Source: Delftia acidovorans NBRC 14950 (lineage in GTDB: Bacteria > Pseudomonadota > Gammaproteobacteria > Burkholderiales > Burkholderiaceae_C). Taken from it: a DNA stretch of 32,000 bases. Location of the stretch: positions 30,001-62,000 of the forward strand of contig NZ_BCZP01000012.1 in the NCBI RefSeq assembly GCF_001598795.1, given 5' to 3'. The notes under the pieces were generated by a model. The model searched no databases. It had not been told where the DNA came from and saw only the letters and a list, made by a program, of their open reading frames with translations. How positions within the stretch are numbered: position 1 is the first letter of the stretch; the number at the start of each line of letters is the position of its first letter. Of the stretch, positions 1 to 32,000 are shown piece after piece. The translations under genes were made by a program, and so were the position numbers.

Positions 1-17
1 CCCGAACAGGCCTCGCC

Positions 18-2432
18 GTGCTCATGGCAGCGGGTCTGGCGGCAGGCGCCGCCTTGCCACGCGCCGCGCTGGCCCAGGCCGGTGCGGCGGCCACCAGCGC
101 GGTGCAGCGTCCGTTCCAGGTGCCGGCAGGCCCGCTGGCCGCCGCGCTCACGGCGTTTGCCGCTGACGCAGGCGTGAGCATCAGTGCGCCGCCCGCCCTG
201 GTGCAGGGTCGGCGCACCCAGGGCGTGCAGGGCCGCCTCACGGTGCGCGAGGCGCTGGACCGGCTGCTGGCCGGCACCGACCTGCAGGCGCAGGCGGCGG
301 GGGAGGGCGGTTTTGTGCTGCGTGCGGTGCCCGAGGCCACCCAGGCATCGACCGTGCTGGGCGAGGTCAGGGTGACCGCCGCGGCCCCGGCAGAAAGCCC
401 CTGGGGCAGCACCAGCGGGTATGTGGCGCGCCGGGCCAGCACGGCCACCAAGACCGATGCGTCGATTCTGGAGGTGGCGCAATCGGTGTCCGTCATCACG
501 CGCGACCGCATGGACGACCAGGGCGTGCGCACGCTCAACGACGCCGTGCAGTACACGGCCGGCGTGCGCACCAACACGGGTGGGGCAAATCCTGCGGACG
601 ACAGCCTGTCGGTGCGCGGTTTCAGCCAGTTCTCGGGCAATTTCTACCTGGACGGGCTGCGCCTCATGCCGCTGGGCACGCTGGGCTTTTTCGGCATGGA
701 GCCTTACGGGGCCGAGCGCATGGAGGTCCTCAAGGGGCCGGCCTCGGTGCTGTATGGCCAGAACTCGCCGGGCGGCATCGTGAACTTCGTGTCCAAGCGG
801 CCTTCGGCCGATGCGGTGCGCGGCATGGAGTTGTCCGTGGGCAGCCATGCTCGCCGGCAGGCGGCCTTCGACCTCGGAGGGCCGGTGGGTGACGATGGCA
901 CGGTGAGCTACCGCCTGGTGGGGCTGGCCAGGGCGGCCGACCAGCAGATCGACTTCATGCGTGATGACCGCGTCTACCTGGCGCCCAGCCTGACCTGGGC
1001 GCCGGACGCACGCACCAGCGTCACGCTGCGCGGCTTCTACCAGAAGAACCACGCCATGATGTCCACCAACGTGCAGTGGGATGCGCTCAACGGGCGCAAC
1101 CCCAATGGCCGGCTGCCCCTGAACCGCTTCCTGGGAGAACCGGGCTTCGACCGCGAAGAGACCGAGGTCGCATCGCTGGGCTACGACGCACGCCATCAAT
1201 TCGACAGCGGCTGGACGCTGCGGCAGAACTTCCGCTACCTGCACGCACGCAACCACGAGCAGTACATGTTCCGCTACGGGCCGCTGATCGACGGCTCCGT
1301 CACCAACCGGGAGATCGATTCGCGCGATGGCAAGGGCGGCGTCTATACCGTGGACACCAGCCTGTCGGGCCAATTCGCGGCGGCCGGCCTGCAGCATGAA
1401 TTCATCGTGGGGCTGGACTACAACCGCAGCCGCTCCAGTTTCGACTCCTATATTGCCGACGGGCCGCAGCTGGACATCTACCGTCCCGTCTATGGCAGCT
1501 TCATCGACACCTCGCTGCTGCAGCCCGATGCGCTGCGCGATGAGCGCGCCCAGCAGGTAGGCCTCTACGTGCAGGACCGCATCCGCAAGGACCGCTGGGT
1601 GCTGGCCCTGGGCGGACGCCACGACTGGAGCCGCCTGGAGCAGTCCAGCCGCCTGGCCGACCCCGTGTCCACCACCGTGCGCAAGCCCAAATCCTTCACG
1701 GGCCGCGTGGGCCTGACCTATCTTGCAGACAACGGCGTGGCGCCCTATGTCAGCTACAGCGAGTCGTTTGTCCCTTTGATGGGCGCTGACCGCAACGACC
1801 GGCCCTTTGATCCGGAAACCGGCAAACAGGTCGAGGTCGGCGTCAAGTACTCGCCCGACGAACGCAGCAGCTTCACGCTGGCCGCCTTCGAGCTGCGCCG
1901 GCAGAACGTGCTCACCACCGACCCCGAGAACGTCCGCTATTCCATACAGCAGGGCGAAGTGCGTTCTCGCGGCATCGAGTTCGAGGCGGCAGTCCAGCCC
2001 ACGCGCGGGCTCAAGCTCCTGGCCGCGCTGACCTACAACCCCGTCAAGGTGACCCGGGCCCAGCCAGACCAGTGGGGCGGCAACGTGCAGGGCAAGTCGC
2101 CTTACGAAGTGCCCCGCAAGATGGCGTCGGCCTGGGTGGACTATGCCTTTGGGGGCGACCTGCTGGGGCTGGGGGCGGGCGTGGGGGCACGCTACATCGG
2201 CTGGAGCTGGGGCGACGCGGACAACAGCTTCCGCGTACCGTCGTTCACCCTGGTGGATGCCTCGCTGCGCTATGACCTGGGAAAGATGCGCAGTGACTGG
2301 CGCGGGGCCAGCGTGAGCCTGACGGTGAAGAACCTGTTCGACAAGTACCACACGGCGTCGTGCTTTTCCGCCAATGCCTGCAACTACGGCGAAGCGCGCA
2401 ACATGGTGGTTCGGTTCGGGTACATCTGGTAG
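18..2432 (+). CDS. TonB-dependent siderophore receptor with N-terminal STN signalling extension (TonB-dependent transducer); possibly 5'-truncated by the window edge
   Basis: ORF 18..2432 (804 aa). STN-like segment FQVPAGPLAAALTAFAADAGVSIS...LTVREALDRLLAGTDL. TonB-box-like TVLGEVRVTA. Plug motifs AQSVSVITRDRMDDQG and MEVLKGPASVLYGQNSPGG. Terminal aromatic residue (...VRFGYIW). The frame stays open back to base 3, so the true start may lie upstream of the window. Confidence 0.9.
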   Translation: MLMAAGLAAGAALPRAALAQAGAAATSAVQRPFQVPAGPLAAALTAFAADAGVSISAPPALVQGRRTQGVQGRLTVREALDRLLAGTDLQAQAAGEGGFVLRAVPEATQASTVLGEVRVTAAAPAESPWGSTSGYVARRASTATKTDASILEVAQSVSVITRDRMDDQGVRTLNDAVQYTAGVRTNTGGANPADDSLSVRGFSQFSGNFYLDGLRLMPLGTLGFFGMEPYGAERMEVLKGPASVLYGQNSPGGIVNFVSKRPSADAVRGMELSVGSHARRQAAFDLGGPVGDDGTVSYRLVGLARAADQQIDFMRDDRVYLAPSLTWAPDARTSVTLRGFYQKNHAMMSTNVQWDALNGRNPNGRLPLNRFLGEPGFDREETEVASLGYDARHQFDSGWTLRQNFRYLHARNHEQYMFRYGPLIDGSVTNREIDSRDGKGGVYTVDTSLSGQFAAAGLQHEFIVGLDYNRSRSSFDSYIADGPQLDIYRPVYGSFIDTSLLQPDALRDERAQQVGLYVQDRIRKDRWVLALGGRHDWSRLEQSSRLADPVSTTVRKPKSFTGRVGLTYLADNGVAPYVSYSESFVPLMGADRNDRPFDPETGKQVEVGVKYSPDERSSFTLAAFELRRQNVLTTDPENVRYSIQQGEVRSRGIEFEAAVQPTRGLKLLAALTYNPVKVTRAQPDQWGGNVQGKSPYEVPRKMASAWVDYAFGGDLLGLGAGVGARYIGWSWGDADNSFRVPSFTLVDASLRYDLGKMRSDWRGASVSLTVKNLFDKYHTASCFSANACNYGEARNMVVRFGYIW

Positions 2433-2493
2433 GCCTTGCGGCATCAGGCCGGTCGAAAGCGCTCTCGCACGCTCCCTGGCATGGATACAATCG

Positions 2494-2512
2494 AATAAGA
2501 ATGATTCTTGTT
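2494..2512 (+). promoter_or_regulatory. Fur-box-like operator (AATAAGAATGATTCTTGTT) upstream of the first ECF sigma gene
   Basis: Isolated AT-rich island in GC-rich DNA. The 7-1-7 core TAAGAAT-G-ATTCTTG matches TGATAAT-n-ATTATCA at 10 of 14 positions. It shares the AGAAT.ATTCT core with three other boxes in this window. Its centre lies 49 nt before the ATG at 2552. Confidence 0.6.
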
Positions 2513-2551
2513 TGATTGCGAGCCCCGCCCCCAAGGGAATCGGGACCTGCC

Positions 2552-3058
2552 ATGCCATCCGCCTCCACCCCCCAGCACCGAGAAGCCGCCTCCCTGTACA
2601 CCGCCCACCATGGCTGGCTGCAGGGCTGGCTGCGCCGCAGGCTGGGCAACGGGGCGGATGCGGCGGACCTGGCGCAGGACACCTTCGTGCGCATCCTGGG
2701 CGTGCGCGACCTGGCCGGTGTGCAGGAGCCGCGTGCCTACCTGACCACGGTGGCCAAGGGCGTGCTCGTCAACTGGTACAAGCGCCAGGCGCTGGAGCGC
2801 GCCTACCTCGAAGCCCTGGCCGCCTTGCCCGAGCCCGTGGCGCCTTCGCCCGAGCAGCGCGCCCTGGTGCTGGAGACCCTGCACGAGATAGACGCCATGC
2901 TGGACGCGCTGCCGCCCATCGTGCGGCGCACGTTTTTGCTGTCCCAGCTGGACGGCATGAAGTACGAGGACATCGCGCAGCAGCTGGAGGTCTCGCTCAC
3001 CAGCGTCAAGCGCTACATGGCCCAGGCGTTTCGCCAATGCCTGGTGGCAATGGCGTGA
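2552..3058 (+). CDS. ECF RNA polymerase sigma factor, FecI-like (iron-starvation / cell-surface-signalling type)
   Basis: The in-frame ATG at 2552 within ORF 2516..3058 gives MPSASTPQ... Contains the FecI-group signature LYTAHHGWLQGWLRRRL, a region-2 DLAQDTFVRIL segment and a region-4 HTH (YEDIAQQLEVSLTSVKRYMAQA). The stop overlaps the start of the next gene (GTGATGG). Confidence 0.9.
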   Translation: MPSASTPQHREAASLYTAHHGWLQGWLRRRLGNGADAADLAQDTFVRILGVRDLAGVQEPRAYLTTVAKGVLVNWYKRQALERAYLEALAALPEPVAPSPEQRALVLETLHEIDAMLDALPPIVRRTFLLSQLDGMKYEDIAQQLEVSLTSVKRYMAQAFRQCLVAMA

Positions 3059-4050
3059 TGGAGACGCCCCTGCAAGCGCGCGTGCTCGACGAGGCCGCCG
3101 AATGGCTGATGCGCCTGCACGACAGCGGCGCCACCGAGGCCGACCGCGCCGCCTGCGAGCGCTGGCGCCAGGCCGACCCACAGCATGCCCTGGCCTGGGA
3201 GCGTGCCGAGCGGCTGCTGGGCAAGTTGGGCGGCCTGCCTGCAGCGCTGGCCATGCCGGCGCTGGACCGGCCCCGAAGCCACCGCGCCCAGCGCCGCGCC
3301 GCCGTGGCCCGGCTGGCCGCGCTGCTGGCCGTGGCGCCTGCAGGCTGGCTGGCCTGGCAAGCCTGGTATGTGGCGGACCAGCGCGGCTGGGGCGCCGACC
3401 TGCGCACCGCCACCGGCGAGCGCCGCACCGAGCATCTGGCCGATGGCAGCCGCCTCCTGCTGGACACGGCCAGCGCGGTGGACATCCGGTTTGATGGTGT
3501 ACTGCGCCTGCTCACCTTGCGCCAGGGCGCGGTTTCCATAGAAACGGCGGCCGATACCGCCACACCGCGCCGCCCCTTTGTCGTGGACACCGCCCATGGC
3601 CGGCTGCGCGCGCTGGGTACGCGCTTCACCGTGCGGCAAGAGGGGGGCAGGGCGGACGGCGGCCCCGTGCGCCTGGCCGTGACCGAGGGCGCCGTGGAAG
3701 TCACGCTGCGCGGCGCCGCCAGCCCGGCGCTGGTCGTTCAAGCCGGTCAGCAAACGGTATTGCGAGCGGGGGAGGTGACCGCGCCCCAGCCCCTGCAGCC
3801 CGAGGCCACGGCCTGGACCCACGGCATGCTGATGGCCGACGCCATGCCGCTGGCCGCGTTCTGCGCCGAACTGTCGCGCTACCGGCCCGGCCTGCTGCAG
3901 TGCGCGCCCGAGGTGCGCGCGCTGCGCGTGTCCGGCTCCTTTCCGCTGGGCGATACGGACCGGACGCTGACCATGCTGGCCTCCACCTATCCCGTCGACG
4001 TGCAGACGCGCATGCGCGGCTACTGGATCACCGTGGTCGCCAGGAACTAA
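3058..4050 (+). CDS. FecR-family transmembrane anti-sigma factor / signal transducer
   Basis: ATG at 3058 within ORF 2374..4050 (METPLQARVLDEAAEWLMRL...). Has the N-terminal anti-sigma segment, one hydrophobic TM stretch (VARLAALLAVAPAGWLAWQAW), the FecR-domain motif GTRFTVRQ and a C-terminal LRVSGSFPLGDTDRTL motif. It sits between the sigma and receptor genes. Confidence 0.9.
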   Translation: METPLQARVLDEAAEWLMRLHDSGATEADRAACERWRQADPQHALAWERAERLLGKLGGLPAALAMPALDRPRSHRAQRRAAVARLAALLAVAPAGWLAWQAWYVADQRGWGADLRTATGERRTEHLADGSRLLLDTASAVDIRFDGVLRLLTLRQGAVSIETAADTATPRRPFVVDTAHGRLRALGTRFTVRQEGGRADGGPVRLAVTEGAVEVTLRGAASPALVVQAGQQTVLRAGEVTAPQPLQPEATAWTHGMLMADAMPLAAFCAELSRYRPGLLQCAPEVRALRVSGSFPLGDTDRTLTMLASTYPVDVQTRMRGYWITVVARN

Positions 4051-4139
4051 AAAAATCAAGGCAGGGTGACACTTTTTCGGATCTCGGCTGGCAACGGGGA
4101 AAGAGCTTCTTTCTTCACCGCCTCCAAGGACCGATTTCC

Positions 4140-6626
4140 ATGCCTGCCGTACCCATGCCGCATCCCGTCTTCCATCCCCTGGCGCATGCCGCCCGCCTGG
4201 CCCTGCTGGGCATGGCATTGGCCGCAGGCGCCGTGCAGGCGGCCGAACCGGCCCCCGCTTCCGTACCTGCTCCCGCTCCCGCAGCCCAGACCTACCAGAT
4301 CGCGCCCGGGCCGCTGGGCCGCACGCTGGCTGGCGTGGCCACGGCGGCGGGCATTTCGCTGTCCTTCGATCCTGCGCTGACCGAAGGGCTGACCAGCCCG
4401 GCCCTGTCCGGCCATTACGCGCCGCAGCAGGCGCTGCAGCGCCTGCTGGCCGGCAGCGGGCTGGACATGGTGGCGCGCAGCGATGGCAGCTATACGCTGC
4501 GCAGGCAGGTCGCACCGGCCGGCGCTGGCGCCGGTTCCACCACGGTCCTGAACGAAGTGCAGGTGACGGCCCGCGCCGAGCGCAGCGCCACCAGCGAAGG
4601 CACGGGCAGCTACGTGGCCCGCGCGGTCACGGTGGGCAAGGGCGAGCAGGCGATCAAGGACATCCCCCAGTCCATCAGCGTGATCACGCGCCAGCGCATG
4701 GACGACCAGAACCTCAACACCGTGGACGACGTGCTGGCCAGCACCACGGGCATCACCATGTACGACAGCCCCATGGGCGGGCGCTATGTCTACTCGCGCG
4801 GCTTTCGCGTGGACACCTACCAGTTCGATGGCGTGAACCGCGCCTTCTACTACCCGCAGGCCGACAACTTCACCAGCAACGCCGCCACGCTGGACCGCGT
4901 GGAAGTGGTGCGCGGTGCCACGGGGCTGCTGCAGGGGGCGGGCTCTCCCAGCGCCGCCATCAACATGGTGCGCAAGCGCCCCCTGGCAGAGCGCCAGCTG
5001 GAGGTATCGGCCAGTGTGGGCTCCTGGAACAACCTGCGTGGCGAGATCGATGCCACGGGCCCGCTCAACGAGGCCGGCACGCTGCGCGGGCGCGTGGTCG
5101 CCAGCCTCAACAGCCGCGACTATTTCTACGACGTGGCCAGCAGCCGCACTGGCGTGCTCTACGGCGTGCTGGAGTACGACCTCAGCTCCCAGACCCGGCT
5201 GACGGTGGGCGCCACCCACGAGCGGCTGCGCTCCACGCCTTTCTTCCAGGGCCTGCCGCGCTATGCCGACGGGGCGGACCTGCGGCTGCCGCGCTCCACC
5301 TTCCTGGGCGCGGACTGGAACCGCTGGGACAGCGAGCAGACATCGCTGTTTGCCGAGCTGCAGCATCGCTTCAACGCGGACTGGACCGTCAAGGCCACGG
5401 CGGGCTACACCCGGGAAAAGCACGACATGAAGTACGCCTTTGCCCTGGGGGCGATCAATCCCGCCACGCTGGCGGGCAACGAGATGTATGCCGGCCTGTT
5501 CGATGTCACCACCGACAACAAGACCCTGGACGTGGCGGTGGACGGCAAATTCGACGCCTTCGGCCGCCGGCATTCGCTGAGCTTTGGTGCCAACACGGGC
5601 CGCATGGTCAACGACAGCGACTATTCGCTGATCCGCATGGGCCTGCTCAACAACGTGTTCGACCCGAGCGCCGCCATCCGCGAGCCGTCCCGCGCGGAAT
5701 TCCTGGCCAACCGCTATCGCGGCGATGAAAGCCGCACCCGCATGACCCAGTCCGGCGCCTTTGGCGTGGCGCGGCTGGGCCTCACCGATGCGCTGACCCT
5801 GATCGGCGGCGCCCGCGTCACCCGCTTCACGGGCAGCAGCAACTACCGCAACACGGGCGAGGCCTACAACGACCCGTACAAGGAAAGCGGCGTCATCACG
5901 CCCTATGGCGGCCTGGTCTATGCGCTCAATGACCAGTGGTCGGCCTATGCCAGCTACTCCGACATCTTCCAGGCCCAGAACGCCGTGACGGCGGCCGGCG
6001 ACCTGCTGGCACCCATCAAGGGGCGCAATCTGGAAGTGGGCATGAAGGGCGAATTGCTGGACGGCAGGGTGAATGCGGCCGTGGCCCTGTTCCGCATCGA
6101 CCAGAAGAACCGCGCCGAAGAGGACCTGGTCAACCCCTGCTCGGCCAGCACCTACTGCTATGTCTCCGTGGGCAAGGTCCGCAGCCAGGGGCTGGATGCC
6201 GAGATCAGCGGCGAGGTGGCGCGTGGCTGGCAGCTGTTTGCCGGCTACACCTTCAGCCATTTCAAATACCTGGACAACACCTCCAATGCCGGCGTGGAGT
6301 TCGCCAGCACCTACACGCCCAAGCACATGCTGCGGGTCTGGAGCGACTACCGCCTGCCGGGCGAATGGAGCGCCTGGAACGTGGGCGGCGGCGTCAACTT
6401 CCAGACCGCCAGCTCGCGCGCGGTGGGCGCCATCACCGACGTGCAGCCAGCCTATGCCGTGTGGTCTGCCCGCCTGGGCTACCGGATCGACCGCAACTGG
6501 TCCGTGGCACTGAGCGTGGCCAACCTGTTCGACAAGACCTATTACCAGACCATAGGCGCGCCGGCCTGGGGCAATGTCTACGGCGCACCACGCAGCGCGA
6601 CGCTCACCCTGCGCGGCAAGTTCTGA
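4140..6626 (+). CDS. TonB-dependent siderophore receptor with STN signalling domain (FpvA/FhuE/FoxA-like transducer)
   Basis: ATG at 4140 within ORF 3900..6626. Signal peptide ...ALLGMALAAGAVQAAEP. STN segment YQIAPGPLGRTLAGVATAAGISLSFDP...QALQRLLAGSGL. TonB-box-like TVLNEVQVTA. Plug motifs PQSISVITRQRMDDQN and RVEVVRGATGLLQGAG. C-terminal ...TLRGKF. Confidence 0.9.
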   Translation: MPAVPMPHPVFHPLAHAARLALLGMALAAGAVQAAEPAPASVPAPAPAAQTYQIAPGPLGRTLAGVATAAGISLSFDPALTEGLTSPALSGHYAPQQALQRLLAGSGLDMVARSDGSYTLRRQVAPAGAGAGSTTVLNEVQVTARAERSATSEGTGSYVARAVTVGKGEQAIKDIPQSISVITRQRMDDQNLNTVDDVLASTTGITMYDSPMGGRYVYSRGFRVDTYQFDGVNRAFYYPQADNFTSNAATLDRVEVVRGATGLLQGAGSPSAAINMVRKRPLAERQLEVSASVGSWNNLRGEIDATGPLNEAGTLRGRVVASLNSRDYFYDVASSRTGVLYGVLEYDLSSQTRLTVGATHERLRSTPFFQGLPRYADGADLRLPRSTFLGADWNRWDSEQTSLFAELQHRFNADWTVKATAGYTREKHDMKYAFALGAINPATLAGNEMYAGLFDVTTDNKTLDVAVDGKFDAFGRRHSLSFGANTGRMVNDSDYSLIRMGLLNNVFDPSAAIREPSRAEFLANRYRGDESRTRMTQSGAFGVARLGLTDALTLIGGARVTRFTGSSNYRNTGEAYNDPYKESGVITPYGGLVYALNDQWSAYASYSDIFQAQNAVTAAGDLLAPIKGRNLEVGMKGELLDGRVNAAVALFRIDQKNRAEEDLVNPCSASTYCYVSVGKVRSQGLDAEISGEVARGWQLFAGYTFSHFKYLDNTSNAGVEFASTYTPKHMLRVWSDYRLPGEWSAWNVGGGVNFQTASSRAVGAITDVQPAYAVWSARLGYRIDRNWSVALSVANLFDKTYYQTIGAPAWGNVYGAPRSATLTLRGKF

Positions 6627-6699
6627 AACACGGCCAGGAGGAACGGACTGCAGCAGCGGGCGGGAGAGCAGGGCCGCAAGAGGGTCACAGTTGCCTATA

Positions 6700-6718
6700 A
6701 TTGAGAATTATTCTCAAT
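6700..6718 (+). promoter_or_regulatory. Fur box, perfect 19-bp palindrome ATTGAGAATTATTCTCAAT
   Basis: Perfect inverted repeat about the T at 6709. The 7-1-7 core TGAGAAT-T-ATTCTCA matches the Fur consensus at 12 of 14 positions. It overlaps a perfect TATAAT hexamer at 6696-6701 and ends 13 nt before the GTG at 6732. Confidence 0.75.
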
Positions 6719-6731
6719 CTCGGGTCGCCGC

Positions 6732-7235
6732 GTGTCCAGCCCATCGCCTTCCTTGTCCGCCCATGTCGAATCCCTGTACCTGGCCCACCACGGCTGGCTG
6801 CAGGGCTGGCTGCGCAAGAAGGTGGGCAATGCCTTCGACGCGGCCGATCTGGCGCAGAGCACCTTCCTCAAGGTGCTGGGCGCCCAGGGCCTGGACCAGC
6901 TCCAGGAGCCGCGCGCCTACCTGACCACCATTGCGCGCAACCTGCTGATCAACCAGGTGCGCCGCCGCGCCATCGAGCAGGCCTATCTCGATGCGCTGGC
7001 CGCCATGCCCGAGCCCGTGGCGCCGCCGCCCGAGGTCCGGCTCATGGTGCTGGAGACCCTGGTCGAGATAGACCGCCGCCTGGGCCGCCTGCCCGCGCTG
7101 GCCAAGCAGGCCTTCCTGCTGGCCCAGCTCGAAGGGCTCGGCCATGGCGAGATCGCTGAGGAGCTGGGTATCTCCATCTCCACGGTCAAGCGGCATCTGG
7201 CCAAGGCGGCCATGCGCTGCTTCTTCCCGGAGTAG
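6732..7235 (+). CDS. ECF sigma factor, FecI-like (second copy)
   Basis: ORF 6732..7235 (167 aa, GTG start). Contains LYLAHHGWLQGWLRKKV, DLAQSTFLKVL and a region-4 HTH (EIAEELGISISTVKRHLAKA). By eye it is a clear paralogue of the sigma factors at 2552 and 10990. Confidence 0.9.
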   Translation: MSSPSPSLSAHVESLYLAHHGWLQGWLRKKVGNAFDAADLAQSTFLKVLGAQGLDQLQEPRAYLTTIARNLLINQVRRRAIEQAYLDALAAMPEPVAPPPEVRLMVLETLVEIDRRLGRLPALAKQAFLLAQLEGLGHGEIAEELGISISTVKRHLAKAAMRCFFPE

Positions 7236-7240
7236 TCGGC

Positions 7241-8224
7241 ATGCAGGCGTTCCCTTCCACTTCTTCCCCCATTTCTGCCGAAGTGGCCCGCCAGGCCGTG
7301 CAATGGTGGCTGCAACTGAACTCCGGCAAGGCCCAGGCCCGGCAGCACGATGGCCTGCAGCGCTGGCGTGCGGCCAGCCCCGAGCATGAGGCCGCCTGGC
7401 AGCGCATCGAATCCATGGGCAGCCAGATGGCCGGCATTCCCATGCCGCTGGCGCGGGCCGCGTTGGCCGCACCCGGCTCGGCCAGCAGGCGCCGTGCGGT
7501 GCAGGCGCTGGCCGTGCTGCTGGTCTCGGGCGCAGGCTCCGCAGCCGTCGTGCGCTCGCAGGCCTGGCGCGGCTGGACGGCCGACCAGGTGGCTGCCGTG
7601 GGCGAGCAGCGCCGGCTGCCGCTGCCCGATGGCGGCAGCGTGGTGCTCAACACCGGCAGCGCCCTCAATCTGCGCTACGGCGCGGCCGAGCGCGTGCTGG
7701 AGCTGGTGCGTGGCGAAATCCTCGTGCAGACCGCGCCGGACAGCCTGCACCGTCCCTTCATCGTGCAGACCGCCCTGGGCGCCGTTCAGGCCCTGGGCAC
7801 GCGCTTCACGGTACGCCAGCGCGAGTCCGGCGTTGAAGTGGGCGTGCTGCAAGGCGCCGTGCAATTGCGGCCCGCGCATGCCCCGCATGCCGCGCAGCGC
7901 ATCCATGCGGGAGAGCAGGGCACGTTCACGGCCCAGCAGGCCGTGCACTCCGGCGCGCTGGACACGGCGGCCAGCGCCTGGGCCGAAGGCATGCTGGTGG
8001 CCTCGCGCATGCGGCTGGAGGCTTTCCTGGCCGAGCTGGGCCGCTACCGGCGCGGGCGCCTGGGCTGCGACCCGGCCGTGGCCGGCCTGCACGTCTCCGG
8101 TGCCTATCCGCTGGCCGACACCGACCGCGTGCTGGCCGCGCTGACTTCCTCGCTGCCCGTGGAAATCCACTCCTTCTCGCGCTACTGGGTGATGGTGCGG
8201 CCTGCGGTGCCGCACAAGGCATGA
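7241..8224 (+). CDS. FecR-family anti-sigma factor (second copy)
   Basis: ORF 7241..8224 (327 aa). N-terminal ARQAVQWWLQL...RWRAASPEHEAAWQ. TM stretch AVQALAVLLVSGAGSAAVV. GTRFTVRQ motif. C-terminal LHVSGAYPLADTDRVL. Confidence 0.9.
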   Translation: MQAFPSTSSPISAEVARQAVQWWLQLNSGKAQARQHDGLQRWRAASPEHEAAWQRIESMGSQMAGIPMPLARAALAAPGSASRRRAVQALAVLLVSGAGSAAVVRSQAWRGWTADQVAAVGEQRRLPLPDGGSVVLNTGSALNLRYGAAERVLELVRGEILVQTAPDSLHRPFIVQTALGAVQALGTRFTVRQRESGVEVGVLQGAVQLRPAHAPHAAQRIHAGEQGTFTAQQAVHSGALDTAASAWAEGMLVASRMRLEAFLAELGRYRRGRLGCDPAVAGLHVSGAYPLADTDRVLAALTSSLPVEIHSFSRYWVMVRPAVPHKA

Positions 8225-8347
8225 AGGCCTTCGCACTTTCCTGAAAAAAATTTGAGCTGATTTGCCGGCGATGGCTGTCAACAGAGACAGGAGCGCACCG
8301 CAGCGTGCGCCAACGCTTCTCTACAACCATTGCAACAAGGCCTTTCC

Positions 8348-10882
8348 ATGCGCCCTCAGACCATGCGCCAGAACTCCATGCGGCAGACTGCCGCCTCCAC
8401 CGTCCGCCCATCCCCGGCGGCCCCGGCGTTACGTCCGGTGGCGCTGGCGCTGCAGGTGCTGTGCGCGGGCACGCTGGCGGGGCTGGCTGCCGCAGGCGCC
8501 CTGGCTCCGGCCCAGGCCTGGGCGCAGCCGGCTGCCGGTGCTTCGCAGCAACGCCAGTACGACATTGCAGCCGGCCCGCTGGAAAGCGTGCTCAACCAGC
8601 TCGGGCGCGAGGCCGGCGTGCTGGTCACCTTCGGCTCGGCCGTCACCGAAGGGCTGCGCAGCGGCGGCGTGAGCGGGCGCTTCACCGTGGAGCAGGCGCT
8701 GGACCGCGCCTTGCTGGGCACGCCGCTGGCGGCCGTGCGCTCGGCCGGTGGCGGCTACACCCTGCGCGAGATGCCCGTGGTGCCTGCCACCTCCGGCGCG
8801 GCGGGTGCTGCGGGTGCGGCAGGCGCGGGGTCCTCCCAGACACTCAGGACCGTGCTGGTCACGGCCTCGGCCCAGGCCAGCCCCACCACCGAAGGCTCGG
8901 GCTCCTACACCACGCCGGCCACGGCGGCGGCCACGGGCCTGAGCCTGTCGCTGCGCGACACGCCGCAGTCCGTCAGCGTGCTCACGCGCCAGCAGATCGA
9001 GGACCAGGGCCTGCTCTCGCTCAACGACGCCATGCGCAGCGTCACCGGCATCCATGTCGTCAGCTCGGACAGCGACCGCTCGGACTTCTACTCGCGCGGC
9101 TTCTACGTGGACAACCTGCAGTACGACGGCGTGCCCACCTCCATCGGCCTGTCGTTCTACGGTGACTCGGGCACCGATACCACCATCTATGACCGCGTCG
9201 AAGTGGTGCGCGGCGCCACGGGCCTGCTCACGGGCGCGGGCAACCCGTCGGCCTCCATCAACATGGTGCGCAAGCACGCCAACAGCAAGGTGTTCACGGG
9301 CTCGGCCTCGGCCAGCGTGGGCTCGTGGAACCACCATCGCGGCACGGTGGACCTGTCCATGCCGCTGACGCAGGACGGCCGCATCCGCGCACGCGTCGCA
9401 GGCATGGCCGAAGAGCGCGACTCCCATGTGGATCTCTACCACGCGCGCAAGCAGGTCTTCTACGGCGTGATCGATGCCGACCTCACGCCCGACACCACGC
9501 TCAGCGTGGGCGCCGACTACCAGTCCAACCGGCCCACCGGCTCGACCTGGGGCGGCCTGCCGCTGGTCTTCACGAACGGCATGCCAGCCGACTGGAGCAC
9601 CTCCAAGACCACGGCCGCGAACTGGACGCGCTGGAACAGCACCAACAAAAACATCTTCGCCAACCTGCAGCACCGCTTTGGCAACGACTGGAAGCTCAAG
9701 GCCAACTTCGTGCACCGCGACAGCGCCTACGACGCCAAGCTGCTGTACCTCATGCGCCAGCCCGACATCACCACCGGCCTGGGCATGGCGGCCCTGCCCA
9801 ACTACTCCGAATACAGCTTCCAGCAAAACAGCGCCGACCTGCAGGTGACGGGCGGCTGGGAACTGGGCGGGCGCCGCCATGAGGCCGTTGTCGGCCTGAC
9901 CAGCAGCCGCGCCCGCGAGCACAAGGCCGGCCATGCGCGCACCAGCCCCCTGCAGGACGTGGGCAACTACTACCAATGGGACGGCTCCTATGCCGAGCCC
10001 ACCTGGGGGCCGCTGACCACCAGCAGCCTGGACCACACGCGCCAGGACGCGCTGTACGGCGCGCTGCGCCTGTCGCTGGCCGATCCGGTCAAGCTCATCG
10101 TGGGCGGGCGCCAGAGCAGCTGGAAGGTGCGCAGCCTCAGCGAGGTGCGCGACCACAACGTCTTCATCCCCTACGCAGGCCTGGTGCTGGACCTGAGCGA
10201 AGGCTTCTCGGCCTATGCCAGCTACACCGACATCTTCCAGCCTCAGAACTACCGCGACCGCGGCGGCAGCTACCTGGACCCCGTGGCGGGCAAGAGTTTC
10301 GAGATCGGCATCAAGGGCGAGCACCTGGACGGCAGGCTCAACAGCTCGCTGTCCGTCTTCCGCATCCAGCAGGACAACGTGGCCCAGCTGGACGAAGGCC
10401 AGGTCGTGCCCGGCACCACCGACTTCGCCTACTACGGCGCCAAGGGCGTGACCAGCAAGGGCTTCGAGGCCCAGGTCTCGGGCGAGCTGGCCACGGGCTG
10501 GAACCTGTCGGCCGGCATTGCCCACACCGTCGCGCGTGACGCCCAGGGCCTGTCCATCAACGCCTGGGCGCCCAAGACCCAGGCCCAGCTGTTCACTTCC
10601 TACCGCCTGCCCGGTGGGTGGAATCAGCTCACCGTGGGCGGCGGCCTGCAATGGCAAAGCCGCACCCGCGCCAGCGTCTTCGTGGCGGGCAATGACCTGG
10701 TCTTCGAGCAGAAATCCTTCGCCACCGCCAGCCTCATGGCGCGCTATGCCTTCAGCCCCAGGCTCTCGCTGCAGCTGAACCTGAACAACCTCTTCAACAA
10801 GAAGTACTACGTCAACATCGACGGCCAGGGCCAGTTCGGCACGCCGCGCCAGGCCATGGCGGTGCTGAACTACAAGTTCTGA
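8348..10882 (+). CDS. TonB-dependent siderophore receptor with STN signalling domain (third transducer)
   Basis: ATG at 8348 within ORF 8330..10882. Long signal region ending AQAWAQP. STN segment YDIAAGPLESVLNQLGREAGVLVTFGS...EQALDRALLGTPL. Plug motifs PQSVSVLTRQQIEDQG and RVEVVRGATGLLTGAG. C-terminal ...VLNYKF. Confidence 0.9.
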   Translation: MRPQTMRQNSMRQTAASTVRPSPAAPALRPVALALQVLCAGTLAGLAAAGALAPAQAWAQPAAGASQQRQYDIAAGPLESVLNQLGREAGVLVTFGSAVTEGLRSGGVSGRFTVEQALDRALLGTPLAAVRSAGGGYTLREMPVVPATSGAAGAAGAAGAGSSQTLRTVLVTASAQASPTTEGSGSYTTPATAAATGLSLSLRDTPQSVSVLTRQQIEDQGLLSLNDAMRSVTGIHVVSSDSDRSDFYSRGFYVDNLQYDGVPTSIGLSFYGDSGTDTTIYDRVEVVRGATGLLTGAGNPSASINMVRKHANSKVFTGSASASVGSWNHHRGTVDLSMPLTQDGRIRARVAGMAEERDSHVDLYHARKQVFYGVIDADLTPDTTLSVGADYQSNRPTGSTWGGLPLVFTNGMPADWSTSKTTAANWTRWNSTNKNIFANLQHRFGNDWKLKANFVHRDSAYDAKLLYLMRQPDITTGLGMAALPNYSEYSFQQNSADLQVTGGWELGGRRHEAVVGLTSSRAREHKAGHARTSPLQDVGNYYQWDGSYAEPTWGPLTTSSLDHTRQDALYGALRLSLADPVKLIVGGRQSSWKVRSLSEVRDHNVFIPYAGLVLDLSEGFSAYASYTDIFQPQNYRDRGGSYLDPVAGKSFEIGIKGEHLDGRLNSSLSVFRIQQDNVAQLDEGQVVPGTTDFAYYGAKGVTSKGFEAQVSGELATGWNLSAGIAHTVARDAQGLSINAWAPKTQAQLFTSYRLPGGWNQLTVGGGLQWQSRTRASVFVAGNDLVFEQKSFATASLMARYAFSPRLSLQLNLNNLFNKKYYVNIDGQGQFGTPRQAMAVLNYKF

Positions 10883-10894
10883 GTGGACAGGGCC

Positions 10895-10903
10895 GGGGGG
10901 GGG
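10895..10903. repeat. Homopolymeric G9 tract in the receptor-sigma spacer
   Basis: ggccGGGGGGGGGcaac, read directly from the sequence. It lies 13 nt after the receptor stop and about 30 nt upstream of the third Fur box. Confidence 0.9.
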
Positions 10904-10932
10904 CAACAGCGCAGGCCAACCGTTAGAATGCA

Positions 10933-10951
10933 AATGAGAATTGATCTCATA
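10933..10951 (+). promoter_or_regulatory. Fur-box-like operator (AATGAGAATTGATCTCATA)
   Basis: AT-rich island. The 7-1-7 core TGAGAAT-T-GATCTCA matches the consensus at 10 of 14 positions. Its centre lies 48 nt before the ATG at 10990, the same spacing as box 1. Confidence 0.6.
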
Positions 10952-10989
10952 TTTCGGGCCAGCCGCCCACGCATTCCTCCTCCCGCGCC

Positions 10990-11499
10990 ATGTCTGCCGC
11001 CGAAACCTCCCTTCACCGCGAAGTCGCCACGCTCTACACCGACCACCACGGCTGGCTGCAGGGCTGGCTGCGCAAGAAGCTGGGCGATGTGCACCAGGCG
11101 GCCGATCTGGCGCACGACACCTTTTTGCGCCTGCTGGCGCGCGACGAGCCTGTGCAGGCGCGTGAGCCGCGCGCCTTCCTGACCACGGTGGCGCAGCGCG
11201 TGCTGGCCAACCACTACCGGCGCCAGCAACTGGAGCGCGCGTATCTGGAGGCGCTGGCACAGGCGCCGCAGTCCTTTGCCATCTCGCCCGAGGAGCGCGC
11301 GCTGCTGCTGGAGGCGCTGGACGAGATCGACCGCATGCTCGACGGCCTGCCTGCCCCTGTGCGGCGGGCCTTTCTGATGGCCCAGCTGGACGGCATGAAG
11401 CAGGCCGACATTGCGCGCGAGCTGGGCCTGTCGCTGACCACCGTCAAGCGCTACCTGGTGCAGGCCGGCATGCACTGCTATTTCGCGGTGGATGCATGA
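10990..11499 (+). CDS. ECF sigma factor, FecI-like (third copy)
   Basis: ORF 10990..11499 (169 aa). Contains LYTDHHGWLQGWLRKKL, DLAHDTFLRLL and a region-4 HTH (ADIARELGLSLTTVKRYLVQA). Its 3' end overlaps the next gene by 4 nt (ATGA). Confidence 0.9.
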   Translation: MSAAETSLHREVATLYTDHHGWLQGWLRKKLGDVHQAADLAHDTFLRLLARDEPVQAREPRAFLTTVAQRVLANHYRRQQLERAYLEALAQAPQSFAISPEERALLLEALDEIDRMLDGLPAPVRRAFLMAQLDGMKQADIARELGLSLTTVKRYLVQAGMHCYFAVDA

Positions 11500-12506
11500 C
11501 GGCGCCGGGAGCCGGCCTGCCGCCCGAGGTAGCGCGCAGCGCCATCGAGTGGTGGCTGAAGCACCAGGAGGGCGGCCTGTCCGATGAGTTGGCCCGCGAA
11601 TGGCAAGCCTGGCAGGCCTGGCGCGCGGCCGATCCGCTGCACGAGCAGGCCTGGCAGCGCATCACTGCAGTCAACCAGCGGCTGGCTGGGCTGGTGGCGC
11701 CGCCGCAATCACCGATAGCCCGGGCTGCGCTGGCTCCGCGTGGTTCCGCTCGCCGGCGCGTGATCCGGTCCCTGGCCGTTGCGGCCTTTGGTGCCGGCAT
11801 TGCCTGGCAGCTGGAGCAGCGCCTGCCCTGGCAGGGCTGGGTGGCCGATGCACGCACGGCGCGGGGCGAGCGTCGGCAGATGGCGTTGCCGGACGGCACG
11901 CAGATCGTGCTCAACGGCGCCAGCGCGCTGGACATCGAATACGGTCCCCGGCACCGCCGTCTGCGCCTGCTGCAGGGCGAGGTGCTGGTCACCACGGCCA
12001 AGGACACCGAGCAGCCCGCCCGGCCCTTTGCCGTGCAGACCACTGCGGGCGAGGCGCTGGCCCTGGGGACGCGGTTTTCCGTGCGTGCGCTCGCGGATGG
12101 TGATTTCCAGGTGGGTGTGTTCGAGGGGGCCGTGCGCCTGACCCCCCGGCTGGCCGGCCACAGTGTGCTGGTGCTCAGGGCGGGCGAGCAGGCCACGCTG
12201 CGGGCCGATGGCGTCTCGCCAGCCACCGCCGTGCATGAGGACAGCACCGCCTGGACCCAGGGCATGCTGGTGGCGCGCGGCATGCCGCTGGCCCGGATGC
12301 TGGAGGCGCTGCAGCCGTACAGCGATGCGGCCCTGGCCTGCGAGCCCGAAGTGGCCAACCTGCGCATCTCCGGCACCTATCCGCTGGCGGATGTGCCGCG
12401 CGTGCTGGCCGTGATCGGTGCGCTGCCGGGACTGGAGCTGCGCTCCATGACGCGCTGGTGGGGCCGGCGCGAGGTGGTGGTGGGCAAGAAGGCGGCAGGG
12501 GCTTGA
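11496..12506 (+). CDS. FecR-family anti-sigma factor (third copy)
   Basis: ORF 11496..12506 (336 aa). N-terminal ARSAIEWWLKHQ...AWRAADPLHEQAWQ. TM stretch VIRSLAVAAFGAGIAW. GTRFSVRA motif. C-terminal LRISGTYPLADVPRVL. Confidence 0.9.
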   Translation: MTAPGAGLPPEVARSAIEWWLKHQEGGLSDELAREWQAWQAWRAADPLHEQAWQRITAVNQRLAGLVAPPQSPIARAALAPRGSARRRVIRSLAVAAFGAGIAWQLEQRLPWQGWVADARTARGERRQMALPDGTQIVLNGASALDIEYGPRHRRLRLLQGEVLVTTAKDTEQPARPFAVQTTAGEALALGTRFSVRALADGDFQVGVFEGAVRLTPRLAGHSVLVLRAGEQATLRADGVSPATAVHEDSTAWTQGMLVARGMPLARMLEALQPYSDAALACEPEVANLRISGTYPLADVPRVLAVIGALPGLELRSMTRWWGRREVVVGKKAAGA

Positions 12507-12669
12507 GGGGGATCTGCGCAGTTTTTTGAAGAAATCTGCGCCCGGGGTGGTCTGTTTAGAGAACTCGCGGGACATGGAGGAAGAGGGGGGCTTGCCATGC
12601 CGGGCCCGCCCATCGATTCGTCCATCCATCCGTTTGTCTTTTCCTTCCAGGCCCAGTCCTTCGCACACC

Positions 12670-15216
12670 ATGGCATATCCCGCAGCGCCCCGGCGCTTTC
12701 CCTGCGCCTTGCGCCCCTCCGTCGTCCCGTCCCGTGGCCTTTTGCTGGCATTGGCCTGCGCAGGGTTGGGCAGCAACCTGTGGGCGCAGGCGCCTTCGCC
12801 TTCCGTCAACACCACGGCCGCCACGGCAGCCACACGCAGCTACCAGATTCCGGCGGGCACGCTGGAGGACGCGCTCAACCGCTTCGGGCGCGACTCGGGT
12901 TTGCTGCTGTCCTTCACCCAGGACCAGGTCCAGGGCCTGCGCAGCCCGGGGCTGCAGGGCAGCCACACCGCGCAGGCCGGCCTGGCCGCGCTGCTGCAGG
13001 GCACGGGGCTGGAGGCGGCGGTGCAGCCGCAAGGCGGCTATGTGCTGCGCCAGCGCGCCGTGCCCGATGCCCGGGCGCCAGACGTTGCCCCGCGCGCGGT
13101 GTCGCTGGCCGAGGTGCGCGTGGCCGCGCGCCGCGCCGGTGACGGCACGACCGAAGGCACGGGCTCCTACACCAGCCGCGTGACCAGCATTGCCTCCAAG
13201 ACGGACCAGTCGTTCCGCGAGATTGCGCAGTCGGTATCGGTGGTCACACGCGAACAGCTCGACGACCAGCGCGTGACCGATGTGACCGAGGCCCTCAAGC
13301 TCACGCCCGGCGTGGTCGTGGCCAATACCGTGGGCGACTTCTATTCGCGGGGCTTTCAGATCACCAGCATGCAGATCGACGGCGGCGCGCCGCTGGCTTT
13401 GGGCGCATACACCTATTCGCCGCAGCAGGACATGGCCTTCTACGACCGCGTCGAAGTCATGCGCGGCGCCTCGGGCCTGCTGGGCGGCGTGGGCGATCCG
13501 GGCGGCATCATCAACCTGGTGCGCAAGAAGCCGCTGGCCCAGCGGCAGTTCAAGGCCGCGCTGTCGGCCGGCTCCTGGAGCCGGCGCGGCGTGGAGCTCG
13601 ATGCCAGCGCGCCGTTGGCCGACGACGGCCGCGTGCGCGGCCGCGCCGTGCTGTCCTACCACAAGGGTGACTCCTACATGGACCTGCGCAGCAGCGAAAA
13701 GCCCTCGCTCTACGGCGTGCTGGAGGCCGACCTCACGCCAGACACCCTGCTGACCGTGGGCGGCAGCTACGGAAAGACCCATGAGAACGGCGACTATGCC
13801 GGCCTGCCGCGCTTTGCCGACGGCAGCAGCCTTGGCCTGCCGCGCCACACCAACTTCACCCAGCCCTGGGCCTATTACGACTACGAGACCAAGGAGCTGT
13901 TCGCCCAGCTCGAGCACAAGTTCGACAACCGCTGGAAGGCCAAGCTCAACGTCTCGCGCGTGGAGACCGAGCTGGACCGCTTCTGGGTCTACATGGGCGG
14001 CGCCATCAACCCGCAGACCCTGGCGGGTGCGGTCTGGCGCGGCGGCCACATCCAGTCCGGCAATACGCAGGAGGTGGTGGACCTGAGCCTGGGTGGTCCC
14101 TTCCAGCTCATGGGCCGCACGCATGAATTGCTGCTGGGCGCGGACTGGCAGCGCGTGGAAAGCTTCTGGCAAAGCGCCAATTTCACGGGCAGCGGCACCG
14201 TGGCCAGCAATCCGTTTGCCCCCAGCATCTGGACGCCGCCCACGGAAACCTACTTCAACACCCGCTACGGCCCCTGGGGCCAAAAGCAGATGGGCGGCTA
14301 TGGCGTGCTGCGCCTGCATCCCACGGACAGGCTGCACCTCATCCTGGGTGCGCGCGCCAGCCGCTACGACTTCCAGCAGTCGATCTGGAACCTGGATGCG
14401 CAGGGCAACCGCACGCCCTGGTCGAACACGCCGTTCAAGGAACCCACCAAGATCACGCCCTATGGCGGGGTGATCTATGACCTGAACAGCCAGTGGTCGG
14501 CCTATGCCAGCTATTCGTCCATCTTCAAGCCGCAGGCGCTGAGCATGGCCGGCCCGGCGCCGGGCACCTCGCTGCCGCCGGTCAAGGGCGCCAGCTACGA
14601 GGCCGGCCTCAAGGGCGAGCTGATGGACGGGCGGCTGAACGCCACCTTCAGCGTCTTCAATGTGGAGCGCACGGGCACGGCCGTGGTGGACCCGCGCTAC
14701 GAGACCAGCAACAGCCGCTGGGGCGGCAACTGCTGCTACCTGGCACAGGGCAAGGTCACCAGCCGGGGCTTCGACATGGAGCTGGGCGGCGAGCTGCAGC
14801 CCGGCTGGCAGCTGGCAGCGGGCTACACCTTCAACAACACCCGCGACCGCAGCACCGAAAAGACCTACAGCAGCATCACGCCGCGCCACCTGTTCAAGCT
14901 GTCCACGGCCTATACGCTGCCGGGCGAGCTGTCGCGCTGGAAAGTGGGCGGCAGCGCCCAGATCCAGAGCACGCACTACGTCAGCGGCACGGCGCTGTCG
15001 GCGGCGGGCACGTCCGTGCCCTTTGACTTCACGCAGGGCGGCTACGCGCTTTGGAATGCCATGGTGCAGTACCGCATCGACCCGCGCTGGACGGTCACGC
15101 TGAACATCAACAACCTGCTCGACAAGACCTACTACCAGACCCTGGGCACAACGTTCAGCAACAACCTGTATGGCGCACCGCGCCACGCCATGCTCACGCT
15201 GCGCGGCAGCTTCTGA
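12670..15216 (+). CDS. TonB-dependent siderophore receptor with STN signalling domain (fourth transducer)
   Basis: ATG at 12670 within ORF 12526..15216 (MAYPAAPRRF...LLLALACAGLGSNLWAQA). STN segment YQIPAGTLEDALNRFGRDSGLLLSFTQ...AGLAALLQGTGL. Plug motifs AQSVSVVTREQLDDQR and RVEVMRGASGLLGGVG. C-terminal ...TLRGSF. Confidence 0.9.
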   Translation: MAYPAAPRRFPCALRPSVVPSRGLLLALACAGLGSNLWAQAPSPSVNTTAATAATRSYQIPAGTLEDALNRFGRDSGLLLSFTQDQVQGLRSPGLQGSHTAQAGLAALLQGTGLEAAVQPQGGYVLRQRAVPDARAPDVAPRAVSLAEVRVAARRAGDGTTEGTGSYTSRVTSIASKTDQSFREIAQSVSVVTREQLDDQRVTDVTEALKLTPGVVVANTVGDFYSRGFQITSMQIDGGAPLALGAYTYSPQQDMAFYDRVEVMRGASGLLGGVGDPGGIINLVRKKPLAQRQFKAALSAGSWSRRGVELDASAPLADDGRVRGRAVLSYHKGDSYMDLRSSEKPSLYGVLEADLTPDTLLTVGGSYGKTHENGDYAGLPRFADGSSLGLPRHTNFTQPWAYYDYETKELFAQLEHKFDNRWKAKLNVSRVETELDRFWVYMGGAINPQTLAGAVWRGGHIQSGNTQEVVDLSLGGPFQLMGRTHELLLGADWQRVESFWQSANFTGSGTVASNPFAPSIWTPPTETYFNTRYGPWGQKQMGGYGVLRLHPTDRLHLILGARASRYDFQQSIWNLDAQGNRTPWSNTPFKEPTKITPYGGVIYDLNSQWSAYASYSSIFKPQALSMAGPAPGTSLPPVKGASYEAGLKGELMDGRLNATFSVFNVERTGTAVVDPRYETSNSRWGGNCCYLAQGKVTSRGFDMELGGELQPGWQLAAGYTFNNTRDRSTEKTYSSITPRHLFKLSTAYTLPGELSRWKVGGSAQIQSTHYVSGTALSAAGTSVPFDFTQGGYALWNAMVQYRIDPRWTVTLNINNLLDKTYYQTLGTTFSNNLYGAPRHAMLTLRGSF

Positions 15217-15218
15217 GG

Positions 15219-15246
15219 ACGGCGGCGCAGGCGTTCGGGCCGCCGT
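15219..15246. terminator. GC-rich hairpin between convergent genes (ACGGCGGC-N12-GCCGCCGT), without a U-tract
   Basis: An 8-bp perfect stem starts 3 nt after the receptor stop (15214-15216) and ends 27 nt before the stop of the - strand ORF at 15273. With no T-run, it may act as a stabiliser or a rho-dependent site rather than a classical terminator. Confidence 0.35.
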
Positions 15247-15272
15247 TGTGCAGCCAGCGGCCTTGCGGGGGA

Positions 15273-15530
15273 TCACACCACGCGCCGGGTCTCCACCTTC
15301 ACATGGCCGGCCAGCAGGTCGGCACTGTCGCGGATGGCGCGCAGCGCATGGGCCAGGGCCTGCTGGCTGTGGTGCTCCTGCGGTGCATGCACTGCCGCCA
15401 AGGCCAGTTGCGCCAGGGCCGAGATCTCGGAGCAGTTTTCCTGCACGCTGCTGTGGATCTCGGTGATGGCGCTGGTCAACTGGTGCAGGCTGGGGGGCTG
15501 TGTCCTGGGGGTGTCCTTGTCCATGGCCAT
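15273..15530 (-). CDS. Small hypothetical protein (85 aa), paralogue of the upstream ORF
   Basis: ORF 15273..15530. It begins 3 nt after the stop of ORF 15534..15914 (TGA GGC ATG on the - strand). About 50% identity to that ORF over about 60 aa. Shared motifs are C-x-E-I-S-x-x-A-Q-L-A-L-A and A-L-x-x-I-R-D-S-A-x-x-L-A. The start may instead be the ATG at 15524. Confidence 0.6.
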   Translation of the reverse strand: MAMDKDTPRTQPPSLHQLTSAITEIHSSVQENCSEISALAQLALAAVHAPQEHHSQQALAHALRAIRDSADLLAGHVKVETRRVV

Positions 15531-15533
15531 GCC

Positions 15534-15914
15534 TCAGCCCTGCGGGCGCACCGGCTCACGGGTGCGGCATTCGAGCAGTTGCGCCATGGCTTTGGCGGCT
15601 GCCTCGGCCGCTTCGGCGCGGCGCATCTCGGCCGCGTCTTCGAATCCGCAGCCCATGGCCTGGGCCTCGGTGCCGGCGTAGTCGGCCAGCGTCTCGGCGC
15701 TGTCGCGGATGCTTTGCAGGGCGCGGGCCACCACGTCCATGTGGCGATGGCCCTTGGGCGTCTCCAGCCATGCCAGGGCCAGCTGGGCGATGGAGGAGAT
15801 CTCTGCACAGCCTTGCTGCACGAGATGGTCCACCTGGGTGAGGGCATTGGACAGCTGCCGGGTGCTGTGGCTGTCCGTGGCGGGGGTGGGCTGGTTTGGC
15901 TGGGTGGAGGTCAT
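15534..15914 (-). CDS. Small hypothetical protein (126 aa), first gene of a two-gene paralogous pair
   Basis: The internal ATG at 15914 of ORF 15534..16088 is preceded by GGAGGG at a 7-nt spacing on the - strand. The protein starts MTSTQPNQPTPATD... It contains a helical core LTQVDHLVQQGCAEISSIAQLALAWLE...VVARALQSIRDSAETLADY and an Ala/Glu-rich tail. I do not recognise a family with confidence. Confidence 0.6.
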   Translation of the reverse strand: MTSTQPNQPTPATDSHSTRQLSNALTQVDHLVQQGCAEISSIAQLALAWLETPKGHRHMDVVARALQSIRDSAETLADYAGTEAQAMGCGFEDAAEMRRAEAAEAAAKAMAQLLECRTREPVRPQG

Positions 15915-16035
15915 GCCATGTCCCTCCGTGTCTGGCGCTGCGTGGATGGCAAGCGTGAGGGAGGGAGCGCGCAAAGACAGGGCGCGCGGGTCTGCCCGAG
16001 AAAAACGGTACTCATGTTTCGATGCTCCATTACGT

Positions 16036-16082
16036 ATCGAATCCACGGGCCATTGCAATCTGCATTGGCTGGTGGATTCGAT
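16036..16082. promoter_or_regulatory. 47-bp near-perfect palindrome (candidate operator or RNA hairpin) upstream of the small paralogue pair
   Basis: The outer arms ATCGAATCCAC / GTGGATTCGAT are perfect (11 bp). The inner arms GCCATTGCA / TGCATTGGC have one mismatch. Overall 19 of 23 positions are symmetric about 16059. It lies 122-168 nt upstream of the ATG at 15914. On the - strand, a TTGCAA hexamer sits at its centre. Confidence 0.5.
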
Positions 16083-16280
16083 GTGCAAGCCTCGCTTTCG
16101 GAGAGGCGGTGCCGCTTGCTAATGGGTGTTTTGAAGCACCGGCCCCGTGACAGGGGGCTGGTGCGGATGATAGCGCGTGCGGCGTGCGCAAAGTCGCTTC
16201 GCGGCCCGCTGCACCTTGCGATCGCGCCCTTTCAGGGATGGCCCAGGAACCGCTGAAAGAGCCCGGCATGCGTTGCGTTT

Positions 16281-16299
16281 ATTGAGAATGATTCTTCTT
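16281..16299 (+). promoter_or_regulatory. Fur-box-like operator (ATTGAGAATGATTCTTCTT) upstream of the PepSY / MacAB operon
   Basis: Its left half is identical to that of the perfect box at 6700 (ATTGAGAAT). It shares the 12-mer AGAATGATTCTT with box 1. TTGAGA (16282-16287) and TATGAT (16308-16313) are possible -35 and -10 elements, although the 20-nt spacer is long. Confidence 0.65.
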
Positions 16300-16339
16300 T
16301 GCGAGGTTATGATCCAGCCCCATGGATTTGTCCGCCTCC

Positions 16340-16461
16340 CTCACCGCACTCCGCGTGCAGGGTGAGCGCCAGCCCCATGCCGGCCTGCGGGCGGGCGCAG
16401 CAACACCGGGCGTAGGCCGGCAACCACCCAGGCCGCTGTCCATTGCGGCTGGCCTTTTTTT
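16340..16461 (+). ncRNA. Structured leader or candidate small RNA: three hairpins, the last an intrinsic-terminator-like stem plus T7
   Basis: Hairpin A, 16340-16366: CTCACC..GGTGAG plus an inner GCAC..GTGC. Hairpin B, 16378-16422: a 12-bp stem (TGCCGGCCTGCG / CGTAGGCCGGCA) with one G-T pair. Hairpin C, 16428-16452: CCAGGCCGC / GCGGCTGG with one bulge, followed by CC and TTTTTTT (16455-16461). The element sits between the Fur box and the ATG at 16547. Confidence 0.4.
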
Positions 16462-16546
16462 CAATCTCGTTTGTCATGTATCAGGAGGGCCGTTACGGCC
16501 ATTGCTTTCGGCATTTGCATTGCCGCTTTTCTGAACAACCCGCTAC

Positions 16547-16882
16547 ATGTCCCTTTCCCATTCCAGCCAATCCGGCCAATCCGGTCATTCCGCCAAACCC
16601 TCCCATCCGGGCCTGCTTGTGGTTTCCCGCCTGCTGGCCGCCGTCTTCGGCGGCTATGCGCTGGCCAGCGCGCTGGCGGCCTTCCTGGCCGCTGCGCTGC
16701 CCGGCGCGCGTGTCGATGCCGTGATCGCCGGCATGCAGTGGAGCTTTGCGCTGCACGCGCTGGCGGTGATCTGGGCGTTCTCGCCGGTTTCGGCGGGCCG
16801 GGTCTGGCTGGGTTTGCTGGTGCCTGCGGCCCTGATGGGCGGCGCCGCGCTGCTGCTGGCGCGCAATGGCGGGGGCGTTTGA
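16547..16882 (+). CDS. Small integral membrane protein, DUF3649-like (family name from memory), first gene of the iron-regulated operon
   Basis: ORF 16547..16882 (111 aa). A Ser/Gln/Gly-rich N-terminus is followed by three hydrophobic helices (LLVVSRLLAAVFGGYALASALAAFLAAAL, WSFALHALAVIWAF, VWLGLLVPAALMGGAALLLA). Its stop lies 1 nt before the next ATG. The start is uncertain because no clear SD is present; GTG at 16618 is an alternative. Confidence 0.6.
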   Translation: MSLSHSSQSGQSGHSAKPSHPGLLVVSRLLAAVFGGYALASALAAFLAAALPGARVDAVIAGMQWSFALHALAVIWAFSPVSAGRVWLGLLVPAALMGGAALLLARNGGGV

Positions 16883-16883
16883 G

Positions 16884-18599
16884 ATGGCAAAGGCGCAGAT
16901 CAGCAAGGTCCCCGGCAGCGGCGCTGCCACGGGCGGTTTCCGCCAGGCCCAGGCCTGGCTGCATACCTGGTGCGGGCTGTGGTTTTCGTGGCTGCTGTTC
17001 GCGGTGTTCCTCACGGGTTCGCTGGCCGTGTTCCAGGAAGCCATCACGCACTGGATGACACCCGAGCACCATGCCGAGGAGGCGGCCGAGGCGGCAGCGC
17101 GCGCCGCCGCGCCGGCCGGGCAGGGTGCGGACCTGGGCCAGCGCCTGGCCTGGGGCGCGGCCTACATGCAAAAGCACCACCAGGGCGCGCAGATGTGGGA
17201 GATCTGGCCGTCCGACGACAAGGGCGGCGGCGACCTGCATGTCTATTGGTTCGACGCCAACCGCCAGTACGCCGACGCCGAGCTGGACACCGCCACGGGG
17301 GAGGAAATGACGGCAGGCCACGGCCACGGGGCCGCGCGCGCCACCATGGGCGGCAACCATTTCGTGGACTTCCACTATGAACTGCATGCAGGGCAGGTGG
17401 GGCTGTGGGTGATCGGCATTGCCGCCATGGCCATGCTGGTGGCCCTGGTCAGCGGCGTGATCACGCACAAGCGCATCTTCAAGGACTTCTTCACCTTTCG
17501 CGCACGCAAGGGCCAGCGCAGCTGGCTGGACGCGCACAACGCCGTGGCGGTGCTGACGCTGCCCTTCCAGTTCATGATTGCCTATACCGGCATCGCCATC
17601 TCCAGCCTGAGCTTCATGCCCGTTGGCGTCTGGACGGTCTATGGCACGGACCAGGCCGCCCGCACGGCCTTCATCGCCGACATGACCGAGGCCGGGCCGC
17701 CCGCGCCTTCCGGCAAGCCCATGGCCGTGCCGGATCTGGAGTCGTTTGCACGGCGCGGCCAGGAGCTGATGGGCCAGGCGGTGCGCGCGGTGGTCGTCAA
17801 CCATCCCGGCGATGCGTCGGCACGCATCGGCGTCTACGGCTGGAACAGCGATGACCGTGCGCATCAGCGCCTGAGCCCCAATTCGGGCATGGCCATGTTC
17901 TCGGCCGCCACGGGCGAGGTGCTGCAGGTGCGCCTGCCCGGCGGTGCCGACGGCGGCACCCCCTCGCTGGCCCAGGCGGTCATGGGCGGGCTGCACATGG
18001 TCAAGTTCGGCGGGCTGGCCATGAAGTGGCTGTACTTCCTGTGCGGCCTGGCGGGCGCGGCCATGATGGCCACGGGCGCCATCCTCTTCATGGTCAAGCG
18101 CCGCAGCCGCCACCAGGGCGAGTTCGGCAGCGCCACGGCGCGCGTGTACCGGCTGATCGAGGGCCTGAACGTGGCGGCCATCGCCGGGCTGGGCCTGGGC
18201 TGCATCGGCTATCTGTGGGCCAACCGCCTGGTGCCCGTGGGCCTGGCGCACCGCGATGACTGGGAGCTGGCCGTGTTCTTCGGCCTGTGGGGCCTGGCGC
18301 TGATCCATGCGCTGGCCTGCGCGCCGGCCACGGCCTGGCGCCAGCAGATGGGCCTGCTGGCCATGCTGTGCCTGCTGCTGCCGCTGCTCAACTGGATCAC
18401 CGTGGGCGAGCCGCTGTCGGCCCACATGCTGGAGGGCGACTGGGAAAGCGCCGGGGTGGAGCTGTTCTGCCTGGCCACGGGGCTGGCGGCCGCCTGGGCC
18501 TGGCGCTGGCTGGCGCGGCGCGGCGCGGGTGCCGCCGCCAAGGCAAGGACGGCCAAGGGGCAGGCCGCCGTGGCCGGCCCCTCGGAGGTGCAGGCATGA
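16884..18599 (+). CDS. PepSY-associated TM-helix protein (PiuB/FoxB-like putative inner-membrane siderophore/iron reductase)
   Basis: ORF 16866..18599, with the ATG at 16884 directly after the upstream stop. Starts with the typical RQAQAWLHTWCGLWFSWLLFAVFLTGSL, followed by periplasmic loops and further TM helices. His residues flank the helices (ITHWMTPEHH, HFVDFHYELH, ITHKRIF, LDAHNAV, GGLHMVKFGG), as expected for haem ligation in this family. Confidence 0.8.
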   Translation: MAKAQISKVPGSGAATGGFRQAQAWLHTWCGLWFSWLLFAVFLTGSLAVFQEAITHWMTPEHHAEEAAEAAARAAAPAGQGADLGQRLAWGAAYMQKHHQGAQMWEIWPSDDKGGGDLHVYWFDANRQYADAELDTATGEEMTAGHGHGAARATMGGNHFVDFHYELHAGQVGLWVIGIAAMAMLVALVSGVITHKRIFKDFFTFRARKGQRSWLDAHNAVAVLTLPFQFMIAYTGIAISSLSFMPVGVWTVYGTDQAARTAFIADMTEAGPPAPSGKPMAVPDLESFARRGQELMGQAVRAVVVNHPGDASARIGVYGWNSDDRAHQRLSPNSGMAMFSAATGEVLQVRLPGGADGGTPSLAQAVMGGLHMVKFGGLAMKWLYFLCGLAGAAMMATGAILFMVKRRSRHQGEFGSATARVYRLIEGLNVAAIAGLGLGCIGYLWANRLVPVGLAHRDDWELAVFFGLWGLALIHALACAPATAWRQQMGLLAMLCLLLPLLNWITVGEPLSAHMLEGDWESAGVELFCLATGLAAAWAWRWLARRGAGAAAKARTAKGQAAVAGPSEVQA

Positions 18600-18973
18600 G
18601 CACGTTGCACGCATCCCTGGCCGCACTGGCCCTGGCCTTTGCAGGCATGGCGGCCCTGGCCTTTGCCATGGACCGCCACTACGAACAATTGACCGGCGCG
18701 CGCGAGCTGCCGGCCCGCCGTGGCCCGCAGTTGCGCGGCCTGGGCACGGCGCTGCTGGCGCTGGCCCTTGTGCCCGTTCTTTCGGGCTGGGGCGGCACGG
18801 TGGGCACGGTGGCCTGGCTGGGCTTTGTGTCCGCCGGCGCGCTGATGGCCGTGGCCCTGATCAGCGCCCATGCGCGCTGGGCGGCGCGGCTGGCCTGGTT
18901 GGCTGGCGTGCTTGCCGTGGCGGATTTGGCATGGATTGTTTTCAGTTTCGGTACTACGGGGTTTTTCAGATGA
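18596..18973 (+). CDS. Small integral membrane protein, DUF3325-like (family name from memory)
   Basis: The ATG at 18596 overlaps the PepSY stop (ATGA) and lies in ORF 18287..18973. The protein starts MSTLHASLAALALAFAGMAALAFAMDRHYEQLTG... It has about four hydrophobic helices. The trio of small membrane protein, PepSY-TM protein and small membrane protein is a recurrent arrangement as I recall it. Confidence 0.6.
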   Translation: MSTLHASLAALALAFAGMAALAFAMDRHYEQLTGARELPARRGPQLRGLGTALLALALVPVLSGWGGTVGTVAWLGFVSAGALMAVALISAHARWAARLAWLAGVLAVADLAWIVFSFGTTGFFR

Positions 18974-19022
18974 GTTTCCTGCTTTCGTTCCAGTTCGGGG
19001 TGTGTGTGATCGGGAGGCAAGC

Positions 19023-20273
19023 ATGACGCGCACGCAGCAACGCTGGAAAGCCATCGCCGTGGCGGTGGTCCTGTTGGCGGCGGCCGGGGGCGCGGCCGCC
19101 TGGTGGTCCAGCCGGCCTGCCGTGGCCTACCAGACCGAGACCGTGGCGCGCACCGATATCGAGTCCACCGTCACGGCCATCGGCACGCTGCAGCCGCGCC
19201 GCTATGTGGACGTGGGCGCCCAGGTGTCGGGCCAGGTCACCCGGCTGCGCGTGGAGCCCGGCGCCCAGGTGGAAAAGGGCGCACTGCTGGTGGAGATCGA
19301 CCCCAGCGTGCAGCGCGCCACGGTGGATGCGGGGCGTGCCTCGCTGGCGGGCCTGCGCGCCCAGCTGGCCGAGCAGCAGGCGCTGCGCAAGCTGGCCGAG
19401 CAGCAGCTCACGCGCCAGCGCCAGCTGGCCCGCGACGGGGCCACGCGCGAGGAAGACCTGCAGACCGCAGAAGCCAACCTGGCCGCAGCCGGCGCCCGCA
19501 TGGAGCACCTGAAGGCCCAGATCGACCAGACCCAGGCCACGCTCAAGGCCGACGAGGCGCGCCTGGGCTATACGCGCATCTACGCGCCCATGGCGGGCAC
19601 CGTGGTGTCGGTGGAGGCGCGCGAGGGCCAGACGCTGAACGCCACCTACCAGACGCCCAACATCCTGCGCATTGCCGACCTGTCGGCCATGACGGTGTGG
19701 ACCGAGGTGTCCGAGGCCGACGTGCGCCGCGTGCGCGACGACATGCCGGTGTACTTCACCACGCTGGGCGGCGCCGACCAGGCCAGGCCCCGGCGCTGGT
19801 CCAGCAAGGTGCGCCAGGTGCTGCCTTCGCCCTCTACCAGCCAGGCACCGGCCGGCGGCAATGCGGGCCAGGCGCCTGCGCCCGCCACCAAGGCCGTGGC
19901 CTATACCGTGCTGTTCGATGTGGACAATGAGGACGCCGAGCTGATGCCCCAGATGACGGCCCAGGTGGTCTTTGTCACCGGGCAGGCCGCGCAGGCGCTG
20001 ACCGTGCCGCTGATGGCCGTGGCCGACAAGGCGGGAACGACTGACAAGGCAGAAAAGGCAGAAAAAGCCGAGAAGGCCGAGAAGGCCGAGAAGGCCGGCA
20101 GCACGCAGACCGTGCGCGTGCTGGACGCCAAGGGCCAGCCCGAGCAGCGCACCGTGCGCCTGGGCGTGCGCAGCCGCCACCAGGCCGAGGTGCTGGAGGG
20201 CCTGCAGGAAGGCGAGCGCGTCATCGTCGGCGAGACGCCTCTGGACCGTGGCCCGCGGTGGCTGCAATGGTGA
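19023..20273 (+). CDS. macA: Efflux periplasmic adaptor (membrane fusion protein), MacA/PvdR-like
   Basis: The ATG at 19023 within ORF 18870..20273 is preceded by GGGAGG. It has an N-terminal TM anchor (WKAIAVAVVLLAAAGGAAAWW), a lipoyl/barrel motif (VDVGAQVSGQVTRLRVEPGAQVEKGALLVEIDP), a long coiled-coil hairpin, and LGYTRIYAPMAGTVVSV. Confidence 0.85.
   Translation: MTRTQQRWKAIAVAVVLLAAAGGAAAWWSSRPAVAYQTETVARTDIESTVTAIGTLQPRRYVDVGAQVSGQVTRLRVEPGAQVEKGALLVEIDPSVQRATVDAGRASLAGLRAQLAEQQALRKLAEQQLTRQRQLARDGATREEDLQTAEANLAAAGARMEHLKAQIDQTQATLKADEARLGYTRIYAPMAGTVVSVEAREGQTLNATYQTPNILRIADLSAMTVWTEVSEADVRRVRDDMPVYFTTLGGADQARPRRWSSKVRQVLPSPSTSQAPAGGNAGQAPAPATKAVAYTVLFDVDNEDAELMPQMTAQVVFVTGQAAQALTVPLMAVADKAGTTDKAEKAEKAEKAEKAEKAGSTQTVRVLDAKGQPEQRTVRLGVRSRHQAEVLEGLQEGERVIVGETPLDRGPRWLQW
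20043..20096 (+). repeat. In-frame 9-bp tandem repeat x6 encoding D/E-K-A units inside the adaptor gene
   Basis: The units are gacaaggca gaaaaggca gaaaaagcc gagaaggcc gagaaggcc gagaaggcc. The last three units are identical. Translation is DKAEKAEKAEKAEKAEKA. Confidence 0.95.
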
Positions 20274-22267
20274 TGGCGCAGGGCATGCAGGCCGGCGCGC
20301 CGCTGACCGCACCGCTGATAGAGCTGCGCGGCATCACCAAGCACTACGGCGGCGGCGACAGCGGCCAGCCCGCCGTCACCGTGCTGCACGGCATCGACCT
20401 GGAGATACGCGCGGGTGAGTTCGTCGCGGTGGTGGGCAGCTCGGGCTCGGGCAAGTCCACGCTGATGAACATCCTGGGCTGCCTGGACCGGCCCAGCGAG
20501 GGCAGCTACCACTTCCAGGGCCAGGACGTGGCCACGCTGGACTCGGACGCGCTGGCCTGGCTGCGGCGCGAGGCCTTCGGCTTCGTCTTCCAGGGCTACC
20601 ACCTGATAGCCAGCGAAAGCGCCAGCGAGAACGTGGAAATGCCCGCCATCTACGCGGGCCTGCCCAAGGAAGAGCGCGTGCGGCGCGCCCGTGCGCTGCT
20701 GGAGCGCCTGGGCCTGGGCTCGCGCCTGGGCAACCGGCCCAACCAGCTGTCGGGCGGGCAGCAGCAGCGCGTGTCGATTGCGCGCGCGCTGATGAACGGC
20801 GGCCAGATCATCCTGGCCGACGAGCCCACGGGCGCGCTGGACTCGCACAGCGGCGCCGAAGTCATGGCCCTGCTGCGCGAGCTGGCCGACGCGGGCCACA
20901 CCATCATCCTCATCACCCACGACCGCACTGTGGCCGCCCAGGCGCGCCGCGTGATCGAGATCAGCGACGGCCGCATCACCAGCGACAGCCAGCGCGACGA
21001 TGCCACTAATGGGGTGAATGCGGGCGCCGCTGCCCTGCCGCTCACGCCGCAGCGTGGCAGCGCCGGCGCGCCCTGGCTGGCGGAACTGTTCGAGGCCGCG
21101 CGCAGCGCCTGGCGCGGCATGCGCATGAACCGCGTGCGCACCAGCCTGACCTTGCTGGGCATCGTCATCGGCGTGGCCTCGGTGATTGTCATGCTGGCCA
21201 TTGGCGAGGGCGCGCGGCGCAAGGTGGTCGAGCAGATGGGGACCATGGGCACGGCCATCCTCTACATGGGCAGCAAACCGCCGGCCACGGGCGGGCCGGC
21301 CGGGCAGATGACCGAGGAAGACCTGGCCGCCGTGCGCGAACTGCCCGAGATACGGCGCGTCATGCCCGTGATCGGCGACCCCATCACCGTGCGCTACGGC
21401 AAGGCCGACAAGCAGATCTACGTGTTCGCGGCCAGCGAGGAGATGCCCCTGGTGCACCACTGGAAGCTGGCCCAGGGCCGCTACTACACCGAGGCCGAGG
21501 ACCGCGACCTGGCGCCCCTGGTGGTCCTGGGCCACAAGGCGCACCAGCACTTCTTCCCCGACACGCCCAACCCGCTGGGCCGCCAGCTGATCATCGGTAC
21601 ATCGGCCTTCGAGGTCATCGGCGTGATGAGCGAGCGGGGCGCGGACTCGGGCGCGCAGAACTATGACGACATGGTCTTCATTCCCTACCGCTCGGGCCGG
21701 GCGCGCGTCTACCAGTCGCAGACCCAGCCCGACTATGTGGTGATCGAGGCCATGTCCTCCGACGTGGTGCACGAGGCGGAGGAGGCCATGCGCAAGCTGC
21801 TGCTGGCGCGCCACGGCGGGCGCGAGGACTTCGGCATCGGCAATGCGGCCGCGCGCATCCAGGCCGAGGCCGCCACGCGCCAGAGCATGGCGGTGATGCT
21901 GGGCCTGATTGCCGCCGTCTCCCTGGTGGTGGGCGGCATCGGCGTGATGAACGTGATGCTGATGACGGTGCGCGAGCGCACGCGCGAGATCGGCATCCGC
22001 ATGGCCACGGGCGCGCGCCAGCGCGACATCCTGCGCCAGTTCCTGACCGAGGCCAGCCTGGTCACCTTCGTGGGCGGCACGGTGGGCCTGCTGGCCGGGC
22101 TGGCCGTGGGCGTGGTGCTCATCGTGGCGGGCGTGCCCGTGGTGTTTTCGGTGCGCGCCATGCTGGGCGCCTTTGCATGCGCCGTGGTGACGGGCCTGGT
22201 GTTCGGCTACATGCCTGCCAAGACGGCGGCGCGGCTGGACCCGGTGCGCGCGCTGGCGGGAGAGTGA
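20267..22267 (+). CDS. macB: MacB-type ABC transporter, fused ATPase plus FtsX-like permease (MacB/PvdT-like)
   Basis: ORF 20258..22267. Walker A GSSGSGKST, ABC signature LSGGQQQRVSIARAL and Walker B ILADEPTGALD. These are followed by four TM helices with a large periplasmic loop and a C-terminal ...YMPAKTAARLDPVRALA. The start is ambiguous: ATG at 20267, or ATG at 20273 overlapping the upstream stop. Confidence 0.9.
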   Translation: MVMAQGMQAGAPLTAPLIELRGITKHYGGGDSGQPAVTVLHGIDLEIRAGEFVAVVGSSGSGKSTLMNILGCLDRPSEGSYHFQGQDVATLDSDALAWLRREAFGFVFQGYHLIASESASENVEMPAIYAGLPKEERVRRARALLERLGLGSRLGNRPNQLSGGQQQRVSIARALMNGGQIILADEPTGALDSHSGAEVMALLRELADAGHTIILITHDRTVAAQARRVIEISDGRITSDSQRDDATNGVNAGAAALPLTPQRGSAGAPWLAELFEAARSAWRGMRMNRVRTSLTLLGIVIGVASVIVMLAIGEGARRKVVEQMGTMGTAILYMGSKPPATGGPAGQMTEEDLAAVRELPEIRRVMPVIGDPITVRYGKADKQIYVFAASEEMPLVHHWKLAQGRYYTEAEDRDLAPLVVLGHKAHQHFFPDTPNPLGRQLIIGTSAFEVIGVMSERGADSGAQNYDDMVFIPYRSGRARVYQSQTQPDYVVIEAMSSDVVHEAEEAMRKLLLARHGGREDFGIGNAAARIQAEAATRQSMAVMLGLIAAVSLVVGGIGVMNVMLMTVRERTREIGIRMATGARQRDILRQFLTEASLVTFVGGTVGLLAGLAVGVVLIVAGVPVVFSVRAMLGAFACAVVTGLVFGYMPAKTAARLDPVRALAGE

Positions 22268-22268
22268 G

Positions 22269-23723
22269 ATGAAAGACATGAACGACAAGACGATGCCGGC
22301 GCGCCTGGGCTGCATGGCCCTGGCCCTGGCTGCGCTGGGCGGCTGCGCCGCGCAGCAGACGGTGCCGGACAGGGCAGCGCCTGCGCTGGCCGCTTCGTGG
22401 AAGCAGCAGGGCGAAGCCGTCCCTGCCTCCGTCTCACCCCAGTGGTGGCAGGCCTTTGGCAGTGAGGAGCTGGGCGGCATGGTGCAGGCCGCCCAGGACC
22501 AGAGCCTGGACATGGCTGCCGCCATGGCCCGCGTGCGCCAGGCCGAGGCGGCCACGCGCCAGGCAGGCGCGGCGCTGCTGCCGTCGCTCAGCGGCGAGCT
22601 GCGCGCCCAGCGCATGAACCATGCACAGGTGGCGGGCGGGCAGGCCAGCGTCTACGGCGCTGCGCTGACGGCCTCGTATGAGGTGGACTTCTGGGGCCGC
22701 AACCGCGCCACGCGCGATGCGGCGGCGGCGGCCTGGCAGGCCAGCCGGTTTGACCAGGACACGGTGCGCCTCACGGTCACCGCCCAGGTGGCCCATGGCT
22801 GGCTGCAGGCCGTGGCGCTGCGCGAGCGCCAGGCCATTGCGGCGCGCAACGTGGCCAATGCCGAGCGGCTGCTGGGCCTGGTGGAGTCCCGCGCGCGCGC
22901 AGGCGCCGCCACCCAGCTGGAGTTGGCCCAGCAGCGCGGCCTGGTGGCCAGCCAGCGCCAGGCCCTGGCCACGCTGCGCCGCCAGGGCGAGGATGCCGAT
23001 GCCACGCTGGCCGTGCTGCTGGGCCAGGCCCGCCGCCCCGCGCTGGCCACGGATTCGCTGCAGGCCCTGCAGCTGCCCGAGATCGGCGCAGGCCTGCCCA
23101 CGCAACTGCTGCAGCGCCGCCCTGACATTGCCAGTGCTGAGGCGCAACTGACCGCCGCCAGCGCCAACCTGCAGGCTGCGCGTGCGGCGCTGTGGCCCCG
23201 GCTGACCCTCACGGGCAGTGCAGGCACCAGCGCGGGCCGCGCCAGCGACTGGCTGCGCGAGCCGGTCTATTCGCTGCTGGCCGGACTGGCCGGCCCCATC
23301 TTCGACGGCGGCCGTCTGGCAGCCGAACGCGATGGCGCCCAGGCCCGGCGCGAGGAGCTGCTGGCCGGCTATTACAAGTCCATCGTCGCGGCCTATGGCG
23401 ATGTGGACCTGGCGCTCAACGCCGTCCACGGCCTGAAGGCCCAGGCCGAGGCCCAGGCCGAGGTGCTGGCCCAGGCCCGCCAGGCCGTGTCGCTGGCCGA
23501 GCTGCGCTACAAGGCCGGGGCGGAAAGCCTGCTGTCCCTGCTGCAGGCCCAGACCACGCTGTACGCGGCCCAGGACGATGCCGTGCTGCAGCGCCTGCTG
23601 CAGCTGCAGGCGCGCGTGGCGCTGTACCGGGCGCTGGGCGGGGGATGGGAGGCGCCTGCCATGGGCACTGAAATGCCGGAAAGGCAGGCACAAAAAAGCC
23701 AGGAGGCATTGCCACCTGGCTGA
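22269..23723 (+). CDS. Outer-membrane efflux lipoprotein, NodT/OprM/OpmQ family
   Basis: ORF 22269..23723 (484 aa). The ATG lies 1 nt after the macB stop. Lipobox LAALGGC. Typical features are WWQAFGSEEL, PDIASAEAQL and a duplicated coiled-coil/barrel architecture. C-terminal ALYRALGGGW. Confidence 0.9.
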   Translation: MKDMNDKTMPARLGCMALALAALGGCAAQQTVPDRAAPALAASWKQQGEAVPASVSPQWWQAFGSEELGGMVQAAQDQSLDMAAAMARVRQAEAATRQAGAALLPSLSGELRAQRMNHAQVAGGQASVYGAALTASYEVDFWGRNRATRDAAAAAWQASRFDQDTVRLTVTAQVAHGWLQAVALRERQAIAARNVANAERLLGLVESRARAGAATQLELAQQRGLVASQRQALATLRRQGEDADATLAVLLGQARRPALATDSLQALQLPEIGAGLPTQLLQRRPDIASAEAQLTAASANLQAARAALWPRLTLTGSAGTSAGRASDWLREPVYSLLAGLAGPIFDGGRLAAERDGAQARREELLAGYYKSIVAAYGDVDLALNAVHGLKAQAEAQAEVLAQARQAVSLAELRYKAGAESLLSLLQAQTTLYAAQDDAVLQRLLQLQARVALYRALGGGWEAPAMGTEMPERQAQKSQEALPPG

Positions 23724-23732
23724 GAGGGGAGG

Positions 23733-23782
23733 GGCAGGGCCGCCACCCGGTCCTGCCGGGTGTGCGGCCTGAGGCCTCAGGC
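23733..23782. terminator. Two GC-rich hairpins in the convergent gap between the efflux operon and the acyl-CoA dehydrogenase gene
   Basis: First hairpin: GGCAGGGCC-N7-GGTCCTGCC (23733-23757), 9 bp with one G-T pair. Second: the perfect 16-bp palindrome GCCTGAGGCCTCAGGC (23767-23782). Neither has a U-tract. Confidence 0.4.
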
Positions 23783-23793
23783 TTGATGCCTGC

Positions 23794-25068
23794 TCAGCTG
23801 CCGCGCGTGATGGGCACGCCGGCATCCTTGCCGTAGGCGCCGTACTTGCCCAGCTCCCACTTGGCGATGGCGTTGCGGTGCACTTCGTCCGGGCCGTCGG
23901 CAAAGCGCAGCGTGCGCGCGTGGGCGTAGGCGCTGGCCAGCGGGAAGTCGTCGCTCATGCCGCCGCCGCCGTGCACCTGCATGGCCCAGTCGATGACCTG
24001 GCAGGCCATGCTGGGGGCCACGACCTTGATCATGGCGATCTCGCTGCGGGCCACCTTGTTGCCGGCAATGTCCATCAGCCAGGCGGCCTTGAGCGTGAGC
24101 AGGCGCGCCATGTCGATGCGGCAGCGTGCCTCGGCGATGCGTTCCTGCGTCACGGTCTGCTGGGCCACGCTCTTGCCGAAGGCGATGCGCGAGCTGGCGC
24201 GCTTGCACATCAGCTCCAGCGCGCGCTCGGCCAGGCCGATCAGGCGCATGCAGTGGTGGATGCGGCCGGGGCCAAGGCGGCCCTGGGCGATCTCGAAGCC
24301 ACGGCCCTCGCCCAGCAGGATGTTGCCCACGGGAACGCGCACGTTCTCGAAGTACATCTCCATGTGGCCGTGCGGCGCATCGTCATAGCCCATGACGTTG
24401 AGCGGACGCACGATGCGGATGCCAGGAGCGTCGCCGGGCACGATGATCATGCTTTGCTGCGAGTGCTTGGGCGCGTCGGGGTCGGTCTTGCCCATGGTGA
24501 TGAAGGCCTGGCAGCGCGGATCGCCGGCACCCGAGATCCACCACTTGTGGCCGTTGATCACGTACTCGTCGCCCTGGCGCTCGATGCGGGTGCAGATGTT
24601 GGTGGCGTCGGAGGAGGCCACTTCGGGCTCGGTCATGGCGAAGGCCGAGCGGATCTTGCCGTCCAGCAGCGGCTTGAGCCAGCGCTCCTTGAGTTCGGTG
24701 CTGCCGTAGCGCGCAATGGTCTCCATGTTGCCGGTGTCGGGAGCAGAGCAGTTGAACACCTCGCTGGACCATGGCACGCGGCCCATGATCTCGGCCAGCG
24801 GCGCGTATTCCTGGTTGGTCAGGCCGCCGCCCTTGTAGCCAGCGGCCTCGGCGCTGTCCACGGGCAGGAACAGGTTCCACAGGCCTTGCTCCCGGGCCTT
24901 GACCTTGAGCTTCTCGATGGTCTGCAGCGGCGTCCAGCGCTTGCCTGCGGCGGTGTTGGCTTCCATCTCGGCGGCATAGTCCTTTTCGCCGGGATAGATG
25001 TGCTCGTCCATGAACTTCAGCAGGCGTTCCTGCAGGTCCTTGGTCTTGGGCGAATATTCAAAGTCCAT
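23794..25068 (-). CDS. Acyl-CoA dehydrogenase, FadE2 / ACAD10-ACAD11 C-terminal-domain type
   Basis: ORF 23794..25068 (424 aa). [28 protein letters not shown]..., [59 protein letters not shown] and [16 protein letters not shown] are characteristic of this ACAD subgroup. An AAGGAG SD lies upstream. Confidence 0.85.
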
Positions 25069-25146
25069 GGATGCGCTCCTTCTCTTGGCTTGTCGCTTGT
25101 GGTGGAAACGGGGTGATCGGTGAGTGATGGGGGCGGTCTGGATGGC

Positions 25147-26232
25147 TCAGCTGCGCTGGGCAAAGGACCAGGCCAGCTCGGCCATGGGCCGGGCGGTGTC
25201 GCCGGAGGCCTTGGCCTGGGCGCTGGAGGCCGTGCCGGCCTCCACGCGCTTGGCAATGCCTTGCAGGATGGCCGCGATGCGGAACATGTTGTAGGCCATG
25301 TAGAAGTTCCAGTCGGCGCGCAGCGTGTCCACGTCCTTGAGGCCCGTGCGCTCGCAGTAGCGGCGGATGTATTCCTCTTCGCCGGGAATGCCCAGGGCCG
25401 CCAGGTCCTTGCCTGCGATGCCCCGGCCCAGCGTGGCCGGGATATGCCAGCTCATGCAGTGGTAGCTGAAGTCGGCCAGCGGGTGGCCCAGGGTGGACAG
25501 CTCCCAGTCCAGCACGGCGATGACGCGCGGCTCGGTGGGGTGGAACATGAGGTTGTCCAGGCGGAAGTCGCCGTGCACGATGGACACGCGCGAGGCATCC
25601 AGCGCGCTGGCCGGCATGTGGGCGGGCAGCCACTGCATGAGCTGGTCCATCTCGGGGATGGGCTGGGTGACCGAGGCCACGTACTGCTTGCTCCAGCGGC
25701 CGATCTGGCGCTCGAAGTAGTTGCCGCTCTTGCCGTAGTCGGCCAGGCCCTGGGCCGCGAAGTCCACGGTGTGCAGGGCCGAGATCACGCGGTTCATCTC
25801 ATCGTAGATGGCGGCGCGCTGGGCCGGCTCCATGCCGGGCAGGGACTGGTCCCAGAGCACGCGGCCTTCCATGCACTCCATGATGTAGAAGGCACGGCCG
25901 ATGATGGACTCGTCCTCGCACAGCGCATACATGTGGGGCACGGGCACGTCGGTGCCGGCCAGGCCCTTCATCACGCGGAACTCGCGCTCGATGGCATGGG
26001 CCGAGGGCAGCAGCTTGGCCACGGGGCCGGGCTTGGAGCGCATCACGTAGCTGCGGCCCGGGGTGATCAGCTTGTAGGTGGGATTGGACTGGCCGCCCTT
26101 GAACATCTCCACCTGCAGCGGGCCGGCAAAGCCCTGCACATGGCCCTGCATCCAGGCGGTGAGCGCGGGCACGTCGAATGCGTGCTGGTCGGAGACGGGG
26201 CGCGTGCCTACGAAATGGTCGAAAGTGCTCAT
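25147..26232 (-). CDS. Phosphotransferase (APH-fold kinase), ACAD10/11 N-terminal-domain type
   Basis: ATG at 26232 within ORF 25147..26307 (MSTFDHFVGTRPV...). FKGGQSNPTYKL nucleotide-loop motif, catalytic IVHGDFRLDNLMF and VLDWELSTLGHPLADF. It lies immediately upstream of the ACAD gene on the same strand. Confidence 0.8.
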   Translation of the reverse strand: MSTFDHFVGTRPVSDQHAFDVPALTAWMQGHVQGFAGPLQVEMFKGGQSNPTYKLITPGRSYVMRSKPGPVAKLLPSAHAIEREFRVMKGLAGTDVPVPHMYALCEDESIIGRAFYIMECMEGRVLWDQSLPGMEPAQRAAIYDEMNRVISALHTVDFAAQGLADYGKSGNYFERQIGRWSKQYVASVTQPIPEMDQLMQWLPAHMPASALDASRVSIVHGDFRLDNLMFHPTEPRVIAVLDWELSTLGHPLADFSYHCMSWHIPATLGRGIAGKDLAALGIPGEEEYIRRYCERTGLKDVDTLRADWNFYMAYNMFRIAAILQGIAKRVEAGTASSAQAKASGDTARPMAELAWSFAQRS

Positions 26233-26383
26233 GGGGCAGTCAGTCCTGTGATCGGTTCGGAAACCGGTTCTAGAAAGGGGTGCGGCCGCGCGGCACGGGC
26301 GCGGCAAGGCACCGGCCGGCGCGAACGTCCGGTCGGTGAAGGAAAGGGTTGTGTGTACGCGGCGCGGTGGGGGCCGCGCAGGT

Positions 26384-27103
26384 TCAGGCGTCGGGCGCGG
26401 CGATGCGCAGCAGTGTGTCGCGGTCGCAGACCACCAGGCCGCCCGGCTCGATGCGGATGGCGTTCTCGCGCTCCATGGCCTTGAGTTCCTGGTTCACGCG
26501 CTGGCGCGAGGCGCCCAGCAACTGCGCCAGTTCCTCCTGCGCCAGGTGCAGGCCGATGCGGATCTCGCTGCCATCCGACAGGCTGGTCACGCCGTAGCTG
26601 CGCACCAGGTGCAGCAGCTGCTTGGCCAGGCGCGCGCGCAGCGGCAGGGTGTTGAGGTCCTCGACCAGGCCGTAGAGCTGGCGGATGCGCCGTGCATGCA
26701 GGCGCAGCATGGCTTCCGAGAACTCCACATGCATGGACAGGATTTTCTTGAAGTCGGTCTTGGACACGCACAGCAGCGTGGTCTCGCCATGTGCATAGGC
26801 ATCGTGCGTGCGCTTGTCCCCGTCCAGGATGGCCACGTCGCCGAACCAGATGCCCGGCTCCACGTAGTCCAGCGTGATCTGCTTGCCCGTGATCGAGGTC
26901 GAGCTCACGCGCACCGCACCCCGGGCGCAGGCGATCCATTCCTCGGGCGGTTCTCCGCGTGCGCAGATGAGCGTGCCATCTTTGAACCGTTTGACGTAAG
27001 CGCATCGAAGAATGTCGTGCCGAAGCGATGGAGAAAGTGATGAAAACCAGCGACCGGAATTGATCGCTTCACGTTCTTCGATGGTAAGAATCGGGTCGTC
27101 CAT
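26384..27103 (-). CDS. Crp/Fnr-family transcriptional regulator
   Basis: ORF 26384..27103 (239 aa). It has a cNMP-binding-like beta-roll (FKDGTLICARGEPPEEWIACARGAVRV...GIWFGDVAILDG) and a C-terminal HTH (LAQEELAQLLGASRQRVNQELKAME). No N-terminal Cys cluster is visible, so it is not a classical O2-sensing Fnr. Confidence 0.85.
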   Translation of the reverse strand: MDDPILTIEEREAINSGRWFSSLSPSLRHDILRCAYVKRFKDGTLICARGEPPEEWIACARGAVRVSSTSITGKQITLDYVEPGIWFGDVAILDGDKRTHDAYAHGETTLLCVSKTDFKKILSMHVEFSEAMLRLHARRIRQLYGLVEDLNTLPLRARLAKQLLHLVRSYGVTSLSDGSEIRIGLHLAQEELAQLLGASRQRVNQELKAMERENAIRIEPGGLVVCDRDTLLRIAAPDA

Positions 27104-27117
27104 GGCCTGTCTTTTGC

Positions 27118-27135
27118 GTGACTGATGACGGTCAC
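27118..27135. promoter_or_regulatory. Inverted repeat GTGAC-N8-GTCAC directly upstream of the Crp/Fnr-family gene
   Basis: gcGTGACtgatgacgGTCACat lies 15-32 nt upstream of the ATG at 27103. It loosely resembles a Crp-family half-site pair, but the spacing is not the canonical TGTGA-N6-TCACA. Confidence 0.3.
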
Positions 27136-27227
27136 ATTGTCGCGTGTGGGACCGCCGCGGCGCAGCATGCCGCCGGCGGGCCTGTCACTTCGGTGTCTGG
27201 GCCTGCCGAAAACGGGGCAGGGCGGCG

Positions 27228-27260
27228 AAAAAAAGGCGACCCGTCGTGCATCGGGTCGCC
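27228..27260 (-). terminator. Rho-independent terminator of the 3-hydroxyacyl-CoA dehydrogenase gene
   Basis: On the - strand: GGCGACCCG-N8-CGGGTCGCC (perfect 9-bp stem) followed by TTTTTTT. It begins 14 nt after the stop at 27274. Confidence 0.8.
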
Positions 27261-27273
27261 GGCTTTGCAGGGC

Positions 27274-28812
27274 TTATGGCTCCTCGTGCGTGAGGCTCAG
27301 CCCCAGCGCGCCACGGCGGCGCAGCCAGGGGCTGGGGCGGTAGCGTGGATCGCCGTAGACGGTCTGCAGGTTGAACAGGACCTCCAGCATGTTGGTGGGC
27401 CCCCAGCGGTCGCCCATGGTCAGCGGGCCCATGGGATAGCCCAGCCCCAGGGTCACGGCCTTTTCCAGGTCGGCCGGGCTGCCGATGCCCTGCTGGCAGA
27501 TGTCGCTGGCGATGTTGACGATGGAGCCCACCACGCGCTGCGTGACGAAGCCGCCGCTGTCGCGGATCACGCTGACGGCCTTGCCGTCGCTGGCAAAGAG
27601 CGCATGGGCGGCATCGCGCATGTCGGTGCGCGTGGCCGGCGTGGTGGCCAGCACGCGGCGGCGCGTGTCGGCGTCGGCGATCAGCATGTCGATGCCCATG
27701 GTGCGCGTGCAGTCCAGCCGCTCCACGGCAGCCACCGTGGTCACGTCCAGGCCCAGCGGCGCCACCAGGATCAAGGCCTGCTCGGTCGGTACCTGCGCGG
27801 TTTCAATGCGCGCGCCCAGGCTCTTGAGCAACTGGTAGATCTCGTTGCGCCGGGCCGCGCGTGCGGACACCCAGACCGGTGGCAGCGTCTGCACCTGCGG
27901 CACGGCAGGCTCGGCAGGCTGCTCGGCGCGGCCTTCTGCATAGCGGTAAAAGCCCTGGCCGGTCTTGCGGCCCAGCAGGCCGGCCGCCACGCGCTGCGCG
28001 GCAATGGGGCTGGGGCGGTAGCGCGGCTCCTGGTAGTACTGGTGGTAGATGTGCTCCATCACGGCATGGGTGACATCCAGGCCGGTGAGATCCATCAGCT
28101 CGAACGGGCCGAGCTTGAATCCCACCTGCTCGCGCAGGATGCGGTCGATGGTGGCGAAGTCGGCAATGCCTTCCTGCACGATGCGCAGCGCCTCGGTCAC
28201 ATAGCCTCGGCCCAGGTGGTTGACCAGAAAGCCCGGCGTGTCCTGCGCACGCACGGGCGTGTGGCCGAAGCTGCGCGCGAACTGTGCCAGCGTGGCGCAG
28301 GTGGCCTCGTCCGTGGCCAGGCCGCGCACGATCTCCACCACCTTCATCAGCGGGGCCGGGTTGAAGAAGTGAAAGCCGGCAAAGCGCTGCGGGTGCTTGA
28401 GCGCCGTGGCCAGCGTGGTGATGGACAGGGCCGAGGTATTGCTGGCGATGAGGGTCCCGGGCGCAACGATGGCCTCCAGCTCGCGCAGCAGCGCCTGCTT
28501 GGCATCCATGCGCTCGACGATGGCCTCTATCACCAGGTCGCAGTTCCTGAAGGCATCGAGACCGTCCGTCACCGTCAGCCGGGCCTTGCAATCTGCGGCC
28601 TGCTCACTTGTTATTTTTTGTTTCTTCTGCAGTGTGTCCCACAGCGCAAGCAGCTGTTGTTGCGCTTGTGCGGCAGCACCGGGACGGGCATCCTGCAACA
28701 GCACCCTGGCGCCTGCCTGGGCGGCCAACTGGGCAATGCCTTGCCCCATGATGCCTGCGCCTATCAATCCGACGTTTCTGATAGGAGAAATGTTGTTTTG
28801 GATCATATACAT
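27274..28812 (-). CDS. 3-hydroxyacyl-CoA dehydrogenase, long (about 510 aa) form with an NAD-binding N-domain and an extended C-terminal region
   Basis: ORF 27274..28812. Rossmann motif VGLIGAGIMGQGIAQ. It also has IEAIVERMDAKQALLRELE, NTSALSIT, HFFNPAPLMKVVEIVRG, GFLVNH and a second GFVTQRV-type repeat in the C-terminal half. Confidence 0.85.
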   Translation of the reverse strand: MYMIQNNISPIRNVGLIGAGIMGQGIAQLAAQAGARVLLQDARPGAAAQAQQQLLALWDTLQKKQKITSEQAADCKARLTVTDGLDAFRNCDLVIEAIVERMDAKQALLRELEAIVAPGTLIASNTSALSITTLATALKHPQRFAGFHFFNPAPLMKVVEIVRGLATDEATCATLAQFARSFGHTPVRAQDTPGFLVNHLGRGYVTEALRIVQEGIADFATIDRILREQVGFKLGPFELMDLTGLDVTHAVMEHIYHQYYQEPRYRPSPIAAQRVAAGLLGRKTGQGFYRYAEGRAEQPAEPAVPQVQTLPPVWVSARAARRNEIYQLLKSLGARIETAQVPTEQALILVAPLGLDVTTVAAVERLDCTRTMGIDMLIADADTRRRVLATTPATRTDMRDAAHALFASDGKAVSVIRDSGGFVTQRVVGSIVNIASDICQQGIGSPADLEKAVTLGLGYPMGPLTMGDRWGPTNMLEVLFNLQTVYGDPRYRPSPWLRRRGALGLSLTHEEP

Positions 28813-28870
28813 AGAGGAGGTGTCCTACAGGTGTCTATGCAAAAATGCAAGCGTTCAAAGAAAGGCTGAT

Positions 28871-31612
28871 GTGAGAATTTGTAGCACCATTCTCGGCGTC
28901 GCCCTGTCCTCCATGGCCTGGAACGCGTCCGCATTGTCGTTGGGCAGTCCTCGGGGCAACGTGGTGCTGGGCGCTCCGTTCGACCTGGTGGTGGGCTTGC
29001 AGCCCGATAGCGGAAACGACGCCGGCAGCTCCTGTGTGCGCGCCGAGCTGCTGGCCGGTGACAGGCCCATCGAATCCTCGCGCGTCAGTGTCAGCCCGAC
29101 CTCGTCGGGCAAGGCCGTGCGGGTGCAGGCCCGCTATACGGTGGACGAGCCCATCGTGACGCTCAAGCTGTGGGCGGGCTGCGAAGGTGGCGGCATCAGC
29201 CGCAGCTATACGCTGCTGGCGCAGCTGCCAGATTCGGTGGACGCCACAGGCAACCAGCCCATCAATGTGCGTGAACTGGCAGCAGCGCAGCCTGCGCTGC
29301 CGACCGTGGGCGCCGCAGCAGCAGCCGGTGCTGGCGCTGGTGCTGGTGCAGCCGGTGTGGCTGGCACCGCTTCTGAATCTTCTTCGACACCCTCCCGCGC
29401 GGCCGCTGCCCGCAGTGCCCGGTCGGATGCCCGGCCTGCCACGGCGCCCGCTCCCAAGGAGGCGCAGCCCCAGCCCAAACCAAAGCCCAGGCCGAAACCC
29501 AAGGCCGCGGCCGAAAAGTCCAAGCCTCCCGTGGGTGTGACCGCCCAGGCCCAGGCCGGACAGCTGCAGGCGGGCCTGCGCATCGAACCGCGCCTGCGCA
29601 TGGAGCCGGTGGAGGAGTGGCTGGGCACGGGCGGAACCCCGGGCGCCGATGGAGCAGCCGGAACACCCGAAGGCGTCGCCGCATCTGCGGCTCCCATGTT
29701 CGATGCCGGCAGCGAGCAGCTGGCCGAGGCCAACAAGCGCGTGCAGGCGCTGGAGGCCGAGATGGCGGCCTTCAAGAAGCGCGACGGCGTGGACCGTGGG
29801 CAACTGGCCCAGTTGCGGGCCGAGCTGGACGCAATGCGCCAGGAGTCCGGCGGCTCATCCTGGCTGTTCAATGCGCTGCTGCTGGCCCTGATTGCCGCCG
29901 TGGCCGTGATCGGCTGGATGGCCTGGCGCATGCGCTCGGGTGCTTCGCTGTTCTCGCGCGAGCAGAACGCCTGGCGGGAATCGGTGGAGCGTTCGTCGCA
30001 GGACCCCGTGCCGTCGACCCCGCCGCATGTGCGCGATGACGAGATCCACACCCTGCCGCATTCCCTGGATCCCCATCGGCCCACGCGGCCCATGGCTCCC
30101 AGCCTGCGTGAGCACCGGCCTGCGGCACCGCAGCAGGACGACCGCCGGGGACCGGATACCCTGGCTTCGCCCTATGTGCAGCGCGGCGCCCAGATGCGCC
30201 CCGGCGTGACCTATGAGCTGCACGAGGATGTGGACCCTGGCGACTTCGGGCCGGCCACCATTCCCGTGCCTGTGTCCGTGCATGCCGAGCTGGAAACCGA
30301 GCCTGCGCCGCAGGCACCGTCACCTGTGCGCACATCCGCGCCCGAGGCCATCAAGGCCAGGCGCATGGTGCAGCCCGGCGAACTGTTCGACGTGCAGCAA
30401 CAGGCGGAATTCTTCATCTCGGTGGGCGAGCACCAGCAGGCCATCGAACTGCTGCGCTCGCATATCGACACGCATGAGGATTCCTCGCCGCTGGCCTATC
30501 TGGAGCTGCTTCACCTGTACTACACGCTGAGCCGCCGCGACGATTTCGACCAGCTGCGCGCGCGTTTTGCCCGGCATTTCAACGCCCGTGTGCCGGCCAT
30601 GCCGGGCTTTACCGACAAGGGCAGCAGCCTGCTGCAGGGCTACCCCGAGCAACTGGCGCGCATCGAGGCCCTGTGGCCCGTGGAAGAAGTCGAAGCTTGC
30701 CTGGCGCACTACCTGTTCAAGCAGGACGGTGCACCCGACCCCGATGCGCCGGCCCCCTTCGACCTGGCGGCCTTCGACGACCTGCTGCTGCTGCTGTCCA
30801 TTGCGCGCACCTCACCTGCCGGAACCCGCGGCGAACCCGGCCCGCGCGAGCGCACCACGCCGCGCATGGTCACGGGCACTGCCGCAGCCGCAGCCGGCGC
30901 AGCCACGGCCGGCGCGGCGGCCTTCACAGCGGCTGCAGAAACCACGCCGGCGCAGGCTCCTGCATCCGCGGCCACGGGCGTGGACTGGATGGCAGAGCTG
31001 CAGCCGCCGATAGAACCTGCACAGCCGCAGCCGGGCTCAGTGACGCCGCTGGAGCCGGGCCTGGAGTTCACCCCCATGGACACGCTGCCCCTGTCCACGG
31101 GTGCTGTCGGTGGCGGCGACAGGCCTGCAAGCAGCGCACCGGACTCGTTGTCCGCACCGCTGCACTTCGAGCTGCAGCCCCTGAACTTCGATCTGGATCA
31201 GGCCGGCCAACTGCCCGCAGGCCAGGTGCGCGCCGTGCCCCTGGGCGAGGCGCCTTCCTTCATCCACGATGAGTCGGCACCGCTGCTGGACATAGACCTC
31301 ACGGACCTGGGCGAGAACGAGCTACCGCATGTCGATGTGCCCTCGCGCTTTCCGCCCGTGACGCTGTCGATGCCCGGCTCGGGTGCCGTGGGTTTCAGCA
31401 GCCACAATCTCAAGGCGCCGCTGGACATGGACCTGGCGCTGGACAAGTGGGAGCTGGAGCCGCCCGACACCGTGCGTGAGCACCGTGGCCTGGACGAGCC
31501 GCTGAGCCGCTCGGTGGACATGCTGCTGTCGCGCGAGACCGACCCGGCCTTTCGTAGCTCACCACAGGCTCCGTCGCCGCAGGCAGACGACAAGGATCCG
31601 CCCAAGGGCTGA
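28871..31612 (+). CDS. FimV-like large envelope protein (signal peptide, FimV-N-like domain, low-complexity linker, coiled coil, one TM helix, TPR-like cytoplasmic segment, acidic tail)
   Basis: GTG at 28871 within ORF 28397..31612. Upstream of this point the ORF overlaps the divergent dehydrogenase gene. From the GTG the signal-like N-terminus is (M)RICSTILGVALSSMAWNASA. The segment LSLGSPRGNVVLGAPFDLVVGL...ISRSYTLLAQLP resembles the FimV N-terminal domain. It is followed by Ala/Gly and Pro/Lys repeats, the coiled coil EQLAEANKRVQALEAEMAAFKK and the TM helix WLFNALLLALIAAVAVIGWMAW. EFFISVGEHQQAIELLRSHI resembles the FimV TPR-like motif. Confidence 0.55.
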   Translation: MRICSTILGVALSSMAWNASALSLGSPRGNVVLGAPFDLVVGLQPDSGNDAGSSCVRAELLAGDRPIESSRVSVSPTSSGKAVRVQARYTVDEPIVTLKLWAGCEGGGISRSYTLLAQLPDSVDATGNQPINVRELAAAQPALPTVGAAAAAGAGAGAGAAGVAGTASESSSTPSRAAAARSARSDARPATAPAPKEAQPQPKPKPRPKPKAAAEKSKPPVGVTAQAQAGQLQAGLRIEPRLRMEPVEEWLGTGGTPGADGAAGTPEGVAASAAPMFDAGSEQLAEANKRVQALEAEMAAFKKRDGVDRGQLAQLRAELDAMRQESGGSSWLFNALLLALIAAVAVIGWMAWRMRSGASLFSREQNAWRESVERSSQDPVPSTPPHVRDDEIHTLPHSLDPHRPTRPMAPSLREHRPAAPQQDDRRGPDTLASPYVQRGAQMRPGVTYELHEDVDPGDFGPATIPVPVSVHAELETEPAPQAPSPVRTSAPEAIKARRMVQPGELFDVQQQAEFFISVGEHQQAIELLRSHIDTHEDSSPLAYLELLHLYYTLSRRDDFDQLRARFARHFNARVPAMPGFTDKGSSLLQGYPEQLARIEALWPVEEVEACLAHYLFKQDGAPDPDAPAPFDLAAFDDLLLLLSIARTSPAGTRGEPGPRERTTPRMVTGTAAAAAGAATAGAAAFTAAAETTPAQAPASAATGVDWMAELQPPIEPAQPQPGSVTPLEPGLEFTPMDTLPLSTGAVGGGDRPASSAPDSLSAPLHFELQPLNFDLDQAGQLPAGQVRAVPLGEAPSFIHDESAPLLDIDLTDLGENELPHVDVPSRFPPVTLSMPGSGAVGFSSHNLKAPLDMDLALDKWELEPPDTVREHRGLDEPLSRSVDMLLSRETDPAFRSSPQAPSPQADDKDPPKG

Positions 31613-31618
31613 GGCAGT

Positions 31619-31650
31619 GAAAAAAAAGGGAGCATCTGCTCCCTTTTTTG
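31619..31650. terminator. Bidirectional rho-independent terminator between the FimV-like gene and thiE
   Basis: AAAAAAAAA-GGGAGCA-tc-TGCTCCC-TTTTTT. A perfect 7-bp stem is flanked by an A-run and a T-run, so it can serve both convergent genes. Confidence 0.85.
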
Positions 31651-31670
31651 TTGGAGTGCCCAGCAAGAAC

Positions 31671-32000
31671 TCAGTCGGCAGCGTGCATGCTTGCGAGCAA
31701 CTGCTGCGCCGCCGCTTCAGGATCCTCGGCATTGACCAGTGCCCGCACCACGGCCACCGAGCCTACGCCCGTGGCGCGCACGGCCGGGAACTGGTCGGCT
31801 GAGATGCCGCCGATGGCCACCAGCGGGTAACGCTGCATCAGCCGCACATAGGAGCCCAGGCGCGCCAGGCCCTGCGGAGCCGTGGCCATTTTCTTGAGTG
31901 TGGTGGGGAAGACGGCGCCCAGCGCGATGTAGCTGGGCTGCACCGCATGGGCGCGCACCATTTCGGCATAGCCATGCGTGCTCACGCCCAGGCGCAGGCC
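31671..32000 (-). CDS. thiE: Thiamine-phosphate synthase, C-terminal part (gene continues beyond the window end)
   Basis: ORF 31671..31985 stays open to base 32000. ...[46 protein letters not shown]...[30 protein letters not shown] matches the ThiE C-terminal pattern (STH, IxxGxxFPTxTK, AIGGI, GxxGVAVVSAI). Confidence 0.75.

Follow-up and report, generated by a model that had tools for sequence, protein, structure and literature searches.

Genes A and B, two small paralogous genes on the minus strand of the window (the whole stretch of 32,000 nucleotides of Delftia acidovorans NBRC 14950 that was analysed), are probably a mobile-element cassette with the layout of the P1 immI operon that has been orphaned in the chromosome and has partly decayed, a reading to which we assign a probability of about 0.6. 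Both belong to a protein family that is found on prophages and phage satellites and is there controlled by antisense RNA, and for this reason the placement of the pair in an iron locus looks incidental. The window itself holds no C4-type RNA, so that the regulatory mechanism proposed for this copy rests on the orthologous loci.

Coding status and paralogy of A and B

The pair and the ribosome-binding site of its first gene are located as follows.

15534..15914, minus strand: gene A, 126 aa (ORF call and sequence)
15273..15530, minus strand: gene B, 85 aa (ORF call and sequence)
15922-15927, minus strand: GGAGGG Shine-Dalgarno sequence of A, 7 nt before its ATG and within the 3'-terminal part of a short ORF upstream of A (uORF)

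The TGA of A and the ATG of B are separated by 3 nt, and the sequence-only reading had described this arrangement of two adjoining ORFs exactly right; the good GGAGGG site that it credited to the first gene is present as well and is kept as CACGGAGGG across all aligned Delftia loci. A and B align by BLASTP without gaps and with 33/77 identities (43%, E = 3e-14), which upholds their paralogy, although the figure of about 50% identity over about 60 residues given earlier was slightly generous (46% over the 59-aa core).

Both are real genes. The GC content by codon position is 0.71/0.53/0.86 in A and 0.69/0.45/0.88 in B, which is the pattern of the flanking genes, and the overlapping plus-strand ORFs show its mirror image. 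Intact orthologues of both genes, always adjoining and 3 nt apart, are found in Delftia spp., in a Comamonas MAG and in metagenomes, with dN/dS (Nei-Gojobori) of 0.36-0.57 for A and 0.31-0.79 for B. The search for homologues with conserved frames in related genomes and the look at substitution patterns, both proposed with the sequence-only reading, thus came out in its favour, the dN/dS range of 0.3-0.8 fitting purifying selection. Long spurious ORFs are plentiful in all six frames of this 69% GC DNA, and A and B might on that ground be taken for chance or shadow ORFs; coding-type GC3 is however restricted to the A/B frame, the orthologues keep that frame with dN/dS below 1, profile matches extend to hundreds of proteins from other genera and the AF2 model is confident, so that this idea is already effectively refuted and the earlier claim of genuine genes stands.

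A large helical family outside the curated databases

A and B belong to a large uncurated family of helical proteins of about 100-125 aa, comprising some 500 clusters at 50% identity. A profile search with a threshold of E <= 1e-3 returned 501 representatives, 156 of them at E <= 1e-10. Positions 3-106 of the profile of a 60-member alignment (A2) match A with 129 bits, and the match to B (87 bits) is confined to positions 2-82. No Pfam family was found by hmmscan for A and B (E <= 10), for 60 relatives (E <= 0.01) or for 10 further relatives (E <= 10), about 70 in all, and the likeness to DUF3077 (PF11275) suggested earlier is therefore dropped. No NCBIfam model matches A, B or the 60 A2 members, PHROGs gave no match among the same 60, and PADLOC gave none for A or its 59 A2 relatives. 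A GroES match in member P0046 was traced to a chimeric sequence and set aside. Phage collections contain almost no members: among 50,697 phage records, tblastn with A and with an Erwinia member gave zero matches, and three IMG/VR scans yielded 1 viral contig only. The plasmid collection (72,556 records), searched by tblastn with A, P0066 and P0051, gave no relevant match either.

Helices are predicted in A at residues 14-50, 59-86 and 94-118 (AF2 model, pLDDT 89.8), and B aligns to family helices 1 and 2 only. The two-helix hairpin expected for both proteins therefore describes B, by its alignment a bare hairpin, but not A with its three predicted helices. Foldseek searches with two AF2 models against the PDB and one against BFVD returned nothing below E ~0.9, and a profile search of PDB sequences gave no match; the histidine-kinase DHp and ChpT helical hairpins that top the Foldseek lists (E 1-8) are generic for helical hairpins and were discounted. 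The largest Kyte-Doolittle mean over 19 residues is 0.9, so neither protein has a hydrophobic segment, in agreement with the claim that signal peptides and transmembrane segments are lacking. Taken together, the description of A and B as real, paralogous, cytoplasmic helical proteins outside any curated family is supported.

Less survives of the residues that had been singled out. The single invariant Cys of the sequence-only reading does not hold, since A has three (36, 89 and 116) and position 36 is Cys in just 14% of 157 distant members, being usually Phe or Leu; the Cys conserved in the family is Cys89 of A (87% of the 157), and B is without it. Likewise the His-rich loop is lineage-specific and not a defining trait, its His residues being present in 20-24% of those distant members. 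What the 157 members do share is a polar set comprising D29, Q33, E51, P53, E85, G88-C89, D93, R98-R99 and A102 (78-93% conserved), which A matches except for Gln at the E85 position. B has His at the D29 and E51 positions and nothing after about position 87, stopping where the GC..D..RR helix of the family would start; on this alignment it is a truncated paralogue without D29, E51 and GC..D..RR. Combinations of hairpin-only and full-length units recur in the family, at locus L030 and in the triple-repeat protein P0048. B is 8% His, and H53, H54, H61 and H76 are invariant among its orthologues, whereas the His/Cys positions change to Cys or Gln in A orthologues; this conserved, B-specific His cluster could bind metal.

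Genomic neighbourhoods of the relatives

Distant members of the family sit in phage-satellite-like islands with tyrosine-integrase, AlpA and primase genes and in prophages. In Erwinia (L018) the order is integrase, AlpA, family member and D5-type primase, and in Nitrotoga (L019) AlpA, HTH_39 and integrase genes are found; L023 and L041 have PriCT_2/Toprim_3/DUF927 primase operons, L030 has a DUF3987 gene with three tandem family genes, and L032 has genes for a tape-measure protein and a terminase. In two lineages (L026 and L037) the family member is followed by an AntA/ORF6N antirepressor gene that starts 3 nt after it. The setting resembles that of P4-like and PICI-type satellites, as the family members of L018, L023 and L041 lie in a small-gene block between alpA (or an antirepressor gene) and the primase. 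The Erwinia element has an E. coli relative that also carries capsid, protease and portal genes and lacks the family member, and a blastn search of E. coli genomes with the Erwinia gene gave a match confined to the neighbouring gene; the family member is thus accessory, not core, in satellite-type elements. The Icd-like protein of this E. coli element is by inspection unrelated, and the element has no C4-type RNA match.

The Delftia loci differ from such satellites in having no satellite genes at all. On either side of the pair, the window has FecI-FecR-transducer cassettes (three) and a DUF3649/PepSY_TM operon, and all Delftia loci seen have an STN-type transducer gene that converges on the pair. 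D. tsuruhatensis NBRC 16741 lacks the adjoining FecI-FecR-transducer cassette (10878-15266), as does D. acidovorans MMO-42, and the upstream neighbour of the pair differs between Delftia lineages. Solo A-type genes with the same leader are flanked either by dctA-like and chemoreceptor genes or by UPF0114 and a lipoate-ligase gene, and Comamonas-type pairs adjoin AbiTii or SMODS/SLATT genes. Upstream of the pair, L001 and L003 have divergent small genes, which are unrelated to each other and were for this reason rejected as parts of the cassette. The window contains no integrase, primase or antirepressor gene and no tRNA gene, and the GC content at the pair is native, without compositional anomaly; given the native GC and the missing mobile-element genes, derivation from a mobile element is proposed at the level of the family.

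The leader of the pair and its uORF

The region upstream of A contains the following features.

15911..16015, minus strand: uORF (MSTVFLGQ...), 34 codons, with its own GGAG at ~16025-16028
16125..16172, minus strand: 5' end of the conserved leader, a near-invariant block in seven Delftia loci including solo second copies
16167-16172, minus strand: -10-like TATCAT, within the conserved leader block
16136-16164, minus strand: 11-bp GC hairpin, with A-U / G-C exchanges between loci
16125-16140, minus strand: GGTGCTTCAAAACACC, upstream "a1-type" putative target site for a C4/sRNA-Xcc1-like RNA
15915..16166, minus strand: whole 5' leader of uORF-A-B in its "short form", without an antisense-RNA element and downstream target sites

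The TGA of the uORF overlaps the ATG of A (ATGA), an overlap which implies that translation of A may be coupled to that of the uORF. The identical arrangement with the ATGA overlap is found in 7/10 related loci, and the uORF is fused in frame with A in L002 and L003/L004. Its peptide is poorly conserved past 6 residues and has no hydrophobic stretch of transmembrane length. By analogy, the uORF would occupy the icd position of a P1 immI-type operon.

The leader (15915..16166) folds with a predicted energy of -104 kcal/mol compared with -82 +/- 5 for shuffled sequences (z = -4.4). No Rfam match was obtained in the leader or anywhere in the window, hence no C4-type RNA was seen, and a sigma-70 promoter scan of 15000-16700 found nothing. 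A weak plus-strand match to PtaRNA1 at 16116-16168 (17 bits, E = 0.58) is regarded as noise that the GC hairpin produces. The conserved upstream block could be viewed as a mere recent duplication, an explanation that was rejected because the block is near-invariant across loci that have diverged in their flanks and at synonymous sites, and because paired changes are seen in it. The GGTGCTTCAAAACACC motif occurs once in the window. In each lineage the variable core of this upstream site is complementary to a single-stranded stretch of the local RNA element, and five specificities can be told apart. The relatives have both kinds of target site, with compensatory changes, whereas the window keeps only the upstream type; copies without the RNA element are those of the window and of L003/L004/L015/L017.

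Antisense RNA elements in related loci

Operons in which a family member directly follows a C4 or sRNA-Xcc1 RNA were found in five independent lineages. C4 is found directly upstream of the family operon in L041 (64.9 bits) and L019 (55.2 bits), above the gathering score of 45, and sRNA-Xcc1 directly upstream in L026 (63.7 bits) and L037 (61.3 bits), above the gathering score of 53; the sRNA-Xcc1 match of L030 reaches 45 bits, below that score. At the equivalent position, L001, L002, L013, L014 and L045 have sRNA-Xcc1-like matches of 29-38 bits, likewise below 53. In the orthologous loci L013 and L014 the leader is about 110 nt longer than in the window and holds such a match.

The stretch GUGUUUUGAA of the RNA element is complementary to the flanking sequences UUCAAAACAC and UUCAAAACGCG, its targets containing UUCAAAAC, and L045 has a switched version of the same element/flank pairing (GUGUUCUUA / UAAGAACAC / UAAGAACGCG); further cores are present in L026, L037 and L030. 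Complementarity also extends to the Shine-Dalgarno sequence of the uORF, where UCUGUGUG pairs with CACACAGG in L002 and L013, UCUUGCUA with UAGCAAGG in L001 and UCUUGCUG with CAGUAAGG in L014. Predicted duplexes over the Shine-Dalgarno sequence reach -29 kcal/mol in L026 (z = -4.8) and -31 kcal/mol in L041 (z = -4.2), and those of the Delftia and Comamonas loci are not individually better than shuffles (z +0.6 to -1.8). As the RNA matches of the latter loci are also sub-threshold, the case for them is built on position and covariation: in the aligned sequences, the putative target sites before and after the element and at the uORF Shine-Dalgarno sequence covary with the sRNA-Xcc1-like element.

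Comparison with known antisense-controlled operons

The P1 immI operon consists of the c4 antisense RNA, icd and ant (ant1/2), and Icd blocks cell division (as cited in PMC8201110). The relatives' loci resemble P1/P7 immI in their order of promoter, upstream targets, processed antisense RNA, downstream targets over the ribosome-binding site of the first ORF and coupled payload, in a specificity that is set by matching changes in RNA loops and targets, and in that family members stand behind a genuine C4 (L019, L041) or ahead of AntA (L026, L037). They differ in that the A/B family is unrelated to Ant and to Icd (no NCBIfam Icd-like match among A, B and 60 relatives), that the payload in Delftia is the A/B pair and not an antirepressor, and that the Delftia cassette is chromosomal, without phage genes nearby, the window copy being also without the RNA and the downstream targets.

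A second likeness is to sRNA-Xcc1 (RF02221), known from integrons, genomic islands and APSE phages. This RNA has been described as a trans-acting, virulence-linked sRNA under HrpG/HrpX control, whereas the evidence from the related loci favours targets in cis, on the transcript that carries the RNA. The L026 and L037 elements pass the gathering score and the elements of L030, Delftia and Comamonas match the full model length, but those of the Delftia lineage are shortened, at 29-38 bits against a cut-off of 53, and none is present in the window. In APSE phages sRNA-Xcc1 lies upstream of an ORF6N-domain protein (PMC7313666); the AntA gene of L026 matches ORF6N weakly, at 21.2 bits (cut-off 27.8).

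Alternative explanations

The surroundings of the pair had led the sequence-only reading to propose small metal- or haem-binding or iron-responsive proteins serving the nearby TonB-dependent transducer and PepSY genes. The position between the three FecI-FecR-transducer cassettes and the DUF3649/PepSY_TM operon, the convergent STN-type transducer gene and the invariant His residues of B all speak for such a role, as does a Fur-box-like palindrome in the shared intergenic region (16282-16297), which recurs ahead of the ECF sigma genes at 2516 and 6732. This box however faces a plus-strand gene remnant, about 110 nt beyond the -10-like element of A, and neither the second copies nor L003 have it upstream (it is not in the leaders of L003, L015 and L017), and a search for the 19-mer Fur consensus with <= 3 mismatches gave no match. 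His and Cys are not family traits, and A and B are without a signal peptide and so have no access to periplasmic siderophore traffic. As to the proposed co-occurrence with TonB-dependent transducers or PepSY operons, the STN-type gene stands at every Delftia locus seen, and the distant members are on mobile elements. Further points against a role deduced from the iron locus are the varying neighbours, an adjoining transducer that differs between strains and whose whole cassette is dispensable, and solo copies and other relatives in unrelated, non-iron contexts; we regard this explanation as quite improbable. An addiction-type or type-I-like toxin module, in which the uORF peptide or A would be toxic, a C4-like RNA would be the antitoxin and B perhaps a protein antidote, and in which dispersed solo cassettes would persist selfishly, is rather improbable as well. 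It would account for an antisense RNA that controls the first ORF in the related loci, for single cassettes scattered in unrelated intergenic spots, for the defence genes adjoining the L001 and L002 cassettes and for the tight coupling of two genes of which the second is a truncated copy of the first, and the P1 protein at the equivalent position, Icd, is cited as a cell-division inhibitor (PMC8201110). On the other hand, the copies without the RNA (the window and L003/L004/L015/L017) still keep an intact A under purifying selection, solo A copies without B exist, the uORF peptide is little conserved past 6 residues and is not hydrophobic over a transmembrane length, and in most mobile elements the family member is single within longer operons. 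There is also no PADLOC or Pfam match to a toxin or antitoxin and no Icd-like match in NCBIfam; for type II toxin-antitoxin families in particular, A and B have no Pfam or NCBIfam match and A has no PADLOC match, and the two are paralogous to each other, with solo copies of A.

The remaining alternative agrees with the protein-level part of our preferred explanation and adds to it a specific family and target: A and/or B would inhibit a transcription factor by binding directly to it, as VioS does. DUF1484 (PF07363) proteins are about 110 aa long and betaproteobacterial, and UniRef calls the B orthologue P0196 a "DUF1484 family protein". According to passages in PMC5339254, PMC11019928 and PMC13043044, VioS of Chromobacterium is a protein of 138 aa with a weak DUF1484 match, which represses CviR-dependent genes and binds the LuxR-type regulator CviR in yeast two-hybrid assays, and de-repression of vioS leads to larger siderophore halos. 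In C. violaceum, moreover, CV_0008-0010 are three tandem DUF1484 genes beside the DUF2357 gene CV_0007 and a gene for an ATP-binding protein (PMC13545060), an arrangement resembling the tandem paralogues seen here. VioS and the DUF1484 proteins are like the A/B family in being small (110-140 aa), cytoplasmic and betaproteobacterial and in having no enzymatic motif, and VioS acts solely through its binding to a regulator, the type of mechanism that is proposed for A and B. No DUF1484 match was nevertheless obtained for any member: hmmscan gave none at E <= 10 for A, B, P0196 and nine others and none at E <= 0.01 for the 60 A2 members, with the presence of PF07363 in the Pfam copy unconfirmed in both cases. 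The tblastn search of plasmid records with three members gave no relevant match, and no LuxR-type gene is adjacent to the pair in the window. The passages on vioS further place it under a TetR-type repressor, VitR, and report no antisense RNA there. We consider a VioS-like anti-activator possible but unlikely.

A model for the A/B cassette

In the orphaned-cassette explanation preferred here, the window retains a promoter-like block, one putative target site, the uORF and its predicted coupling, and has lost the RNA and the downstream targets. Transcription would begin just downstream of TATCAT, and translation of the uORF would drive that of A and then of B. In strains with the long leader, such as D. 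tsuruhatensis NBRC 16741, a processed antisense RNA would cover the ribosome-binding site of the uORF and so silence A and B; in the window copy, this control would be either lost or provided in trans by a sister cassette. A, a hairpin with a third, basic helix, and B, the hairpin only, may assemble as a helical bundle that would act by protein-protein contact on a regulator or host factor, in which the conserved polar residues of A would be the functional surface and B would serve as a decoy or a modulating subunit. The proteins would in this view function as a helical-bundle protein-protein interaction module. The cassette would sit at the variable end of a FecI-FecR-transducer array, its iron surroundings being incidental.

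A far more speculative extension, which we consider very improbable, would see in Delftia a network of domesticated immI-derived cassettes of the A/B, solo A', P0038, P0039, P0041 and P0049 types, whose C4/sRNA-Xcc1-like RNAs would have diverged in specificity and would cross-regulate in trans. The A-B heterodimer would then be a VioS-like inhibitor of a host transcription factor, this factor could tune siderophore uptake, and the His-rich B might render the complex metal-responsive. The siderophore factor is suggested by the precedent of VioS, CviR and siderophores together with the fixed position of the cassette at the end of the FecI-FecR-transducer array.

Implications

For two orphan proteins, a tempting link to iron sensing is removed as unsupported. 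In the loci described here, sRNA-Xcc1 is suggested to be a cis-encoded translational gate with switchable specificity, like c4 of P1. A large unnamed family of about 500 clusters gains a context, as recurrent cargo of C4/sRNA-Xcc1-controlled operons on satellites, islands and prophages.

A/B gene pair

The window resembles Delftia DNA and has a GC content of 69%, and the small-protein pair lies on its minus strand:
15534..15914, minus strand, gene A, ORF of 126 aa
15273..15530, minus strand, gene B, ORF of 85 aa, 3 nt from A
7 nt 5' of the ATG of A, minus strand, GGAGGG, the Shine-Dalgarno sequence of A, seen in the sequence

This confirmed, in coordinates and lengths, the tandem minus-strand ORFs with 3-nt spacing and a GGAGGG site that the sequence-only reading had described. 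The two proteins share 43% identity over 77 ungapped residues (BLASTP, E = 3e-14) and 46% over a core of 59 residues, so the paralogy stands while the identity is lower than the earlier figure of about 50% over some 60 residues. No hydrophobic segment was found in either protein, consistent with the earlier statement that neither has a TM segment. A and B are real genes, since the coding signature of the genome is present solely in their reading frame (GC3 0.86–0.88), their orthologues are intact and syntenic and form two clear orthologous groups (those at 93–98% nucleotide identity are from D. tsuruhatensis, D. acidovorans and unclassified Delftia), and dN/dS is 0.36–0.57 for A and 0.31–0.79 for B. 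The earlier reading had taken them for genes rather than shadow ORFs and had proposed to check this by conserved frames in related genomes and by purifying selection between the two copies; conserved frames were found, and dN/dS against orthologues is below 1 for each gene.

Protein family

Word-based searches returned relatives of the Delftia type alone, and an exhaustive profile search retrieved 501 representative clusters (E <= 1e-3), of which 156 reach E <= 1e-10. Family members are mostly 100–125 aa long, with Delftia, Comamonas, Rhodoferax, Nitrotoga, Cupriavidus, Pseudothauera and Erwinia as named sources, and have the consensus L..A...MD.L.Q.GfSEI.AIAkLAL..LETP.G....E.iA.AL.AI...A......I..EAE.VGC.Y.D....RR..A. 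No Pfam model was matched by any of about 70 members, which excludes the DUF3077-type resemblance suggested earlier; no NCBIfam, PHROG or PADLOC model was matched by the 60 members of the family alignment (A2), nor any NCBIfam model by A or B.

Conservation across 157 distant members falls on L21, D29, Q33, I39, L47, E51, P53, I69, A73, A84, E85, G88, C89, D93, R98, R99 and A102. The supposedly invariant Cys is found at position 36 in only 14% of these members and loop His residues in 20–24%, so neither feature singled out by the sequence-only reading defines the family. A has the conserved set except at the E85 position, where it has Gln. B has His at both position 29 and position 51 and ends where the GC..D..RR helix would start, which makes it a truncated and divergent paralogue; it has an invariant His cluster of its own. 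The AlphaFold2 model of A (60-sequence alignment, pLDDT 89.8) has three helices, 14–50, 59–86 and 94–118. Structural and PDB-sequence searches gave no significant match.

Combinations of hairpin-only and full-length copies recur as three tandem genes at locus L030 and as three fused repeats in protein P0048, so truncated-plus-complete arrays like A/B arose more than once. P0048 is 279 aa long with the GC..D..RR helix in its last repeat alone, and the L030 genes (7339–8279) stand behind one sRNA-Xcc1-like element. Another protein, P0046, joins the N-terminal 90 residues of the family to GroES and matches the Cpn10 and GroES models; this chimera is probably an assembly or gene-calling artefact.

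Iron neighbourhood

The gene content bears out the earlier description of the pair as embedded in an iron locus:
18–2432, STN-type TonB-dependent transducer, first gene of the iron array
2516–6626, ECF-sigma/FecR/transducer cassette 1
6732–10882, ECF-sigma/FecR/transducer cassette 2
10990–15216, ECF-sigma/FecR/transducer cassette 3
16547–18599, DUF3649 and PepSY_TM, after the A/B pair, which is on the opposite strand
18870–23723, HlyD/MacB/OEP tripartite efflux system (MacAB/OEP-type), after the PepSY gene, perhaps exporting siderophores or peptides as part of the same iron region

The association does not hold up, and a function drawn from this location, which the sequence-only reading had offered as speculation, is not supported. 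The third cassette (10878–15266) is dispensable, being missing in D. tsuruhatensis NBRC 16741 (L013) and D. acidovorans MMO-42 (L014), where the pair directly adjoins the second transducer. Upstream of the pair, a further Delftia lineage has either a sigma/FecR fusion gene or unrelated genes. The same two strains have a second, solo copy of A with the same leader (L015, L017), which in MMO-42 (L017) has a dctA-like transporter gene on one side and a methyl-accepting chemotaxis gene on the other. UPF0114 and a lipoate-ligase gene flank P0041, a Delftia paralogue that has diverged further (L045), a Comamonas MAG pair (L001) has AbiTii upstream (6074–6955), and on a metagenome contig (L002) two SMODS/SLATT gene sets (3030–7017) directly precede the pair. 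Metal binding by the pair would have only its iron-locus position and the His cluster of B in its favour.

The 10878–15266 segment is a 4.4-kb presence/absence polymorphism, with L013 and L014 flanks otherwise 94–98% identical to the window, and the cassette is found in L009 at 98% identity. The solo A copies show dS of about 0.08 against A of the window, and L017 has no B gene. At least four other, more diverged types of paralogue (P0038, P0039, P0041, P0049) occur in Delftia genomes. The SMODS/SLATT sets are CBASS-like or related defence genes.

Fur-like sites and associated features were also located:
2497–2508 and 6703–6715, GAGAATnATTCT palindrome as at 16282–16297, 1 mismatch, ~20–30 nt ahead of the ECF sigma genes of cassettes 1 (2516) and 2 (6732)
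16282–16297, plus strand, Fur-box-like palindrome TTGAGAATGATTCTTC
ATG at 16322, plus strand, 70-codon ORF sharing its first six codons with the beginning of the 454-aa sigma/FecR fusion gene of L004
16431–16457, plus strand, hairpin + T7 terminator-like site after the 70-codon ORF

The GAGAATnATTCT-type palindrome occurs 4 times in the window, where chance would give 0.01, and is probably the local Fur-box form; none was found ahead of the third sigma gene (10990). The 16282–16457 segment resembles what is left of an ECF sigma gene under Fur control and could now yield a short transcript, regulated by iron, in front of the DUF3649/PepSY operon. Fur regulation of A/B is not supported: the palindrome points towards the sigma/FecR stump on the opposite strand and is not carried along with the cassette.

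Leader, uORF and antisense RNA

Two features precede A:
15911–16015, minus strand, uORF whose TGA overlaps the ATG of A
minus strand, conserved leader block of TATCAT, an 11-bp GC hairpin and GGTGCTTCAAAACACC, from the alignment of seven Delftia loci

The block is near-invariant in these seven loci, solo copies included; the hairpin shows A-U / G-C exchanges between loci, and the window leader (15905–16165) has a folding z of -4.4. The uORF/A overlap is present in 7/10 loci, and L002 and L003/L004 have an in-frame fusion of uORF and A. The leader is short in the window, L003–L008, L015 and L017, and about 110 nt longer in L013 and L014 (orthologous), L001 and L002 (Comamonas-type) and L045 (P0041). 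The extra part matches the full Rfam sRNA-Xcc1 model at 29–38 bits, the gathering score being 53. When the window (15932–16094) is compared with L013 (7731–7977) and L014, orthologous loci of close strains differ in leader form and the solo second copies match the form of the window, which suggests that leader forms were exchanged between copies.

Matches above threshold were obtained in more distant loci, for C4 antisense RNA in L041 (64.9 bits) and L019 (55.2 bits), with c4-a1b1 and isrK matches just upstream, and for sRNA-Xcc1 immediately before the family member in L026 (63.7 bits) and L037 (61.3 bits); the sRNA-Xcc1-like match of L030 scores 45 bits. L037 also has, in front of its above-threshold copy, a tandem of two more sRNA-Xcc1-like copies scoring 48 and 42 bits (3564–3750), which recall the clustered homologues reported from a Xylella genomic island (PMC12189769).

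In every case a single-stranded stretch of the element is complementary to an upstream GGTGC-[core]-ACACC site, and in the Delftia/Comamonas long-leader loci also to a second, downstream core copy; five different cores occur (UUCAAAAC, GUAAGAAC, UGAAC, UCAAAAC and UCGAAAC). Another part of the element pairs around the Shine-Dalgarno of the first ORF, with predicted duplexes of -29 kcal/mol in L026 (z = -4.8) and -31 kcal/mol in L041 (z = -4.2). Within the Delftia lineage this pairing covaries, as UCUGUGUG with CACACAGG in L002 and L013, UCUUGCUA with UAGCAAGG in L001, and UCUUGCUG with CAGUAAGG in L014. L045 (8680–8875) has the same architecture with element GUGUUCUUA and targets UAAGAACAC and UAAGAACGCG in place of the UUCAAAAC of the A locus, a switch of antisense specificity analogous to the c4 heteroimmunity of P1 versus P7. 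No C4-type RNA was found anywhere in the 32 kb of the window, whose short-leader copy keeps the upstream-type target, the uORF and the coupling (ATG/TGA overlap).

Mobile-element contexts

Outside the Delftia/Comamonas lineage, each of the ten distinct contexts examined resembles a mobile element (10/10):
L018 (Erwinia endophytica), integrase, AlpA, family member, D5-type primase/helicase
L019 (Nitrotoga), family member, AlpA, HTH_39, integrase
L020, small-gene block including DUF5681
L023, integrase, BrnT/BrnA, small-gene block including the family member, then PriCT_2/Toprim_3/DUF927 primase
L026 (IMG/VR contig) and L037, AAA_21 ATPase, family member, AntA antirepressor 3 nt later
L027, family member adjoining serS
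L030, DUF3987 and a phage-protein domain
L032, tape-measure protein, terminase, tRNA
L041, primase operon of the L023 kind

An E. coli relative of the L018 element also has capsid, protease and portal genes and is without the family member, and the AntA of L026 matches ORF6N weakly, below threshold. The phage collections searched contain almost no family members, which fits satellites or islands better than bona fide phages. An int-alpA RNA (RF02996; gathering score 35.8) lies directly after the family member in L023 (7315–7394, 59 bits) and after the integrase gene of the E. coli satellite-like element in L044 (2613–2680, 64 bits).

Comparison with immI and proposed mechanism

The loci of the relatives follow the logic of the P1/P7 immI operon, with an antisense RNA over the Shine-Dalgarno of the first ORF and a coupled downstream gene; in immI, as PMC8201110 summarises it, c4 RNA blocks translation of icd, to which the antirepressor gene ant is coupled. 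APSE phages likewise carry sRNA-Xcc1 ahead of an ORF6N protein (PMC7313666).

A lead of another kind, short of a classification, is that A/B may act as a DUF1484-like inhibitor of a regulator, in the manner of the anti-activator VioS. One B orthologue is named 'DUF1484 family protein' in UniRef, and PMC5339254, PMC11019928 and PMC13043044 describe the DUF1484-annotated VioS of Chromobacterium as directly inhibiting the LuxR-type CviR, with siderophore halos raised on de-repression. C. violaceum has three tandem DUF1484 genes (PMC13545060). The family members scanned against the Pfam copy gave no DUF1484 match. Intact copies of A without the RNA, and A genes standing alone, weaken the reading as a toxin-type module.

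The best-supported reading is that the pair is an orphaned, partly decayed immI-type mobile-element cassette at the variable end of an iron-transporter array. We infer that a uORF-A-B transcript would start after TATCAT, with translation coupled along the operon, and that the antisense RNA would silence it in long-leader strains; in this window the control would be lost or supplied in trans. A and B may assemble into a helical bundle acting by protein contact, with the conserved polar residues of A as its working surface. The pair is real and uncharacterised, and as far as the libraries searched show, the family and its link to C4/sRNA-Xcc1 RNAs have not been described; the architecture of the cassette is a variant of the known immI kind.

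Follow-up and report, generated by a model that had tools for sequence, protein, structure and literature searches.

A PepSY_TM reductase trio joined to a MacAB-NodT pump in Delftia acidovorans: a probable Burkholderiales module for ferric siderophore use

In Delftia acidovorans, six + strand genes join a PepSY_TM protein and two small membrane proteins (the trio) to a three-part MacAB-NodT pump. We consider it fairly probable that these genes represent a conserved Burkholderiales module through which a ferric siderophore is used without cytoplasmic import, under the control of an ECF promoter. The locus lies in a 32,000-nt stretch of DNA (the window), in which an ORF check recovered all six genes where the initial annotation had placed them, at 16547-23723. 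Families were called with Pfam profiles, to which NCBIfam adds MacA, MacB and outer_NodT, and Pfam agrees with the family first proposed for each protein.

16547..16882, + strand: gene 1, DUF3649 small membrane protein, 111 aa, about 3 TM helices (PF12365, E 2.2e-8)
16884..18599, + strand: gene 2, PepSY_TM protein (PF03929, E 3.8e-61, full profile 1-295)
18596..18973, + strand: gene 3, DUF3325 membrane protein, 125 aa, 4 helices (PF11804, E 5.8e-27)
19023..20273, + strand: gene 4, MacA-like periplasmic adaptor, 416 aa, N-terminal TM helix (HlyD_D23 and HlyD_3, HlyD/MFP)
20273..22267, + strand: gene 5, MacB-type ABC ATPase/permease, 664 aa (ABC_tran, MacB_PCD and FtsX)
22269..23723, + strand: gene 6, NodT-type outer-membrane factor lipoprotein, 484 aa (two OEP domains)

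The TM estimate for gene 1 derives from conservation and hydropathy. Gene 2 starts at ATG 16884 (571 aa) or 16866 (577 aa), and its profile match places the 577-aa protein inside the PepSY_TM family. The junctions, read from the sequence, have the letters first described: TGAgATG between genes 1 and 2 (16880-16886), ATGA between genes 2 and 3 (18596-18599, the DUF3325 start overlapping the PepSY_TM stop), TGATG between genes 4 and 5 (20271-20275, the macB start overlapping the macA stop) and TGAgATG between genes 5 and 6 (22265-22271). Genes 3 and 4 are separated by 49 nt (18974-19022), and promoter, terminator and folding scans found no terminator, promoter or significant structure in this spacer. 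A convergent acyl-CoA dehydrogenase gene (23794-25068) follows gene 6. The six genes are arranged as what is probably one transcription unit.

The surroundings are those anticipated. Four TonB-dependent transducers, all STN-bearing, lie upstream of the operon, and the remainder of the window yielded neither a siderophore synthetase nor a binding-protein ABC importer nor tonB-exbBD; an Fe(II) importer, a periplasmic binding protein and a siderophore synthetase are likewise absent from the linked genes. The receptor nearest to the trio (12526-15216) has the pyochelin, pyoverdine and alcaligin receptors as its closest solved relatives.

The PepSY_TM protein consists of a FoxB-like core and a C-terminal extension with 3-4 extra TM helices, and carries four invariant membrane-edge histidines (His27, His168, His218 and His371). 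Its sole PDB relative by sequence is FoxB (7ABW, profile E 0.007), a dihaem ferrioxamine reductase (bioRxiv 10.1101/2021.01.28.428567). The same structure is the top Foldseek match of the predicted model (E 1.6e-5), which is of low confidence (pLDDT 61); equivalence of the histidines to the FoxB haem ligands is therefore suggested mainly by the sequence pattern. By analogy, the PepSY_TM protein would bind haem and, with its partners, probably strips iron from imported siderophores. The DUF3649 gene lies upstream of the PepSY_TM gene in most loci. In DUF3325, residues R27, H28 and Q31 are invariant and M25 nearly so; its model (pLDDT 84.6) found no structural relative among solved structures. 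The initial annotation had assigned no known role to the two small proteins, which are not wholly without precedent: FpvH is a small partner of the PepSY_TM reductase FpvG and forms a complex with it (PMC6954188), HiuC is the small partner of the reductase HiuB (PMC13001220), and a DUF3649 gene shows a fitness phenotype on cheese curd medium that its authors tie to iron availability (bioRxiv 10.1101/2020.03.19.999193). A pepSY-DUF3325 pair is also listed for the Stenotrophomonas Fur regulon (PMC6240677).

Among the pump proteins, MacB matches E. coli MacB (5NIK) over its full length (E 5e-163). It scores 652 bits against an NCBIfam MacB equivalog cut-off of 966, and the adaptor scores 250 bits against a MacA cut-off of 342 while reaching that of the RND_mfp subfamily. 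The NodT lipoprotein exceeds its cut-off (TIGR01845 outer_NodT, 308 bits against 210) and has the lipobox LGGC in the translation ...LAALGGCAA. Some MacB homologues carry the name PvdT in NCBI or UniRef, and in Pseudomonas FpvF contacts PvdT (PMC6954188). By analogy with that system, the three-part pump probably expels emptied siderophore.

Linkage of the trio to a pump is not special to this locus. MacA and MacB genes follow the trio in 35 of 71 species-level loci, 25 of which also have an outer-membrane factor gene. The order spans Comamonadaceae, Oxalobacteraceae and Pigmentiphaga, with one Steroidobacteraceae genome, and pump-linked members occur in all parts of the PepSY tree, a 44-46% identical paralogue among them. 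Junctions within these loci are often shorter than 20 nt, and the gaps between DUF3325 and macA are about 0-115 nt, except in loci with an inserted DUF4198-like gene. In several genera a TonB-dependent receptor (TBDT) gene is joined to the unit; 5-20 nt separate the receptor stop from the DUF3649 start in Comamonas, Rhodoferax and V. jilinensis. A reverse look-up of three distant MacB homologues found two again behind TBDT-PepSY_TM-DUF3325. Comparative genomics thus backs the proposed coupling of reductase and pump beside siderophore transducers. Because half of the trio loci have no pump, the pump must be dispensable for reductase function. The ancestral order appears to be ECF sigma/FecR anti-sigma, TonB-dependent transducer, DUF3649, PepSY_TM, DUF3325, MacA, MacB, NodT-type outer-membrane factor. 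This pairing, recurrent in many soil and water bacteria, seems to be undescribed so far; a literature search found no experimental work on the locus or any orthologue.

The region upstream of gene 1 contains the following elements.

16283..16297, + strand: Fur-box-like operator TGAGAATGATTCTTC, overlapping a sigma-70-like promoter with a possible -10 TATGAT at 16308-16313
16322..16430, + strand: relic of an ECF sigma-FecR fusion gene and a TonB-dependent receptor gene, recognized by comparison with a sister Delftia locus (L001)
16430..16461, + strand: shortened remnant of the receptor gene's terminator hairpin, then a T7 run, from folding
16450..16477, + strand: FecI-type ECF sigma promoter-like motif TGGCCTTTTTTTCAATCTCGTTTGTCAT, -35-like TGGCC, -10-like GTCAT
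16488..16531, + strand: 5' UTR leader hairpins, GGCCGTTACGGCC at 16488-16500 and CGGCATTTGCATTGCCG followed by CTTTTCT at 16509-16531

The Fur box is genuine: when up to 2 mismatches are allowed, TGAGAATnATTCTCA matches the window 3 times, where shuffles predict 0.03 matches. The other two, at 6702 and 10935, stand 16-41 nt ahead of ECF sigma gene starts, and a fourth, weaker copy lies at 2496. The -10 TATGAT was assigned by eye; a promoter scan gave no sigma-70-type site. The box is 250 nt from gene 1, with the gene relic and a conserved promoter motif in between. What remains of the relic is a start codon (ATG 16322), some 10 codons and, from the interior, a fragment of 25 nt (16351-16375). 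Window positions 16080-16351 align with L001 5248-5523 (94%) and 16351-16375 with L001 5936-5960 (96%), and 4.2 kb present in L001 are missing here. At this position L001 has intact genes for a 451-aa Sigma70_r2/r4_2+FecR protein and an 831-aa TBDT, and the same box and promoter precede its sigma-FecR gene. The same kind of relic occurs in two Comamonas loci (L011 and L014). Contrary to the initial description of a Fur-boxed operon, the box at 16283 is, on this alignment, the predicted operator of the lost sigma-FecR gene and not that of gene 1. The remnant hairpin folds with -14.5 kcal/mol (z -1.8) against -30.1 kcal/mol (z -4.15) for the intact L001 hairpin; with its U7 run it may keep transcription that starts at the Fur promoter from reading through.

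The trio instead has as its conserved control element a putative FecI-type ECF promoter motif, the spacer of which is formed by the T run of the hairpin remnant. The motif stands upstream of DUF3649 in about 38 loci, and upstream of the trio in about 36 species. Elsewhere, 16 of 19 matches to its PWM have a FecR gene no more than 400 nt upstream of them, a location shared by 0.9% of the scanned sequence; the only further matches in the window (4067 and 12548) both lie between FecR and TBDT genes. Its -10 part resembles that of E. coli PfecA (TTTCGATTGTCCT). Since the conserved element is of this type, iron control of the trio operon is probably indirect, through Fur-boxed sigma genes. In most genera the motif is followed by a GC-rich hairpin whose stem differs in sequence (mean z -1.8, 33 leaders); the window's own hairpin is weak when taken singly (z -0.2).

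We propose that a ferric siderophore would enter the periplasm via a receptor, and that the PepSY_TM protein, as a FoxB/FpvG-type haem reductase with its two small partners, would carry electrons across the inner membrane and reduce Fe(III), so that Fe(II) drops off. Fe(II) would enter through an unlinked transporter. MacAB-NodT would take the iron-free or wrongly metallated siderophore from the periplasm and expel it, as PvdRT-OpmQ does with pyoverdine; both periplasmic reduction and re-export of the apo-siderophore are modelled on FoxB/FpvG and PvdRT-OpmQ. As transcription would start at the FecI-type ECF promoter directly upstream of DUF3649, control would be by cell-surface signalling, with iron acting indirectly via Fur boxes on sigma genes. 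The presumed cognate sigma-FecR fusion and receptor genes have been deleted from this Delftia lineage; trio and pump being intact, other receptors and sigma factors of the cluster presumably serve them. Read-through under direct Fur control may come in addition from the relic promoter with its Fur box, which now stands some 160 nt ahead of the ECF promoter and is followed by the weakened terminator.

That Fur bound at 16283 directly represses a single six-gene transcript, with no sigma factor or inducer, as first annotated, seems doubtful to us. The box is a good, statistically unexpected match, and since the deletion its promoter has been the nearest upstream one of sigma-70 type, behind a weakened hairpin. 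Comamonas L011 and L014 lost the receptor unit yet retain the promoter beside the trio, and Achromobacter has a Fur-like box 65-79 nt before its PepSY gene. However, the box-to-ATG spacing fits that of the sigma genes at 6732 and 10990, ATG 16322 starts a gene relic, the hairpin and U7 run separate the box from gene 1, and what the genera have in common is the ECF-type motif rather than the Fur box.

The pump might instead share only its regulation with the reductase and secrete a new endogenous siderophore or expel toxic mimics, sideromycins or wrong-metal complexes, which we find unlikely. Newly made pyoverdine is a further substrate of PvdRT-OpmQ, stenobactin secretion depends in part on the ABC-type pump SbiAB, the varied substrates of MacAB pumps include enterobactin fragments and protoporphyrin, and half of the trio loci do without a pump. 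Against this, no synthetase gene occurs in the window or in the inspected pump-linked loci, and the pump is co-operonic with receptor and reductase across genera making different siderophores, which fits imported material. It is highly improbable that the target of the trio is a different metal or substrate, such as Cu(II) in a reduction like that proposed for CrpH, with the pump exporting an iron-unrelated metallophore or peptide. The very diverse PepSY_TM superfamily does have a copper-related subfamily (PMC13038864), and Delftia metallophores bind gold and other metals; but the neighbours are Fur-boxed FecI/FecR units, the receptor at 12526-15216 has the siderophore-receptor relatives given above, and CrpH falls in a separate sequence cluster linked to copper receptors (PMC13038864).

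The module of reductase and pump resembles the P. aeruginosa pyoverdine system (FpvGHJK-FpvCDEF and PvdRT-OpmQ) in its PepSY_TM-type inner-membrane reductase, FpvG complexing the small FpvH (PMC6954188), and in the periplasmic iron release, MacB-type tripartite pump re-exporting apo-siderophore, and regulation by Fur, ECF sigma factors and cell-surface signalling of that system (PMC6954188, PMC10866019). It differs in that the Delftia reductase and pump genes are adjacent with tight junctions, probably in one transcription unit, in having no FpvCDEF-type binding-protein/ABC Fe importer, FpvJ/K or pyoverdine synthesis genes, in the C-terminal extension of its PepSY_TM protein, and in its small partners, DUF3649 and DUF3325.

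The xenosiderophore reductases FoxB (P. aeruginosa), FhuB (B. cenocepacia) and HiuB-HiuC (Caulobacter) have the PepSY_TM fold and membrane-edge histidines in common with the Delftia protein; their genes likewise adjoin a TonB-dependent receptor and have no linked inner-membrane importer, and HiuB also has a small membrane partner (HiuC, 61 aa). Unlike in Delftia, no efflux pump is linked to them, and FoxB, with 382 aa and 4 TM helices, is only distantly related. E. coli MacAB-TolC shares the full-length MacB architecture and the MacA-type adaptor, whereas Delftia MacA and MacB fall below the equivalog cut-offs and the Delftia pump has its own NodT-type lipoprotein in place of TolC, in a context of iron/siderophore uptake. 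As in FecIRA-type regulons, there are Fur-boxed ECF sigma genes, FecR anti-sigma genes, STN-domain transducers and a target promoter with a PfecA-like -10. As opposed to these regulons, the Delftia promoter would drive an operon for a reductase and a pump, where theirs drives one for a receptor or importer, and its presumed cognate regulator in sister strains, deleted here, is a single-chain sigma-FecR fusion.

Six plus-strand open reading frames, claimed as one operon in the initial annotation, are present where it had placed them, and the HMM check that it proposed returned Pfam families in agreement with the claim for all six proteins:

16547–16882, + strand: DUF3649 protein (Pfam)
16884–18599, + strand: PepSY_TM protein (Pfam, E 3.8e-61, whole profile)
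18596–18973, + strand: DUF3325 protein (Pfam)
19023–20273, + strand: protein with HlyD-type adaptor domains (Pfam; NCBIfam MacA)
20273–22267, + strand: ABC_tran, MacB_PCD and FtsX domains in one protein (Pfam; NCBIfam MacB)
22269–23723, + strand: protein with two OEP repeats (Pfam; NCBIfam outer_NodT)

Genes 1–3, called here the trio, have no NCBIfam model; genes 4–6 form the pump. The successive junctions can be read in the sequence as described before, namely TGAgATG, ATGA, a 49-nt spacer, TGATG and TGAgATG. In the window, the spacer between DUF3325 and macA shows no significant folding (z 0.16), and neither a terminator nor a promoter was predicted in it. Upstream of the trio lie three units of sigma, FecR and STN-bearing transducer genes (the sigma gene of the unit at 2.5 kb was identified by eye), together with a transducer gene, cut by the window start, that makes a fourth. 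The window (G+C about 69%) also encodes an acyl-CoA dehydrogenase, an APH-family kinase, a Crp-like regulator, a 3-hydroxyacyl-CoA dehydrogenase and a thiamine-phosphate synthase fragment. A long plus-strand ORF without Pfam match (about 28900–31612, about 900 aa from a plausible start) shows by eye low-complexity Ala/Pro-rich stretches and a FimV-like C-terminal region, with local G+C down to 62%. Within the window we likewise found no siderophore synthetase, binding-protein importer or tonB-exbBD, as the annotation had reported.

The association of trio and pump extends well beyond Delftia. In the neighbourhood survey that had been proposed, 80 species-representative loci were collected by a PepSY_TM profile search, 71 of them with at least 7 kb of downstream sequence. 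MacA and MacB genes directly follow DUF3325 in 35 of these 71 loci, with an outer-membrane factor (OMF) homologue next in 25, and a TonB-dependent receptor (TBDT) gene lies directly upstream of the trio in 47 loci. Pump-linked loci are scattered over the PepSY tree, including Pigmentiphaga, Rhodoferax/Albidiferax, Janthinobacterium and a 44–46% identical paralogue, and this spread suggests that the linkage is old and has been lost repeatedly. After correction for unaligned N-termini, the gaps between DUF3325 and macA are about 0–115 nt, except in Variovorax, where a gene for a periplasmic DUF4198-like protein is inserted. The receptor gene stops 5–20 nt before DUF3649 in Comamonas thiooxydans-type loci, Rhodoferax and V. 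jilinensis, giving a seven-gene unit that runs from receptor to OMF. A reverse look-up from MacB gave the order TBDT, PepSY_TM, (DUF4198-like), small ORF, DUF3325, MacA upstream of two of three homologues (72–75% identical), one in a Steroidobacteraceae genome and one on a soil contig; the third, in an Alcaligenaceae genome, is without that order.

Some pump-linked loci have additional features. The extra periplasmic protein is encoded between DUF3325 and macA in Variovorax (L035, 12059–12712; also L032 and L039) and between PepSY_TM and DUF3325 in L092 (6472–7122); its similarity to DUF4198 is weak and below threshold. The Acidovorax and Comamonas composti loci L026 and L027 carry a tandem pair of PepSY_TM units (about 12900–21600), the second with the 44–46% identical paralogue, its own receptor, no detected DUF3649 and MacAB after it.

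The Fur box needs a different reading from the one first given. A search with TGAGAATnATTCTCA, allowing up to two mismatches, gave matches at 6702, 10935 and 16283 where 0.03 were expected, with a weaker copy at 2496. The copies at 6702, 10935 and 2496 precede ECF sigma gene starts by 16–42 nt, and that at 16283 lies 25 nt upstream of an ATG (16322) which opens no gene. The three sigma genes lie at about 6732–7235, 10990–11499 and 2549–3058. The box of the "Fur-boxed operon" is real, but it belongs to the promoter of a lost gene, 250 nt before gene 1. In three other Delftia loci (L001–L003), 4.2 kb separate the Fur-boxed promoter from the trio and encode an ECF sigma-FecR fusion in a single chain of 451 aa and an STN transducer of 831 aa. 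Window positions 16080–16351 match 5248–5523 of L001, a sister Delftia locus, at 94%, and 16603–24500 match its positions 9738–17620 at 98%. Within the 250-nt remainder, 16351–16375 corresponds to a fragment from inside the sigma region (L001 5936–5960), and 16440–16491 matches the L001 stretch just 3′ of the receptor gene. Judged from the matches on either side and the internal sigma-region fragment, the stretch between the Fur box and the trio is a deletion relic. It is shared, nearly base for base, by the D. tsuruhatensis and D. acidovorans representatives. A relic of like kind occurs in two Comamonas loci (L011 and L014), with the same promoter and start codon and different junction sequences; an informal reading of these sequences points to a loss separate from that in Delftia. 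Loss of the receptor unit, at least once and probably twice, has left the trio and pump intact, which suggests that they are not bound to a single receptor. A plausible current partner is the receptor at 12526–15216. It is 81% identical to the TBDT that immediately precedes the trio in Acidovorax L012, and among solved structures it is closest to the pyochelin, pyoverdine and alcaligin receptors.

Compared with window 16280–16480, the sigma-FecR/receptor unit is also gone from L011 (about 9460–9620) and L014 (about 9330–9630), and each loss spares the Fur-boxed promoter, the ECF-type promoter and the intact trio and pump. The fusion itself (L001 5493–6848) joins Sigma70_r2, r4_2 and FecR in one polypeptide, an unusual arrangement for a cell-surface signalling regulator, without the DUF4880 domain that is N-terminal in all three separate FecR proteins of the window. 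It is also found upstream of the trio in four Comamonas loci (L010, L013, L017 and L047), and its relic occupies window 16322–16375. Two small paralogous minus-strand ORFs of 85 and 127 aa (15273–15530 and 15534–15917) sit between the fourth transducer gene along the window and the relic promoter; other Delftia loci carry them at 90–98% conservation, and neither Pfam nor NCBIfam gave a match for them. A Fur-regulated small RNA at 16283–16462 (Fur box, stretch of about 140 nt, hairpin and T7) was considered and rejected as the main reading, because the stretch is the relic of a deleted gene pair and because the T run belongs to a promoter motif kept even without a preceding hairpin. An Rfam search of this interval gave nothing; a by-product RNA from it is possible.

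That promoter motif lies just upstream of DUF3649 (16450–16477). Its consensus, ATGGCCCTTTTTTCGTTCTCGTTTGTCATGTA, comprises the T run with the 20 nt that follow it and occurs in about 38 loci of Delftia, Comamonas, Acidovorax, Alicycliphilus, Variovorax and Xylophilus, with or without a preceding hairpin. A weight matrix built from it matched 36 sites upstream of the trio and a further 19 elsewhere. Of these 19, 16 are at most 400 nt downstream of a FecR gene, which is where receptor genes have their FecI-type promoters; this zone makes up 0.9% of the sequence scanned. The only other matches in the window, at 4067 and 12548, each lie between a FecR gene and its transducer gene. The −10 part of the motif (TCTCGTTTGTCAT) resembles a stretch of the E. 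coli fecA promoter (TTTCGATTGTCCT, sequence from MG1655) which we take to be the FecI-dependent −10 region. The locus combines the features of a FecI/FecR/FecA-type signalling regulon, namely sigma factor, FecR, STN transducers and a predicted FecI-type target promoter. We conclude from these sequence features that the trio is presumably driven by a cell-surface-signalling sigma factor, with iron probably acting on it indirectly, via the Fur boxes of the sigma genes. Direct Fur control of one transcript is possible in the window strain by read-through, but the arrangement that is conserved is another one, and the relic Fur promoter is 250 nt upstream, with a hairpin and U7 run 3′ of the Fur box. 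This hairpin, a shortened form of the receptor-gene terminator, has −14.5 kcal/mol (z −1.8) in the window against −30.1 (z −4.15) in L001, still with U7 after it, and read-through may add to trio expression. In Achromobacter loci, the PepSY gene has a Fur-like box 65–79 nt ahead of it, and tblastn detected neither DUF3649 nor a receptor gene; regulation of the trio differs there from that in other genera.

The window motifs span 4067–4095 and 12548–12576, and the one at 4067 (TGACACTTTTTCGGATCTCGGCTGGCAAC) is the closest to the trio promoter, which makes the sigma gene at about 2549–3058 a candidate for regulating the trio in the window strain. A GC-rich hairpin follows the trio motif 3′, with genus-specific stem sequences and, in Variovorax, often a U run after it. 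It occupies the predicted 5′ end of the trio transcript (leader 16478–16531, with equivalents in about 33 loci), has no Rfam family match and might act as an attenuator or, as a 5′ stem-loop, stabilise the transcript. Leaders were compared by per-sequence folding z-scores, since MAFFT failed to register the variable hairpins. An upstream ATG at 16475 that would extend DUF3649 is in frame in L001 and out of frame in the window; the conserved stretch is therefore non-coding.

The PepSY_TM protein is 98% identical to other Delftia proteins, with D. tsuruhatensis NBRC 16741 (L008) as best species-level match. It matches PF03929 over profile positions 1–295 of 295 with 207.9 bits (gathering score 28.8). 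Transmembrane segments were predicted at 30–55, 167–196, 220–239 and 383–405, with 3–4 more in a C-terminal extension whose 162 aa match nothing in Pfam. His27, His168, His218 and His371 are invariant in 20 homologues (62–98% identity), and beta-rich segments lie between the helices in the structure model (pLDDT 61). The layout is that of FoxB: four helices, each with a membrane-edge histidine, around two periplasmic PepSY-like domains. By profile search, the TM1 histidine aligns with the FoxB LLH motif; the other three may be equivalent to the haem ligands of FoxB, as judged by their pattern. FoxB (7ABW) is the only solved relative by profile (E 0.007) and the sole significant Foldseek match (E 1.6e-5, probability 1.0). 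The TM-score of 0.23–0.33 is low because the model is poor, its alignment having contained close homologues only, and we used the model solely to recover FoxB as the top match. In the DUF3325 protein, R27, H28 and Q31, located where helix 1 ends, are invariant, and its confident four-helix model (pLDDT 84.6) has no solved structural relative. An RB-TnSeq study of Pseudomonas psychrophila found strong fitness defects in cheese curd medium for a DUF3649 gene and the PepSY_TM-type gene next to it; fungi relieved these defects, which the authors read as an iron-availability effect (bioRxiv 10.1101/2020.03.19.999193), and the Stenotrophomonas Fur regulon includes a pepSY-DUF3325 pair (PMC6240677).

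Adjoining MacB are an adaptor of the HlyD/RND_mfp type and a lipoprotein that scores 308 bits with outer_NodT (cut-off 210 bits) and has the lipobox LGGC. Gene 5 aligns over its full length to solved MacB structures (E 5e-163), has Walker A (GSSGSGKST), signature (LSGGQQQR) and Walker B (ILADEPT) motifs visible in translation, and shows the MacB architecture of an N-terminal ABC ATPase, a 4-TM FtsX permease and a large periplasmic core domain.

We propose that a ferric siderophore would be imported and then reduced in the periplasm by a complex of the trio proteins, after which the pump would expel the apo- or wrongly metallated siderophore. The proposal rests on analogy with FoxB, a dihaem ferrioxamine reductase (bioRxiv 10.1101/2021.01.28.428567), with the FpvG-FpvH complex and pyoverdine recycling by PvdRT-OpmQ, where FpvF contacts PvdT (PMC6954188), and with Caulobacter HiuB and HiuC, which act jointly (PMC13001220). 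That the pump instead serves primary secretion or detoxification is possible but less likely: no synthetase is linked to it, and co-operonic receptors speak for substrates that have been imported. A role with copper like that of CrpH is unlikely given neighbours that are Fur-boxed Fec-type units. A bolder version of the reduction and export proposal, to which we give little credence, would make trio and MacAB-NodT one physically coupled envelope machine without dependence on any one receptor, the PepSY cavity handing apo-siderophore straight to the MacB periplasmic domain and DUF3649 and DUF3325 acting as coupling or electron-input subunits. If true, such a receptor-independent machine would explain both its survival of repeated deletion of cognate sigma, anti-sigma and receptor and its position beside a bare Fur promoter.

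To our knowledge, recycling of an emptied siderophore by a dedicated pump is established essentially for pyoverdine only. The FoxB, FhuB and HiuABC papers explicitly ask by what route other siderophores, pirated ones among them, leave the periplasm once reduction has released their iron. A widely conserved operon uniting receptor, reductase and MacB-type pump is a concrete, genetically tractable candidate for this missing exit step, found in culturable Delftia, Comamonas, Variovorax, Acidovorax and Janthinobacterium. It also provides a context for two domains of unknown function, DUF3649 and DUF3325, for which the literature search gave mentions in only two papers, and strains that have naturally lost or kept the cognate receptor and regulator offer a ready means of studying regulatory rewiring.

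Among known systems, E. coli MacAB differs in that the window proteins score below the NCBIfam equivalog cut-offs (MacB 652 against 966 bits, NF007826; MacA 250 against 342, NF008606), which identifies them by score as family members and not E. coli orthologues. Some MacB homologues at 75–88% identity are labelled PvdT by the NCBI and UniRef pipelines; pyoverdine genes are absent from the window. Literature full-text searches returned no description of a link between PepSY_TM proteins and a MacB-type pump. Each component and the logic are already known from the pyoverdine system; their pairing in one locus seems to be undescribed.
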